A DNA stretch of 64,000 nt from an uncultured delta proteobacterium (lineage in GTDB: Bacteria; Myxococcota_A; Polyangia; Polyangiales; Polyangiaceae): contig CAVOKF010000005.1 in assembly GCA_963696385.1 (NCBI GenBank), positions 480,001 to 544,000 on the forward strand. The letters are read 5' to 3'. This document shows positions 1-64,000 of the stretch, piece by piece (positions within the stretch are counted from its first letter, which is position 1; each line of letters begins with the position of its first letter). The notes under the pieces are model-generated. The model was not told where the DNA came from. It saw only the letters and a list, made by a program, of their open reading frames with translations, and ran no database searches. The translations under genes were made by a program, and so were the position numbers.

Positions 1-2
1 CG

Positions 3-626
3 TCGTACCCGACCCGAACGTCGATCGTGAAGCGGGGGGCCTGGGTGCTCAGCCAGTTGATGTGTTCTGCGCCTCCGCCCCCTCCGCCCAACGTGCCGCC
101 CTTCCCGACCATTACGGTGGACGGGGGTACGCAAGAGCAGATCCTGGCGCTGCACAGCGCGAACCCGGCGTGCGCCGTGTGCCACGAGAGCATGGACAAC
201 ATCGGAAGCGCGCTTGAAAATTACGATGCGGTCGGGGCCTGGCGAACGGAAGACAATGGGGAACCGGTCGATGCCGACGGCATGTTTGCCGGAGCGATCG
301 CCGACCCCGACGGCGGCGTGGGTGCGAAGTTCACCGGCGGGATCCAGCTCGCGGCCGCGGTGGCGGCGGACCCCCGGTTCGTGCCGTGCGTCGCCCAGAA
401 CGTGTTGACCTACTCGCTCGGTCGCGCGCTTGTCGCGACCGACACGCCGTACTTGGCCCAGATCACGACGCCTGCGCAGGGCGGCGGGGCCCTTGGAGTG
501 GGTGACGTGCTGACCAACGTGGTGTCCAACGACACGTTCCGCATGCGTCGCGGAGATCCCACCCCTCTCCCGGACGGGGGAGACACGACCGACCCGACGA
601 CCAACCTGGACGGAGGAACGCAATGA
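3..626 (+). CDS. DUF1592/DUF1588/DUF1585-family (PSD/PSCyt) protein, C-terminal part; begins upstream of the window
   Basis: Frame open from the window edge (SYPTRTSIVKRG...CSAPPPPPPNVP), CAVCH heme motif, ENYDAVGAWR, LTYSLGR; stop overlaps the next ATG (ATGA). Confidence 0.85.
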   Translation, partial: SYPTRTSIVKRGAWVLSQLMCSAPPPPPPNVPPFPTITVDGGTQEQILALHSANPACAVCHESMDNIGSALENYDAVGAWRTEDNGEPVDADGMFAGAIADPDGGVGAKFTGGIQLAAAVAADPRFVPCVAQNVLTYSLGRALVATDTPYLAQITTPAQGGGALGVGDVLTNVVSNDTFRMRRGDPTPLPDGGDTTDPTTNLDGGTQ

Positions 627-2131
627 GCATCACCCGCATTCGCGATAAGAACGTGACCTTCGACGCGAAGGCGCTGGCCGCCGAACGGCGCAACCCCCGC
701 CGGCCGTTGGTGACTCGACGAGCGATCTTACGGGCTGCGGCGGCGTCGATCACGCTGCCGGTGCTCGAGTCGCTTCTCACGCGCTCGGAAGCGCGGGCGC
801 AAGCCGCCTCGCCGCCCATCCGATTTATGAGCTGGTACCTGCCTTGCGGCGTCTGGGGTCCGAGCTGGTTCCCGGCCGATACGGGCGTCAACTACACGCT
901 GAGCTCGACGCTTGCGTCGCTCGCTCCGGTCAAGAGCAAACTGCTGGTGTTTTCGGGCATCCAAAACACACCGGCGGTCAACCCGCAGGGATCGCACGGC
1001 TGTGGGGCCCCGGGCATGACCACGTGCATGCAGGGCCAGAAGCCGCAGATCCAGGTGGGCATTTCCGTCGATCAGGTCTACGCGCAGTCGCTGGGCACGG
1101 CCACGGTCATCCCGTCGATGCAGATTAGCGGCACGACGTCGACCTTCTCGGATACGTCGTACCCGTCGGTGTACAACGGCACGACGTCCTGGGCGAGCGC
1201 GACCCAGCCGCTTCCGCCGGTGTCCAATCCGGCGACCATTTTCAACCAGATCTTTGCCAATACCTCGCCCTCGGGCGACGCCGGCTCGGCCGATGCGTCG
1301 GCCGCGCTCGCGATGCGCAAGGCGCTGCGCAAGAGCGTTCTCGACGAAGTGACGGGCGAAGCCAATTCACTGGTCGCTCGGTTGGGGACGACCGACCGCC
1401 TCAAGGTCGACGAGTACTTGACGAGCGTTCGGGCCGCGGAATTGGCGGTTGAAGCGTCGATGTCGAACACGGTCTCGACCTGCGCCCCGGTCAACGCGGA
1501 TGGCGGAGTGATGACCTCGCCGTCGTTGCCGACGGGCCCTCTGACCAACGGCAACGGGTATCCCATTGCCGACCCGCCGACGCTCACGGCGACGATGATT
1601 CAGCTCATGGCGCTGGCGTTTCAGTGCGACGCCACACGGGTCATCAACTACCAGCAGATGAACGGCGGGCACTCCTCGTATTCGAGTTTGCCCTGGCTCA
1701 ACATCGACCAAGATCACCACGGCCTTTCGCACCACAACGGCAACGTCGCGACCGGCGCGCTGCTGGCTCAGATCGAGGCGTGGGAGATCTCGATGTTCTC
1801 GTCGTTCCTGCAGAAATTGAACGCGATGCCGGAAGGCAGCGGGACGGTACTCGACAACAGCATCATCTTCCTGTCCAACGAAATCTCCGACGGCAACGCG
1901 CACAATCAAGGCACGACCACCTACAGCACGGTGCCCACGTTCACCGCGGCGACGGGCAAGCCCATCCTGATCGCGGGGACTGCCGGCGGAAAACTCATCA
2001 CCGGGCAACAGATCTCGTACAACGCCGAGCCTCAGGCCAACCTGTTTATCACCCTGCTCAATACGCTCGGCGTGCCGACCACGACCTTCGGCGCGGCCGG
2101 CACCGCCCCGCTCACAGGCCTGACGGCCTGA
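623..2131 (+). CDS. DUF1552 (HXXSHH) domain protein, Tat-exported
   Basis: Twin-arginine signal VTRRAILR, ISVDQ, DRLKVDEYLTSVR, ALAFQCDATRV, HHGLSHH, GTVLDNS; coupled to the upstream DUF1592-type gene. Confidence 0.9.
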   Translation: MSITRIRDKNVTFDAKALAAERRNPRRPLVTRRAILRAAAASITLPVLESLLTRSEARAQAASPPIRFMSWYLPCGVWGPSWFPADTGVNYTLSSTLASLAPVKSKLLVFSGIQNTPAVNPQGSHGCGAPGMTTCMQGQKPQIQVGISVDQVYAQSLGTATVIPSMQISGTTSTFSDTSYPSVYNGTTSWASATQPLPPVSNPATIFNQIFANTSPSGDAGSADASAALAMRKALRKSVLDEVTGEANSLVARLGTTDRLKVDEYLTSVRAAELAVEASMSNTVSTCAPVNADGGVMTSPSLPTGPLTNGNGYPIADPPTLTATMIQLMALAFQCDATRVINYQQMNGGHSSYSSLPWLNIDQDHHGLSHHNGNVATGALLAQIEAWEISMFSSFLQKLNAMPEGSGTVLDNSIIFLSNEISDGNAHNQGTTTYSTVPTFTAATGKPILIAGTAGGKLITGQQISYNAEPQANLFITLLNTLGVPTTTFGAAGTAPLTGLTA

Positions 2132-2249
2132 AAGCCCGACTCGCCGCCAGGCAACGCGCGGCGCCGACCGACATCGCGGAGGGGGGGCTCCCGCTTCGAG
2201 GCCCTGCTTGGCCAGCGGCTACGTCGTCGCGTCGCCATGGGTTCCCTTC

Positions 2250-3035
2250 TCAGGGAAGCACAATCCGACCGGGCGCGCAGTTGTCGCCGCCTTGGGTGTG
2301 GCAGAAGTTGCAGTCGGCATTCGTCTGCGGTGCCGTCATGGCGTTGGACTTTCCCTGGTACGAGACGACGGCCGTGAAGGGCATGACAACCGTCTGATCC
2401 GAGTAGAAATTTCCGACCGAGTTTGGGGTCAATGCAATCTTGTTGTTCTGAGCGTCCGTCAAAACCACGGTTGCGCCCTGAACGTCGACGCCGTCGCAGT
2501 AGTCCGGTTCGTGGGCCGTTGGATACACCGTCCCACCGATTGTGAACTGCAACCCATGACAATTGTAGCAGGAATAGCCAGGCTCCATGGTCGGGCCATA
2601 TCCAGACATGTACGTTTTACCGCTCGTGCACTCGACGGGCGTGTTGAACTGCACTCCGCCATCGGTCGGTACTGGCGAGCACGCCATGGAAGAGGACGAT
2701 GAGCTCGTGTCGGACGACGGACCCTCGGCGGACGTGTTCGCGCTGGATGACACACTCGCGCTGGATGACACACTCGCGCTGGACCCAGTTGCAACTCCGC
2801 CCAGATACGCCGGTGCGGAGCCGCCGATCACGAGAGGCGTATTCGTCGAGCTCGAAACGCCTCCCGCTTCACCCGCGTCCGCGCCGACGGTAGCCATAGA
2901 CGTTGCGGGCACCCCATTGCCGTCAGGCATGTCGACGGTTGCAGGGATGTCGACGGCAGGCCCCAGGGAGCAGCCACCGACAGCGGTCCCGAGAACCGCG
3001 GCGAGGCGCCAGCCGCTTGTCCGCAGCAAGCTCAT
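2250..3035 (-). CDS. Putative di-heme c lipoprotein with Ser-rich linker
   Basis: Lipobox-like AVGGC, two CxxCH motifs (CYNCH, CNFCH), FTIGGTVYPTAHEP; start taken at ATG 3035. Confidence 0.65.
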   Translation of the reverse strand: MSLLRTSGWRLAAVLGTAVGGCSLGPAVDIPATVDMPDGNGVPATSMATVGADAGEAGGVSSSTNTPLVIGGSAPAYLGGVATGSSASVSSSASVSSSANTSAEGPSSDTSSSSSSMACSPVPTDGGVQFNTPVECTSGKTYMSGYGPTMEPGYSCYNCHGLQFTIGGTVYPTAHEPDYCDGVDVQGATVVLTDAQNNKIALTPNSVGNFYSDQTVVMPFTAVVSYQGKSNAMTAPQTNADCNFCHTQGGDNCAPGRIVLP

Positions 3036-3502
3036 GAGCTGCAGTCCACGATGCAGTCGAAACGTCGGCGTTTCGAGCATACGGGACGCGCGTCGCGTCG
3101 CGGACGCAAACGACGGATCGATTCATCGTCAACGCAGAGTTCTGGTGTGAATACCATAAGAGCGAAGCTCCCGGATGCACGCGTGGGACAACCCCTGGGT
3201 GCAGTGCCATGGGGGCAAGGCTTCGGCTCAGGCCCGCACGGGGATTCTGCGCACAGGCTTTGCCAATTCGGGAGCGATCCCGGTGGTGCGGAGCGACCAA
3301 GCTCGCCGGCATGCGACGCCGAGCTTGAAGCGGAGGTTTATCACGGCTCCGATGATCCGGCCGCCGCCTGGGGTTCTGTGTCAGACTTGGCCCTGGCGGG
3401 CGCCGTGGGTGCGGCGCGTGGGCGCCGCGTGGGTCGTGCGTGGCTACTAGCCCGGTATAAGAGTGGGATCACCCCGGGCCAGTCCAATGGAAAGGAAGCC
3501 GG

Positions 3503-4087
3503 GTGAGGCGAATCGGTATCGCTGGGGGCGCTCTGGGGATGCTCGCATGGGTCGGTGCGGGATGCGGGTCCCCGGCCGCTGAAGGCACGGCTGCCTGTGC
3601 GCCGGCGTGCGGGTTGGAGCTGGTGTGCGATCGGAGCGAGCAGGCGTGCGTCGACCCCAACTGGGCCGAGTGGCCCATGCCCAATGCTCAGGTCGATGTG
3701 ACGGCGGGGGCTCCCAACCCGGAAAGCTACACCGACAACGGGGACGGCACCGTCACCGACAATGTGACCGGTCTCGTCTGGCAGCAGTCGGCACCCCTGA
3801 TCCAGTACACCCAGACGGCGGCTCTCGCGCATTGTGCCGCGCTGAGCCTGGGCGGCCATGCCGATTGGCGCCTTCCATCGGTCGTCGAGTTGGTCTCCAT
3901 CGTCGACTCGACCACGTACAATCCGAGCATAGACGGCACGGTCTTTCCCGGCACGCCAGTGGACTACTTCTGGTCTTCGACGCCCTATGCGGGTGCCGCC
4001 GACAGCGCGTGGGGCGTCTACTTCAACAACGGCTACACGGACTATAACGGGGTGTCGATTATTTACTCCGTTCGTTGCGTTCGTTGA
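3503..4087 (+). CDS. DUF1566 (Lcl C-terminal, C-type lectin-like) lipoprotein
   Basis: DNGDGTVTDNVTGLVWQ, WRLPSVVEL, YFWSST, VRCVR; lipobox VGAGC. Confidence 0.9.
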   Translation: MRRIGIAGGALGMLAWVGAGCGSPAAEGTAACAPACGLELVCDRSEQACVDPNWAEWPMPNAQVDVTAGAPNPESYTDNGDGTVTDNVTGLVWQQSAPLIQYTQTAALAHCAALSLGGHADWRLPSVVELVSIVDSTTYNPSIDGTVFPGTPVDYFWSSTPYAGAADSAWGVYFNNGYTDYNGVSIIYSVRCVR

Positions 4088-4119
4088 CGATGCGCGTTCT
4101 GAAGACAAGAGGACATCCC

Positions 4120-4581
4120 ATGAAGCGTCCTGGTGCCCGTCTTTTCGTCGTTGCGGTTTTCGCTGCGGTCCTTGCGACTGGAGTTGCGGGTCGCGCGTCC
4201 GCGCCGGCCGGGCACTATGCGACGGCCAACGGTACCGTTTACGACACCAAGACGAAGCTCACGTGGCAGCAAGCCGCTTCGTCCTCGACCTACACGCAGC
4301 CGGCCGCTGTGAGTTATTGCGCGGCGCTGGCCCTGAACGGTGCGACATGGCGCCTTCCGACGATGAAGGAGCTTCTGACGATTGTGGACCTTTCGGTGTC
4401 CCCCCCGGGGCCGACGATCGATTCCACGGCGTTTCCCGGCACCCCGCCGGACTACTTTTGGTCCTCGACGCCGTATGCCGGCACGGTCGGCAGCGCGTGG
4501 TCCGTCCTTTTCTACTATGGACTCTCGTATGGCAACGACGTGACGAATACGAGCTACGTTCGTTGCGTGCAGGCGGGATGA
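4120..4581 (+). CDS. DUF1566 (Lcl C-terminal) secreted protein, paralog of the upstream gene
   Basis: Signal peptide, GTVYDTKTKLTWQ, WRLPTMKEL, YFWSST, VRCV; GAGGA upstream of ATG 4120. Confidence 0.9.
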   Translation: MKRPGARLFVVAVFAAVLATGVAGRASAPAGHYATANGTVYDTKTKLTWQQAASSSTYTQPAAVSYCAALALNGATWRLPTMKELLTIVDLSVSPPGPTIDSTAFPGTPPDYFWSSTPYAGTVGSAWSVLFYYGLSYGNDVTNTSYVRCVQAG

Positions 4582-4648
4582 CCCGCCGGCGATTGGATCG
4601 TTGGGAGCCGTCGTGTGGACCCTGATCGGCTCGGGCGAGGACGGTTGT

Positions 4649-5494
4649 CTACCGGCCCAACCGCGCGCAGTCGCTTTGCCGGCCGAGAGGCACCAAGGTC
4701 GCGCCGCCGAAAAGCTGCCCGTGCAAGGCGTGAGACGAACAATCCCGCGCGCCTCCGTCGAACGCGTATCCGGCGACAAGTGTGGGATCCGTGCAGTCTC
4801 CCAACGGTGCTCCATCCGCGATTTCGTGGACCGACAGCACTCGGCTCCACAGGCCGACCTCGTCGATGAATCCGTGGAAATAACGTCCGTTGAAGGTCAG
4901 GCTCTCCCCGATCGTGATCGGACCTTCGTTGCCGACGCGGGCGACTCCCGGGATCGGTCGCTGGGCTTCGAGGACTCCATCGACATAAAGGGCGATCCGA
5001 TCGCCGGCGCGATACGTCGCGACCACCTGATGCCACGCACGCAGAGCGACGGCCGACGTCGAGATCACCGTGTTGGGTCGGCCGATCGCGACGTAGAAGT
5101 GAAAGCGGTTGTCGGGCTCGGCCAGCAGGTCGAGGTCTCGGGCGAAGCCCGACTTGCCGACGATATGGAACATGCGGCCGGCCGTCGAAGGCAACTCGTC
5201 GAAGTAGACCCATGCCGAAAGCGTCGCCTCGACGGCGAACGGGTCGGCAATCGGCACGGGCGCCGCCAAGTAACCGCCGGCGCCGTTGAGCGCGAGCGCT
5301 AGGTTGCACTCCTTCGTGGCGTCGTCGGTGTTCGTGCGTTCTCGACGCACGGACCGCTCTGCGGTCGGCACGGCAGCCGCGGTCTCGGCGGGCGCGCTCT
5401 CGACCCCGGGCCATTCCGCTTCGCCCGGCGTGCAACCTGCGATCGCGGCACCGAAAGCCGTGACGATGACTCGGCAAAGGTCAGGTGGCCCCAT
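4649..5494 (-). CDS. LamG/concanavalin A-like jelly-roll domain lipoprotein
   Basis: TLSAWVY, WHQVVATY, IALYVDG, FHGFIDEVGLWSRVLS; lipobox-like IAGC. Confidence 0.8.
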   Translation of the reverse strand: MGPPDLCRVIVTAFGAAIAGCTPGEAEWPGVESAPAETAAAVPTAERSVRRERTNTDDATKECNLALALNGAGGYLAAPVPIADPFAVEATLSAWVYFDELPSTAGRMFHIVGKSGFARDLDLLAEPDNRFHFYVAIGRPNTVISTSAVALRAWHQVVATYRAGDRIALYVDGVLEAQRPIPGVARVGNEGPITIGESLTFNGRYFHGFIDEVGLWSRVLSVHEIADGAPLGDCTDPTLVAGYAFDGGARDCSSHALHGQLFGGATLVPLGRQSDCARLGR

Positions 5495-5504
5495 GGCACG
5501 GTCG

Positions 5505-6005
5505 TCAATCACCCAGGTGCACGTGCGCTTCGCGCGGGGCGAGCAACGCCGCCCGCAGCGACGGCTGGGTCGTGAGCATACGTACGCACCGGTTCCAGCG
5601 CAAAAGCGGATCCGGCAGATCCGGCCGCAAGGCCTCCGCCTTCTCGTAGAGCCGCAGAGCATTCTCGAACCCCGTGACGGAGCTGTGCGCCTCGCTTCGC
5701 TCCAAGTGAGCCTTGGCGGCGCGCTCCCACGCAACTCCGAGGTGATACGTGCGCTCGTACTCGTCCGACAAATGCTCGAAGGCCTGGATCGCTTGCTCGA
5801 GCAGCGCGGGTTGCGCCGATCTCAAGCGGTCCGTCAGCGCTAGTCCGAGCAGTTTCCATGCCGATTGGTGCTCGCTCTCCACGTCGAGAACGTCCAGACA
5901 GATGCTTTCGGCCTCCTCGGGCTGGTTCAGGTCGCGGTAGTGCTCGGCCTTCTCGATGGCGGCGCCCAGGTTCTCGCGCCGTAGCCGCTTCAGATTCAAT
6001 GCCAT
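5505..6005 (-). CDS. Small helical TPR-like protein immediately downstream of sdhB
   Basis: MALNLKRL...AIEKAEHYRDLNQPEEAESICLDVL...LLRWNRCVR; 13 bp after the sdhB stop, same strand. Confidence 0.7.
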   Translation of the reverse strand: MALNLKRLRRENLGAAIEKAEHYRDLNQPEEAESICLDVLDVESEHQSAWKLLGLALTDRLRSAQPALLEQAIQAFEHLSDEYERTYHLGVAWERAAKAHLERSEAHSSVTGFENALRLYEKAEALRPDLPDPLLRWNRCVRMLTTQPSLRAALLAPREAHVHLGD

Positions 6006-6018
6006 CGTCAGCCTCCGA

Positions 6019-6858
6019 TCAATCGTGGCCACTCGGTTTGATGGCGGGGCCGACGGCCTTGGGGGGAGGCCCGCCCGGAGCAACGATCGGCAACCTCGTC
6101 CTTCGCCTCTCGTCCGCGCCCGTCACCTTGTTCACGGCCCAACGGATCGGATCGAAGTAGGCGTCCGCCACCCGCTCTTTCAACGGGATGATCCCGTTGT
6201 CCGTGATGTGGATGTTTTCCGGGCACACTTCGCTGCAGCACTTGGTGATGTTGCAATAGCCGATTTTGAACTCGTCCTTGACGAGCGCACGGCGATCGAT
6301 CGTATCCAAAGGGTGCATGTCCAGTGTCGCCAGGTGGATCAGGAACCGAGGGCCGGCGAAGTCGGCTTTCTTGTGATCGCGGATGACGTGGCACACGTCC
6401 TGGCAGAGAAAGCACTCGATGCATTTCCGAAACTCTTGGATGCGATCGATGTCGCGCTGCTGCATGCGCCACGTCCCGTCCGCATCCCGCGGGCGAGGCT
6501 TGAAGGGGGGGATTTTCTTCGCCATCTCGAAGTTGAAGGAGACGTCGGTCACCAGGTCCTTGATGACGGGGAAAGCACGCATCGGCGTGACGGTGATCGG
6601 TTCGCCCTCCGGGAAGTGGGACATGCGGGTCATGCACAATAGGCGCGGCTTTCCGTTGACTTCGGCGCTGCAGGACCCGCACCGGCCCGCCTTGCAATTC
6701 CAGCGCACCGCGAGCGTCGGCTCCTGTTTGGCCTGCACCTCGTGGATCGCGTCGAGCACCACCATGCCCGGATAGGTGTCGACCTGGTAGGTCTGGAGCG
6801 CTCCGCCCTCGGCGTCTCCCCGGAACAGTTGGAGGGTCGCGTTCTGGCTCATCGTCAT
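6019..6858 (-). CDS. sdhB: Succinate dehydrogenase/fumarate reductase iron-sulfur subunit
   Basis: RWNCKAGRCGSC, CIECFLCQDVC, CNITKCCSEVC; ATGA overlap with the sdhA stop. Confidence 0.95.
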   Translation of the reverse strand: MTMSQNATLQLFRGDAEGGALQTYQVDTYPGMVVLDAIHEVQAKQEPTLAVRWNCKAGRCGSCSAEVNGKPRLLCMTRMSHFPEGEPITVTPMRAFPVIKDLVTDVSFNFEMAKKIPPFKPRPRDADGTWRMQQRDIDRIQEFRKCIECFLCQDVCHVIRDHKKADFAGPRFLIHLATLDMHPLDTIDRRALVKDEFKIGYCNITKCCSEVCPENIHITDNGIIPLKERVADAYFDPIRWAVNKVTGADERRRTRLPIVAPGGPPPKAVGPAIKPSGHD

Positions 6859-8678
6859 GACTCCTCGAGTACCTTTCGAATTTCCGGGGGCGGATCGGGG
6901 TGTGCCGTCTCCTCGATGTGCATGCGAAACGCGGCGCGGCGGGCCACGATGTTCACTTTCGAGAAGTGCCCCCGGTCCATCTCGGGGAAGTCCTCGCGCG
7001 CGTGTCCGCCACGGCTCTCTTTTCGTGCGAGCGCGGCGCGCGCCATCGCCTCGCTGACGACGAGCATGTTGCGCATGTCGAACACCTGGTGCCAAGAGGG
7101 ATTGTAGTGCCGGTTTCCGTCGACTTTCGCGCGCGACACTTCGTCCTTCAACCGCTCCACGTGGTCGAGCCCCTTCAGGAGGTCTCCTTCGTTGCGGATG
7201 ATTCCGACGAACGCTTGCATCTTGTCCTTCAGGTCTTCGTGCAAAGCAAATGGGTTGGGGCCGCTTTCGCGTTCGAACGGCTGCAGCGCTTCGCGGGCGG
7301 CTTGGTCGATCTCGATCTCGTCGAGCCTCGCGAAGTCGGCTCGCTTGGCATACTTCGCCGCGTGCAGGCCTGCGATGCGCCCGAAGACCAGCAGATCCGA
7401 CAGCGAATTGCCGCCGAGCCGATTGGCCCCGTGCATGCCTGCGGCGCATTCTCCGGCCGCGAAAAGGCCCCTGATTCGCGACTCCTGCGTCTCCGGGTCG
7501 ACGCGAATGCCGCCCATCGTATAGTGGGCCGTGGGCCCGACCTCCATCGGCTCTTTCGTGATGTCGACGTCGCCGAGCTCTTTGAACTGGTGATACATGG
7601 CCGGTAGCTTGCGTCGGATATCTTCGGCGCTCCGGCGTGTGGCGATGTCGAGGAAGACCCCTCCGTGCGGGCTGCCGCGCCCCGCCCGGACCTCGCTGTG
7701 GATGGCCCGGGCCACGATGTCGCGCGGCAGCAGATCGGGGGTACGACGGGCCTTCGACGCGCTGCCCGAAGTGCTCTCGCGGAGCCACTGGTCGGCTTCC
7801 TGTTCGGTGCTCGCCGTCTCGTTGGCGTAAAGCTCCGGGATGTAGTCGAACATGATTCGCCGGCCCGTCTGGTTGCGGAGGGTTCCCCCCTCGCCGCGCA
7901 CCCCCTCGGTGATGAGCGTGCCCCGCACGCTCGGCGGCCACACCATGCCCGTCGGGTGGAATTGCATGAACTCCATGTCCATGAGTTCCGCGCCGGCCAG
8001 GTAGGCGAGCGCCTGGCCGTCGCCCGTGCATTCCCATGAGTTCGAGTTGATCCGGAAGCAACGTCCGATCCCGCCCGTGGCCAACACCACGGCCTTCGCG
8101 TGGAAGAGGACGAAGCGCCCGCTGTCACGCCAATAGCCGAACGCGCCGCGGATTCGTTCTCCGTCGGTCAGGAGTCTCGTGATGGTGCATTCCATGTAGA
8201 CCTGCATCCCGCAGTGGATGCCGTGCTGCTGCAGGGTGCGGATCATCTCTAGACCCGTGCGGTCACCGACGTGCGCCAGGCGGGGGTATTTGTGACCCCC
8301 GAAGTTGCGCTGCAGGATGCGCCCGTCCGAGGTGCGATCGAAAAGCGCGCCCCAGGCTTCGAGCTCCTTCACCCGATCCGGCGCCTCCATGGCGTGCAGT
8401 TGCGCCATCCTCCACTGGTTCAAGTACCGGCCGCCCTTCATCGTGTCGCGGAAGTGAACCTGCCAGTTGTCCTTCGGCTCGACGTATCCGAGTGCCGCAG
8501 CGACGCCCCCCTCCGCCATCACCGTGTGGGCCTTTCCGAGCAGCGACTTGCACACGAGTCCTACGCGGAGTCCGTCCGCGCTGGCTTCGATGGCGGCTCG
8601 CAAGCCCGCGCCGCCCGCGCCGATGATCAGCACGTCGTGTTCATGCGTTTCGAAATTGGTGTTCGCGTCTCGCGACAT
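6855..8678 (-). CDS. sdhA: Succinate dehydrogenase/fumarate reductase flavoprotein subunit
   Basis: IIGAGGAGLRAA, KAHTVMAEGG (covalent-FAD His), QFHPTG, TEGVRGEGG, HYTMGG, HGANRLGGNSL, ESRGGH. Confidence 0.97.
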   Translation of the reverse strand: MSRDANTNFETHEHDVLIIGAGGAGLRAAIEASADGLRVGLVCKSLLGKAHTVMAEGGVAAALGYVEPKDNWQVHFRDTMKGGRYLNQWRMAQLHAMEAPDRVKELEAWGALFDRTSDGRILQRNFGGHKYPRLAHVGDRTGLEMIRTLQQHGIHCGMQVYMECTITRLLTDGERIRGAFGYWRDSGRFVLFHAKAVVLATGGIGRCFRINSNSWECTGDGQALAYLAGAELMDMEFMQFHPTGMVWPPSVRGTLITEGVRGEGGTLRNQTGRRIMFDYIPELYANETASTEQEADQWLRESTSGSASKARRTPDLLPRDIVARAIHSEVRAGRGSPHGGVFLDIATRRSAEDIRRKLPAMYHQFKELGDVDITKEPMEVGPTAHYTMGGIRVDPETQESRIRGLFAAGECAAGMHGANRLGGNSLSDLLVFGRIAGLHAAKYAKRADFARLDEIEIDQAAREALQPFERESGPNPFALHEDLKDKMQAFVGIIRNEGDLLKGLDHVERLKDEVSRAKVDGNRHYNPSWHQVFDMRNMLVVSEAMARAALARKESRGGHAREDFPEMDRGHFSKVNIVARRAAFRMHIEETAHPDPPPEIRKVLEES

Positions 8679-8761
8679 CCTGAGTACCTCGGCGTGGCGT
8701 GATGGGTGACTCGGCGAGAGGCGGCGAGTCGGGCTGCGAGCGAAAGGCGGAGGGCGGAACT

Positions 8762-9532
8762 TTAGAAGATCCTGACGTCGGTCAGGTTTCCGGTCGCCAC
8801 GGAGCGAATGTAGAGGTCGGTGAGCCCGACGGAGAAGAGACTCATCCACGCGAAGATCATGTGTCGCTCGTTCAACACGGTCACGAGCTTCCACAGCGCG
8901 TGGCGTACGCCCCCGAGCGGTACGGTCGAGTAGCTGTTCACGCCGCCGCCGACGAGGTGTCGAAAGCTGTGGCAGCCCAACGTGTAGCCGCTCAAGAGAA
9001 CGACGTTCGTGATCATGACGATCGTCCCGACCCCGGCGTGCACGCCATCCTGCCATCCCACCAGGGCGAGGATGGCGTCTTTCCAAAGGATGACCAAAAA
9101 CACGAGGGCCACGTAAAGCGCGTAGCGATGCAGGTTCTGAAACAACAGCAACTTGGTCTCGCCCTGGTATCGATGAGCCTTGCGCTCTCCGACGGCGCAC
9201 GCGGGTGGGTCCCAAGCGAACGCGCGGTAGTACGCCTTGCGGTAATAATAACAAGTGAACCGAAAGCTCAAGGGACCGGGCAAGATCAGCATCGCCGGGG
9301 TGAAGAACCCGAGCCCCCAGGATCGAGCCCAGTGGACGTCGAAGAACGGGGAATAGAACGGCGACAAGTACGCATTCCACTCGTACGCGCGTCCTTCGAA
9401 GGTGCGCCATGTCGCGTACGCAATGAATCCGCCCAAAACGAGAACCGTTGCCGCCGGGCCGACCCACCAAGCATCTTTGCGCAACGTTCCGCCGAACTCG
9501 GCAACCGGCAAGTGTACGGTCTTATTGGCCAT
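8762..9532 (-). CDS. Membrane anchor of an actinobacterial-type (Sdh1, Rv0249c-like) succinate dehydrogenase
   Basis: Multiple TM segments; YLSPFYSP, FRFTCYYYRKAYYRAF, NLHRY, YTLGCHSFRHL, ERHMIFAW; first gene of the sdh operon. Confidence 0.85.
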   Translation of the reverse strand: MANKTVHLPVAEFGGTLRKDAWWVGPAATVLVLGGFIAYATWRTFEGRAYEWNAYLSPFYSPFFDVHWARSWGLGFFTPAMLILPGPLSFRFTCYYYRKAYYRAFAWDPPACAVGERKAHRYQGETKLLLFQNLHRYALYVALVFLVILWKDAILALVGWQDGVHAGVGTIVMITNVVLLSGYTLGCHSFRHLVGGGVNSYSTVPLGGVRHALWKLVTVLNERHMIFAWMSLFSVGLTDLYIRSVATGNLTDVRIF

Positions 9533-9785
9533 CTCTTTCGTGGGCGTGACCCTATCCCCGAGAAGTCGGTTCCGGCAAGGGGAAGAGCCGCTGGGCCCAG
9601 TGGGCCATTCCGCAAGTCCGTGCGAATCAATAAGTGCAATGGTTCTTGCGGGATGGGCCACTGGCAAAGCCGCGGGAGCGGCTTGGGGGTAAGGCGCGGA
9701 GCCCGCGAAGAACAAGGCTAGTGGTCCGTTTGCGCTGCGCAGCAGCGCGCCGCGGATGGGCCCGCGGCGACTTCCGAACGGACCA

Positions 9786-10799
9786 TTAGGGACAGCTGGT
9801 CGTGCCGTTCATGGCGCACGTTCCCGCCGTGCCGCCGTCTGCGCCAAGAATGCATCGCGACAAATCCAGGCAGCCGGGTCCGGCCGTCGTATCGCAGCCG
9901 GTTCCGTCGGCGGCGGCGCCCGTGCATGTCCCCGGCGTAGTCCCGCTGGCTCCCATGCAGACTCCGTTGGTGCCGCAAGGACTGTTCTGGTCGTTCACGT
10001 CGCCGCAAGGCTGACCCGCCGTGGCTACGGCGATGGCGGCGCATTCCGTCGTCATCGAGTTGCACACGAGGCCGTTGGCTCGGTCGCACCCGCCGTGGCC
10101 CCCCGCCTTGAGAAGCGGATCGCAGACGGCCCCGACGGTTTCGGAATCGGGCTGACACGTTCCCTGGGTGTTGGTCGTTGCATCCGAGCCGACGCACGAC
10201 AGCCCGACTCCGCACGGCTGTCCCGTGCCGCAGGCGCCTCCGCTCGCGGCCACGACGACGCAGGTTTGCGTATCGCTCGTGCATACGACGCCGGGGCCGC
10301 ACGTCGTGATCCCGGCGCAAGACGAACCCAACGTCGGTTGCGCGGCACACGTGCCGCACGCGGCCCCTGGAGCGATTGCGCAAAAGCCCGACTGACACTG
10401 GCCTGGGAACGCACACCCGCCGCCGACCCCCACCGATCCCGTCTGCTGCTGACAAGCCGTCGGAACGTCGAGGTCGTTCAGGTAGTCCGTGCACGGCCAA
10501 CCGGGATACGCTTGCGAGCAGGCTTCGGTGTGGGCGGGGCTATTGCCCGTCGACGGAGCCGCGAGCGAAGTGGTGCAGTTCGCCGTGACCCGGGCCGTGC
10601 ACGTCGCGGAGTCTCCGTAGCGAAGGATCATGTCTGTGGGCGAGCAGGTCTCGAGCCTCGCGCACTCCGCGTTCCCGAGGTCGGCGCACGCCTGGGCCGC
10701 ACTCGGTCCGCTCGACCCGCGCGAACCGGGCGAGGTGCTCGATCCACCGCAGGCGAAGACCGCCGATGCCAAGACCGTAACTGCGATCCTTCGCTTCAT
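9786..10799 (-). CDS. Cys-rich lipoprotein of unknown function
   Basis: MKRRIAVTVLASAVFAC lipobox; many regularly spaced Cys/Gly modules. Confidence 0.75.
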   Translation of the reverse strand: MKRRIAVTVLASAVFACGGSSTSPGSRGSSGPSAAQACADLGNAECARLETCSPTDMILRYGDSATCTARVTANCTTSLAAPSTGNSPAHTEACSQAYPGWPCTDYLNDLDVPTACQQQTGSVGVGGGCAFPGQCQSGFCAIAPGAACGTCAAQPTLGSSCAGITTCGPGVVCTSDTQTCVVVAASGGACGTGQPCGVGLSCVGSDATTNTQGTCQPDSETVGAVCDPLLKAGGHGGCDRANGLVCNSMTTECAAIAVATAGQPCGDVNDQNSPCGTNGVCMGASGTTPGTCTGAAADGTGCDTTAGPGCLDLSRCILGADGGTAGTCAMNGTTSCP

Positions 10800-10874
10800 C
10801 GTTGTGAGTCCCTCCGCTTGGATCCGTGGACTGAAAAAGCGCCATTACAGCACACTGCTCTCGGCCGCGGCCGG

Positions 10875-13800
10875 TCACGATTCGGCGTCGGGCGCAAACC
10901 CACGTCGCATGACATTTTCGACGATCACGCGGGGGAAGAGAAAATTCTCGAGATAGCCTTTGCCGCCGGCCTTTGTGCCGGATCCGCTCAGTTTGAGACC
11001 GCCGAACGGGTGGCGCTCGACGATCGCGCCCGTGATGCCGCGGTTCAGATACAAGTTGCCGACGACCAACTCGCGCTCGGCGCGCGCGAGTGCGACCGGG
11101 CTTCGCGAAAACAAGCCTCCGGTCAGCGCGTAGTCCGATGCGTTGGCCATCGCGAACGCTTCGTCGAGATCGCGGGCTTGCAGGACGGCGACCACGGGTC
11201 CGAAGATTTCTTCGCGCGCGATGACGGCGTCGGGCGGCACGTCCACGAACACCGTGGGGGGGACGAAGTACCCGCCGCTGCCGAGGATGTCCGGCGAAAG
11301 GCGGGCCTGGAACGCGAGCTTGGCTTCGTGCTTGCCGCGCTCGATGAGGTCGAGGATTTTCGCCCGCGCGGGTGGGTCGATAACGGGTCCGACCACCGTG
11401 CCGGGCAGCGAGGGGTCTCCCACCTTGAGGCTCCCGCACGCGGCGACGAAGCGATCGACGAACGGCTCGTATGCCTGTGCGACCACGATCAGTCGCGATA
11501 GCGCCGAGCACTTTTGCCCGCTGAATCCGAACGCGCTGTAGAGCGCCGCCGGGATCGCCTCGTCGAAGTCGGCGTCGGCATCGACGATGAGGGCATTCTT
11601 CCCGCCCATTTCGCAGACGACCTTCTTTAGGTTGGCCTGGCCGGGGCGCGTTTGCCCGGCCGCGGCCCAGATCCGTAGACCGACCGCGCGCGACCCGGTG
11701 AAAGCAATGAAGTCGACCTTCGGATGGGAGACGAGGACCTCGCCGATCTCTTCGCCGTACCCGGGCAGAAAATTCACGACGCCCGCGGGCAGTCCGGCGT
11801 CCAGCAGCACACCCATGAGCGCGGCGGCGATGACGGTGGTCTGCTCCGCGGGCTTCATGACCACGGCATTGCCGCCGACGACGGCTGCGACGGTCATCCC
11901 GCACAGGATCGCGATCGGGAAGTTCCACGGCGCAATCACGACACCCACTCCGCGCGGCATGAAGCGCTGCACGCAGCGCTCGCCCGCCACCGCCTGGGTG
12001 ACCGTCCCCCGGTCGAGTTTGCGCATCTCGCTGGCGTAGAAGCGGCAGAAGTCGATCGCTTCGCTCACGTCGGCATCGGCCTCGATCCAGGGCTTGCCGG
12101 CCTCCAGGACGATGAGCGCGTTCAGGTCGCAACGGCGTACCTCCATCAGCCCGGCGGCTTTCTCGATGATACCGGCGCGCTCGTCGGCCGAAACCTGCGC
12201 CCAGCGGGGTTGCGCTGCCAACGCCGCGGCGATCGCAGCCTCGGCCTCTCGAACCGTTGCGCGGGCCCAGTAGCCGATGATCTGTGCGGGTCGTGCGGGA
12301 TTGACGGACGCGACGAACTCGACCCCGGCGATCGGCTTGCCGCCGATGACGAGGGGCCATTGCGCGCCCAGCCGAGCCGAGACGCGCGCAAGTGCCCCCC
12401 TCATGTCTTCCCGGAGGTCGCTGCGGCCAAAGTCGCTGTTGGCCGCGTTCGAGAAGGCATTCGGGGTGGCCTTCGGCGGGGCTAGAGAGGTCGGCTTGCC
12501 GTCGAGGAGCTCGACGGGGTTTCGCAAGAGCTGCTGCGGCGTCGAAGCGCCGAGCGCCTTTGCGCGCAGGAAGCCTTCGTTGCTCGTGTTTTCGAGCAAG
12601 CGGCGAACCAGATACGCCATGCCCGGCAGAAGCTCCCCGACCGGGCAATACTCGCGCACGCGGTGGCCGCTGCGGATCAGAGCGATCTTGAGCTCGTCGG
12701 CCATTCCGTAGAGGGCCTGAAACTCGTAAGCCCGCGGATCGACCCCCAACCGCTCCGCTTGGGCGATCGCGTGGGCGGAGGATCGAACGTTGTGCGTGGC
12801 GAACGCCGGGGTGATCCGATCGATGTTTTCGAGAAGCAACAACGAGAGCGCCTCGAAGTTGGCGTCGGTCTCGGCTTTCAGTGCCCAAACGGGCACCGGC
12901 CAGCCGCGCTGCCGGGCGAAAGCGTGTTCGTAATCCCAATAGGCGCCCTTCACGAGCCTCACTCCCACGGTTCGGTGGCTCCTGCGCGCCCAGTCGACGA
13001 GGTCGTGCAGATCGCGCGCCGAGTCGCGCAGGTACGCTTGCAGCGCGATGCCGACCGAGGGCGCTTTTCGGAACTCGGCTTCTTCGAGAATCGACTTGAA
13101 CAGCGCGAGCGTCAGGTCTTTGAATCGAAAACTCTCCATGTCGAGGTTGATGAAGGCTCCGACCTCGGCGGCGCGACGTAGAATGGGCCGCAGCCTCTTC
13201 TTGAGCGCGACGATCGAGTTCTCGGGATCTGCGGGATGAACGTCGGGCGTGAGTGCGGAGACTTTGACGGAAAGGTTGAGGCGGGGCAGCACGCCCTGCG
13301 GGCCGATGTCGCTGAAGCACGGCGTCGGATTCTTGGGCGACCGCTTGCGCGACCGTGTCGAGGACGTCGCGGTTGCGCTCGAGAAACGCGTCGGCCTCCC
13401 GGTCGCTCACGACGGCTTCGCCGAGCAGATCGATGGACGTGGCGATCCCGATGCGCGCGTTGCGACGCAGCTGCTGGACGAGGTCCGCCGCGGACTGCCC
13501 CGCGACGAACTGAGACGCCATCCGAGCGACGTTGGCCGTCACCGGCCCGGCCACGAGCGCCGGGGCGAACGACGACGCGGCCAGTCCGGCCTTGAGCGCG
13601 GGATTGAGTTCGACGGCCTTGTCTCCGAGATATTCCTGCAGGTGACGAACGACCTCGGCCGACGAGGTCAAAGACGGCAATACGTCGACGAAGCGGAAGA
13701 GCTGCACCTTGAACGCGGGATTCTTCATCGACCACTCCATCAGGCGGCCGTAGATGCCCTTTTTCGAAAGCGGAGCGGCAGCGTGAGCCGCGTCCATGAG

Positions 13801-13878
13801 CGCAAAGAGCTTTTGGCCCTGCGCCCGGACGGTGGCTTCCAACGCGGGATCCGGCGCGGGGTAAGTCGGCGAGTTCAT
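10875..13878 (-). pseudogene. putA: Bifunctional proline dehydrogenase/P5C dehydrogenase, split by a +1 frameshift near 13336 (possibly a sequencing error)
   Basis: N-terminal frame: FKVQLFRFVDVLP, DLLGEAV. Second frame: LSVKVSAL, RLVKGAYWD, RRLLENTSNEGF, EMGGKN, GQKCSA, EEIFGPV. Removing one G from GGG at 13335-13337 joins the frames. Confidence 0.9.
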
Positions 13879-13959
13879 CGCCGTCGAGGTTAGCGCGAAG
13901 GGTGGCTCAGACCCGATGGCCGTGGGCTGCCTTGCCCCTCGCGTGCTAAGCGCCGCCCC

Positions 13960-15729
13960 ATGATTGCGGCCGACTTCGCACGCATCGTCGGCCCCGCGCT
14001 CGCATCCGCGCTCGCCATGAAGGGCTATGACACGCTGACTCCCGTTCAGGAGGCCGTGCTCGACGCGGCTCTCGAAGGACGCGATCTCCGGATCACGTCT
14101 CAGACCGGATCGGGCAAGACCATCGCGATTGGCTTCGTGGTGCGCGATTTGCTGGGCGACCTCCCGACGCCCCAGCACGGCGGCGCCGCGCGGCCGCGCG
14201 TCCTCGTTCTCACGCCGACGCGCGAGCTCGCCAAACAAGTGGCCGAGGAGCTCGCGTGGCTGTATGCGCCGCTGCGCGTGCGGGTCGCCGCCGTCACCGG
14301 CGGGGCCGGCTATCTGGACCAAAAGCGAGCGCTTTCATCCAACCCTGCCGTGGTCGTTGCGACTCCGGGACGCCTGCGGGACGCCCTCGAGCGCGGCAAG
14401 ATCGACGCCGCGGCGCTTTCGGCCGTCGTTCTCGACGAAGCCGATTCGATGCTGGATCTCGGTTTCCGCGAAGACCTCGACGCCATTCTCGCGAAACTCC
14501 CAGAGGAGCGCCGATCGCATTTGGTCTCGGCGACCTTCTCGCGCGACGTCGTATCGCTCGCCGACCGCTTCCAGCGCGATCCCGTTCACGTTCAAGGCAC
14601 CCGCCTCGGCGAGGCGCATGCCGACATCGAGCACGTCGTGCACCTGGTCGAGCCGCGGCAACGGGTCGATGCTCTGGTCAATCTTCTTCTGTCGGACGAG
14701 GACGCGAAGTCGCTGGTTTTCGCGCGAACGCGGGCGGACGTCGCCCGCGTCGCCGGCGAGCTCGCCGAGGCGGGCTTCGTCGTCCGGACGCTTTCCGGCG
14801 AAATGGAGCAGCCGGAGCGGGATCGAGCGCTCGCCGCGTTCCGGCAAGGTGGCGTCCAGGCCCTCGTCGCAACCGACGTGGCCGCGCGCGGACTCGACGT
14901 CCGCGACATCGCGCGCGTGATCCAGATCGAGCCCCCGACCGATGTCGAGACGTACACGCATCGGAGCGGTCGCACCGGTCGCGCCGGAAAGCAGGGCAAG
15001 AGCGTGCTCTTCGTCGTACCGTTGCATTATCCGGCGATCGCGCGTGGTTTCGCGCGAGCCAAGATTGCGTTTCGCGTGGAGCCCATCCCGCGTCCGGATG
15101 CCATCCAGCGGGCGCGAGAGGAAAAATTGGTGGCTTGGCTCGCGCGCGACGTCGACGGCGAGAGCATCGACCCCCAAGCGATATCCATTGCCGAGCGTAT
15201 CGTAAAGAGCGACGCGCTCGTCCACGCGGTCGCGCGTTTGGTCGTCAAGGCCGGACTGCAGGGTCCGACGCGGGCTCGCGAGGTGCGCGCCGTGGCACCG
15301 CCAGAGGACGACCGTCGCGATCGTCCCCGCGCCCCCCGGACGGCTCCGGCCAAGAGCAAGCGTTCGGCGGACAGCCCCACGTGGGTAACCTTTCGCGTCA
15401 GCTGGGGTGGCCTGCACGGCGCCGATCCGCGTCGCCTACTCGCTGTCGCGTGCCGGCGAGGCCGCATCCAAGGCACCCAAGTGGGCGCGATCCGCGTCGA
15501 GGCGGCGTACTCTCTCATCGACATCGCGCGCGACGTCGCCGAGACGTTCGAGGCCGCCGCAAGCCGCCCGGATCCGCGCGATCCGCGGGTGCGAATCAGC
15601 CGCTCCGACGGGGCCATCGACGAGAGCGTGCCACCTCGCCCATCGGGCCCGCGCAAGCCCGGCAAACTCCCGCCACGCGGCGAGCGGCGCGGCGACGCGC
15701 CTCTGCGGCGTTCGGTCCGTAAGCCGTGA
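13960..15729 (+). CDS. DEAD-box RNA helicase (DeaD/CsdA-like, C-terminal DbpA-type RNA-binding domain)
   Basis: TPVQ, QTGSGKT, PTRELA, TPGRL, DEAD, SAT, ARGLD, HRSGRTGRAG. Confidence 0.93.
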   Translation: MIAADFARIVGPALASALAMKGYDTLTPVQEAVLDAALEGRDLRITSQTGSGKTIAIGFVVRDLLGDLPTPQHGGAARPRVLVLTPTRELAKQVAEELAWLYAPLRVRVAAVTGGAGYLDQKRALSSNPAVVVATPGRLRDALERGKIDAAALSAVVLDEADSMLDLGFREDLDAILAKLPEERRSHLVSATFSRDVVSLADRFQRDPVHVQGTRLGEAHADIEHVVHLVEPRQRVDALVNLLLSDEDAKSLVFARTRADVARVAGELAEAGFVVRTLSGEMEQPERDRALAAFRQGGVQALVATDVAARGLDVRDIARVIQIEPPTDVETYTHRSGRTGRAGKQGKSVLFVVPLHYPAIARGFARAKIAFRVEPIPRPDAIQRAREEKLVAWLARDVDGESIDPQAISIAERIVKSDALVHAVARLVVKAGLQGPTRAREVRAVAPPEDDRRDRPRAPRTAPAKSKRSADSPTWVTFRVSWGGLHGADPRRLLAVACRRGRIQGTQVGAIRVEAAYSLIDIARDVAETFEAAASRPDPRDPRVRISRSDGAIDESVPPRPSGPRKPGKLPPRGERRGDAPLRRSVRKP

Positions 15730-15795
15730 GACCGGGGTCGAGGTCGAGGCGCAGAGTGACAAAATTAGGGATTTGACGCAGATTCTGGGCGCCCA

Positions 15796-17181
15796 ATGAG
15801 CCGAGACCCTCGTATCGCCCCATCCGATGCCCTCGTTTTCTTCGGAGCTACCGGGGACCTGGCCTATAAAAAAATTTTTCCCGCGCTCCAGGCGATGGCC
15901 GGACGTGGCAAGCTCACGTTTCCGGTGATCGGAGTCGCCAAGTCCGGTTGGGACCTCCAACAGTTCGTCGACCGCGCGAGAAAGAGCGTCACCGAGTTCG
16001 GCGGTTTGCGCGAAGAGGCCTTCCGGACGCTCGTCGGGCGTCTTCGGTACGTCGATGGCGACTACGGGGATCCCGCCACGTTCAACGCGCTCAAAGGCGA
16101 GCTCGGCGATGCCAAGAGACCGACCCACTATTTGGCGATCCCTCCGAGCATGTTCCCGACGGTTTCTCTGCGCTTGGCCGAAGCGGGGCTGCACACCAAC
16201 GCCCGCGTGGTGGTCGAAAAGCCGTTCGGACGTGACCTGGAATCGGCCCGCGCGCTCAACGCGACACTGCATCAGTTTTTCGACGAGGCCTCGATTTTCC
16301 GAATCGATCACTATTTGGGTAAAGAGGCCGTCCAGAACATTCTTTACTTCCGCTTCGCGAACGCATTCCTCGAACCGATTTGGAACCGAAACTACGTCGA
16401 GAACATTCAGATTACGATGGCCGAAAGCTTCGGCGTGGCTGGCCGCGGCAAGTTCTACGAGGAGACGGGCGTCGTTCGTGACGTCATCCAGAACCATATG
16501 TTTCAAATCGTCTCGTATTTGGCCATGGAGCCGCCTTCGAGCACCTACGCCGAAGCGATTCGCGACGAGCAGGCGAAGGTCCTGCGCAACGTGAGAGCCC
16601 TCAGCGACGCGAACATGGTGCGCGGCCAGTTTCGGGGCTATCGCGACGAACCGGGTGTGGCCAAGGACTCGTACATGGCCACGTATGCGGCGCTCCGTCT
16701 CTTCGTCGACTCGTGGCGCTGGGATGGCGTTCCGTTTTTGGTGCGCGCCGGCAAGTGCCTCCAGATGACATGCACGGAGGTCATGGTCGAATTGCGCAAT
16801 CCGCCGCAGGTCGTGTTCTCCGAACCGACGCCGTCCGTCGGCAATTACGTTCGCTTTCGTCTGTCTCCTCATGTCTCGATCGCGATCGGCGCGCGCGCCA
16901 AGCGGCCCGGAGAAAACATGGCCGGCCAGCCGATCGAGCTGTCGGTCGTGCAGCAGCCGAAGAGCGACGAGATGGACGCGTACGAACGGCTGCTCGGTGA
17001 TGCGATGGCCGGCGACGCGACGCTTTTTGCTCGACAGGACGTGGTCGAAGCGGCGTGGCGCATCGTCGATCCGGTCATCCACGGACCGAGCGAGATGTGG
17101 GAATACGAACCAGGCTCCTGGGGACCTCCCCAAGCCGATCGACTCGTGGCCGCGATCGGTGGATGGAACACTCCCCGGTGA
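15796..17181 (+). CDS. zwf: Glucose-6-phosphate 1-dehydrogenase
   Basis: [40 protein letters not shown]. Confidence 0.97.
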
Positions 17182-17193
17182 GCTTACGCCGAG

Positions 17194-18159
17194 CTAGCGT
17201 TCGGGGCCGGGTGTGGCTTCCGGCGGGTGCGTCCATGAAAGTCGGTCGTTCGGCCCCAACGCCTCGATTTCGTGGAAACGGGCATAATCGATGGTGCGGT
17301 CGCCGTTGGGCTCGATCGTCAGGACGTCGGCAAAGCGCGCATTGAGGACGATGTCCGAAAGCTTGTATTGGTATCGAGCCTGAATCTGCTGGGCGAGGGT
17401 CTCGTCGATGCCCGTGAAAGCGAGGAAAAGCGCGGCGCCCGATTCGGACAATCGCGCGATGGCGTCCGCACCGCCCCAAAAGGGGCTGGTCGGGTCGATG
17501 CGATGCATGGGCATCCACGAGAGGGCGAAGAGCGCAGTCCGATCCCGCACCAGCGGTAGCTCGACCGGCGTGCGAATGACGTCGCCCTCCTGGGTCCGTT
17601 GCAGCATGAGCAAGAGCACCCGCAGCTGTCCCTCCACGACCATGTTGCCGCGCCAGTTGGCGAGACGGAACACGAGGTGAGGAACGCCGTCCCGGACGTG
17701 AATCACCGCCTTCTCCGCGAAGAGCACGCGTGCCGTCGGGCGGGCGAATTTGGCGAACGTGACGCCGGTCATGAGCGCGATGCCCAACGTGCCGACCAAC
17801 GCCTCGACGACCACGATGGCGTGCCCGTACCGGGTCGCGGGGGCCATCGCGCCGTAACCGATTGTCGCGAACGTCTGGACGCTGAAATAAAAGGCATCCT
17901 CCAAGCCCGGCGCGGCGTTCGAGACGCATCCTGGGCGTGCGGCATAAAGCGCGGCGAACCCGAGATTGGTCCCCACCCACATCGCCGTGACGACCGCGAA
18001 GAAGCGCCACCACGAAACCGTCAGTACCTTGTGGTACAGGTCCTCGAAGTACGAGACGCGCTGCCCACGCGTGTGCACGGTGAGAGAGGCCCGCGTTGCC
18101 GATCGGAAGCGAATCGCCTTCGGCTTCGGACCGGCTCCGTTCGACACCCGGCCGAGCAT
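17194..18159 (-). CDS. Inward-rectifier potassium channel (KirBac family)
   Basis: DLYHKVLTVSW, AFYFSVQTFATIGYG selectivity filter, FAKFARP, WMPMHRIDPTSP. Confidence 0.92.
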   Translation of the reverse strand: MLGRVSNGAGPKPKAIRFRSATRASLTVHTRGQRVSYFEDLYHKVLTVSWWRFFAVVTAMWVGTNLGFAALYAARPGCVSNAAPGLEDAFYFSVQTFATIGYGAMAPATRYGHAIVVVEALVGTLGIALMTGVTFAKFARPTARVLFAEKAVIHVRDGVPHLVFRLANWRGNMVVEGQLRVLLLMLQRTQEGDVIRTPVELPLVRDRTALFALSWMPMHRIDPTSPFWGGADAIARLSESGAALFLAFTGIDETLAQQIQARYQYKLSDIVLNARFADVLTIEPNGDRTIDYARFHEIEALGPNDRLSWTHPPEATPGPER

Positions 18160-18304
18160 AGCGTGGCTGCGCGCCGATCCGCCGCCAAGGGCAAGCGCCG
18201 GCTCTCAGAGACTGAACGTTTCTCGGACCGCGACGAAAAAACGAGCGCCTGGGCGGCCATCGGGAGGGGTGGCAGCGGCTCGCGTCGTTGGGTTCCGCCG
18301 GCTT

Positions 18305-19069
18305 TCACAGATTGAACGTTCCTCGGACCCCGACGAAAACGAGCGCGTGGGCAGCCATCTGGATGGGCTGTACCGGTTCGGGTTGCTGTTGGGTTCCGGA
18401 GCGGATTGTGATCGCGCCGGACTGCGTATTGTACTCGCCGACGGTGCCCAAAAGGAACGGACCCACGCCGAAGGTCTCGCTAAAGCGCCAGTCGAACCCC
18501 GCCGTCAAAGACGCGAACTCCCAACCCCGATCGGTGAAGTCCTCCACCAGGGTCGCCCGCACATAGGTCGCTCCTTGCGGCACGACGGTGCTCCCATCGA
18601 AGCTCGAGTGCAGAATTTCGTAACCGGCGCCGAGTCCCACGTACGGATCGAATGGGCGCTGCGGCAAGAAGTGGTAGTCCCCTTCGACCCCGAAGCGATA
18701 ATCTTGGGCGGTACACGACCACCCGCTCTGGCACGTCAGCGCGTAGGTCTTTAAAAACACCGGAGCGTACTGGCCGTAGACGCCGAGATAGAGCTCCGGA
18801 AGCACTCGCCAACCTGCGTCGACGAGGACCGGCAGAGCCCCGGAGCTCGCGTCGCTCAAATTCAATCCGTGGTAAACGACGCCCAGCCCGTACGTGTAAC
18901 CGACGCGCACGCCCGTCTGAAAGCCGGTTCGCGGCCCGCGGGGTGCGCGTGACTCGGCCGCGCCGGGGCCGCCGGACGCGTCGTCGGCCGCTCGGGCTTC
19001 GGCTGCGACGCCAACCGCCGAGCAGACTGCGGCCACACAAGCGATTCGAGATGCTCTCGACGTTCTCAT
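18305..19069 (-). CDS. Outer-membrane beta-barrel protein (OmpA/OmpW-like)
   Basis: Signal peptide; alternating aromatic beta strands (FDPYVGLGAGY); C-terminal VGVRGTFNL. Confidence 0.7.
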   Translation of the reverse strand: MRTSRASRIACVAAVCSAVGVAAEARAADDASGGPGAAESRAPRGPRTGFQTGVRVGYTYGLGVVYHGLNLSDASSGALPVLVDAGWRVLPELYLGVYGQYAPVFLKTYALTCQSGWSCTAQDYRFGVEGDYHFLPQRPFDPYVGLGAGYEILHSSFDGSTVVPQGATYVRATLVEDFTDRGWEFASLTAGFDWRFSETFGVGPFLLGTVGEYNTQSGAITIRSGTQQQPEPVQPIQMAAHALVFVGVRGTFNL

Positions 19070-19207
19070 TGGGCCATGGTTGAGGGTCCGCCGCCCGGGC
19101 GCAAGGCCAAGGCGGCGTCCCTCGCAGGCCGGACCGAGATCGACGTCGGCCGCCGGGGCGGAAAACGCCGAACTTTATAGCCAATCTCGATGTCGGTGGC
19201 CGCTCAA

Positions 19208-21613
19208 TCAGTGGGCCATCGATGCCGTGAGCCCCGCGCCGTCGAGCGCAGTCGTTCGGCGCGGAAGCGGTCGCTCCTCGAGTGCCGCGTCGATCACTTG
19301 GCACATCTGGGAGACGAACACGAACTCGATCTCGTGTTTGATTTCGTCGGGCACTTCGTCCAAATCGAACCGGTTTCGCTCCGGCACGATGACCCGCCGG
19401 ATGCCCGCGCGATGGGCCGCGAGGACCTTTTCCTTGAGCCCACCGATCGGCAGCACGCGCCCTCTCAGGGTGATCTCTCCGGTCATCGCCACGTCCGGTC
19501 TCACTCGAACTCCCGTGAGCAGCGACACGAGCGCGGTCAGAAGAGTGACGCCGGCGCTGGGTCCGTCCTTCGGCATCGCGCCCGCCGGCACGTGAATGTG
19601 CACGTCGTTCTTGTCGAGGAAGTCTCTCGCGATGCCCCAGCGGTGCGTGTTCGCGCGCACGTAGCTGAGGGCTGCGGCGGCGCTCTCTTTCATCACGTCG
19701 CCGAGTTGTCCAGTCAGCGTGAGCTTGCCACTTCCTGGCATGAGAGTCGCCTCGACGAAGAGGATCTGTCCGCCGACCGGCGTCCAGGCGAGGCCTGTAG
19801 CCACGCCCGGCTCCGAGGTGCGCTCGGCGACCGGATCCTCGTGGCGCGCGGGCCCTAAGAAGGGCCGAATGTCTTCCTGGTTGCCCACGACGGTCGCTTC
19901 TTCCCGTCCTTCTGCGAAGCGCACCGCGACCCCACGAACGACGGCAGCGATGCTCTTCTCGAGCGATCGGACGCCGGCTTCGCGGGTGTAGCCGTCGATG
20001 AGGATCGACAGTGCGCTGTCGGTGATCTCGAGCTTGTCCGCTGTGAGGCCGTGCTCCGACAGCTGCTTGGGGACCAGGTGTCGCTTTGCGATGGCAAGCT
20101 TCTCCTGCCGCGTGTACCCGGGGATTTCGATGATCTCCATCCGGTCTCGCAGCGGGGCCGGAATCGTGTCGGCGACGTTCGCGGTCGCGACGAACATCAC
20201 GTTCGACAGGTTGTACGGAATCTCGAGGTAGTGATCGGTAAACGTGTCGTTCTGTTCGGGGTCGAGAACCTCGAGAAGCGCCGAAGACGGGTCTCCCCGG
20301 AATCCGTCGTGTCCGAGCTTGTCGACTTCGTCGAGCATGAACACCGGGTTGGTGACCCCGACCTTCTTCAGTCCTTGGATGATGTTGCCCGGGAGCGCGC
20401 CGACGTACGTACGCCGGTGCCCGCGCAGAGCGGCCTCGTCGTGGACGCCGCCGAGCGAGATGCGATGGAACTTTCGCTCGAGAGCGCGAGCGATGCTGCG
20501 GCCGAGCGAGGTCTTGCCGACCCCCGGCGGGCCGATCAAGCATAGGATGGGTCCCTTCTTGTCGCCCTTGAGCTTTCGGACCGCCAGGTACTCGAGGATT
20601 CGTTTCTTCACCTTCTCGAGACCGTAGTGGTCGGCGTCCAGCACGGCACGGACGTGGGCGATGTCGGACGCATCCGGGGTGCTCGTCTTCCACGGCAGGT
20701 CGAGGATCCACTCGACGTAGGTCCGCACCATCGAAAACTCCGGCGAGCCGCCCTGCATGGATCGAAGCCGCTTGATTTGCTTGGCGACCACCTCCGCCGC
20801 CTCGGGCGAGAGCTGCGCACCGGAGGCCCGCTGTTCGAGCGCATCCAAGTCGTTGTCGCCGTCGCCATCGGTCTCCCCGAGCTCCTTTTCGATGGCCTTC
20901 TTCTGCTGTCGCAGCAGGTGTTCTCGCTGGGTCTTGCTCATCTCCTCTTGGACCTGCGCACTGATGTCGTCGCGCATCTTGAGGACCTCGCCTCGTCGAA
21001 TCACACGCGTGAGGACGGCGAGTACGCGGGCCTTCACGTCGAGTGTCGCCAAGAGCTCGGTCTTGTCGGCCGTCGTCCCTTCCATGCGCCCCGCGACGAA
21101 ATCGGCGAGCGCGCCCGGGTCGTCGATCGCGTTGATCTGAGCCGCAAATTCCGCAGGCACATGCAGCCGGTCCATGACCGTCCGCACGGCGTGCCGCAGG
21201 GCGCCGAACAATTGTGCGAGCTCTTCGTCTGCGGCGTTCACCTCTCGGGCCTCGTGGACCTTGGCCGTCGGAAGTGGGTCGCTGGACACGATCGCATCGA
21301 GCTCGGCGCGGACGATGCCGCGCAGAGTGACGACGGCACTCGGGGCCCGTCCAGGCGCGGCGATCACGTCGGCGAGCGTGCCGACAGCGTAGAGGTCCTG
21401 CGCTGCAGGAGCGTCGAGGGCCGCGATGTTTTTGGCCGTGAACACGGCCACGTAGCGGGACCCGTTGGACGACAAGCGTTCAGCCGCCTCGGTGCTCCTC
21501 ATCTCGAGCTGGACGATCATGCCCGGGAACATGACGGCATCGGGCAATACGATCAGCGGAAGCTCGTCCGGAAAAGCGGGGCCAGCAGGCGGTGCAGAAG
21601 TGGGAGTGGCCAT
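19208..21613 (-). CDS. lon: ATP-dependent protease La
   Basis: DHYGLEKVK, GPPGVGKTS, HRRTYVGALPG, LDEVDK, PKDGPSAG (catalytic Ser), IGGLKEK; GAGG RBS upstream of ATG 21613. Confidence 0.97.
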   Translation of the reverse strand: MATPTSAPPAGPAFPDELPLIVLPDAVMFPGMIVQLEMRSTEAAERLSSNGSRYVAVFTAKNIAALDAPAAQDLYAVGTLADVIAAPGRAPSAVVTLRGIVRAELDAIVSSDPLPTAKVHEAREVNAADEELAQLFGALRHAVRTVMDRLHVPAEFAAQINAIDDPGALADFVAGRMEGTTADKTELLATLDVKARVLAVLTRVIRRGEVLKMRDDISAQVQEEMSKTQREHLLRQQKKAIEKELGETDGDGDNDLDALEQRASGAQLSPEAAEVVAKQIKRLRSMQGGSPEFSMVRTYVEWILDLPWKTSTPDASDIAHVRAVLDADHYGLEKVKKRILEYLAVRKLKGDKKGPILCLIGPPGVGKTSLGRSIARALERKFHRISLGGVHDEAALRGHRRTYVGALPGNIIQGLKKVGVTNPVFMLDEVDKLGHDGFRGDPSSALLEVLDPEQNDTFTDHYLEIPYNLSNVMFVATANVADTIPAPLRDRMEIIEIPGYTRQEKLAIAKRHLVPKQLSEHGLTADKLEITDSALSILIDGYTREAGVRSLEKSIAAVVRGVAVRFAEGREEATVVGNQEDIRPFLGPARHEDPVAERTSEPGVATGLAWTPVGGQILFVEATLMPGSGKLTLTGQLGDVMKESAAAALSYVRANTHRWGIARDFLDKNDVHIHVPAGAMPKDGPSAGVTLLTALVSLLTGVRVRPDVAMTGEITLRGRVLPIGGLKEKVLAAHRAGIRRVIVPERNRFDLDEVPDEIKHEIEFVFVSQMCQVIDAALEERPLPRRTTALDGAGLTASMAH

Positions 21614-21825
21614 ATGTGTTCCTCTTTCTCGCAGACGCTCCGGGTTTCGGGCGTCTGGGCGTGCGTCCACGCGTCCGTCTGCTTGTCAAGAGTGCGCACG
21701 GAAGCGCGGACCGGGTCGCCCCGCCGTATGAACGGTCGGGCCGATGTGCCGATGATGAAACCGTAAGCACGTCTTTGGATCGCGCTAGCTGTCGGGCTTC
21801 CGACGGGAACCAAGGATCCCCGCGG

Positions 21826-22518
21826 TCAGTCGCGACGACGGTCACCCACGATGCGCAAGAGGAAGAGAAACATGTTGATGAAGTCGAGATACAGCGTGAG
21901 GGCACCCACGAGCGGGAGGTTGGCGGCGGAGCCGCTTCGCTGAAACATCTCCTTCAGGCGCTGCGTGTCGTACGCGGTCAATCCCGCAAAGACGATCACG
22001 CCGGCAAACGTGATGAGCCACTCGAGCCCGCCGCTGCGCAAGAACAGGTTGACCACCGACGCGAGGATCACGCCGATCAGGGCGAAAAAACCGAAGCGGC
22101 CGACGGCACTGAGGTCGCGCTTCGTGACAGTCCCGAACGCGGACAGGGCGGCGAACGAACCCGCGGTCACGAAGAACGTCGCCGCGATCGAAGACGATGT
22201 GTAAACAAGGAAAAGCGTCGAGAAGGTGACCCCCGTCAGCGCCGCGTAGCCGAAGAACATGAGTGCTGCCACGGCGGTGCTCACGCGTGTTGCGAGCGCG
22301 CTCAGAGCGAAGACGAGCCCCAGCTGGCCGAAGAGAAGCGCGTAGAAAAGAATCCGGTTTCCGACAAAGAAACTCAGGGCGGCCGGGGAATTCGCCACGC
22401 CCAGCGCGACCAACCCCGTCAAAGCCAATCCGACCGTCATCCACCGGTACGTGACCCAGAGCGCATCGACGCTCGCGTCGCGGGAGAGGCTTGCGGATCG
22501 TTGTAGCGCGTAATCCAT
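21826..22518 (-). CDS. Bax inhibitor-1/YccA family membrane protein
   Basis: About 7 TM segments, GLTAYDTQRLK, ALTLYLDFINMF. Confidence 0.93.
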   Translation of the reverse strand: MDYALQRSASLSRDASVDALWVTYRWMTVGLALTGLVALGVANSPAALSFFVGNRILFYALLFGQLGLVFALSALATRVSTAVAALMFFGYAALTGVTFSTLFLVYTSSSIAATFFVTAGSFAALSAFGTVTKRDLSAVGRFGFFALIGVILASVVNLFLRSGGLEWLITFAGVIVFAGLTAYDTQRLKEMFQRSGSAANLPLVGALTLYLDFINMFLFLLRIVGDRRRD

Positions 22519-22565
22519 GGAGACAATGTAAGTCGCGAAGGGGGCAACGGGAAGGGGTTCAGTTT

Positions 22566-22740
22566 AGGTCGAGGTCGGCTGAGGTCGGTCGAGGTAAGGT
22601 CGAGGTAAGGTCGAGGTAAGGTCGAGGTAAGGTCGAGGTAAGGTCGAGCTGAGGTCGAGCTGAGGTCGAGCTGAGGTCGAGCTGAGGTCGAGCTGAGGTC
22701 GAGCTGAGGTCGAGCTGAGGTCGAGCTGAGGTCGAGGTCG
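22566..22740. repeat. 11-bp tandem array: 5 x GGTCGAGGTAA (22587-22641) then 8 x GGTCGAGCTGA (22642-22729), with degenerate flanking copies
   Basis: Units read and counted directly from the sequence. Confidence 0.97.
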
Positions 22741-22841
22741 GCAACTACCTGGATCGAAGCGAACTATGGATTCGTCGAACACGTGTGCGAGCGCAATGGC
22801 AACAAGGCGGCCAGCGAATGCGCCGGAGCCGAAGTCGCGCT

Positions 22842-22876
22842 TGTTACGTAATGGCAGTGCGCCTGTTACGTAATGG
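22842..22876. promoter_or_regulatory. Twin 13-bp direct repeat TGTTACGTAATGG, each copy containing the palindrome TTACGTAA; putative tandem operator
   Basis: Copies at 22842-22854 and 22864-22876 (22-bp period) in the divergent intergenic region. Confidence 0.6.
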
Positions 22877-23238
22877 TTCTGCGGTCGCCCATTGCCGTTC
22901 CGCGGATGAAAAGCGGTTGGCTCATATCGTCGAACTCCGGTTCGTCGCACGGCCGCGTGGCCGTGGAGGCGCCGAAATTCGCGACCTCGGATCGCGAATC
23001 GGGCCCGCATTCCCATGAATCGCCGATGCCTCGGCACTTCGAAGTCCGCTGTACGTACAAGGGAACCAAGCGGCCGAATGCCTTCGAGGGGCTTCGCCGA
23101 TTGTCGCGAACGATGTGGACGAGAGAGTCATACTTTGACATAAGCGGTAGGAGAACGCCATGAGGGCCCGGACATCTCTCTCAGATTGACGTCTCGACAC
23201 ACCTGCCATGACTCCAGACCAAGAAACCGAGGTTCCCA

Positions 23239-26058
23239 ATGCATTCAGAGCAAGAAGGAGAGGCAATTAGGACCCTTGACAGCTCGCGTGAGCCGTCGCG
23301 GGCCCCAGACGCGTCGAATGACGAAACGGATGTGCAGGACCTGACGGCGAGACGCTACGCCAGGGCTGGGCAGAAGTACGCCAAACTCGTCAATCCCCAG
23401 GTTACCGATCTGCTCGAACGCCTCCGTATGGACAAATGCTACGTGCGCGGCGAGGGCCATCTGCTCGTCGACGCGGAAGGCAACCATATTCTCGATGCCG
23501 TATCCGGTTACGGCGCGGTTCCCTTCGGTCACAATTGCGAGTGGGTCTGGAGCGCCGTCCGGGACTTCGAACGGTCACGCGAGCCGGCCATCGTGCAGCC
23601 GTCCGTTTTGCCTGGCGCGGGGGAGCTTGCCGAGGCCCTCATTCGCCATGCCCCACCCGGGCTTCGCCACGTCGTATTTGGAAATAGCGGAACGGAAGCC
23701 GTCGAAGCGGCCATCAAAGCCTGCCGCGTGGCCACGAGGCGACTCGGGATCATCTCGACGGAAGGTGGCTTTCACGGAAAGACCTTGGGAGCCCTCTCGG
23801 CAACCGGAAGAGATTTTTTCCAGACCGGCTCCGGGGCGCCCGTGGCGGGCTTCCGCCGCGTCCCCTACGGGGACGCGGACGCCCTCGAACAGGTGCTGCG
23901 GGAGTGCGCCGCGAGCACGGCCGCCTTCATCGTCGAGCCAATCCAAGGCGAGGGCGGCGTCATCGAGCCGCCCGCCGATTACCTCAAAGCGGTCCGCGCG
24001 CTGTGCGACAAGCACGACGTTCTGCTCATTGTGGACGAGGTTCAAACCGGGCTGGGGCGCACCGGGCCGCTCTTCGCCTGCCTTGCCGAAGGAATCATCC
24101 CCGACGCCCTGACTCTTTCCAAAGCCCTTGGCGGGGGCCTTGTGCCGGTCTCAGCGTGCCTTTTGTCGCCGAAGGCCTACACGAAAGACTTCGCCTTGAA
24201 GCACTCTTCGACCTTCGCCGGCAACGCCTTGGCGATGCGCGTGGGTCTTCGAGTCGTCGAGCGTTTGGTGTCGGATGGCGAGGCCGTGCTCGAGAACGTC
24301 GTAAGGCAGGGTGCTTACCTCAAGCGCGGCTTGCGCGAAGTGCAGCGCGAGTACGGTTCGGTCATCCGTGACGTGCGCGGTCGAGGTCTGATGCTCGGTG
24401 TCGAGCTCGGCGTCGACCGCACGAACATCCGGCGAGGTCTGGGGGCTCTCTTGCCGATGCTCGGAGAGGGCCTCGCTCCCTTCGCGGCGAGCTATTTGCT
24501 CAATGTAAGCCATCTTCGGGTCGCCCCGACGTTGCACGGGACGACTGTCCTGCGCGTGCAACCACCTCTGACCGTCACCCTCGACGAATGCGACTGGATC
24601 CTTCGAGCATTCGACGACTTAGCGTCGGTGATGGCTTCGGGCCGGTCCGACCGGTTCGTGCGGCACTTGCTGCCACCCACCGAAGCGGTCGTTCGGAGTT
24701 CGGGTTTTTATCGCGTCACCGCACCTCACGTGCCGGACGCAGAGATACCCTCCTTCACCGACCGCACGGAGCTCCTGAAGCCGAAGGGCCAACCCGAGGA
24801 AGGGCGCTTTGCCTTCGTCTTTCATATGCTCGACGGAAAGAGTCTGTCCGAGTGCGACCGGTCCCTTGAGGGGATTGCGCCGTCGGACCTCGAAAGCATC
24901 GTTGATCGGTTCGCGGACTTGACGCGCCCGTTCGTTGTCTCACGGGTCCGGATCGAGTCTCTCGCGGGCCATGCTGCCATTGGAGACTTCATTCTCCTCC
25001 CCAAGACGACCAAGCAGCTTCTGCGTCTCTCACCGGGAGAGGCACTCAACGAGGTGGCACAAGCCGTCGCCTTGGGCATCGAGGGGGGCGCCAAGATCGT
25101 TGGACTCGGCGGTTACACCTCCGTCGTCACGCAGAATCTGAAACCGCTGTTGAAGCTTGGAGTTCCACTGACGACGGGCAACAGCTACACGGTGGTCTCG
25201 GCCATCGATGCGGCTCTGCAAGCGGCGCGGGTCGCGGGCCGTGACCTCCGGATGGCCCGAGCCGTCATCGTGGGGGGCGGCGGCAGCATCGGCAGCGCTC
25301 TGGCATCTCTGCTCGCAGAGCGCGTGCCGTCGCTCGTCCTCGTGGGGCGTGAGGGTGACGCGACCGCCGTGCGCAGCCGTTATGCGATGATCGTGGCGCG
25401 AATGACCCGCCATGCAGCGCGCCGACAGGGCCACGGTGCCGTGCTCCCGAAAGGATCGCTGGGGCACTCGCTCAGCCGGCTTCCGGTTGCCGCCGAGCTC
25501 GCTCGACGCGACGGCCGGCTCGTCTTGAGCGACGACGAAGAAAGGCTCGTCCTGAACCAGGTGCGCGGTTTGAAAGTTCGCTGGACAACCGATTTGCCCG
25601 AGGCGCTGGCTCAGGCGGACTTGGTCATTCTCGCCACGAGCAGCCCCGAGCAGTTGGTCACGCCCGAGATGGTGCAACCCGGGACGGTGATCTGCGACTT
25701 GTCCCGCCCTGCCAACGTGAGCGATGCGCTCTTCCGCCGCGAAGACGTCCTGGTCATCGATGGCGGAATCGTCGAAGTCCCGCAGCGACCGGATCTTGGT
25801 TTTCACTTCGGCCTGGGTCGGGGCCTCGCGTATGCGTGCATGGCGGAGACGATGATGTTGGCCCTTGAGTCTCGTTACGAGCACACGAGCCTGGGCCGAG
25901 ATCTGCAAGAAAGCACCCTCGACATGCTCGGTGCGCTCTCCGAAAAACACGGGTTTCGATTGGCGGAGCTACGCGCCCGGCAGCGACCCCTTCGTATCTC
26001 TGAATCGAGAAAGCTGTCGCTCGCCAATCGCGGGAACCTCCGACTGGCGCGAGCCTGA
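23239..26058 (+). CDS. Class-III PLP aminotransferase fused to a C-terminal acyl-ACP/acyl-CoA reductase-like domain (TamH/PigE-like chemistry)
   Basis: N-terminal: SGTEAVEAAIK, FHGKTLG, EPIQGEGG, DEVQTG, LSKALGGG. C-terminal: FAFVFH, GLGGYTSVV, TTGNSYT, GGGGSIG, DLSRP, VIDGG, YACMAE. Confidence 0.85.
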   Translation: MHSEQEGEAIRTLDSSREPSRAPDASNDETDVQDLTARRYARAGQKYAKLVNPQVTDLLERLRMDKCYVRGEGHLLVDAEGNHILDAVSGYGAVPFGHNCEWVWSAVRDFERSREPAIVQPSVLPGAGELAEALIRHAPPGLRHVVFGNSGTEAVEAAIKACRVATRRLGIISTEGGFHGKTLGALSATGRDFFQTGSGAPVAGFRRVPYGDADALEQVLRECAASTAAFIVEPIQGEGGVIEPPADYLKAVRALCDKHDVLLIVDEVQTGLGRTGPLFACLAEGIIPDALTLSKALGGGLVPVSACLLSPKAYTKDFALKHSSTFAGNALAMRVGLRVVERLVSDGEAVLENVVRQGAYLKRGLREVQREYGSVIRDVRGRGLMLGVELGVDRTNIRRGLGALLPMLGEGLAPFAASYLLNVSHLRVAPTLHGTTVLRVQPPLTVTLDECDWILRAFDDLASVMASGRSDRFVRHLLPPTEAVVRSSGFYRVTAPHVPDAEIPSFTDRTELLKPKGQPEEGRFAFVFHMLDGKSLSECDRSLEGIAPSDLESIVDRFADLTRPFVVSRVRIESLAGHAAIGDFILLPKTTKQLLRLSPGEALNEVAQAVALGIEGGAKIVGLGGYTSVVTQNLKPLLKLGVPLTTGNSYTVVSAIDAALQAARVAGRDLRMARAVIVGGGGSIGSALASLLAERVPSLVLVGREGDATAVRSRYAMIVARMTRHAARRQGHGAVLPKGSLGHSLSRLPVAAELARRDGRLVLSDDEERLVLNQVRGLKVRWTTDLPEALAQADLVILATSSPEQLVTPEMVQPGTVICDLSRPANVSDALFRREDVLVIDGGIVEVPQRPDLGFHFGLGRGLAYACMAETMMLALESRYEHTSLGRDLQESTLDMLGALSEKHGFRLAELRARQRPLRISESRKLSLANRGNLRLARA

Positions 26059-26075
26059 CCTGGAGGATCGCGCCC

Positions 26076-27479
26076 TCACGGTTGGGGCAGGGGTGGAAAC
26101 AGGCTCGACGTCGTCACCGTCCCGGGGCGTACGATGAACGTGAGCGATCCCATGCTTTTATCGGCTCCGGACGAAAACGCGCTTGCCACGACCAGCCTGT
26201 CTGGCGCGGTCGTGGGAACGTTCAAAAACGCGCCGATTCCCGAGGCGTCCGTCGCTTTCGCGGATGTGACGGGAACGCCGCCGATGAGATAGTAACTGAC
26301 CGTTTGCGAATCGGCGGAGTCCAGGGTGAACGATACTCCGGGCGCCGGGGTAAACAGGCAGTCGGCTGCATTCAGGAGAACGTGGCCGCGCATCGGATCC
26401 GGCGAAGTGCCGGTGGCCGCGGTGATCGCCACGGCCTCCCCCTCCGAGATGAGCAGCGTTCGGCCCCGCCACCCATCCGCGACGACGAACGGTACCGGGT
26501 ACCATATCGAAGGAAACAGGACGGAGACTCCCGCGTCGCCCCCGGCGTCGCTCCCTGTGTTGGCGACTTCGCCCCCTGTCACGTCGAGATACCCGTCGAA
26601 TCCGGCTAGTCCCGGCGGAACACTGAGTGTGACCAGGCCGGTCGTATCGGTCGTCGACTGGTCAATCGGAGAGCTGCACGTATAGTCGAGCTTGTCGCAC
26701 GCTTTGACCACCGAACCGACGAACGGCTCCTCCGAGCTGAAGTCGACGAAGGTTACCGAAAATGTGATCTTGGCGGCCGCTGGAGGATTGGGCCACAGAT
26801 TGTGGCCGCTGAGACACGACCAGTTCGTGCCCGGCTGACACGCCGAGGCGCACTGACCCGTGCAGCCGTACCAGGTCGCGTAGTCCGCCAATCCATCGGC
26901 AAACTCCGCCTCGCATGCGGTGGGGCAAGAACCGGCTCCGAAGCAATTCGAGACGCAAAGATTGAGCTGCGCACACGCTGTGTCGATGGCACACGTCGCT
27001 CCTTGGGCGCAGCAAGATGTCGCGAGACACGACTCGCAGTTCGAATTGCCCGAGACGAATTCCCCGCACGAGCTCCCGCAAGAACTCGGACAATTTTGCA
27101 CTCGGCAGGCGCGTAACGCGACCAGCGTCGTCGGGAGTGTGTAAAACAAATTGCATTGCGCCATGCACGTAGCGTCGCTGCAGTTGGCGAGGCAGTCCGA
27201 CGCTTCTTCGCATGCCGGGTCCGCGGCGCAAGCTTGCGCCTGCGCGCAGCAGTGCTGGTCGATGCACGAGGCGCAGGACGCGGAAGGTTGCGGCAGCGCG
27301 CCACATGGGCCGACGGTCGACGCGACGCTGTCTTCGCCGGCATCGGCCGCTTCCGCGCGTTCCGGGCGCTCGTGAAGCCCTAGAATTTGCTGGCAACCCG
27401 CCGAGGTTGCGACAAGGACAACGACGGCAATCGGCCCGAGCGAAAAGCCGTCCCTCGAATGGCGCACGGGGCCGCTCAC
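26076..27479 (-). CDS. Cys-rich lipoprotein with a C-terminal beta-sandwich region
   Basis: Lipobox SAGCQQILGL; repeated CxxC...CC modules; start overlaps the kinase stop (GTGA). Confidence 0.75.
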   Translation of the reverse strand: MSGPVRHSRDGFSLGPIAVVVLVATSAGCQQILGLHERPERAEAADAGEDSVASTVGPCGALPQPSASCASCIDQHCCAQAQACAADPACEEASDCLANCSDATCMAQCNLFYTLPTTLVALRACRVQNCPSSCGSSCGEFVSGNSNCESCLATSCCAQGATCAIDTACAQLNLCVSNCFGAGSCPTACEAEFADGLADYATWYGCTGQCASACQPGTNWSCLSGHNLWPNPPAAAKITFSVTFVDFSSEEPFVGSVVKACDKLDYTCSSPIDQSTTDTTGLVTLSVPPGLAGFDGYLDVTGGEVANTGSDAGGDAGVSVLFPSIWYPVPFVVADGWRGRTLLISEGEAVAITAATGTSPDPMRGHVLLNAADCLFTPAPGVSFTLDSADSQTVSYYLIGGVPVTSAKATDASGIGAFLNVPTTAPDRLVVASAFSSGADKSMGSLTFIVRPGTVTTSSLFPPLPQP

Positions 27480-28855
27480 TGCTGGTAGCTTAGAGGGTCA
27501 TCGTCGCCGACCCCACGACGCGGCGCCGGCACCGCGACTCGCGGGAGAGCCGTACGTACCGGAAAAGTGTGAACTGGTTGTACATCGGCGTTCGGAGCGA
27601 CAGGGGCCGCCACTTTCGTCATCTCCGCGGCGACGGTCGAGACCGCAGGCGCCACGAACGTGGGCGGAGTCGAAGCCGTAGTGGCGAGCAGCGGTAGTGC
27701 GGATCCGGACGCAGTTGCATGGGCCGATGGCTCGGCGACCAACACGCGCGACTGCAAAGTCGGGCGCCACATGACGACAACGAGGACGAGGGACAGAGCG
27801 ACCAACGCGGCGAGCGAAAAAAACGCCGACCGCCACACGTTGGGCTCGGGGCGCGAACGGTCCTTCGTCATGGCCAAGCCCGACGATACCATGGCGTCCA
27901 ACCGGCTTGCCGACGGCAACGGGGCTCTTTCCGAAGCCGTTACGGCGATCTGCCGTGACCCGCTCGACGAAGCGATCCCAACCTCGTAGGCCGGCAGTCC
28001 GAAAGCGGCGGCAAGGGCCTCGACCTGTTGCTCCGCCGAGGAGAATCGCCGCTCGGGGTCCAGCTGGCATGCGCGAAGAAACCAACAATCGAACTCGGGG
28101 CCGAAGTCCTGCCCGATCTCGGAGGGCGCCCGGAGCGGTTCATGAAGAATCCCTTCGATCATTTCCGTCAACGTGACGCCGGTTCGATACGGTCGGCCGG
28201 TAAGCAATTTGTACGCCGTGAGTCCCAAGGCATAGAGGTCGGTGGCTGGGCCGACTCGAGTGGGATCGCCGCGGGCCTGCTCGGGCGCCATGTAGAGGGG
28301 CGTACCGAGCAGCTGCCCCCACTGCGTGGATCCTACCGACATCGATTCGGCCGCAATTCTGGCAATTCCGAAATCAAGAATCTTGATCAGCGGACTGCCA
28401 TCGTCGCGCCGGGTAAGAAATAGATTGGCTGGTTTGAGATCCCGGTGAATGATGCCTAGCCGGTGCGCCTTGTCCATGGGACCCGCGACCTGCCGCAACC
28501 ATTCGACGACGATGGGCGGCTCGATCCGTTGATCGTCCGACAGCTGGTCGAGGTCGACTCCTTCGAGCAAGTCCATGACGAGGTACGGCGCACCACTGAG
28601 TTCGGGCGCGACGTCGGCATCGAAGATCCGAACGACGTGCTGGCTCCGAATTTTCGACACGACGAGCGCTTCGCGCTTGAAGCGCGCGATCGCGTCTTCG
28701 GATCCGCCGAGATGCGACGTCATCACCTTGAGCGCGAGAAGCTCGCCGGTCAGCGTGTGTTCGACGGAGTAAACGGTCCCGGTCGAACCTGCCCCAAGGA
28801 CGCTCCGGGGTCGATATTTGCCCCCGATGATCTCCGGCAAGCTCACGCCGCGCAT
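27476..28855 (-). CDS. Membrane-anchored Hanks-type Ser/Thr protein kinase
   Basis: LGAGSTGTVY, ALK, HRDLKPANLF, DFG, GTPLYMAPE, DLYALG; one TM then a Pro/Ala-rich tail; start uncertain (28855 or 28927). Confidence 0.93.
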   Translation of the reverse strand: MRGVSLPEIIGGKYRPRSVLGAGSTGTVYSVEHTLTGELLALKVMTSHLGGSEDAIARFKREALVVSKIRSQHVVRIFDADVAPELSGAPYLVMDLLEGVDLDQLSDDQRIEPPIVVEWLRQVAGPMDKAHRLGIIHRDLKPANLFLTRRDDGSPLIKILDFGIARIAAESMSVGSTQWGQLLGTPLYMAPEQARGDPTRVGPATDLYALGLTAYKLLTGRPYRTGVTLTEMIEGILHEPLRAPSEIGQDFGPEFDCWFLRACQLDPERRFSSAEQQVEALAAAFGLPAYEVGIASSSGSRQIAVTASERAPLPSASRLDAMVSSGLAMTKDRSRPEPNVWRSAFFSLAALVALSLVLVVVMWRPTLQSRVLVAEPSAHATASGSALPLLATTASTPPTFVAPAVSTVAAEMTKVAAPVAPNADVQPVHTFPVRTALPRVAVPAPRRGVGDDDPLSYQQ

Positions 28856-28927
28856 GGTAAATAGCTCTCCGGCCTTGTCAATGATGAGCCGCACGATGCG
28901 GCGCAACTGCGAACTTGAGAAACGCAC

Positions 28928-30040
28928 ATGAAAATTCTTGGCACCAGATTGGCAGCTGCCGCGGCATGCCTTCTTTTTGCTGGGACGCCAGCCCGTTCCG
29001 CGAACGCCGAGCCGTCGTTGGCCGACAAGACCGTGGCGACCCAGCTCTTTAACGAAGGGCGCATTCTCTTGGATCAGGGCCGGATCGGGGAAGCATGCGC
29101 CAAGCTCGAGGAAAGCCAGCGGATCGAACCCGGGGGCGGCACACTACTCAACGTGGCCCTCTGTCACGAACGGCAAGGCCGTACGGCCGCCGCGTGGGTG
29201 GAGTTCACCGAAGCCATGGGCCTCGCGAGACGCGATGAAAATGCGCTTCGCGTCGAGTTTGCGCGGTCTCACATCGCGCTGCTCGCGCCGCTCCTTTCAC
29301 GGTTGGCCATCCAAGTTCCGCCGGGTTCCGACATTCCCGATCTCGAAGTCAAGTGCGACGGAAGCATTCTTGCACGCGCCGCATGGGGCTCGCCGGTTCC
29401 CGTCGATCCGGGAGAACACCTCGTCGAGGCCGTGGCTCCGGGAAGGCTTCCGTGGAAGCAAAGCATCCTCGTCGGACCGAACGCGGACAGCAAGACCGCC
29501 GTCGTTCCCGTGCTCGAAAGCGCCCCCGTTCGCGTCGAACCGGTAAGCTCTTCACCTGCGGCGTCGAGTCCGGGCGGCCCCGTGCGAGAGCCACCCTCCC
29601 CCGCCGCCACCGGATCGTCTCGTCTGGGGTCCGCGTCGGACCAGGGCGGTGGACGGCCCGAGGGCAGCGCCGCCCCCGCTTGGATCGCCCTCACCCTAGG
29701 GTTCGCTGCGGCGGGGGTGGGGACGTACTTCGGAATTCGGGCGCTCTCCGAGAAGAACGACGCGGACCGCGCCTGTCCGAACAATCTCTGCTCGACGCAA
29801 GGCGAAAGCGAAAACAGCCAAGCCATTCGATTTGCCAACTACGCGACCGCTGGAATCGCGGTTGGCGCTGCGGGGGTCGGTTTGGCCACGGTGCTCTTTC
29901 TGACGCGCTCGGGGGCCGCTCGACCGGCGCCCGACGCGAAGACTGCGGGCCAAAGCCCCGTACCCAGGCTGCAGATCGCAGACGCCGACCTCTCGGGGTG
30001 GCTCGGAGGCGCAGAGCTTCGGATCACGGGTCGCTGGTGA
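28928..30040 (+). CDS. Secreted TPR + PEGA-like protein with a C-terminal hydrophobic/beta tail
   Basis: Signal peptide; ACAKLEESQRIEPGGGTLLNVALCHE; PVDPGEHLVEA; ends ITGRW. Confidence 0.8.
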   Translation: MKILGTRLAAAAACLLFAGTPARSANAEPSLADKTVATQLFNEGRILLDQGRIGEACAKLEESQRIEPGGGTLLNVALCHERQGRTAAAWVEFTEAMGLARRDENALRVEFARSHIALLAPLLSRLAIQVPPGSDIPDLEVKCDGSILARAAWGSPVPVDPGEHLVEAVAPGRLPWKQSILVGPNADSKTAVVPVLESAPVRVEPVSSSPAASSPGGPVREPPSPAATGSSRLGSASDQGGGRPEGSAAPAWIALTLGFAAAGVGTYFGIRALSEKNDADRACPNNLCSTQGESENSQAIRFANYATAGIAVGAAGVGLATVLFLTRSGAARPAPDAKTAGQSPVPRLQIADADLSGWLGGAELRITGRW

Positions 30041-30788
30041 GCCTCCGCGCGCCCGCCCTTCTGGGCCTGGCGAGAGGCGTCGGAGTCCGCCCGTGGCCCT
30101 CGCCTATGGGGCAAAACGAGGCGGACATCGGCCTGCGATGAGCCTCGCGACGAATCGAAGCATTCAATAACGTAGTTCGCAAATCGTATGCATACGACGC
30201 CGCGCCGTCCGATCTCGGGCCAAGGAAAGCCCCCGTCTCGTTCGAAGGCGTATCAGAGGATGGAATCGGGCCACGAAATCGTCGCACTTCCTTTAGCTTT
30301 AGTGAGTGCGGCACGAACTCGACGTCGGCGTTCACCGCGAAGCCCCGGCCCGTTCGAGGCACGGGGCTAGCCGACTCCGAAGGGCAGATCACACTTAATT
30401 CCGTTGGAGCGAGAAGGGCCGATGTCGGCATATCCGCCCGCCTGTCGGCCGCCTCCGGACCCGGCTCAGCGCCGCCTCGCTAAGGGTGCCCATGAAGGAC
30501 GCCTGCCTCCACTGAAATTCCCACAAAATTCCGAACGGAAAGAAGCCGAGCGCGCGATGTCGATGTGGGCCACGCAGTTGCGACGCAAATTTCCTATGCA
30601 AACGAAAGTTTCGAAGTTCCGCATGGTTTCAGTCACTTTCCGTGAGCCATTTTTTCGTGGTTTGCCACTGCCGTAACGAACGAAGCGAAACGAGCAAAAC
30701 AGCCGAACGCCCCGGGGGGACCACACCCCCTCCGTTGCGGGCCGGCGCTTGCTGGTGCAAAGTGGATCGACCGCGCGGAGGCGTCACA

Positions 30789-32648
30789 ATGAGGAAACTT
30801 ACCGCTGTACACACGACAGGGCTGGCTGTCTGCACCCTAATAGCGGCCGCCTGCACCGGCGTCATCGGCAACCCGCCTGGGCAGAACGGGTCCGCGGGCC
30901 CCGGGGGCACCAGCGCCGCCGGGGGCGGCCCGAACAACGATACGACGGGGGCAACGTCTGGTTCGGGCACTCCGTCCGCTTCGGGCGTCAGCGGTAGCGC
31001 GACCGCAACCAGCGAAGACGGGGCCGCCGGCACGCCGACGATCGTCGACACGCTCTTCGGCTCGACGGCCAGCGACACGACCGCCGCGGGGACGATGGTG
31101 CTCCGGCACCTCGAGCAGTTCGAATACATCAATACCGTCACATCTCTATTCGGAGCCGCGGCCGTTGCATCCGCGGGCATCAACACGACGAACGTCCCGG
31201 CTGAGCCGCCGGTGCCGAACACGTCGAGCGGCTTCCCGCTGCCGGGGCTCGTCGACGTGACGACGGCCACCGCCTACCAGGCCGACGCCGAAGCACTCGC
31301 CACCGCCGTGCTTCCCAACGTTTCGACGCTTCTCAGCTGCACCCCCGGAACGGGGGCCGCCGACGCGAGCACCAGCGACCTGGCCTGTGCCAACACGTTC
31401 ATCACGACGTTCGGTCAACAGATGTACCGGCGCCCGCTGAACGCGACCGAAATATCCGGACTGGTGGGCCTCTACCAGACCGGCGTTTCGACGCTCGGCC
31501 TCGACTTCAACGGCGCGATCGACTTGCTGATCGAAGAGATGCTCCAATCGCCAGGCTTCCTGTACCACTGGGAAGTCGGCCCCGGAGCAACGGTCTACTC
31601 CGGCACCGAAGTGCAGCTCGACGGCTATGCGTTGGCCAATCGCCTGTCGTACTTCCTCTGGGGCAGCATGCCGGATGCCACGCTCTTCGCCGCGGCGGCT
31701 GCTGGCCAACTTTCGACTCAGGCCCAAGTGACAGCCCAGGCCACGCGGATGTTGGCGTCGACACAGGCGCGCTCAGCCGTGGCGAACTTCTTCGAACAGT
31801 GGCTGGGGATGACCCAATTGGCCGCCCAGCCGAAGGACGCCACCACCTACCCGAGCTGGAACACGACGCTCGCATCCGAGATGGACACGGAATTCCAGAA
31901 TTTCATTACGTCCGTCATCTTCGACCGCACGGGCGAGCTCAATGAGCTCTACACGAGCTCGACCACGTCCATCGACGGGGACCTCGCGACCCTCTACGGC
32001 GCAACGGGAGTGAGCGGCACCACGTTCCAGTCGACGACGTTGCCTGCGGCGCAGCGCTCGGGGCTGCTCACCACGGCCGCTTGGCTCACGCTGAACGGCG
32101 ACCCGGCCGGGTCGAATCCGGTGTACCGAGGTCACTCGCTCTACACCCAAATGCTGTGTGGGATCATTCCGGCGCCACCGCCCAACGTGCCGCCTCCCGC
32201 AGCCGCCTCCGCGGGCGGAACGACGCGCCAGCGCTTCCAGATGCACGATCAGCAGGCGTGCGCGGTCGGGTGCCACAGCCTGATGGACCCCTACGGGTAT
32301 ACGTTTGAGAATTACGATGGCCTCGGCGAATGGCGGACGACGGACAACGGTCTTCCGGTCGATGCATCGATCGCGATCGCGCTGGACGGAAAGAGCGTCA
32401 CCGTCGCCAATGCCGTCGCGATGACCCCGCTTTTGGCCCAGAGCCCCACCGCCCAAGAGTGCTTTACGGCTCAGTGGCTCACCTACGGCTTGGGCCGAAC
32501 CGTTACGAGCGACGATGCCGCGTCGGCCCAAGCGGCCCAAACCGCATTCGAGAGCGCCAATTTCAAAGTAACCACCCTGTTGTCGAGCCTGGCAAGCTCA
32601 CGCACGTTCCGCTACCGGACCCCGTCTGCGGGAGAGGTGCTCCAATGA
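30789..32648 (+). CDS. DUF1587/1595/1592/1588/1585-family (PSD/PSCyt) lipoprotein
   Basis: Lipobox AAACTG; LRHLEQFEYINTV, LQSPGFLY, LANRLSYFLWGSMPD, RSGLLT, NPVYRG, TTRQR, CAVGCH, FENYDGLGEWR. Confidence 0.9.
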   Translation: MRKLTAVHTTGLAVCTLIAAACTGVIGNPPGQNGSAGPGGTSAAGGGPNNDTTGATSGSGTPSASGVSGSATATSEDGAAGTPTIVDTLFGSTASDTTAAGTMVLRHLEQFEYINTVTSLFGAAAVASAGINTTNVPAEPPVPNTSSGFPLPGLVDVTTATAYQADAEALATAVLPNVSTLLSCTPGTGAADASTSDLACANTFITTFGQQMYRRPLNATEISGLVGLYQTGVSTLGLDFNGAIDLLIEEMLQSPGFLYHWEVGPGATVYSGTEVQLDGYALANRLSYFLWGSMPDATLFAAAAAGQLSTQAQVTAQATRMLASTQARSAVANFFEQWLGMTQLAAQPKDATTYPSWNTTLASEMDTEFQNFITSVIFDRTGELNELYTSSTTSIDGDLATLYGATGVSGTTFQSTTLPAAQRSGLLTTAAWLTLNGDPAGSNPVYRGHSLYTQMLCGIIPAPPPNVPPPAAASAGGTTRQRFQMHDQQACAVGCHSLMDPYGYTFENYDGLGEWRTTDNGLPVDASIAIALDGKSVTVANAVAMTPLLAQSPTAQECFTAQWLTYGLGRTVTSDDAASAQAAQTAFESANFKVTTLLSSLASSRTFRYRTPSAGEVLQ

Positions 32649-33949
32649 TTTTGAAAGAGAAATATTCGAGGCGAGCCCTCCTCAAGGCCATTGGCGGAGG
32701 CGCGGCTCTACTGCCCATCTTGAACAACGAGGCATTTGCTGCCGACGGCGGTCCCGATGCTGGCTTGACGAGCGGCGGCTTCCCGAAGCGGCTCATCACC
32801 GTCACCTGGACGAACGGCATTTACGGCTGCAGCAAGTGGAGCAACACGACGCAGGCGCTCACCGCGGCGAACCTCCCGGCCATTATGTCGCCTCTGTCAC
32901 CGTACGTGGCGAAGATGATTCTCCCTCGCGGGGTCAATCTCCAGGCCGAGTTCGACGTAAACCAGTACGGCGGGCACTTTGGCTATCCGTGCATCCTGAC
33001 AGGCACCCAAAACGGCTCCTCTCCATCGATCGACTCGCTCATCTCCACCCAATTGACGTCTCAGGGCGTGGTGAAGCCGCAGCTCAACCTCGGGTGTCTT
33101 CCGGAGGGCAGCTACACGAGCTGGAGCACGACCGGCCACAATACCCAAATCACCAATCCTTATACGCTATTCAACCAGCTCTTCCCGAACGCGACGATGT
33201 CGACGAGCCAGCTGTCGGCGATCTCGCAGCGGAGAGCGAGTGTCCTGGACCTCGTCTCCACCCAGCTGACGGCATTTCAAAACATCATCGGTACCGACGA
33301 CAAGGTGAAGATTCAGAGTCACCTCAACTCGGTCCGTCAGCTGGAAATGGATCTGCAGGCGGCCGTTGCGACGTGTACCCCGCCGACGCTGACCCCTCAG
33401 GGCCTGTCGTTCAGTGGCATTACGAACTACACGAGTCAGGTCAACTTCATGATGCGTCTCGCAGCCGCCGCGGTGACCTGCGGCATCTCGCGGGCCGTTA
33501 CGCTGGACCTCATCAACGACGGGGGCGGTGACATCTTGACCTTCCCATGGCTAACCCCGCCGATCAACAGCCCGGACTACCATGCGATCGCGCACCAAGG
33601 CGCCGCCGGTGCGACCAACAAAACCGCGATCGACACGTGGTGGTATACGCAGGTTGCAACGCTGCTGGCCGCACTCGACTCCTCGACCGAAGGGTCATCG
33701 ACGGCGCTCGACAACAGTCTCGTCTTCCTCTGCAACGACATGCGTGAAGGCAACGACCATTACTCTGCCCAAATCGCCTTCGTCATGATTGGCAGCTTGG
33801 GTGGCTACTTCAACACCGGGCAGTGGGTCGCGCTCGCCGATACCCCGAATAACAAGCTGTTGACGACGATTTGCCACGGGATGGGGCTGCAAGTGGCGGG
33901 TGTCGGCGAGAGCAAGTACACGGGAGATGTCGACTCGTCGCTGACGTGA
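32645..33949 (+). CDS. DUF1552 domain protein, Tat-exported
   Basis: YSRRALLK signal, PSIDS, DKVKIQSHLNSVRQLE, YHAIAHQ, ALDNS, GNDH; ATGA overlap with the upstream gene. Confidence 0.85.
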   Translation: MILKEKYSRRALLKAIGGGAALLPILNNEAFAADGGPDAGLTSGGFPKRLITVTWTNGIYGCSKWSNTTQALTAANLPAIMSPLSPYVAKMILPRGVNLQAEFDVNQYGGHFGYPCILTGTQNGSSPSIDSLISTQLTSQGVVKPQLNLGCLPEGSYTSWSTTGHNTQITNPYTLFNQLFPNATMSTSQLSAISQRRASVLDLVSTQLTAFQNIIGTDDKVKIQSHLNSVRQLEMDLQAAVATCTPPTLTPQGLSFSGITNYTSQVNFMMRLAAAAVTCGISRAVTLDLINDGGGDILTFPWLTPPINSPDYHAIAHQGAAGATNKTAIDTWWYTQVATLLAALDSSTEGSSTALDNSLVFLCNDMREGNDHYSAQIAFVMIGSLGGYFNTGQWVALADTPNNKLLTTICHGMGLQVAGVGESKYTGDVDSSLT

Positions 33950-34059
33950 TCGGCCGGCATTGAGTCAAACGTCCGGCGCGGAGTGAAGTGGCGACGGGCG
34001 CCTGGAAGTTCCCGCTCGCAGCAAGCCGCACCGCTCAGGTCGGCCTGCGCGGGTGGAAC

Positions 34060-35412
34060 ATGAGGCGCTCGACACCCATCGGCTCGGTTCCAACGGATCG
34101 ATGGCGCCGGCATCAGCACGGCGTGGGGTGGGTCGCGATCGCCGCGATCCTTGCCGGCTGCGGATCCTCTTCCGAGGCTCCGACCGCGAGTAGCGTCACG
34201 GCGATCGCGTCGGCGGACGCCGGTGGGTGCACGTCGACCGGCCAACCGGACGCGGGCCCAGACGCCTCGGCAGGGCCGCCGCCGATCGTTGTCGATACGG
34301 TCGACTCGGAGACGCGCCCCGTCCAAGGCGTGTGCTCGCTCGACATGGCCGTCGCGGCGCTCGCCCGTCAGGCGGACTACGGTGGCTGCAAGAACGCCCT
34401 AGGCGCGACTTCGATCTCGATCCCCGGCGGTACGTTTGACATTTCGAGCGGGCTGTCGCTGGGGCTGTCGGCCGCGATCCCGACGGCGGTCTCCCTGGTC
34501 GGGCACGGTGTCGACGTGACGATCCTCGACACGAACGGCTCGGTCAGCCCTGCGGTCGACATCGACGGGTTGACCGTCACGCTGTCGCAGCTCACGGTGC
34601 GCGAAACCGCGCCGCTGACGACTGCGGCCACCACCGGCATTCGCCTCGATCAGAATGCCCTGGTGACGCTCGATCACGTGAGGGTCACGGGCTTCACCGA
34701 TAGCGGGGTGTGGAATGCGAATGCCACACTGACCGTGACGGCGTCCACGATCGACGCCAACTCGAACAGCCGATTCGGTGGGGGTCTCTACCAAGCGGCT
34801 CAGGACGCGACGGCCGCTCCGACGACGTTCGTCAACTACAGTACGATCTCCGGCAACAGCGCTGTACTCGGCGGAGGCATCTACAATCTCGGTTACCTCA
34901 ATCTCATGTATTCGACGATTGCCGGAAATACGGCGACGGGCGGAAAGGGCGGCGGCATCTACATGAAAAATGATTACCTCGAAACCGCCCACTGCACGAT
35001 CGCCTTCAACGATGCGACGGCCGGCGGTCTTGGCGGGGGCGTTTACGTCGACCCCTCGATCCAAGCCAACGTTCATATCAATTCGTCGATCATCGCGGAC
35101 AATACCGCATCGTCTGCGGCTCCGGACTATTCCGGACTCCTGAGAGACCCGTACACTCAGTTGTACGATGCGGACGTCCTGGGCAGCGCGGCCGGGGTGA
35201 CGACGGGAAAAGCCTTCATCGACATCGTGAAGGACCCGTTGCTGGGTGCCCTGGGCGACAACGGCGGGCCGACACAAACCTGCGCGCTGCTGGCAAAGTC
35301 TCCGGCCATCGACGCGTCGCGCCCCTTCCCGAGGTCCTTGATGGACCAACGCCTCTATTGCGCCCCCTACGGATCCAAATCCGATGTAGGGGCTTTCGAA
35401 TGGCGCCCGTGA
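34060..35412 (+). CDS. Right-handed beta-helix lipoprotein (CSLREA-like N-terminus, choice-of-anchor Q-like C-terminus)
   Basis: ILAGC lipobox, CSLDMA, repeated STIxGN..GGGIY, DPLLGALGDNGGPTQT, SPAIDA, DQR, DVGAFE. Confidence 0.8.
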   Translation: MRRSTPIGSVPTDRWRRHQHGVGWVAIAAILAGCGSSSEAPTASSVTAIASADAGGCTSTGQPDAGPDASAGPPPIVVDTVDSETRPVQGVCSLDMAVAALARQADYGGCKNALGATSISIPGGTFDISSGLSLGLSAAIPTAVSLVGHGVDVTILDTNGSVSPAVDIDGLTVTLSQLTVRETAPLTTAATTGIRLDQNALVTLDHVRVTGFTDSGVWNANATLTVTASTIDANSNSRFGGGLYQAAQDATAAPTTFVNYSTISGNSAVLGGGIYNLGYLNLMYSTIAGNTATGGKGGGIYMKNDYLETAHCTIAFNDATAGGLGGGVYVDPSIQANVHINSSIIADNTASSAAPDYSGLLRDPYTQLYDADVLGSAAGVTTGKAFIDIVKDPLLGALGDNGGPTQTCALLAKSPAIDASRPFPRSLMDQRLYCAPYGSKSDVGAFEWRP

Positions 35413-35607
35413 TCCACCGCGTCGCCGCTTTCCGAGTGATCGATCCGGGTGCCCACCGCATTTAAGGGGGGGACAATACGCGCGCGCGCGTGTTTACCGA
35501 GCCGATGTCCCCCCTATCGCCCGCCGACGCCCCGCACTTGCGCGCGGGGTGGTCGGCACGCTCGGGGCGGCCCGAGCCCTCGCGTCTGCGGGGGACGGCC
35601 CCAACTG

Positions 35608-36780
35608 CTACCGGATTCCCGTGCAGCCAATTTGCCCGTTGGCCGCATCATCGATGGCGAGGTCGTCGAACCATATGACGAACGGGCTCGCGATGGCGCC
35701 CGTCCCCTGGTAGAAGGTGGCGCCCACGATGACCGCCGTGTAGTCGGACATCCCGGTATTGCCGTTGGCTTTGGTCCCGGCCCCGCCGTCCGGTCCCGGA
35801 CCGAACGAAAGCGAAGGCACCTCGACGGAATCCGTGAAGAAGCGGTAGGCCTGAGTTGTAACGTCCACATACCATTCGGCACAGTGCCACGCCGCATCGT
35901 AAGTCCAGCTGTACGGCGACTGCGTGCAGCAGCTGTCGCTCGGCACGTTGAAGAGCCATTGATGCTCGTTGGTGTTGGTCATCTCGACGGTATCGACGAT
36001 GCGATCCTCGCCGCCGGATCCATTGAGCGAGACGAACGTGACGTGGAGATAAGTGTTCGGCTTGGGCGACGGTGACTGGACCTTGTAAAAGATCCGCCCC
36101 CAATGGTTGTAGGCCGCCGTGCCGATGCTGGCGATGGCTTTTTGAGCCCGGGCTTGCCCCTTGTCCATCGAATCGCTCTCCAAGGATTGCTTGCCGGAGT
36201 GAAACTCATTGCTCGCAAGAGCGACATCTGTGGGGCCAACCGCGCCATATCCTTGGAACTCGGTCCACCCGGTCGGATAGCCTCCTACCGTGCCGGTCTC
36301 GAAATCCTCACAGAGCTTGTAGGTCGACCCCGCGCAGGTCGGGAATGGCCCCCCATCGGCTTGGTTTACCGGATTGCTGACCACCATTCCACCGTCATTG
36401 CCCGCGCCGCCGCCCGACGACGAACTGCCGTTACCGGACTGCGGGCTCGTCGACCCGCTGTCGTCTGAAGGGCCGGGGCCCGAATTGCCGGTGGGCGCCG
36501 CACTGGATCCGCCCGCCGATCCACCGGTCGAGGAGGCACTGGCGTTGCTCGTGCCGAGGGAAGCATCGTTCCCCTCTGCGGCGGTCGAAGCGCTGGCGGT
36601 CCCCGCTTCATTGTCGCCGGCCGCTGCGGCGGCCGCTCCCGACCCCGTTCCCGCGACCGCTCCGTTCGTGCATGCCGGGTGCGCCATGAAAAGCAGCGCA
36701 AGCAGAGGCATCGGGGTTCGTTGCGCGACCCGCCAGCTCAGGCGCTTGAGACCGATTTGTCCGGGCGAAGTCACACGCAT
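35608..36780 (-). CDS. Secreted/lipoprotein with a Ser/Gly linker and a beta-jelly-roll domain (Cip1/polysaccharide-lyase-like)
   Basis: LCEDFE, FHSGKQSL, HWGRIF, WHCAEW, IWFDDLAI, C-terminal IGC; start uncertain. Confidence 0.6.
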   Translation of the reverse strand: MRVTSPGQIGLKRLSWRVAQRTPMPLLALLFMAHPACTNGAVAGTGSGAAAAAAGDNEAGTASASTAAEGNDASLGTSNASASSTGGSAGGSSAAPTGNSGPGPSDDSGSTSPQSGNGSSSSGGGAGNDGGMVVSNPVNQADGGPFPTCAGSTYKLCEDFETGTVGGYPTGWTEFQGYGAVGPTDVALASNEFHSGKQSLESDSMDKGQARAQKAIASIGTAAYNHWGRIFYKVQSPSPKPNTYLHVTFVSLNGSGGEDRIVDTVEMTNTNEHQWLFNVPSDSCCTQSPYSWTYDAAWHCAEWYVDVTTQAYRFFTDSVEVPSLSFGPGPDGGAGTKANGNTGMSDYTAVIVGATFYQGTGAIASPFVIWFDDLAIDDAANGQIGCTGIR

Positions 36781-37237
36781 TTCATAGACTCCCTTTTGGT
36801 TTTGCAGTGGTCAGGTAGCAGAAGTTCGGCTCAAATCCGGCCAAATTGCGCCATCGATGCAGATTTGCATGGACGGTGGCATTCGCTCCACCGCGGTCTC
36901 GCCTCCCTCACACGCGTCGCCTTCGAGCGGGCTGCGCACGGCGCACTGAGCGCCATGGCGAGACGGAGTCTCTGACAGATCCCACGCGGGCCGCACCTGT
37001 GCGTTGCGGAGCGGCCACCCAAACGACCCCAAGCGCGCGAATAGCCGCCGCAAAAAAATCCTCTGCGCTCGCCTCCATGATCCCTGGCAACTGTGGGCAG
37101 CGAAGGACGTGCCGTCCAGTCCGGCCGGGCGCTTCGTGTGGGCCGCCGTGAGACCGGCGGGTCGCAAGCCTGAACGCGTTCGGGCTGACCGCGACGATTC
37201 GTGGGCCGTGCGCGTGCGTCGCTACTACTGTGAAACG

Positions 37238-38890
37238 ATGAGCCGCGTCTTCGTGTCCGGCACCGCCGCGCTTGTTTTTGTCGGCTGTGGCCTGATCGCG
37301 CAGGGGCCCCAAGAGCTCGAGAAGCCCGAACCATCGTCGCCCACCCTCTTCGCGGCGAACAGCTCCGCGTCCAGTGCGACCGCGTCGATCGGTGTCGGTT
37401 CCGGCAGCTCGGGCTCCATGAGCTCCGCCTCGAGTGCCTCAGGCTCGACCACCAGCGCGGACCAAGACGGCGGCGATGCGGAAACCACGGAAGCCGGCAG
37501 CGACGGCGGCAACGGGCAACCCACGGAAGCCGGCGGCGATGGCGGCAACGCGCAACCCACGGAAGCCGGAAGCGATGGCGGCGACGCGCAACCCGTCGAA
37601 GGCGGCAGTGAGGGCGATGCGCAGCCCGCCGAAGCCGGCAGTGACGACGCTGCGAGCGTGGACGCGACCACCGCGGACGCCGTCGGCGGCAGCTGTGAGG
37701 GCGGGGCGACGCTGTGCTCCGGCGATGCCGTCGAGACGTGCGGTCTGGATGGACGGTGGGGCCCCCCTTGGACGTGCGCGACGGGCACCTGCGCGGATGG
37801 CGGTTGCGTGGGCTCGACGACGACCGCTCCGAGTTGTGCGCCGGGCGGGCTTGGGTTGACCGACTGCGGCCCCGGGGGCAGCGGGACCGAAAGCTGTTGC
37901 ACGAGCCCGGAGGTGACGGGCGGGACCTTTTACCTGTCCGATGACCTCTTGGTCGGCGAGGATGGGGGTAGCCTGGGAGAAGTCCCCGATGATCCCGCTT
38001 CGGTGAGTGGCTTTCGGCTGGACAAGTACTTGGTCACGGTAGGCCGCTTTCGGCAGTACGTGAATTACTTGACGACCGCGGGCGGGGCACCGCCTGCGAA
38101 CGGCAGCGGCATCCACACGCATGTGAACGGGGGTCTGGGACTGGTGAGCGAGATGAGCGCGCCGTCGGTCAGTGACGGTCTCTTCGGACCACCGGGACCC
38201 CCAGTGTACGAGACGGGCTGGGATGCGACCGACTGGAACGCGCAAATCGCTACTGGATCGGATGCACCCACAACGTGGAGCGCGAATCTCTCGTGCACCA
38301 CGTCGAGCCAACTCCCCGTCGCTTCCGGGTCCAACAGAGCCGCGACGTGGTCGACGGTGGCCGGAAGCCAAGACAATCTGCCCATCAACTGCGTGGACTG
38401 GTACGAGGCCTACGCGTTCTGCATCTGGGACGGGGGCTTCTTGCCGAGCGAGGCAGAGTGGCAGTACGTCGAGGTGGGCGGCAGCCAGCAGCTCGAGGAG
38501 CCATGGGGCTCGGCCGCTCCGGGAACCCGCAACCAGTATGCGATCTACGGCTGCTTGTATGGCTCGGGGACCTGCGGGCTAGAGAGCATCGCGCCCGTGG
38601 GAACGGCGTTGTTGGGAATCGCCTACTGGGGCCAGCTCGACATGGTGGGCGAGGTACTCGAGTGGAACCTCGACTTTGCGGGCGGCTACGGCGGCACCCT
38701 CACGTGGTCGGCTCTTTCCGGCCCGTGCCCGAACTGCGCCTTTCTAACCCCGACAATGTCCCATGCTCTCCCCACGCGGGAGCGCGGGGGCGTCGCCTTC
38801 GACGAGGAGTATTCGACTCCGCAGCGTGGCGGCAACGTCGCCACCTACCGCGACGTCGGCATCGGGTTCCGGTGTGCGCGGACGCCCTGA
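37238..38890 (+). CDS. SUMF1/FGE-sulfatase (CLec-fold) domain lipoprotein
   Basis: FVGC lipobox; ESCC, FRLDKYLVTVGRF, PINCVDWYEAYAFCIWDGGFLPSEAEW, DMVGEVLEW, IGFRCAR. Confidence 0.88.
   Translation: MSRVFVSGTAALVFVGCGLIAQGPQELEKPEPSSPTLFAANSSASSATASIGVGSGSSGSMSSASSASGSTTSADQDGGDAETTEAGSDGGNGQPTEAGGDGGNAQPTEAGSDGGDAQPVEGGSEGDAQPAEAGSDDAASVDATTADAVGGSCEGGATLCSGDAVETCGLDGRWGPPWTCATGTCADGGCVGSTTTAPSCAPGGLGLTDCGPGGSGTESCCTSPEVTGGTFYLSDDLLVGEDGGSLGEVPDDPASVSGFRLDKYLVTVGRFRQYVNYLTTAGGAPPANGSGIHTHVNGGLGLVSEMSAPSVSDGLFGPPGPPVYETGWDATDWNAQIATGSDAPTTWSANLSCTTSSQLPVASGSNRAATWSTVAGSQDNLPINCVDWYEAYAFCIWDGGFLPSEAEWQYVEVGGSQQLEEPWGSAAPGTRNQYAIYGCLYGSGTCGLESIAPVGTALLGIAYWGQLDMVGEVLEWNLDFAGGYGGTLTWSALSGPCPNCAFLTPTMSHALPTRERGGVAFDEEYSTPQRGGNVATYRDVGIGFRCARTP
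37466..37642 (+). repeat. About five imperfect 33-36-bp coding repeats (DGG[ND]AQPTEAG[SG]-like) in the FGE protein linker
   Basis: Visible in DNA and translation. Confidence 0.85.
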
Positions 38891-39495
38891 CGCGTCTCGC
38901 GACACGATTCGCCTGCCAGGGGTTCGCAACCGTCGAGGGGGCGCGACGAGGATCGATCCGATGGGCCGAACGCGAGCTCGGCGCCGTGGCCGGGTCGCTC
39001 ATGGGACAAAAGCCAGCGCTTGCGCTCGATGCCGCCGCCGTAGCCCGTGAGGGAACCATCCGCTCCAATCACGCGGTGACAGGGAACCACGATGCCGACC
39101 GGGTTGGCGCCGATGGCGAGACCGACGGCTCGAAAGGCGGTAGGACTTCCGATGTGTCGGGCGATGTCTCCGTACGAGCGGGTCTCGCCGCACGCAACCG
39201 TGCGAAGCGCGAGCCACACGGCGTTCTGGAACGGCGTGCCCGCCAGGGTCACCGGCAAGGTGTCGATCGCACTCCAATCGCCCCTGAAGTAGGCGCGGAT
39301 GGCCGACGTAAAACCCCCGGGATCCGACGCGGGCTCGAGCGACCAATCCTCGGCTCGCGCACGCAATCGGCGACGCATGGGCCGGCCATCGGTCCATCCG
39401 ACCACCCGCAGACATCCCCGGTCGTCCGCGACGATGGTCAGCTGGCCGAGAGGCGTATCCGTGTGATCGACGAAAAATGCAGGAGCTTTACTCAT
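38845..39495 (-). CDS. ogt: Methylated-DNA--protein-cysteine S-methyltransferase
   Basis: GTPFQNAVW, SYGDIA, RAVG, VPCHRV active site, GYGGGIERKRWLL; ATG 39495 overlaps the alkA stop. Confidence 0.92.
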   Translation of the reverse strand: MSKAPAFFVDHTDTPLGQLTIVADDRGCLRVVGWTDGRPMRRRLRARAEDWSLEPASDPGGFTSAIRAYFRGDWSAIDTLPVTLAGTPFQNAVWLALRTVACGETRSYGDIARHIGSPTAFRAVGLAIGANPVGIVVPCHRVIGADGSLTGYGGGIERKRWLLSHERPGHGAELAFGPSDRSSSRPLDGCEPLAGESCRETRQGVRAHRNPMPTSR

Positions 39496-41014
39496 GGCGG
39501 GTCCTTCGCCCCGGAAGTCGGGGGCAGGCGAGGGCGCCGCGATGCCGCATCGGCCGCCCAGAGGTGCTGGGCGGCGTACGCGCGCCACGGGCGCCATCGC
39601 TCGGCGTGTCCGACGAGATCGTCCGCGGACAGGCGCTTGCCCCCGAGGCTCGCGACGGCGCGGAGCAGACCCGCGTCGCCGGCCGGGAAGGCGTCCGGCT
39701 CTCGCGCGGCTCGGAGCGCGATGACATGCGCGGTCCAGTCCCCGACGCCCCGGATGGCGCGTAGCCTCGCTACGGTTTTCTCGACGGTCTCGAGGGGCTG
39801 GAAAAGCAGCGGGTCGGCCGCTGCGGCGTGGGCCAGATCCTGGATCGTTTGACGGCGGAGCCTCGGCACCCGCAGCCTTCCGAGGTCCGCGCGAGCCACC
39901 TCGGCTGCGCTCGGAAAGGCGCGATCGAGCCCGAAATCTTCGCCATGGCCGGGCACGAACGGCGCGCCGCACAGGCGCGCGAGATCCCCCGCATGCTGGC
40001 GACCGGCTTGGACCGACACCTGTTGGCTCAGGACCGCCCTCACGGCCATCTCGAATCCGTCCCAGCCCCCGGGCGCACGCAATCCGGGTCGTTTGGCGAT
40101 CAGCGGAGCGAGCCACGGATCCCCCCGAGGTGCGCGCCGATGGTCACGACGTCGGCGCCGAGGTCGAACACGCTCCGAATGCGTGCGACGAGGGCAGGCA
40201 GCGCGCGGACGCTTGGAAAGCGCAGGGTCGCCGCGAGGCTCTGGACGTCCGGCCGATGGACGATCTCGACCGTGCCCGTCTGACCCTCGTGCGATACCGT
40301 TCGACGATAGATGCCGCGCTCGACGCGCTCGACGCCTTCGATGGCGCGTGCGCCGAGATAGGCCGTCATCGCGGCCCAGTCGTACGGAGGCCGATACCGG
40401 AGCCGGACGGTCACGCCCGTGCCCGCGAGCTGTGGCTCGGCCTGGGAGGCCCTGACCTTCCGGCGAAGGGCGCTCGGCGGTCTGTGGAACAGCCGCTGGA
40501 ATGTCTCGTTAAAGCGGCGAATGCTTCCGAAGCCCGCGGCTTGGGCGATCTCGGCCATGGGCATTCGGGTCTCGTGAATGAGCTGCTTCGCGAACAGGAC
40601 GCGCCGCGTTTGAGCTACGGCGATGGGGGAGGCCCCGAGATGGTGCATGAACAGGCGGCGGAGCTGCCGGCCGCCGACCCCCAGACGCTCCGCGAGCCAA
40701 TCCACGCTGGCCCCCTCGCCATCGAGCTCGCCGGCAGTAATGAGCGCGAGGCCCCGGAATACCGTATTCGACGTTCCTCGCCACGATCCGAAGTCGGGCG
40801 CCGTCTCGGGGCGACAGCGAAGGCACGGGCGGAACCCCGCCTCCTGGGCCGCCGCGGCCGACGCAAAGAAGCGGCAATGCTCGAACTTCGCGGGACGTGC
40901 CGGGCAAACCGGACGGCAGTAGATGCCCGTCGTCGTGACGCCGACAAACAAGCGCCCGTCGAATCGGGCGTCGTGCGTTTGAAGCGCTCGGTAACAGCCC
41001 TGAGGATCGAGCAT
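39492..41014 (-). pseudogene. alkA: Ada Zn-binding/AraC + AlkA glycosylase fusion, frameshifted at a G6 run (C6 at 40121-40126)
   Basis: DARFDG, TTGIYCRPVC, FRPCLRCRP, AraC HTH, AlkA_N; the second frame continues PGGWDGFEMAVRAVLSQQVSV...GVGDWTA...WRPWRAYA. One extra G restores HLGGDPWLAPLIAKRPGLR. Confidence 0.9.
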
Positions 41015-41143
41015 GATCGCGAACCCAACGTAATCTTCCGGGGCCTCCGGTGCTGGCGGTTTTCGGACCTGATCGCCAGTCGCAGTAACAGCCGGGCCTT
41101 TCCTTTCGTCGAGGGGAGATCCCATGCGAGTCCTCGCGGGCGA

Positions 41144-43522
41144 CTATCCGGAGGGCGCCTGCCCCGGCCACGCCCAATGGCGGACCTCCGGTAAGTCTTC
41201 ACCGTAGCGGTCGATGTAGAGCTTGTGCTCGACGAGCTTGTCTCGGATGCGTTGCTTGATGTAGGCCCCGGCTCCGCCCGTTTGGGGGAGACGGTCGATC
41301 GCATCCATCACGAGGTGAAAGCGATCCAAGTCGTTCAGTACGGTCATGTCGAACGGCGTCGTGATGGTCCCTTCCTCTTTGTATCCCCGGACGTGCAGAT
41401 TCCTGTGGTTGGTGCGCCGGTAGGTGAGGCGGTGAATCAACCAAGGGTATGCGTGGAATGCGAAGATGACCGGCTTGTCGCGCGTAAAGATGGCATCGAA
41501 ATCGAGGTCGCTCAATCCGTGCGGATGCTCCGACTGCGGTTGCAGTTTCATGAGGTCGACGACGTTGACCACGCGGATCCGCAGGTCGGGGAGGTGCTCG
41601 CGCAAAAGCGAGACGGCGGCGAGCGTCTCCAGCGTGGGCACGTCCCCGCAACAGGCCATCACCACGTCGGGTTCGGCGCCCTGATCGTTGCTCGCCCACG
41701 GCCAGATGCCAATGCCCTCGCTGCAGTGCTTGATGGCGGCGTCCATCGTCAGCCACTGCGGCGCCGGGTGCTTTCCGGCGACGACGACGTTGACGTAGTG
41801 CCGGCTGCGCAGACAATGGTTCATCACCGACAGGAGGCAGTTGGCATCCGGCGGCAGGTAGACGCGGACGACCTCGGCTTTCTTGTTCACGACGTGGTCG
41901 ATGAAGCCGGGGTCCTGGTGGGTGAACCCGTTGTGATCCTGGCGCCATACATGGGAGGCTAGCAGATAGTTCAGCGAAGCGATCTTGCGTCGCCACGGCA
42001 GCTGCGAAGTGACCTTCAGCCACTTGGCGTGCTGGTTGAACATCGAATCGACGATGTGAATGAACGCCTCGTAGCAGTTGAAGAGTCCGTGCCGACCGGT
42101 GAGCAAGTACCCCTCCAGCCAACCCTCGCACTGGTGCTCGCTCAACATTTCCATTACTCGTCCGTCGCGCGCGAGAAACGGGTCGCTCGGAAGGGTACTG
42201 GCTTCCCACTGGCGTGCCGTTACCTCGAAGAGGGACTCGAGCCCGTTGGAGATCGTCTCGTCGGGCCCGAACACGCGGAAATTTCGCTGATCGACGTTGA
42301 GCTCCGCGACGTCTCGCAGGAAACGCCCGAGCACGTGGGTATCGCCGATGCCGCGCACTCCGGGGGAGGGTACGGCGACGGCGTAATCGCGAAAATCCGG
42401 CATTCGCAGGTCCCGCAATAAAATGCCGCCATTGGCATGGGGGTTCGCGCCCATCCGTCGGGCGCCTTTGGGCGCAAGCTCGGAAAGCTCCGGCTTCAGA
42501 CCCCCGCCTTCGTCGAAGAGCTCTTCGGGTCGGTAGCTCCGGAGCCAGTCCTCGAGCAGCTTCAGGTGCCCCGGATGGGTGGCCGGGTCGGAGAGCGGCA
42601 CTTGGTGCGATCGGGACGTGCCCTCGATTTGCAGTCCGTCCACCGTCTTCGGGCCCGTCCACCCCTTGGGTGAATCGAGGACGATCATCGGCCAGCGGGG
42701 GCGTGTCAGGTTGCCGTGGATGCGGGCGTCCGCTTGGATGCTTCGGATCTGCTCGACCGCAGTGTCGAGCGCCGTGGCCATCGCCTCGTGCATCGGCTCC
42801 GGCTCGTGGCCGCAGACGAAGTGAGGAACCCATCCGTAGCCGCGAAGCAATTGTTCCAGCTCTTCTCGGCTGATTCGGGCGAGGATCGTCGGATTGGCAA
42901 TCTTGTAGCCGTTGAGATGCAGAATCGGCAGCACCGCACCGTCGGTGACGGGATTGAGAAATTTATTGGAGTGCCAAGCCGTGGCAAGCGGGCCGGTCTC
43001 CGCCTCGCCGTCGCCCACGACGCAGGCGACGATGAGATGGGGATTGTCGAACACCGCGCCGAACGAGTGGCTGAGTGAATAGCCCAGTTCGCCCCCTTCG
43101 TGAATCGAACCGGGGCACTCCGGCGACGCGTGGCTCGGAATGCCCCCGGGAAACGAAAACTGAAGGAAGAGCTTGCGAAGTCCTGCCTCGTCCTGGCTGA
43201 TATTGGGATAGATCTCGCTGTACGTTCCCTCGAGATACGTGTTGCCCACCACGGCCGGACCGCCGTGTCCGGGACCCGAGACGTAGATCAGGTCGAGGTC
43301 GTATTTGTTGATGACCCGGTTCAAGTGCACGTAGATGAAGTTCTGCCCGGGGGTCGTGCCCCAGTGTCCGAGGAGCATGCGCTTCACGTCCGCGATCTCG
43401 AGCGGCCGCTTCAGCAGCGGATTGTCATAAAGATAGATCTGGCCGACGGATAGGTAGTTGGCGGCGCGCCAGTAGGCGTCGATCTTCCGGAGCAGTTCGG
43501 GTGTCAGCGTTCGGGTCGTCAT
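41144..43522 (-). CDS. xfp: Phosphoketolase (xylulose-5-P/fructose-6-P)
   Basis: [61 protein letters not shown]. Confidence 0.97.
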
Positions 43523-43586
43523 GATCGTTCTCCCGAACCGTCGATCATCGAGAGGCCGGATGCAAGGACCCGGCGACGAGGCCCGG

Positions 43587-44360
43587 TCAAGCGCCGGATC
43601 GGGCCGCGCGCGTGCGCCGGGCGGCCCGGATCTCTTCTCCGGGATCTCCCGCTTGGCGTTCCTTGAGCTGCTCCCAACCGCGAGTGAATTCCTTGTCGAC
43701 TCGTCCGAGGTGAAGACGCATCGCTGTCCGCGCCGCGCGTCCGTCGCGGGCCTCGAGCGCGGTCAGAATGGCCTGGTGATCGCGCAGGGTGGCCGTTCGG
43801 AGCTCGGGAGTCTGGAAGTGGTGCTCCATGCGCTTCCAGATGGCGCCCCGTCCTTGGTCCCACAGATTGTGGACGACGGCGACGAGCACGCTGTTGTGAG
43901 CCGCCCGAGCGATGCCGAGATGGAACTCCCGATCGGCGGGATCGGTGTCGCGCGTCTGCCTGTGGCCCTGCTCCATTTCCAACACGGCGTGGCGGACGGG
44001 CTCCAAGTCTCCGGGCTTGGCGCTTCGTGCCGCCTCCGCCGCGATTTCGCCTTCGATGAGCCAGCGCGCGCGCAAAAGCTCGAACGGTCCCTGACCCTCG
44101 GCCGTAGGATCGACGGCCGCGACGGGTCGGCGCGGAGCGACGAAGATGCCTGCGCCGACGCGGACTTCCACCTTGCCTTCCACCTCGAGAGCGATCAGCG
44201 CTTCGCGCACCGACGGGCGCGACACGCCCAGTTGGACCGCAAGGTCGCGCTCCGATGGAAGGCGCGCTCCCTCGGGGTATTCGCCGGCCGCAATCAAAGA
44301 GGACAGTTGCCCGGCGATCTGGCGGTAGAGGCGCTGGCTTTCGACGACTTGAATGGGCAT
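43587..44360 (-). CDS. GntR/FadR-family transcriptional regulator (UxuR/ExuR-like), copy 2
   Basis: [30 protein letters not shown] domain DREFH...AHN...DH. Confidence 0.92.
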
Positions 44361-44632
44361 CCCGACGGCTCCGAAGTGTCCACGGCGCTTCGCCAGGGCC
44401 TGCAAATGAGGGATCGACCCTCCTTACCACGCGCCGCCTCTGTCTGGACTTGGCTAAATGTCCTTCGACGTAAACCGTAACGGGTCGGTCTCGGGTGTCA
44501 AGTTGCCTTACTCCGGAGCACACGCGCTCCCATCGCGTCCATCGCGCGCGCGGGCCGCGGCAGCGGTTGCCGGACGCAGTCGCGACGCCGTCCATTAAGC
44601 GCAACGCCGGGTCGGCCTTGCCACGGACGATC

Positions 44633-46048
44633 TCATAACCTGTAGGCGCGTTTCGCGAGGTTGTAGGCGAGATCCACTGCGAGCTCGGCCGCTTCGTCTT
44701 CGTCGAGACGATGCTCGGTGACCCACTTGGCCAGGATGGCGCAATCGACGCGCCGAGCGACGTCGTGGCGCGCGGGGATCGACAGGAAGGCGCGGGTGTC
44801 GTCGTTGAAGCCGACCGTGTTGTAGAAGCCCGCCGTCTCGGTCACGCGCTCCCGGTAGGTGCGGATTCCCTCCGGGCTGTCGAAAAACCACCAGGCAGGA
44901 CCGAGCTTGAGAGCGGGATAATGGCCCGCAAGCGGAGCGAGCTCGCGTGAGTACGCCGACTCGTCGAGAGTGAAGACGATGAGCGACAGGCGCTTGTCGT
45001 TTCCGAACCGATCGAGCAGGGGCTTGAGGGCGCGGACGTAGTCGGTCGCTGTCGGAATGTCCGCTCCCTTGTCTCTTCCGAATTTGTGGAGGATGTCGCG
45101 GTTGTGATTGCGGAACGATCCAGGGTGAATTTGCATGACGAGGCCGTCGTCGAGGCTCATTCGCGCCATCTCGGTCAACATCTGGCCGCGGAAGCATTCG
45201 GCTTCGCTCGGCGATACTGCCGATGCGAGCGCCTTGCCGAACAAGGCCTCGCACTCGGATCGCGAAAGATCGCACGTGAAGGCCGAAGGGTGACCGTGAT
45301 CGGTGGAGGTGGCGCCGTGCGAGGCGAAAAAGTGCCGTCGGGTCGAAAGCGCCCGCAAATACCCTTGCCACGATCCGGTATTTTCGCCAGTGATCGCGCC
45401 GAGCGCTTCCACGCCGCGCGCGAATCCCTCGAACTCGGGATCCACCACCGGGTCCGGCCGAAACGCGGTGATGACGCGACCGTTCCAGCCGGACCGGCGC
45501 AACGCGGCGTGATGGGCCAGGTCGTCGAGGGGCGATTCGGTCGTGGCGAGCACCTCGATGTTGAATCGTTCGAAGAGTGCGCGCGGGAGAAACTGGGGCC
45601 GCGGAAGGCAATCGGCGATCCGATCGTAAATCCGGTCCGCCGATTCCGGCGTGAGCCGCTCGTCGATGCCGAATACGTCGCGCAGCGCATGAGTGAGCCA
45701 CAGGCGCGATGGAGTGCCGCGAAACAGGTAAAAATGGTCCGCTAGCAACCGCCAGATTCTTCTCGAGTCTCGCTCCACGGGCTCGCCGTCCACGCGCGCG
45801 ATGCCGAGCGCCTCGAGGGGTACGCCCTGGCTGTAGAGCATCCGAAACACGTAGTGGTCGGGGACGACGAGCAACGTCGCCGGATCCACAAAAGGCCGGT
45901 TGTCGGCAAACCATGCCGGATCGCAGTGTCCGTGCGGGCTGAGGATCGGAAGCTGCCGCGAAAGGCCGTACAGGCGGCGCGCGACGTCGCGGGTCGGCGG
46001 ATCCGCCGGAAACAGTCGATCGTCGGAGAGCACCGAGGTCGTGGACAC
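44633..46048 (-). CDS. uxaC: Uronate (glucuronate) isomerase
   Basis: LPILSPHGH, PDHYVFRMLYSQG, TDHGH, MQIHPGS, GPAWWFFDS, GFNDDTRAF, ARHDVARR; GTG start at 46048 inferred. Confidence 0.95.
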   Translation of the reverse strand: MSTTSVLSDDRLFPADPPTRDVARRLYGLSRQLPILSPHGHCDPAWFADNRPFVDPATLLVVPDHYVFRMLYSQGVPLEALGIARVDGEPVERDSRRIWRLLADHFYLFRGTPSRLWLTHALRDVFGIDERLTPESADRIYDRIADCLPRPQFLPRALFERFNIEVLATTESPLDDLAHHAALRRSGWNGRVITAFRPDPVVDPEFEGFARGVEALGAITGENTGSWQGYLRALSTRRHFFASHGATSTDHGHPSAFTCDLSRSECEALFGKALASAVSPSEAECFRGQMLTEMARMSLDDGLVMQIHPGSFRNHNRDILHKFGRDKGADIPTATDYVRALKPLLDRFGNDKRLSLIVFTLDESAYSRELAPLAGHYPALKLGPAWWFFDSPEGIRTYRERVTETAGFYNTVGFNDDTRAFLSIPARHDVARRVDCAILAKWVTEHRLDEDEAAELAVDLAYNLAKRAYRL

Positions 46049-46053
46049 CGAGT

Positions 46054-46830
46054 CTAGCGCGCGGCTCGCGCGTACGCCCGCGCCGGTTGCAGGCGCGCCG
46101 GCCGCTCCGAGCAGAGCCCCTCGTCCGTCGCCTCCTTGATCGATTCCCAACCCCGGCTGAACTCGCGATGCACGCGCTTCAAGTGTCGGTGCATGGCGCT
46201 TCGGGCGGCGCGCGCATGGCGCTCCTCGATCGCCTGCAGGATGTCTTCATGGTCGCCCAGCATGTCGGCAAGCAACCGAGGCGTCTGAAAGTGGTGCTCC
46301 ATCCTCTTCCAGATCGTGCCGCGCCCTCGATCCCAAGCGTCTTGAACCACCGTGCCGAGCACGCTGTTGTGTGCGGCGCGAGCGACCGCGACGTGGAACT
46401 CGCGGTCGCTCTCGTCGGCGTTCCGACCGTGCGCGTGGCGGCGCCGCATCTCGCTCACCGCGGCACGGATCGCATCGACGTCTTGGGCGCGCGCGTGACG
46501 GGCCGCTTCCGCGGCAATCTCGCCTTCGATGAGGGCACGAGCGCGCAGCAGCTCGAAGGGGCCTTGTCCTTCGGAGGCGAGGTCGGTGGCGGGAACCGAC
46601 TGACTGGCCACGAAGATCCCGGATCCCACACGAACCTCCACCTTGCCGGCGACTTCGAGGGCAATCAGAGCTTCACGCACCGACGGACGGGAGACCCCGA
46701 GCTGGGCGGAAAGCTCGCGTTCGGAGGGCAGTCGCTCACCCTCCGCAAGCTCGCCGGACGCAATCAGTCTCGAGACTTGATCGGCTATTTGACGATAAAG
46801 ACGTTGGTTTTCGATGGTTTGCAGCGGCAT
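46054..46830 (-). CDS. GntR/FadR-family transcriptional regulator (UxuR/ExuR-like), copy 1
   Basis: Same motifs as 43587..44360; long shared stretches such as [30 protein letters not shown] and [12 protein letters not shown]. Confidence 0.92.
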   Translation of the reverse strand: MPLQTIENQRLYRQIADQVSRLIASGELAEGERLPSERELSAQLGVSRPSVREALIALEVAGKVEVRVGSGIFVASQSVPATDLASEGQGPFELLRARALIEGEIAAEAARHARAQDVDAIRAAVSEMRRRHAHGRNADESDREFHVAVARAAHNSVLGTVVQDAWDRGRGTIWKRMEHHFQTPRLLADMLGDHEDILQAIEERHARAARSAMHRHLKRVHREFSRGWESIKEATDEGLCSERPARLQPARAYARAAR

Positions 46831-46942
46831 GTCCCACATGCTTCCCGAGTGAGAAAGTCCGACGCTGTCGGTGGACGACGTCGCGCCGCGAAGTCCCTAT
46901 CCTCGTCGGTCTGAGTTGGACACATTCGTCAAAGTCAGTGTA

Positions 46943-46984
46943 AAGCTACCGGCCATTGGTCTGAATATCAAGTGGCCTGACCAT
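46943..46984 (-). promoter_or_regulatory. Sigma70-like promoter TTGATA-17-TAGCTT overlapped by FadR-type operator box ATTGGTCTGAATATCAAGTGGCCTGACCAT
   Basis: -35 at 46971-46966 and -10 at 46948-46943 on the minus strand; box 46955-46984 matches 51787-51816 at 27/30. Confidence 0.75.
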
Positions 46985-47114
46985 GGAGTTTTGCGATGGC
47001 ACGGTGCGGCAAGGCGGCGGACGGGCGTGAGACGAGGTGCGGGCAGGCCAGCCGTTCTCGCAGCCCCTCGACGCGGGTCCGGCTCGGTCGGCAAGCCGCG
47101 TGCGGAGTCGGTTC

Positions 47115-47891
47115 GTGACCGCGTCGGGCCTCGATTTGGGCGGTCAGGTCGCCGTCGTTCTTGGCGGGACCGGTGGCATCGGACGGGCGCTTGCGGTGGG
47201 GCTCGCGCAGGCGGGCGCCGATGTCGTCCCGACCGGGCGTCGGATCGATCACATCGATCGGACCGCAGCGGAGATCGAACAGGTCGGACGCCGTTCGCTG
47301 CGCATCGCGGCGGACGTGACCGACCGCGGGTCTCTCGAGCGCCTACTTGCGGCGACGGTGGGATCGCTCGGGAAAGTGGACATCCTCGTCAATTGCGCGG
47401 GCAAAATCAAGCGCTCGCCGACTCTGGATCTCGCCGAGTCGGACTGGAACGACATCCTCGAGACGAACCTCACGGGCACGTTGCGCGGATGCCAGATTTT
47501 CGGCAAGCACATGATCGATCGCGGGTACGGCCGGATCGTGAATGTGGCCTCGCTCACTTCGTTCGTCGCCCTCTACGAGGTCGCGGCGTACGGGGCCAGC
47601 AAGGCTGGGGTCGTGGCGCTCACCCGGTCGCTCGCCGTCGAATGGGGATCGAAAGGGGTCTGCGTGAACGCGGTCGCACCCGGAATCTTCCCTACCGATC
47701 TGAACGAAGAACTCTTGAACGGCACCGCGCGAGGGCGCGAGCTTCTCATGCGGACACCCCTCAAGCGATTCGGTCGGGTCGAAGAGGTCGTGGGAGCCGT
47801 GGTCTTTCTCGCGTCGCGGAGCGCAAGCTTCGTCAATGGGCAGGTCCTTGCGATCGACGGGGGCTTTCTCGCGAGCGGCGTCAACCAGTAG
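47115..47891 (+). CDS. SDR oxidoreductase (KduD/gluconate-5-dehydrogenase/fructuronate-reductase-like)
   Basis: GGTGGIG, LVNCAG, YGASKAG, VNAVAPG, IDGG; GGAG before GTG 47115. Confidence 0.88.
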   Translation: MTASGLDLGGQVAVVLGGTGGIGRALAVGLAQAGADVVPTGRRIDHIDRTAAEIEQVGRRSLRIAADVTDRGSLERLLAATVGSLGKVDILVNCAGKIKRSPTLDLAESDWNDILETNLTGTLRGCQIFGKHMIDRGYGRIVNVASLTSFVALYEVAAYGASKAGVVALTRSLAVEWGSKGVCVNAVAPGIFPTDLNEELLNGTARGRELLMRTPLKRFGRVEEVVGAVVFLASRSASFVNGQVLAIDGGFLASGVNQ

Positions 47892-47923
47892 TCCCCCGGC
47901 TGCTGGCGGCGGCAGAGAACGAC

Positions 47924-49189
47924 TCAATCGCCACCGAAAAGCGGGTCGATGTGTCGCTGCAGGTTTCGGGTGACGCACGGGGCGACGGTTTCTCGTCCGT
48001 CACGAAGCGCGGCCCGGAATTCCTCTCCCAGCTCCGCGGCGATCTTGAATGCGACATGCATCAGCTGGCGCACGTGAATGCTGAAGTCGGCGCAAGAAGG
48101 GTCGTGTCGAATGTGGTTGGCCAGTCGCTCCGCGCCAAACGTCGATACCTCGGATGGCGCCGGGAGCTTCGCCCGGTCGATCGCCACCACGGTCGCATAC
48201 GGAGCGCACAGCTCGTCGTAGCGCGCGAACGCAGCCGCATAGATCCGCTTGGCGAGGTCGAGGCCGGCCGGCCCCGATAGCGTCACTCCGACGACCTCCT
48301 CCAGCCACGTCGTCCCCGCAGTCTTCAGGTGCAATCCCTGATCGGACTTTCGCAGAGCCGCGCGCATGATCGGGTAAAGGGAAAACTTGTCGCTGCCCGT
48401 GTGGACGCTCAGCTTGAGCGACGGCGGAAAGCCGAAGACGTCGATCGCATGGCGAACCACGGCCAGGTCGGCCTCGAATTCGCGCGCGAAAATGCGCGTG
48501 TCGCCGACGTAGTCGATCCCCTTGAGGAACTTTCCCGAAAACTTGGGCGCGACGGTCTGCGCGGGGATGCGCTCGCGGGCGAGCGCTCCGAGCACGAAAA
48601 ACAGCTCCAGCGGCGACTGGGACTCCGAGGCCTCGTCGATGGACACCTCCGTGACGAACGGGTCCGCGCCCTTGGCGGCTTCGATCCGACGGTATGTCCG
48701 ACCGGCCTCCGCCGCGGCGCACACGTAGCGGCGGCCGATTTCCCGAAGAATGGGTTCGGTCACCTCGAAGGCCGCATCGACGCCCGGGATGCGCAACGTG
48801 CCGCGAAATGGTTTCATGTCCCGGACGAACGACTCGATGGCGCGCTCGTCTGCCGATTGGCCGATGAAGTCCGCGACATCGAGCGTGAAAAAGTTGCTCG
48901 ACGCAATGAACCGATCGACCGTCTTCACCCCGATGTGATCGGCATCGACGTAGTACGCGTACTGCCAGCCGGTGGCGCGCACCGCATTGTCGGCGGCGGC
49001 GCGTACGTCCTCCGGTCGGGTCCCGATGAGCGAGTGTTCGCGGTTCGACTTGTTCCACACGGGCACGATCAGGACACCGCGCTCTTCGGCTTTCCGAATG
49101 GCATCCAGTTGAGCGACGCCCTCCACGCCGAAGCGATCCCCGATGCCCAGCGAGTACTTTTCGATGATCATGGCGCTTGGTCTAGGCAT
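47924..49189 (-). CDS. uxaE: Tagaturonate/fructuronate epimerase family protein
   Basis: YSLGIGDRFG, DADH, FTLDV, EVSIDE, APKF, KGIDYVGD, KLSVHTGSDKFS, HLKTAGTTWLE. Confidence 0.88.
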   Translation of the reverse strand: MPRPSAMIIEKYSLGIGDRFGVEGVAQLDAIRKAEERGVLIVPVWNKSNREHSLIGTRPEDVRAAADNAVRATGWQYAYYVDADHIGVKTVDRFIASSNFFTLDVADFIGQSADERAIESFVRDMKPFRGTLRIPGVDAAFEVTEPILREIGRRYVCAAAEAGRTYRRIEAAKGADPFVTEVSIDEASESQSPLELFFVLGALARERIPAQTVAPKFSGKFLKGIDYVGDTRIFAREFEADLAVVRHAIDVFGFPPSLKLSVHTGSDKFSLYPIMRAALRKSDQGLHLKTAGTTWLEEVVGVTLSGPAGLDLAKRIYAAAFARYDELCAPYATVVAIDRAKLPAPSEVSTFGAERLANHIRHDPSCADFSIHVRQLMHVAFKIAAELGEEFRAALRDGRETVAPCVTRNLQRHIDPLFGGD

Positions 49190-49193
49190 GCGG

Positions 49194-50276
49194 TCAGCGC
49201 TGAATTCTCGCCGACCCTCCTCGAGCGAAGGCTCGGACCTGATCGATAGTCGCCATCGTCGTGTCCCCTGGAAACGTCGTCAGAAGGGCGCCGTGCGACC
49301 AACCAAGCCTCACGGCGTCCTCCGGGGTTTCGCCCGTGAGCAGACCGTAGAACAGACCGGCCGCGAAACCGTCGCCCCCGCCGACTCGATCGAACACCTC
49401 GATCTCGCAGGTGGGCGCGCTGACTTGCCGTCCTGCGATCCACGCGACGGCGCTCCATCCGTGGCGGTTGGCGGAGCGGACCTCGCGCAACGTCGTCGCC
49501 ACGGCTTTGATATTGGGGTGCTTCGCGATCACCCGTTCGATCATGCGAAAGAAGGCATCCGCTTGCAGACCGGACCGGTCGCTCACGTTGGGACCCGGGA
49601 CGCCGAGCCCGCGCTGCAGATCCTCTTCGTTGCCCACGAGGACGTCGACATGATCCGCGATCCGGCCGATGACCTCCGCCGCCTTGTTCGCCCCGCCCCA
49701 GACATTCCACAGCTTCTCGCGAAAGTTCAGGTCGAAGCTCACGATGGCGCCCGCCGCCTTGGCGGCCTTCATTCCCTCGAGAATCAGTTCTCCGGTCGTC
49801 TCGGAGAGAGAAGCAAAAATCCCTCCGCTGTGAAACCACCGCAACCCGCCGGCAAATATCCGATTCCAATCGAAATCGCCGGGCTTGAGCCGCGCCGCGG
49901 CCTCGTTCGCGCGGTTGTAGAAGACCACCGGGGGACGCAGACCGAAGCCGCGGTCGCTGTAGACGGTGGCCATGTTGGGCCCACGCACCCCATCGTGCGC
50001 GAAGTCCTTGGTGAAGGCGCGAACGCCCATGGCGCGGACGCGGTCCGCGATGAGGTTGCCGATGGGATAGTCCACCATCGCCGTCGCGATCGCTGTGTTC
50101 ATCCGAAAGCAGTCGGCCAGATTGGCCGTGACGTTGAACTCGCCGCCGCTCACGTGAACGTCGAAGTGCGTGGCTTTGCGAAACGGAACGATGCCCGGGT
50201 CCAGGCGGTGGACCAGTGCCCCGAGGCTCACGAAATCGAGACCCCCGCTTGGGGGGACGATCCATTCGGTACTCAT
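49194..50276 (-). CDS. PfkB-family sugar-acid kinase (KdgK-like)
   Basis: GGEFNV, SFDLNFREKLW, GNEED, DRVGGGDGF; start overlaps the larA-like stop (ATGA). Confidence 0.88.
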   Translation of the reverse strand: MSTEWIVPPSGGLDFVSLGALVHRLDPGIVPFRKATHFDVHVSGGEFNVTANLADCFRMNTAIATAMVDYPIGNLIADRVRAMGVRAFTKDFAHDGVRGPNMATVYSDRGFGLRPPVVFYNRANEAAARLKPGDFDWNRIFAGGLRWFHSGGIFASLSETTGELILEGMKAAKAAGAIVSFDLNFREKLWNVWGGANKAAEVIGRIADHVDVLVGNEEDLQRGLGVPGPNVSDRSGLQADAFFRMIERVIAKHPNIKAVATTLREVRSANRHGWSAVAWIAGRQVSAPTCEIEVFDRVGGGDGFAAGLFYGLLTGETPEDAVRLGWSHGALLTTFPGDTTMATIDQVRAFARGGSARIQR

Positions 50277-51580
50277 CGCGCGTCCCCGGCGTGTGCCTCC
50301 GTCACGAACGTCGCCGCGCTTCTCGGGGCCGAGTCGCCTTGCATGCGAAAGAGAAGCTCTCCCGCCTTGGCCACGTAGAGGACCCCGTCGTCCTCGCGCC
50401 CCATCCACTCTCGCGCATCGATCGTTCGAAAGTCGCGATAGCCGAGATTGATGGCCCGGCACTCGGCCTCCGGGATCTGCGTGGCTAGGGTGACGTGGAT
50501 GCGGGGTCGTTCGACGCCGTTCACGAAGGTGCCGATGCCTTTCACGTGGGTCGAGTGCGCGAGCACGCCCCTGGGGATGTCCCGGAAGCGATCCATCTGG
50601 TCGACGAAATAGTCACGCACGTGATAGCCGATTCGGCGAATCATTTCCCCGTGCGTGACCGACAGGCGCGCGATGTGAGGCGCGTAAATGATGAGCTCAC
50701 CGCCATCGGCTACGACCGGCTCGAGCTTGTAGGCGCACTTGCCCCCGACCCAAAGCTCGTCGTACATCGATGGCGCGCAGCTGAGTACGCCATGATACGG
50801 CCTTTCCGCGTACCGGATGTGGACGCGACCCGATAGGTCTGCGGCGGCGCTCCAAGCCTCTTCCGGAGCCCCGATGAACACGCCGATGAGCCCGCGATCG
50901 TGGACGACCAGGCTCACGCACTTGCGCTCGACCGGCACGAGCGCCGCGGCGCGGTCGACGATCGCTCGAACCGGAGTGTGCTTCGCGCCGATGATGCCGG
51001 GGTTCGTGATGAGCGCCCCCAGCCAGTGGAACATGTCGATGATTTCCGGTCCCGAGATACCCGGGAAGAGGTATTTGTTGCCGCCCGAGAAGCCGACGAC
51101 TTCGTGCGGGAAGGTGGGTCCGACGATCAGAAGCAAATCGTATTCGAGCGCGACCTTGTTGATCGTCACGTTGACCCGTTCGCGCATGCGGTCCGCGGAG
51201 AGTGTCTCGACTTCGGACTCGGTGATCTCCCCGATCGAGACGAGCTGCCCCGGGTCGTTCCAACGGTGATTCATGAACCGGGTCCGGGCGTAGCGGCTGC
51301 GTCGCTCGTGTCCCGTGATGCCCAACCGCTCGTTGATGCCGTCGTCAGTCATCGGCGGATGCGTGCCGAGCGCAATCAAAACGTCGAAGCACGCCGCGTC
51401 GTCGGCCATCAGGTCGTGCAGAATCCGAAACAGCAGGTCGATGGGCGCGGTTCGCGTATGGTCGGGGACGATGACGAGAACGCGGCGGCCGCGGACGTTC
51501 CAGTGCGCGATCTCGGCGGCGCACAGCGCGCGAACCGCCGGTTCTTCGATCCCGGCATCGTTTTGTGCAACGCCGATCAT
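50273..51580 (-). CDS. LarA-superfamily (nickel-pincer) 2-hydroxyacid racemase/epimerase
   Basis: PDHTR, ALGTH, PHEVVGFSGGNKYLFPG, FHW, GGK; these correspond to the LarA catalytic and cofactor-binding motifs. Confidence 0.85.
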   Translation of the reverse strand: MIGVAQNDAGIEEPAVRALCAAEIAHWNVRGRRVLVIVPDHTRTAPIDLLFRILHDLMADDAACFDVLIALGTHPPMTDDGINERLGITGHERRSRYARTRFMNHRWNDPGQLVSIGEITESEVETLSADRMRERVNVTINKVALEYDLLLIVGPTFPHEVVGFSGGNKYLFPGISGPEIIDMFHWLGALITNPGIIGAKHTPVRAIVDRAAALVPVERKCVSLVVHDRGLIGVFIGAPEEAWSAAADLSGRVHIRYAERPYHGVLSCAPSMYDELWVGGKCAYKLEPVVADGGELIIYAPHIARLSVTHGEMIRRIGYHVRDYFVDQMDRFRDIPRGVLAHSTHVKGIGTFVNGVERPRIHVTLATQIPEAECRAINLGYRDFRTIDAREWMGREDDGVLYVAKAGELLFRMQGDSAPRSAATFVTEAHAGDAR

Positions 51581-51775
51581 GGATCGAGCTGCGCCCGCCC
51601 CATCTCCCGCGGCATCGGGGTCCCGGATTTCGAGCCATCGACCCGCCGCGGATCGTTCGCGGTGGTGCGTGCCGCACCCGCGTTCGCCAGTGCCGGGTCG
51701 CGGCCCACGACGAGCCGCTTCACGCGCCGGCCCCCCTCGGGGGGGCATGTCCCGTCCGCATCGGTGGTAAGGCGG

Positions 51776-51816
51776 ACAGTACACCGATTGGTCGGGATAT
51801 CAAGTGGCCTTACCAT
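51776..51816 (-). promoter_or_regulatory. Sigma70-like promoter TTGATA-16-TACTGT overlapped by FadR-type operator box ATTGGTCGGGATATCAAGTGGCCTTACCAT
   Basis: -35 at 51803-51798, -10 at 51781-51776 on the minus strand, about 200 bp upstream of the larA-like gene. Confidence 0.72.
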
Positions 51817-52023
51817 TGGCGAAGTCGCGCGGGAGGTTCGGATCGGCGCGGATCGGTCAGGCCTCTGGACCAGCACACGTCGCAAGCTACCACGAACCCG
51901 ATCGAGCTCTTGTCGACTGCGGCGAAAACACGAGCGGAAACAAGGGTATAAGCATCGATCCACACCGCTTTGCCAAGGGGCGCGGATCGGCGGTCGGCCA
52001 TGGCGACCGGTCGGCGATTGCTC

Positions 52024-53890
<1,867 letters not shown>

Positions 53891-53904
<14 letters not shown>

Positions 53905-54808
53905 AGTAGCTTTGCAGCGTAACGTTCTCGAGGACGCCGATCGCGTCGTCCGTGAGAACGGCCGCGGAGCAGTAGAGCGAGAGCAGGTAGGCCGCCGCGC
54001 CCCGTTGGTTGATGCCCATCAGCCGCACCGAGAGGCTCGGGCTGACTTCTCCGGGGATGCCTGGTTGGAACAGCCCGACCACGCCTCGCTTCTTTTCCCC
54101 CGTGCGCAATAAGAGAATGTTGGTGCGTCCGTTTCCGTCGATGCCGAGCTTGTCGGTCGGCACGAGTGGGATTCCGCGCCACGTCACGAACGGCGATCCG
54201 AAAAGGGTCACCGTGGGCGGCGGAACGCCTCGGCGGGTGCACTCACGTCCGAAGGCGGCGATCGCGCGCGGATGCGCGAGAAAGAACGCGGGCTCCTTCC
54301 AAATCTTGGCGATGAGCTCGTCCAGGTCATCGGGGGTCGGCGCGCCGGCTCGCGTCGAGATGCGCATGCTCGGCGCGACACTCGGCAGAAGGCCGTACGT
54401 GGCATTGTTGATGAGTTCGCTTTCCTGCCGCTCCTTCACCATCTCGACGAGAACGCCCAGCTGCTCGCGAACCTGGTCCATCGGGCTTCGATAGAGGTCC
54501 GAGATGCGCGTCTGAACCTCGATCGTCGTGGTCACCGTGCTCAGCGTGTATTCGCGCGGATGTTCCTCGTAATCGACGAACGCGACAGGCAGGTCGTCCG
54601 CGTCGCTCGGGCTGCACTCGATCCCGATCGCCGCCTCCTTGTCCTTCACCTTGTTGACCCGGTACGTCCCTGCTTCTACCGGAACCCAGGGCAAAAGAGC
54701 GACCAGCCACCGCGGGGTCGTGCCCAACCATTGCGGCGGTGTCTTGGTGGTGTTCGCCAGCTGGCGTGCCGCGGGCGCGCCGAGCGTGGGATGCGATCCT
54801 TGCGTCAT
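53891..54808 (-). CDS. Family 2A encapsulin shell protein (SrpI-like)
   Basis: 305 aa; AARQLANTTKTPPQ, TPRWLVALLPWVPVEAGTYRVN, PREYTLS, KERQESELINN, PTPDDLDEL, AFGRECTRRGVPP, GVVGL; overlaps the desulfurase by 14 bp. Confidence 0.92.
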
Positions 54809-54960
54809 GAATGAGCTCCTGGGGGTGAGCCCGTCTTCCGGGCCGCGCGAACCTAAGGCACGCGGCCAATGTCCCGCAAGGTAGGGGAGCGTGACTGCCG
54901 CGCTTTCCTCCGCTCACAAATCCGGACTTATCCGTTCTCGCGGATCGCGCCGGGATCTCT

Positions 54961-54984
54961 TGACGGACGGGAATCAGTCCGTCA
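54961..54984. other. Stem-loop TGACGGAC-N8-GTCCGTCA overlapping the rhodanese stop codon
   Basis: Perfect 8-bp inverted repeat; no U-tract, so terminator function is uncertain. Confidence 0.45.
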
Positions 54985-55311
54985 CGAGACTGCGCTCAGT
55001 TCGTCGTGGACGAGCGGCAGGCCCGCCTTGACCCAAGCGCGCGTACCGCCGCTCAAGTTGAAGACGCGCGTAAGTCCATGCGCTTCGGCGACCCCGCATG
55101 CCGTTTGGCTGCGGATGCCGGCGGCGCACACGAACAGAATGCCGTCGCCCGGCAGTGCGCTCTTCGGATTCGCTCTGAATTGGGCGAGCGGCACCAGCCG
55201 GGAGGCCGGCAGATGCCCGCCGAGCCACTCGTGCGGTTCGCGGACGTCGATCACGTGGAGCTCTCCGCGTGCGACCAGTTCGTAGGCGGCTTGGGGGGTT
55301 AACTGAATCAC
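54982..55311 (-). CDS. Single-domain rhodanese/sulfurtransferase
   Basis: IDVREPHEW, GHLP, active-site loop CAAGIRS, NLSGGTRAW. Confidence 0.92.
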   Translation of the reverse strand: MIQLTPQAAYELVARGELHVIDVREPHEWLGGHLPASRLVPLAQFRANPKSALPGDGILFVCAAGIRSQTACGVAEAHGLTRVFNLSGGTRAWVKAGLPLVHDELSAVS

Positions 55312-56015
55312 GTGTCTACTATAATGGACTTCGGACGGCGCGGCAACCCCTTTGGGGGGGCTTTGGCCCGAAGACGCAGTCCGGCATCCCCGTAGGTCAT
55401 CACCAGGTACATGCGCAGCGGCTCGGACCCCTCGTTGCGGTACTCGTGCGGGACGTCGGCGTCGAAGAGAATCGCATCGCCACGGCCGAGCTCGTGGCGC
55501 TTGCCTGCGACGACCATGGCGAGCGTCCCATCGGCCACGACCAAGTGCTCCTTCGTTCCGGGCGCATGCGGGTCCGCCCGTTCGACCGATTCGGGCGCAA
55601 GCGCAAGCTCGTAGAACTCGACGACCGGTGCGGTGTCGAACGGAAAGAGTGCGCGCGACTTGAACGACCCGTCCTGCGACGTGAGAACCTTCGCCTTGCC
55701 GGCCCTCAACACGGTCGACTGGGCATCGCTGGGATCGCTGATCAAGGCGGAGAAGGGCACGGCCAGAGCGCGTGCGATCTTCCAGAGGACGTTGATGGTC
55801 GGCGTACTGCGCCCGAGCTCCACCTGCCCGAGCATCGCCCGACTCACGCCGGACGCGCGCCCGAGCCGCTCGAGCGAAAGCCCGCGTTTGGTACGAAGGC
55901 GGCGCAGGTTCTCGCCGACGACGCGTGTCACTCCGACCGAGGCCTCGGGCGTCGCGCCGGCCGGGTAGTCCGTTCGGAGGTTCAAGGCCGGCCGAGTGTT
56001 CGCTAAATAGGACAT
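55308..56015 (-). CDS. XRE-family HTH + cupin transcriptional regulator (SutR/PuuR-like); true start probably downstream of about 55990
   Basis: VGENLRRLR, GVSRAMLGQVELGRSTPTINVLWKIA, HAPGTKEHL, GDAILFDADVPHEYRN. Confidence 0.9.
   Translation of the reverse strand: MSYLANTRPALNLRTDYPAGATPEASVGVTRVVGENLRRLRTKRGLSLERLGRASGVSRAMLGQVELGRSTPTINVLWKIARALAVPFSALISDPSDAQSTVLRAGKAKVLTSQDGSFKSRALFPFDTAPVVEFYELALAPESVERADPHAPGTKEHLVVADGTLAMVVAGKRHELGRGDAILFDADVPHEYRNEGSEPLRMYLVMTYGDAGLRLRAKAPPKGLPRRPKSIIVDT
55314..55346 (-). promoter_or_regulatory. Promoter TTGCCG-17-TATAGT with an overlapping imperfect palindrome GTCTACTATAATGGAC
   Basis: -35 at 55346-55341, -10 at 55323-55318; 6 nt separate the -10 from the GTG at 55311; palindrome at 55314-55329. 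Confidence 0.65.
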
Positions 56016-56023
56016 AACGTCAA
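55995..56023 (-). promoter_or_regulatory. Candidate promoter TTGACG-17-AACACT containing a related operator-like box GTTCGCTAAATAGGAC
   Basis: -35 at 56023-56018, -10 at 56000-55995; box 55998-56013 matches the 55314 palindrome at 10/16. Confidence 0.45.
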
Positions 56024-56281
56024 GCCGCGGTCAGGGCCACGGAACAAACCAAAACCGAGCCCCTCGGCGGCGTTGGTGCGAGGCTTGCGCGGGCATTCGG
56101 TCTAGAATGCTGGACGTGGGGGCCGGGCCCTGCGACGAGCCGGCGACGGCTCTTTCTCGGGCCTCACCCCGCCCAAACACGAGTTCGATCTCGACGGGAT
56201 CGTCCGCACGCCATTCACTTCAGCCTGCGGCCCGGTGCAAGCGCGAAACCGTCGTCCCAGGGGCCATCCTGCAGGGATGGC

Positions 56282-57316
56282 GTGACCGCAGAGCGTGAGT
56301 GCGTTAAGGCCACCGGCATGATGGCGTGCGTGCGAGCAATCGCGGTGGCGTCGGGCCTTGTGCTGCTCGCGGCGACAGCGTCCGGCTGCAAGGGATGCGC
56401 TCGTCGTCCGGGCGCCAGCGCTTCGCACGGCGGCGATCGCGCTCCGGAAGCGGGCGAGCCCGACCTCACGGCGGCGAGAAGCGAGCGGCTCGTCGCCCTC
56501 GAGGCGCCGCCCTGGACCGCGCCGAAGGACGCATGGGCTCTTCCGAGTGGTGCGAAATGGCGAATGGTCAAGCCGGGCAGCGGCGATGCCCTTGACGGTG
56601 CCTCTGCGGTTCGGGCCGAGCTGACGATCTGGAAGACCGACGGCACGCTCGCGTTTAGTTCGTACAACGGTCCCGTGGCTTTGCCATTGTTGTTGTCGGT
56701 TCTTCCCGGCGATCTGCGCGTCGCCTTCATGCAAGTCCGGGTGGGCGGCATCGCCCAATTCTGGCTTCCCCGTGACCTGATCGTGGCGGCGGCCAAGGCG
56801 GGCAGAAAGCCACGCATCGTGCCCGAAGAAGACGTGGTCATGCAGTACGAGCCGGTCTCGTTCGCACGACCGAGCCCGGCCGCCGCCGACCTGTCGTCAG
56901 GTCCTCGAGCGGCGGATGCGAGCGCAGGCGCCGAGACCACGTCGTCGGAGACCTTTCCGCCCCCGGATGCGGCGGGGCCACCCAAGGAGGCCCTGGCCGC
57001 GGGCGTCGGCGTCCGTTACGTCGTGCTCCGAGCCGGATCCGGGACGAGCGAGGCCGCACCGAACGCGCGCGTCGAGATGTCGATGACGCTGTGGCAGATC
57101 AAGGGTCTGCTGGTCGACGGGCCCGTAAAGAAGAACGAACCCGTCGCGACGACGCCGGAGCGCGCTCCCGGCGGCCTCTCCCAGTTCGTGCGGACGTTGC
57201 ACGAGGGCGACGTCGTACGCGTCTGGCTCTCGCCGGATTGGGCAAGCCAGGTCTTTCCGGAGCTCGGCGGATTCGAGGTCGTGTGCGATATCGCCGTCCG
57301 TTCGGTCGGTCGGTAA
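56282..57316 (+). CDS. Lipoprotein with two divergent FKBP-type PPIase-like domains
   Basis: ASGCKGC lipobox; LPSGAKWRMVKPGSG...WKTDG...VGGIAQFWLP and GVRYVVLRAGSG...EGDVVRVWLSP. Confidence 0.6.
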   Translation: MTAERECVKATGMMACVRAIAVASGLVLLAATASGCKGCARRPGASASHGGDRAPEAGEPDLTAARSERLVALEAPPWTAPKDAWALPSGAKWRMVKPGSGDALDGASAVRAELTIWKTDGTLAFSSYNGPVALPLLLSVLPGDLRVAFMQVRVGGIAQFWLPRDLIVAAAKAGRKPRIVPEEDVVMQYEPVSFARPSPAAADLSSGPRAADASAGAETTSSETFPPPDAAGPPKEALAAGVGVRYVVLRAGSGTSEAAPNARVEMSMTLWQIKGLLVDGPVKKNEPVATTPERAPGGLSQFVRTLHEGDVVRVWLSPDWASQVFPELGGFEVVCDIAVRSVGR

Positions 57317-57378
57317 CGGGCGAATCGTCGGACCTTGCAGCGACGGTTTCGGGGTACTCGACGGCGCTGCACTAGGTA

Positions 57379-59460
57379 CTAGGGGCCGTTCGGGCAATCC
57401 GACGGCGAGTCGCATGACACGATCGAAGGAATCAGCCCCTCCGGATGCGCGGAACGGATCCACCTGTCGATCGGCCAGGTCGACGTCCGCCCGGTGACGG
57501 GTGAGAAAATCTGCGCATCTCCTTCGCCCGTGGGGCGGACCAGGACGCCGAACGTCCCGTCCGCCCACGCGAAGACCGTGGCCACGCGCGGCAGCGCGTG
57601 GGCCGATAACGGCACGATCCGGCTGGGGAGTCGACTCGATACGGCGGTGCGGAGGGCATCGAGGGACGTGGGCCGATCCGGGACTTCCACCCCGGTGCCC
57701 TCTGCCCCAAAGTACGACAGGTAGTATCCGAGCGCGCCGAGCGCGGTGTTGCGCTCGCCGGTACGGAAGCGGGCGAAGGGGTCGGAGGTTCCCGTCACGA
57801 AGCGCGGCGCGAAGATCGCGCCGATGGCACCGGCCGCCTGCGCCGGCTGGCCCCGTACCATCTCCACGAGAGCCGGCGACACCCCGCACAAAGATGCGGC
57901 CAACGTCAGCATCGCGATCTGGCCGGCGCAAGCAAAGGCGAGGCTCGGGACGCTTCGCCGAGCCGGTTCGGATCCGCGGTTGTCCACGCGCTGGCCCCGG
58001 GTGGCGACGACGCTCACCGCCCAGGTGATCGCGCACAGCCAGGGCACAACCGCCGCCGCGCCAAGAAAGGGCGTCCGATCGACGAAGAGCGGAGCTTCGA
58101 AGCGTCCGGCGGCAGGCTCGCGAAACGGTGTCGCGTCCCGCAGCGCTCCCCAACGGTCGATGAGCGCGGACGGCCCCGCATTGCTCGCCCATACGATCGC
58201 GCGTCCCACCTCGATCGCGCGGAGCTGGGCCATCGCCAGGTGCTCGAACACGATCACCGAACTGCCGAAGGTCGAGTCGCTCGTGCTGACCGTCAAGAGC
58301 GCGGCGCCCGCATTCACGAGGGCCCGGCATGGCCGTGCGAGCACCGACTCCTGGCATACGACACTGCCGATCGAGGTGCCGGGCAAAACCGGAAGCGGTG
58401 TGTACTGCCCGCCCGCCGCGAGATGGCGCTCGCCGTACGGCGCAAGATCCACTTTGCGGTGCGTTCCGACCCACCGCCCGTCGGGGGCGAAGCCACCGAC
58501 GGCGTTGGATTTCCAGCCATTCGCTTCGACCATGTACGACGTGAAGACGATCGCCTGATGATGAGCGGCCGCATACGATTGCCAGGCGTGTCGCACGGTC
58601 GGGATCTGCAGATCGAAGCGCCCGTCGAACGTCTCGGTCAAAACGAGCAATTCGACGTCGCGCAGGCGCCCGAGCAGTCCATGGATGCGCGCGGCGAAAG
58701 CGTCGCCGACGGCGGGATTCGTCATCCGGGACTCGTAGTAGGAGCCGTCGGCATCGATTTGCGGCACGCCGACTCGAATCGTGCTCGCCGCCGGTCGAGC
58801 GACGGCACGCGCGACGGCGGCCAATGCCGCGACGGTGGCCAGCGAGGCGACCAGCGGACCGGCGATTCGCGCCGCCCAGGCGCGTCCCGATGCCCCCGGC
58901 AGCCGCTCGACCGGCCGTGCCGCCACGACGATCCCGGCGGTGAGCACCCCTTCGATCACATCGGCCCCGACGAGCCGTGCCCCACCGAGCAACCCCGGTG
59001 CGAACGCAACCAGGCTCGTCGTCGCGCACTTGAGAGGATAGCCAAGGCCGTCGGCGGCCTCCATGAAGACCGCCCAACCGGCCGCGGTGGCGACGAAGAG
59101 CGGGATGGCCTGCATCCGACGGCTCGCCCAATGCGACCAGAGGGCAAGCGGCAGGGCGTAGAGACCGCAGCCGAGGGCCGTCAGCCCGATGGGAACGGCC
59201 ACACCCCAGGTCATGGCCCCCAGAGACACAATCCCGAAGACGCCCAGGCTCCAGAATACCGCGTACGTCAGCGTCCGCCCGAGCGATCTCCGGCCCGCCA
59301 CGGCACACAAAACCGCGACCGAGACGAAGAACGCGGGTGCGAAGTCCAATCCCGGCCGGCCGAGGCCCCCGATCGCACCTACGATGGCGGCGGCCCCGAA
59401 CCCGGTCCGAGCCCGATCGCGCGCCACGCCGGGCGACGGTGCCGGCCGTTCGATCGGCAC
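57379..59460 (-). CDS. Apolipoprotein N-acyltransferase-like (nitrilase superfamily) membrane protein with an extra C-terminal domain
   Basis: N-terminal TM bundle; E-K-C triad motifs LTETF, HRKVDLAPYGE, VVCQES; HLAMAQLRAIE, SNAGPSALID; GTG start at 59460 inferred. Confidence 0.8.
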   Translation of the reverse strand: MPIERPAPSPGVARDRARTGFGAAAIVGAIGGLGRPGLDFAPAFFVSVAVLCAVAGRRSLGRTLTYAVFWSLGVFGIVSLGAMTWGVAVPIGLTALGCGLYALPLALWSHWASRRMQAIPLFVATAAGWAVFMEAADGLGYPLKCATTSLVAFAPGLLGGARLVGADVIEGVLTAGIVVAARPVERLPGASGRAWAARIAGPLVASLATVAALAAVARAVARPAASTIRVGVPQIDADGSYYESRMTNPAVGDAFAARIHGLLGRLRDVELLVLTETFDGRFDLQIPTVRHAWQSYAAAHHQAIVFTSYMVEANGWKSNAVGGFAPDGRWVGTHRKVDLAPYGERHLAAGGQYTPLPVLPGTSIGSVVCQESVLARPCRALVNAGAALLTVSTSDSTFGSSVIVFEHLAMAQLRAIEVGRAIVWASNAGPSALIDRWGALRDATPFREPAAGRFEAPLFVDRTPFLGAAAVVPWLCAITWAVSVVATRGQRVDNRGSEPARRSVPSLAFACAGQIAMLTLAASLCGVSPALVEMVRGQPAQAAGAIGAIFAPRFVTGTSDPFARFRTGERNTALGALGYYLSYFGAEGTGVEVPDRPTSLDALRTAVSSRLPSRIVPLSAHALPRVATVFAWADGTFGVLVRPTGEGDAQIFSPVTGRTSTWPIDRWIRSAHPEGLIPSIVSCDSPSDCPNGP

Positions 59461-59513
59461 CGCGCTCGCCCGCCCCTTGTCCGATCCCCGCGCGGCGCCC
59501 ACCGATCGATCGG

Positions 59514-60332
59514 TCACCGGTTGCAGCAGCAGAGCGTGCCGGCGAAGTCTGGACCGCAACCTCCGAAATTCAGATCCGGCGACGCCGTCAAGTAACCGCA
59601 GTCGTGCACCTGGCACGTGTCGCCGCTGTGATCGGTGACCGCTGCGCTGCCGGGCGACTCGACGCACACGTGAATCGGCCGCCCCCCACAGACCCCGGAA
59701 TCCGACCCTCCCAACGGACCGACGGCGCATTCGGTCGACACGCCCGACAGAAATACGAGGTCGTCGTCCACCCAATAGTTTCCACTCGAAGCACGCAAGG
59801 GGTCGGGCGCGAGGGGGGCGGCATCGGCTCCGGCGGTGACGGCAGCGTCTGCGCCTGCGGGAATCTGTCGGTAATCGATCCACTCCTGTGCGGTGCAGAC
59901 CCGACACCCGAGTCCGCAGAGCGTGGCGCGGTTCACCCACAACGTTCCTCCGGTGGCCGCGTCGGGACGGAGAACATCCAGGCAGCCGACGATCTGCGTC
60001 GTAAACGGGAAGTCCTGCTCGCCGCCGCTCACCGCGGCGCATGGGGGTCCGTCGGGCGCGGCGTCCGGCCCCGGCTGCACCGCGACGTCCATGGGCGGAG
60101 CGGTCTCCGCCGCATCCAGGGTGATCGAGGCCTCCGCCGTATCGGCGACGTTGACGTCCGGTGTGGCCTGGTCGACGGACGCGTCCACTCCGCCGGAGGA
60201 CGAACTGTCTTCGTCGGCGGAGCTATACGTCCGCGTGGGGTAACTGCACGAGGCACTATCGAGCAGCGCGCCGGCCATCGCGCATGTCATGACGCTCACG
60301 AGCAGTGCCTGGTTGCGAGCCGTCATATCCAA
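59514..60332 (-). CDS. Cys-rich lipoprotein of unknown function
   Basis: Hydrophobic signal ending SASC; Asp/Ala-rich linker; CRVCTAQEW...GTLCCC. Confidence 0.7.
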   Translation of the reverse strand: MDMTARNQALLVSVMTCAMAGALLDSASCSYPTRTYSSADEDSSSSGGVDASVDQATPDVNVADTAEASITLDAAETAPPMDVAVQPGPDAAPDGPPCAAVSGGEQDFPFTTQIVGCLDVLRPDAATGGTLWVNRATLCGLGCRVCTAQEWIDYRQIPAGADAAVTAGADAAPLAPDPLRASSGNYWVDDDLVFLSGVSTECAVGPLGGSDSGVCGGRPIHVCVESPGSAAVTDHSGDTCQVHDCGYLTASPDLNFGGCGPDFAGTLCCCNR

Positions 60333-60600
60333 TAGGTCTCTCGGTCGGAACGGGCGCGATGCTACTGATCGCGTTGCGGGACTTCAAGGTGCCGGCGGGA
60401 CGGCCCTCCGGGGGGGCGCGCACCCGACTCGGATCGGACCTCCGACGCCGTTGGGGTGCCGTCACCCGGGGCGCGCGCACCCGCAAAGCTTGCCGCGCCA
60501 AGGTGCGTGGAGGGGCGCGTACCGGCGCGAGCGGACGGGTGGGGCGCCCGCTCGCATTTTTCGGCATGGGCGCCCCGTCCCCCTTGCTAGGCTCGCGTGA

Positions 60601-61791
60601 ATGGCCCGTCGTGCGTCTCCGAGGCGAAGCGCAGCCGTATTCACCGCCGCGTGGATGGCATGCGCGGCGATGTCGCTGCCCGCCGTCGGGCAAACCGATG
60701 TCGATCGCGCGGGAGCCCGCGCCGCGGCATCCGAGGGGCTCAAGGCGTTCGACGCCGGTCGTTGGGCCGAGGCTCTGGACCTATTCACGCGCGCCGAATC
60801 GCTCGTCCACGCCCCGCCGCATCTGCTCTACATCGCCCGGGCCCATCAGCAGCTGGGCCACCTCGTCGAGGCGCACGAGGTGTACATGCGCATCAAGAAC
60901 GAGAACATTTCGCCGGACAAGCCGCAGGCCTTCCAGGATGCTCACGCGAACGCCGTCGCGGAGCTTGCCGTGCTCGAGCCCACGATTCCGAACGTCAAGA
61001 TCGTGGTGGGGGGCGCGCCTCAAGGCTCGGTCTCCGTGTTGGTCGACGGATCCCCGATGAATGCGGCGTTGATCGGAATCCCTCACCCGATCGACCCAGG
61101 GCCGCATACGTTTCAGGCGACCGCCCAAGGCCTCGGGAGCAGTCCGGTGTCCGTGACGGTGCAGAAGGCGGGCAACGTCACCGTGACTCTCGACCTCAAG
61201 CCGACCGGCGACACCCGACCGGCAGCGGTTCCGCCTGCAGCGCCTGTCAGCGCGGTCCCGGTACCCCTTCCTGCGACCGCACCGCCCGCGTCTTCGACCC
61301 CAGCGCCGGCGTCCGTGCCCCCCGCCCCCGTGTCTCCCGCCGCCGCCCTGTCTCCGGCGCCGCCCTCCGAGAGCCACGCCTTCGAGCCCGGCCCCGAGCC
61401 CGCGCGCGACGAGACCCATCGAACCAACTCGTTGCGGACGGCGGCGGTTCCGGCCTTCGGTGTCGCCGCCGTGGGCGTCGGGCTGGGCGTTGCGTTTTTC
61501 ATCGTGAGCCGTTCGAAAGAATCGGACGCGAGCTCCCTGTGCACGTTGCCGGCAGGGGTCTGTCCCATGGACAAGCAGAGCCAGGTCGTTTCGCTCGACA
61601 ACAGCGCGAAGGGGGCTCGCTCGATTTCGGTCGCGAGTTTCGTCGTGGGCGGCACCGCGCTGGTCTCGGGCATCGTGCTCCTCGCGGCCGGTGGCAGCGC
61701 TTCCAGTGGAGCCGAGCACACCCGGGGGGGGCAGCCGACCGTCAGTCCCTGGGTTGGATGGGGATCGGCCGGCCTCCAAGGGGTGTTTTGA
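60601..61791 (+). CDS. Secreted TPR + PEGA-like protein with a Pro-rich linker and C-terminal beta tail
   Basis: Signal peptide; AFDAGRWAEALDLFTRAESLVHAPPHLLYIAR; PIDPGPHTFQA; ends AGLQGVF. Confidence 0.8.
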   Translation: MARRASPRRSAAVFTAAWMACAAMSLPAVGQTDVDRAGARAAASEGLKAFDAGRWAEALDLFTRAESLVHAPPHLLYIARAHQQLGHLVEAHEVYMRIKNENISPDKPQAFQDAHANAVAELAVLEPTIPNVKIVVGGAPQGSVSVLVDGSPMNAALIGIPHPIDPGPHTFQATAQGLGSSPVSVTVQKAGNVTVTLDLKPTGDTRPAAVPPAAPVSAVPVPLPATAPPASSTPAPASVPPAPVSPAAALSPAPPSESHAFEPGPEPARDETHRTNSLRTAAVPAFGVAAVGVGLGVAFFIVSRSKESDASSLCTLPAGVCPMDKQSQVVSLDNSAKGARSISVASFVVGGTALVSGIVLLAAGGSASSGAEHTRGGQPTVSPWVGWGSAGLQGVF

Positions 61792-61847
61792 AGCGCGCGC
61801 CCATTCGGTCGGCTCGCTCCGACCGGTGAGCGGTTCACGGATCACGC

Positions 61848-63104
61848 ATGCTGGTCGGCATATCGGACGGCTTGTGGCGCGGCCTTGTGTTGATGGCGTT
61901 GGCCCTGGCTCCGGGCCTCGCTCCGGTGGACGTGGCCCCTTCGCCATCCAACACCGTTGCCGCACTTCGGTGCGTCTTCGTCGTCGTTGTGATCGGGGCC
62001 GTGGCGTGGGCTGTGGCGGCGTGGCGCCGATTTTCTCCCGGGTCCGCCGCGTCGGTCGCCGGCACGCTCGTCGTCGTGTTGGGGCTCGGTGTATTCTGGC
62101 CGAGCGAGCGGTGGCCCTTGAGCCGTGGGCTCTGGCTTGTGGCGCCCATGGTCTGGTCTTGTCTCGCGCTGGGTGCCGGGCGGCTCGTCGCCGCATTCGA
62201 CAGACGGCGGCCCGCGAGGCCTCGAATCTGGGTCACCGCCGCGCCGCTCGGGACGGCGATGGCGGGCGTGTTGAGCCTGGCCGTTGCGGCGCCCCGTTTG
62301 CGGTCGCGCGACGTATTGCTGATGGCCAATCCGGGCTTCGAACCCGCCGCGATGCAGGAGGCGGCGAGGCTCGAACGATCGGGCGACCCCGAGCGGGCGA
62401 TCGATCGGCTGCGCGCGTGCGCCGACGCGAACCCTCGTGCATGCGCCTGCCTGTCGGGGGCCGTTCCGATCGCGCTCGACCGGCGTCGATGGGCCGACGT
62501 CCTCGCGTGGACGGGTCGGAAGGGCCCGTGCGTCGCGGACGCGCGGCTCTCGGGCGTCCGCGCCGAGGCGCTGGCGGGAGTCGGTCGGATTAAGGAGTCC
62601 GTCGAGACCGCGAGCTCCGCGTTGCAGCGGTTCGCGGCCGACCCGAACGCGGCCTACGCCCTCGCGATCGCGTCACGGATCCGCGGGGACCGCGTCGCGG
62701 CCGATCGGTACGCCCAACAGGCGATTGGGTCGGGCCGCGGAAACGTGGCGCGCCTGTTTCTCGGAATGCTGCGCATGGAAGGCGGCGACTTCGCCGGATC
62801 GCGCCGCGAATTCGAGTCCGTGATCGCGAGCGACCCGCACAACGTCGCCGCTCGCTACGATGTCGCCCTTCTCGAGCAAAAGGAGAATCACTATGGGCGC
62901 GCGCGGGAGGGATACTTGCGCGTCTTGGACCTCGACCCCGACTTCGTCGACGCGCGGTACAACCTGGTCCTTCTGACGATCGGCATCGGCGCGAAAGCCG
63001 AAGCCCGACAGCACCTCATCGAGCTCGAGCGGATTGCCCCGAGCAATCCTCGGATCCCGGGGCTCCAGAGTGTGCTGTCGGTCGATGCGCAGCCTCGCCC
63101 GTGA
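61848..63104 (+). CDS. Membrane-anchored tetratricopeptide repeat protein
   Basis: Several N-terminal TM segments; TPR motifs (DPHNVAARYDVA, DPDFVDARYNL). Confidence 0.72.
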   Translation: MLVGISDGLWRGLVLMALALAPGLAPVDVAPSPSNTVAALRCVFVVVVIGAVAWAVAAWRRFSPGSAASVAGTLVVVLGLGVFWPSERWPLSRGLWLVAPMVWSCLALGAGRLVAAFDRRRPARPRIWVTAAPLGTAMAGVLSLAVAAPRLRSRDVLLMANPGFEPAAMQEAARLERSGDPERAIDRLRACADANPRACACLSGAVPIALDRRRWADVLAWTGRKGPCVADARLSGVRAEALAGVGRIKESVETASSALQRFAADPNAAYALAIASRIRGDRVAADRYAQQAIGSGRGNVARLFLGMLRMEGGDFAGSRREFESVIASDPHNVAARYDVALLEQKENHYGRAREGYLRVLDLDPDFVDARYNLVLLTIGIGAKAEARQHLIELERIAPSNPRIPGLQSVLSVDAQPRP

Positions 63105-63170
63105 CGAGCCTGTGTGGGACGTGGAGTTGCCGTCCGTTGACACCCATAGCTGAACCGATACGCTGCTGCT

Positions 63171-63608
63171 GTGCTTGGGGATCTTTCGAGGCTGCGGCGT
63201 GCAGCGCCGTGGGCGGTGTGTGCGGTTTTTGCGCTCGCGCTCGTTTCGTGCGGCGGCGGAAGCGCTCCGGGCGAGTCGGCGCCAATCGACGCCGCGTCCC
63301 GGGACGTCACGCCGGGGGCCAGCGGTCTCGGGGACGCCGGTCCTGCCGACGCGGAGACGGTCATGGAAACCGGGGTTCCCGATTCGGCTGAAAGCGACGA
63401 CGCGGAGCCGGGCGAAGACGGGTCCGCGTACCGCGCACCGCCGCCGCCGGGACCCCCCGGCCAGGACATCGTCACCGCCGGCGTGGTCGCGTCGAGTCCG
63501 AACTTCACGCTCTACGCCACCATCGGCGAGGGCCCCGGCGGCAACGGGACGATGAGCTCGACGAATTACACGTTGATTGGCGGGCTCTTGGGAACGACGC
63601 AGCAATAG
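63171..63608 (+). CDS. Small lipoprotein with an acidic linker and a short C-terminal beta domain
   Basis: LALVSC lipobox; GVVASSPNFTLYATIGE...MSSTNYTLIGG. Confidence 0.6.
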   Translation: MLGDLSRLRRAAPWAVCAVFALALVSCGGGSAPGESAPIDAASRDVTPGASGLGDAGPADAETVMETGVPDSAESDDAEPGEDGSAYRAPPPPGPPGQDIVTAGVVASSPNFTLYATIGEGPGGNGTMSSTNYTLIGGLLGTTQQ

Positions 63609-63624
63609 CGGAGGACGACGGTCG

Positions 63625-64000
63625 ATGAGAATACGGCACCTTTGGCGTACGGGAGCGCTCGCGGCTTTAGTCGGATGCGGCATGGGGGAGGCGACGGCAT
63701 TGGCTCGCGTCCCGGACCTGTTGACCCAGCAGGGGCGGCTGCTCGACGCGGCCAACAATCCGGTCGCCGGCTCGGTCAGCTTCGTCTTCACGATCTACGA
63801 CGCCGCGACCGCCGGCAACGCGCTTTGGACCGAGACGCAGACCATTACTCTCGTGAGCGGCTATTTCTCGGCCCAGCTCGGGGAGACGACGGCGATCCCC
63901 GCCACCGTATTTGCGACCGGCGCGGTTCGCTACCTCGGTGTCAAAGTGGCGAGCGATCCGGAGATGACTCCACGCCAGCCCCTTGCCAGCGTGCCGTACG
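63625..64000 (+). CDS. Secreted fibre/adhesin-type protein, N-terminal domain; truncated by the window end and absent from the ORF track
   Basis: GGAGG RBS; MRIRHLW...VPDLLTQQGRLLDAANNPV...FTIYDA...LWTE...GYFSAQLG...YLGVKVASDPEMTPRQPLASVPY, open to the window edge. Confidence 0.75.
   Translation, partial: MRIRHLWRTGALAALVGCGMGEATALARVPDLLTQQGRLLDAANNPVAGSVSFVFTIYDAATAGNALWTETQTITLVSGYFSAQLGETTAIPATVFATGAVRYLGVKVASDPEMTPRQPLASVPY

Follow-up and report, generated by a model that had tools for sequence, protein, structure and literature searches.

A TamH-type transaminase-thioester reductase fusion in a Polyangiaceae genome, a still uncharacterised relative of an established type of enzyme

Introduction

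The window analysed here, a 64,000-nucleotide stretch from the genome of an uncultured member of the Polyangiaceae, carries a gene that joins an aminotransferase to a domain resembling cyanobacterial acyl-ACP reductase (AAR). What such a fusion would make, and where it would obtain its acyl substrate, are the questions that this locus raises. An earlier note had described the gene as an orphan and a candidate one-enzyme fatty-amine synthase that may draw on primary acyl-ACP or acyl-CoA. Its reading of a transaminase fused to an AAR-type reductase stood; the design is not a novel one, since the characterised enzyme PtTamH has exactly this domain order and size. Judging from sequence, we consider it probable that the gene encodes a TamH-type bifunctional enzyme, which would convert an acyl thioester through an aldehyde to an amine, and that a dedicated FAAL/ACP acting in trans, rather than bulk FAS, most likely provides its acyl donor.

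Results

The gene encodes an intact two-domain protein

The reading frame at positions 23239-26058 of the plus strand is open across 939 codons and yields an intact 939-aa protein, as the earlier note had described. The start codon and initial residues are kept in the nearest ortholog (L001), and the gene occurs as one copy in the 6.9-Mb genome. Its features are as follows.

23239..26058, plus strand: whole gene (P0001), TamH-like transaminase-thioester reductase (TA-TR) fusion; 939-aa ORF and translation; best NCBIfam match PigE NF053554, 526.7 bits
23434..24615, plus strand: N-terminal class-III (omega) aminotransferase domain, residues 66-459; Pfam Aminotran_3, E 5.4e-87
24121..24123, plus strand: Lys295 codon, predicted PLP Schiff-base lysine in LSKALGGG; aligns with LSKSLSGG of PigE and LAKALGGG of putrescine aminotransferase
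24616..24795, plus strand: interdomain linker, residues ~460-519, after the Pfam TA envelope and before GRFAF, the first conserved motif of the TR
24796..26013, plus strand: C-terminal AAR-fold thioester reductase domain, residues ~520-925; profiles, phmmer against PDB, alignment A1, AlphaFold2 and Foldseek
25273..25293, plus strand: Gly-rich dinucleotide-binding loop GGGGSIG, residues 679-685; aligns with GATGDIG of AAR
25357..25578, plus strand: helical insertion of ~70 residues in the Rossmann lobe, residues ~707-780; columns 215-285 of alignment A1
25837..25839, plus strand: Cys867 codon, predicted acyl-accepting catalytic cysteine in YACMAE; aligns with Cys294 of AAR (FACFAE) and with GCMAE of PigE

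The solved chains nearest to the N-terminal domain were the TA domain of PigE (E 4e-80) and E. coli putrescine aminotransferase (E 2e-74), which agrees with the class-III aminotransferase originally proposed. All the motifs named at the outset were found at the positions given for them. Along the protein, DEVQTG starts at residue 266, LSKALGGG at 293 (Lys295, nt 24121), FAFVFH at 524 (nt 24808), GLGGYTS at 622, TTGN at 645, GGGGSIG at 679, DLSRP at 820 and YACMAE at 865 (Cys867, nt 25837). Alignment A1, comprising 48 sequences of the C-half/TR, revealed that G177, G180, I182 and G183 of the Gly-rich loop (C-half numbering) are invariant, as is ACMAETMM around Cys867 (48/48 sequences). The insertion in the Rossmann lobe is present in most fused forms and missing from stand-alone TR proteins, AAR and PigE; AlphaFold2 predicted it as confident helices, and the PigE and AAR alignments skip it. 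Collectively, these data demonstrate that both domains are intact, that the catalytic motifs are all conserved and that the fold is as expected.

The C-terminal half is an AAR-type thioester reductase

The PigE profile NF053554 covers both halves of the protein in four stretches, and its N-terminal part matched the C-terminal half at 160 bits. A phmmer search of this half against solved chains retrieved PigE (4ppm, E 1e-23) and cyanobacterial AAR (6jzq, E 2e-14). The AlphaFold2 model of the C-half reached a mean pLDDT of 90.1, with low values at its beginning on the linker side, and its best Foldseek match was AAR (6jzy, E 5.6e-20, TM 0.79 on the target); the carmabin TAD domain came second. 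Dehydrogenases of the shikimate and amino-acid types, which the earlier note had weighed as the outcome that would overturn its reading, scored far lower in Foldseek (TM at most 0.39, compared with 0.79 for AAR), and the Pfam Shikimate_DH match was confined to a 61-residue Rossmann stretch (33.8 bits). With AAR the better match in both sequence and fold and with the cysteine in position, a dehydrogenase identity was ruled out. Thus, comparison by profile and structure placed the C-half with AAR and PigE at levels well outside chance, and the AAR-like domain with a positioned cysteine that had been postulated was confirmed.

The protein was nevertheless distinct from both of these enzymes. The full-length score against NF053554 fell below the cut-off of 850 bits and the two halves match the profile in swapped order, which rules out a PigE equivalog. 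Long-chain acyl-ACP reductase AAR proper was likewise ruled out, because the AcACP_reductase profile TIGR04058 gave 83.1 bits against a cut-off of 449.7, and because the domain is fused and carries the ~70-aa insertion. What we found instead is the TamH-type TA-TR arrangement, namely an N-terminal class-III PLP domain with Lys295 and a C-terminal AAR fold with the Gly-rich loop and cysteine, in a single polypeptide with the TA first and a length of 939 aa, within the range of ~870-960 aa.

By homology, Cys867 of the AAR-fold domain would accept the acyl group of a phosphopantetheine thioester, and the acyl-enzyme would then be reduced by NAD(P)H with release of the aldehyde. The PLP domain, through Lys295, would finally transaminate the aldehyde to a primary amine, with glutamate or alanine as the probable amino-acid donor. 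An aliphatic acyl chain as the substrate class and the direction of the reaction are likewise presumed in this scheme.

The gene stands apart from carrier and ligase genes and is sporadic

Among the 16 flanking ORFs scanned, within ~10 kb of the TA-TR gene, there were no carrier, ligase, PKS or tailoring genes, and no pyrrole gene adjoined it, in keeping with the "orphan" context noted before. The neighbours encode Lon, Bax1-I, a Cys-rich lipoprotein, a Ser/Thr kinase and a TPR protein. The whole genome gave 10 PP-binding matches, none near the window, and the region 22400-26300 contained no Rfam family and no more promoter or terminator predictions than shuffled sequences.

The Cys-rich lipoprotein gene (26076-27479, minus strand) adjoins the TA-TR gene in 6/6 Polyangiaceae loci. 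It was rejected as a specific partner, since it belongs to a multi-copy family found in 67/151 genomes of the family, mostly without TA-TR. A comparison of synteny with the same-genus genome G060 matched Lon alone, and hence no insertion boundaries were drawn.

TA-TR was present in 3/151 genomes of the same family and in neither of the two other genomes of the same genus, and is thus an accessory gene rather than a core gene in this genome. Because the gene is single-copy and sporadic and has no adjoining carrier or ligase, its acyl donor would most likely act in trans.

FAAL and ACP accompany TA-TR in related proteins and clusters

The TR family comprised 2,671 cluster representatives at E<=1e-3, and 43 of the 79 loci examined gave a two-domain TA-TR match. 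Many members of the family, the Polyangiaceae one included, lie outside recognisable biosynthetic clusters. We surveyed the fusions of 10 representatives of the TR relatives, which were 38-44% identical over the TR. Three had the arrangement FAAL-(PP-binding)-TA-TR, one was PP-binding-TA-TR, one was a 2,624-aa synthetase ending in ACP-TA-TR and one was a plain TA-TR; in the remaining four, one of them cut at the N terminus, TA-TR was followed by an AMP-binding domain. A cluster in another genome of the same family (G071) encodes a FAAL-ACP of 725 aa, a TA-TR of 1,020 aa, an ACAD of 591 aa, an acyltransferase, a LolA-like protein and a MacB/ABC exporter. Clusters in Pseudomonas and Chromobacterium, whose TA-TR proteins form a weakly supported sister clade (SH-aLRT 83), contain FAAL, desaturase, TA-TR, GNAT-like, MacB, LolA-like and ACAD genes, and a 94-aa ORF that can be called ACP by position only. 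This survey of homolog neighbourhoods, which the earlier note had put forward as a check, thus uncovered relatives that carry FAAL and ACP domains in the same protein or have such genes nearby. By analogy, a dedicated carrier acting in trans is favoured for the Polyangiaceae enzyme, because its relatives fuse TA-TR to FAAL/ACP and G071 clusters FAAL-ACP, TA-TR and an ACAD-like gene.

A candidate partner operon on contig C7

The same genome (G000) contains on contig C7, at ~1,024-1,030 kb, a minus-strand operon that encodes a FAAL of 731 aa, an ACAD, an ACP of 91 aa and a second ACAD, and no off-loading enzyme was found among the genes scanned next to it. One ACAD of this operon is 40% identical to the ACAD adjoining TA-TR in G071. 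The C7-type ACAD is rare, occurring in 5/151 family genomes compared with 3/151 for TA-TR; two genomes have both. G523, the closest genome bearing TA-TR, has a C7-type ACAD at 88% identity, and this ACAD is also missing from both same-genus genomes that are devoid of TA-TR. On the other side, close TA-TR orthologs occur in five further genomes, four of which (G524-G527) gave no ACAD match at E<=1e-60, and three family genomes (G001, G128 and G143) have the ACAD and no TA-TR match. The overlap of TA-TR and ACAD shrinks to a single genome once G000 is removed, and the related genomes do not count as independent. The C7 operon is therefore a candidate in-trans partner by a weak link.

Other partners of the kind seen in Pseudomonas were sought in the same genome, and the search returned generic FAAL, KS, ABC and ACAD matches only, none near the window. 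The matches at 46-53 kb of contig C8 were rejected as a partner, as they belong to what resembles a sphingolipid-synthesis cluster (FAAL/KS/alpha-oxoamine-synthase/ACP).

It is tempting to speculate, though we hold it to be rather unlikely, that TA-TR is the missing off-loader of the C7 operon. The two would then act as a split module of the Tam kind, yielding a desaturated long-chain primary amine independently of any pyrrole pathway, and in soil and peat Polyangiaceae this amine would be a free signal or would form the head of an amino-lipid not yet described. Such a split module may parallel, by analogy, the FAAL-ACP/TA-TR/ACAD/LolA-MacB clusters of G071, Pseudomonas and Chromobacterium.

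Alternative substrates and directions

The earlier note's own proposal, that TA-TR works alone on housekeeping acyl-ACP or acyl-CoA in the manner of AAR and that the free long-chain primary amines it releases go into a lipid or signal not yet described, appears unlikely. It accounts for the missing neighbours, as no dedicated carrier or ligase adjoins the gene. Many Bacillota members of the family are also placed among housekeeping genes; the HTH protein upstream of these had no FapR-like or other informative family match, and no HTH protein of this type lies next to the Polyangiaceae gene. Furthermore, the structural template, cyanobacterial AAR, uses acyl-ACP of FAS according to the literature. 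These points have to be set against the fusion and clustering of relatives with FAAL and ACP, against a distribution (3/151 and 0/2 genomes, as above) unlike that of a core lipid function, and against the published behaviour of PtTamH, which is reported as inactive on acyl-CoA and as requiring its dedicated, cognate ACP (PMC9594044). Taken together, and by analogy with these relatives, a primary acyl-ACP or acyl-CoA pool as the source of the substrate is somewhat disfavoured.

Both half-reactions are chemically reversible, and the enzyme could in principle run in the catabolic direction, with the TA forming an aldehyde by deamination of an alkylamine or of an amine of the polyamine type, and the Cys domain oxidising this aldehyde to a CoA or ACP thioester for beta-oxidation. 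In support of this, among characterised stand-alone proteins the TA is most closely related to the catabolic putrescine aminotransferase, and the family is common in fatty-acid-degrading anaerobes. We nevertheless regard a catabolic role as improbable: every member characterised or proposed in the accounts consulted (TamH, PigE and KecF) is biosynthetic, the FAAL-ACP loading domains fused to relatives imply the thioester-to-amine direction, and the 16 flanking ORFs include no genes for amine uptake or beta-oxidation. A polyketide-like, beta-keto or amino-acyl/peptidyl thioester that would yield a cyclising amino-ketone or alkaloid precursor is likewise improbable as the substrate, for despite the keto-acyl/polyketide substrates of PigE and KecF (PMC6498172, PMC10829540), the second-best fold match to an NRPS terminal domain (TAD) and the reportedly variable residues lining the acyl pocket in the family (PMC9594044), none of the 16 flanking ORFs encodes a PKS or NRPS, and the FAAL, desaturase and ACADs of the nearest clustered relatives fit a fatty-acid logic.

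Discussion

That one protein can take an activated acid through an aldehyde to a primary amine is established, and this chemistry is already being used for biocatalysis; the Polyangiaceae copy therefore adds no new principle. The TR domain belongs to a large family of modular make-up, and we know of no natural product or lipid from those of its members that lie outside recognisable biosynthetic clusters. If the Polyangiaceae enzyme were shown to produce a fatty amine in vivo, this would suggest that bacteria have a so far unrecognised class of amino-lipids or signals, and a soil-myxobacterial enzyme for fatty-amine production would be gained.

Comparison with known systems

Cyanobacterial AAR (6jzy/6jzq; TIGR04058) shares with the C-half its two-lobe fold (TM 0.79-0.80 on the target), the position of the cysteine and the dinucleotide loop at 20-22% identity. 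In contrast, AAR, at ~340 aa, works as a separate protein together with aldehyde-deformylating oxygenase and has neither the insertion nor a fused transaminase. The carmabin/vatiamide TAD (9e4s-9e56), 14-17% identical to the C-half, has an AAR-like fold with an invariant cysteine by the NAD nicotinamide that is accessible to carrier-bound substrate (bioRxiv 10.1101/2024.10.28.620694), whereas it forms the last domain of an NRPS module, has no fused transaminase and is proposed to catalyse amidation rather than aldehyde release.

PigE of the Serratia prodigiosin MAP pathway (4ppm) resembles the protein in both halves (the E values given above) and aligns its GCMAE with ACMAE. Unlike the Polyangiaceae enzyme, it has the reductase at the N terminus, lacks the helical insertion and serves another pathway.

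Closer in architecture are KecF, PP_2782 (PpKTFusion) and three Bacillota fusions, already published, of which the Thermaerobacter and Thermincola enzymes, like KecF and PP_2782, are described with an N-terminal TA and a C-terminal COG5322 (AAR) domain, and whose cysteine and Gly-loop were mapped onto AAR; the TA domains of these fusions are reported to favour aliphatic aldehydes in vitro with Glu, Gln or Ala as donors (PMC6498172, PMC10829540). KecF and PP_2782, however, are described within type II FAS/PKS clusters, and the 16 flanking ORFs here contain no ketosynthase, ACP or reductase genes, which rules out a koreenceine-type cluster member. Our literature search for transaminase/thioester reductase fusions found no paper on a myxobacterial member.

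The closest counterpart is PtTamH of Pseudoalteromonas tunicata, an enzyme of tambjamine YP1 synthesis with 941 aa (TA M1-K500, TR K547-S941, Lys340 and Cys887) that was biochemically shown to turn C12-ACP(TamA) into the C12 amine with NADH and L-Glu (PMC9594044). By published values, TamH is no more than 28-32% identical to other fusions. TamH resides in the tam cluster with TamA (FAAL-ACP) and TamT, whereas the Polyangiaceae gene has no TamA, TamT or bipyrrole genes alongside, and a TamH proper of the tambjamine pathway was ruled out. As compared by the published layout, both proteins (939 and 941 aa) place an omega-transaminase first, a ~50-aa linker next and an AAR-type reductase last, with the PLP lysine, GxxGxxG loop and cysteine in equivalent places (Lys295/Cys867 and Lys340/Cys887), and by analogy they would presumably share the same thioester-to-aldehyde-to-amine chemistry. 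Because this design has already been characterised in bacterial pigment and alkaloid pathways, the transaminase-thioester reductase fusion is a known enzyme type, not a new one, and the Polyangiaceae copy is an uncharacterised relative of it.

An intact fusion of two complete enzyme halves

The gene at 23239-26058 (+) comprises 939 uninterrupted codons and encodes a class III transaminase (TA) followed by a thioester reductase (TR) with the fold of the cyanobacterial acyl-ACP reductase (AAR). The earlier note had read it as an intact aminotransferase/acyl-ACP reductase fusion, and each motif named there was located where it had been placed. The closest ortholog, at locus L001 (84% protein identity), shares the ATG and the initial codons, and the 520 nt 5′ of the gene are 86% identical to that locus.

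Motifs of the TA-TR protein
DEVQTG: residue 266, TA half
LSKALGGG: residue 293, TA half; Lys295 at nt 24121
FAFVFH: residue 524, TR half; nt 24808
GLGGYTS: residue 622, TR half
TTGN: residue 645, TR half
GGGGSIG: residue 679, TR half
DLSRP: residue 820, TR half
YACMAE: residue 865, TR half; Cys867 at nt 25837

In the N-terminal half, Pfam Aminotran_3 covers residues 66-459 (E 5.4e-87). The closest solved chains were the PigE transaminase domain (4ppm; E 4e-80) and Escherichia coli putrescine aminotransferase (E 2e-74), and the alignment to solved chains puts Lys295 within the PLP-lysine motif.

The C-terminal half (residues 503-939) scored 160 bits against the PigE profile (N-terminal part) and 83 bits against TIGR04058, the cyanobacterial acyl-ACP reductase, both below the curated equivalog cut-offs; among solved chains it matched PigE (E 1e-23) and AAR (6jzq; E 2e-14). 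YACMAE paired with FACFAE of AAR (Cys294) and GCMAE of PigE. In an alignment of 48 TR domains, drawn from 65 fetched loci having TR, the Cys-bearing ACMAETMM was invariant, as were F..F..H, the second Thr, Gly and Asn of TTGN and the dinucleotide loop G177/G180/I182/G183 (C-half numbering). The AlphaFold2 model built from this alignment reached a mean pLDDT of 90.1. Its top Foldseek matches were AAR chains (6jzy; E 5.6e-20, TM 0.79 on target), with the terminal amidation domain of carmabin next, while shikimate, malic, glutamate and other dehydrogenases ranked far lower (TM ≤0.39). With the dehydrogenases so far below AAR and the Cys aligned, the better fit to shikimate or amino-acid dehydrogenases that had been named as grounds for refutation therefore failed to appear.

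Within the Rossmann lobe, about 70 residues (about 707-780) form a helical insertion. It was found in most fused TA-TR forms, was short or missing in L014, L031 and L040, and was absent from stand-alone TR proteins, AAR and PigE. To our knowledge, it has no earlier description.

Genomic context

The gene is the only TR copy in a 6.94-Mb genome of 8 contigs (66% GC). It is solitary, no gene for a carrier, ligase or PKS being found within some 10 kb, and the genome's ten PP-binding matches all lie away from the window, which bears out its earlier description as an orphan.

Genes and sites around the TA-TR gene
further upstream: PutA-like enzyme, DEAD helicase, G6PD, K+ channel, outer-membrane beta-barrel protein
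upstream, divergent: Bax1-I, Lon
22587-22736: 11-bp tandem array GGTCGAGCTGA between Bax1-I and TA-TR, 13.6 copies, 98% matches, preceded from about 22565 by GGTCGAGGTAA variant units
22842-22876: a pair of TGTTACGTAATGG copies 22 bp apart, located some 370 bp before TA-TR begins
26076-27479 (-): downstream, convergent, Cys-rich predicted lipoprotein without family match
27476-28927 (-): downstream, convergent, Ser/Thr kinase gene, overlapping the lipoprotein gene by 4 bp
further downstream: TPR protein, then DUF1592/DUF1552-type genes
30642-33949: DUF1592/DUF1588/DUF1595/DUF1585 protein, then an overlapping DUF1552 (HXXSHH) ORF

Runs of GGTCGAGCTGA/GGTCGAGGTAA units were absent elsewhere in this genome. 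The palindrome TTACGTAA is found just 7 times across the 6.9 Mb, and one copy occupies the same place in L001; the TGTTACGTAATGG/TTACGTAA site may be an operator. The Cys-rich lipoprotein adjoins TA-TR in all six Polyangiaceae loci. We rejected it as a partner because its family is multicopy and expanded in Polyangiaceae, with members in 67 of 151 family genomes and as many as 8 matches in a single one. The DUF1592-type/DUF1552 gene pair is typical of Planctomycetes and Myxococcota, and the same families lie directly upstream of TA-TR in locus L005 (F5 there; DUF1552 by scan).

Modularity of the family and the acyl donor

A whole-protein search returned 1,293 of 8,000 scored candidates at E ≤1e-3. 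Among the 120 matches listed, about 35 were Polyangiaceae/Myxococcota metagenome proteins with 58-84% identity, and the remainder (Bacillota, Stigmatella, Archangium and others) shared 44-49%. The TR half alone, searched against 1.84 billion representatives, gave 2,671 matches at E ≤1e-3 (489 at E ≤1e-30), spanning about 350 aa to more than 3,000 aa. At 79 loci from species genomes, we found TA plus TR in 43, TR alone in 21 and an aminotransferase match only in 14; one was cut by a contig end.

A domain scan of ten long or typical TR-family representatives revealed FAAL-(PP-binding)-TA-TR in three (FAAL, fatty acyl-AMP ligase), PP-binding-TA-TR in one, a 2,624-aa synthetase with an ACP-TA-TR end in one, TA-TR followed by an AMP-binding domain in four (one N-terminally cut) and plain TA-TR in one. 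Read as a "Rosetta stone," these fusions say that an adenylating enzyme would normally load the carrier from which the reductase is acylated. Rival to this reading is the idea of the earlier note that housekeeping acyl-ACP is the acyl donor. Three proteins of about 1,400 aa (P0128, P0131 and P0133) carry AMP-binding and AMP-binding_C domains after TA-TR and no PP-binding domain; this layout hints at an ACP-independent path by which acyl-adenylate or CoA could feed the reductase Cys.

Distribution and phylogeny

At E ≤1e-20, the TR half was present in 3 of 151 sampled genomes of the same GTDB family, the present one included, the other two sharing just 30-33% identity, and in neither of two other genomes of the genus. 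At least 11 of 401 sampled phylum genomes had it (four candidates scored per genome), and the 79 loci included close orthologs (62-84% identity) from five species genomes only. TA-TR is therefore a sporadic accessory gene, a pattern more in line with specialized metabolism than with a core lipid pathway.

In a quick IQ-TREE analysis covering 52 TR domains, with 17 stand-alone TR proteins serving as the root, the six Polyangiaceae sequences formed one clade (SH-aLRT 100), which joined the Pseudomonas/Chromobacterium clade weakly (83), possibly through long-branch attraction. Both lay apart from the Bacillota/Chloroflexota clade. The Pseudomonas/Chromobacterium cluster contains FAAL, a 94-aa ORF, a fatty-acid desaturase, TA-TR, a GNAT-like protein, an ABC/MacB exporter, a LolA-like protein and an acyl-CoA-dehydrogenase-like protein (ACAD). 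In Bacillota, a roughly 190-aa HTH protein (cluster c1, 28 loci; e.g., L030:9322-9885, L045, L054, L008 and L021), which had no informative family match past HTH, lies directly upstream of full TA-TR and stand-alone TR genes, set among the housekeeping genes pyk, ffh, lysS, dus, coaX and proS.

A candidate partner operon in trans

On contig C7 of the same genome, a minus-strand operon (about 1,024,350-1,030,140; L110:7217-13137) has the order FAAL-ACAD-ACP-ACAD, and no off-loading enzyme (thioesterase or reductase) was found among the scanned adjoining genes.

Genes of the C7 operon
(-) FAAL: 731 aa, 38% identity to the FAAL segment of P0136, a FAAL-ACP-TA-TR fusion protein
(-) ACAD: 559 aa
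(-) ACP: 91 aa, the genome's best PP-binding match
(-) ACAD: 610 aa

In G071, a genome of the same family, a distant 1,020-aa TA-TR (33% identity in TR) is preceded by a FAAL-ACP didomain and directly followed by an ACAD with 40% identity to that of C7. This arrangement follows TamA/TamH/TamT logic. The cluster (C1, about 5,421,400-5,441,700; L116 and L117) also includes a 381-aa unknown protein and, downstream, an 892-aa acyltransferase, a LolA-like protein, two MacB-type permeases and an ABC ATPase, with an IS66 transposase nearby. Its resemblance to the Pseudomonas/Chromobacterium clusters L037, L058, L060 and L066 suggests an exported fatty-amine-derived lipid.

The C7-type ACAD is rare (5 of 151 family genomes). 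Two of the five, the present genome and G071, also have TA-TR, an overlap that without the present genome comes down to one and involves relatives that are not independent; three have the ACAD and no TA-TR. It was absent from both same-genus genomes lacking TA-TR and present at 88% identity in G523, the nearest TA-TR genome; of the five genomes that carry a close TA-TR ortholog, four, possibly incomplete assemblies, gave no match at E ≤1e-60. We treat the C7 operon as a lead, not a finding, and consider its partnership with TA-TR rather improbable. On contig C8 (about 46,000-53,000; L108:8812-14880), FAAL and ACP are grouped with a ketosynthase and an alpha-oxoamine-synthase-like class I/II aminotransferase, possibly as a bacterial sphingolipid-type cluster.

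Proposed mechanism and comparison with known enzymes

With both domains intact, catalytic residues conserved, and the fold and family context observed here, the TamH mechanism is the most likely one by analogy. The acyl group would pass from a phosphopantetheine thioester to Cys867, NAD(P)H would give the hydride to release the aldehyde, and PLP-dependent transamination at Lys295 would yield the primary amine. Substrate class, reaction direction, cofactor and acyl donor are what we infer from this analogy; further competing readings are a non-fatty thioester substrate and the catabolic direction, from amine to thioester.

The 941-aa PtTamH has its N-terminal omega-transaminase (M1-K500) joined through a linker of about 50 aa to a C-terminal AAR-like thioester reductase (K547-S941), with G707xxG710xxG713, Cys887 and Lys340 as key residues; given TamA (FAAL-ACP), ATP, NADH and L-Glu, the enzyme turns C12 acid via the aldehyde into C12 amine, and it refuses C12-CoA (PMC9594044). 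KecF, from the koreenceine pathway, shares this TA-N/COG5322-C layout and the proposed role (PMC6498172). Pseudomonas putida PP_2782 and three Bacillota fusions (two from Thermaerobacter, one from Thermincola) were expressed, their TA activity was measured with aliphatic aldehydes, and their Cys and Gly-loop were placed on AAR (PMC10829540). The AAR fold also occurs in the NRPS terminal domain TAD (bioRxiv 10.1101/2024.10.28.620694). The gene studied here is genuine, correctly read and a member of this published TamH-type class. PigE contains both domains with the reductase first (PMC8341465), the opposite of the order in our protein, whereas PtTamH, at 941 versus 939 aa, likewise has the transaminase first and the AAR-like reductase last.
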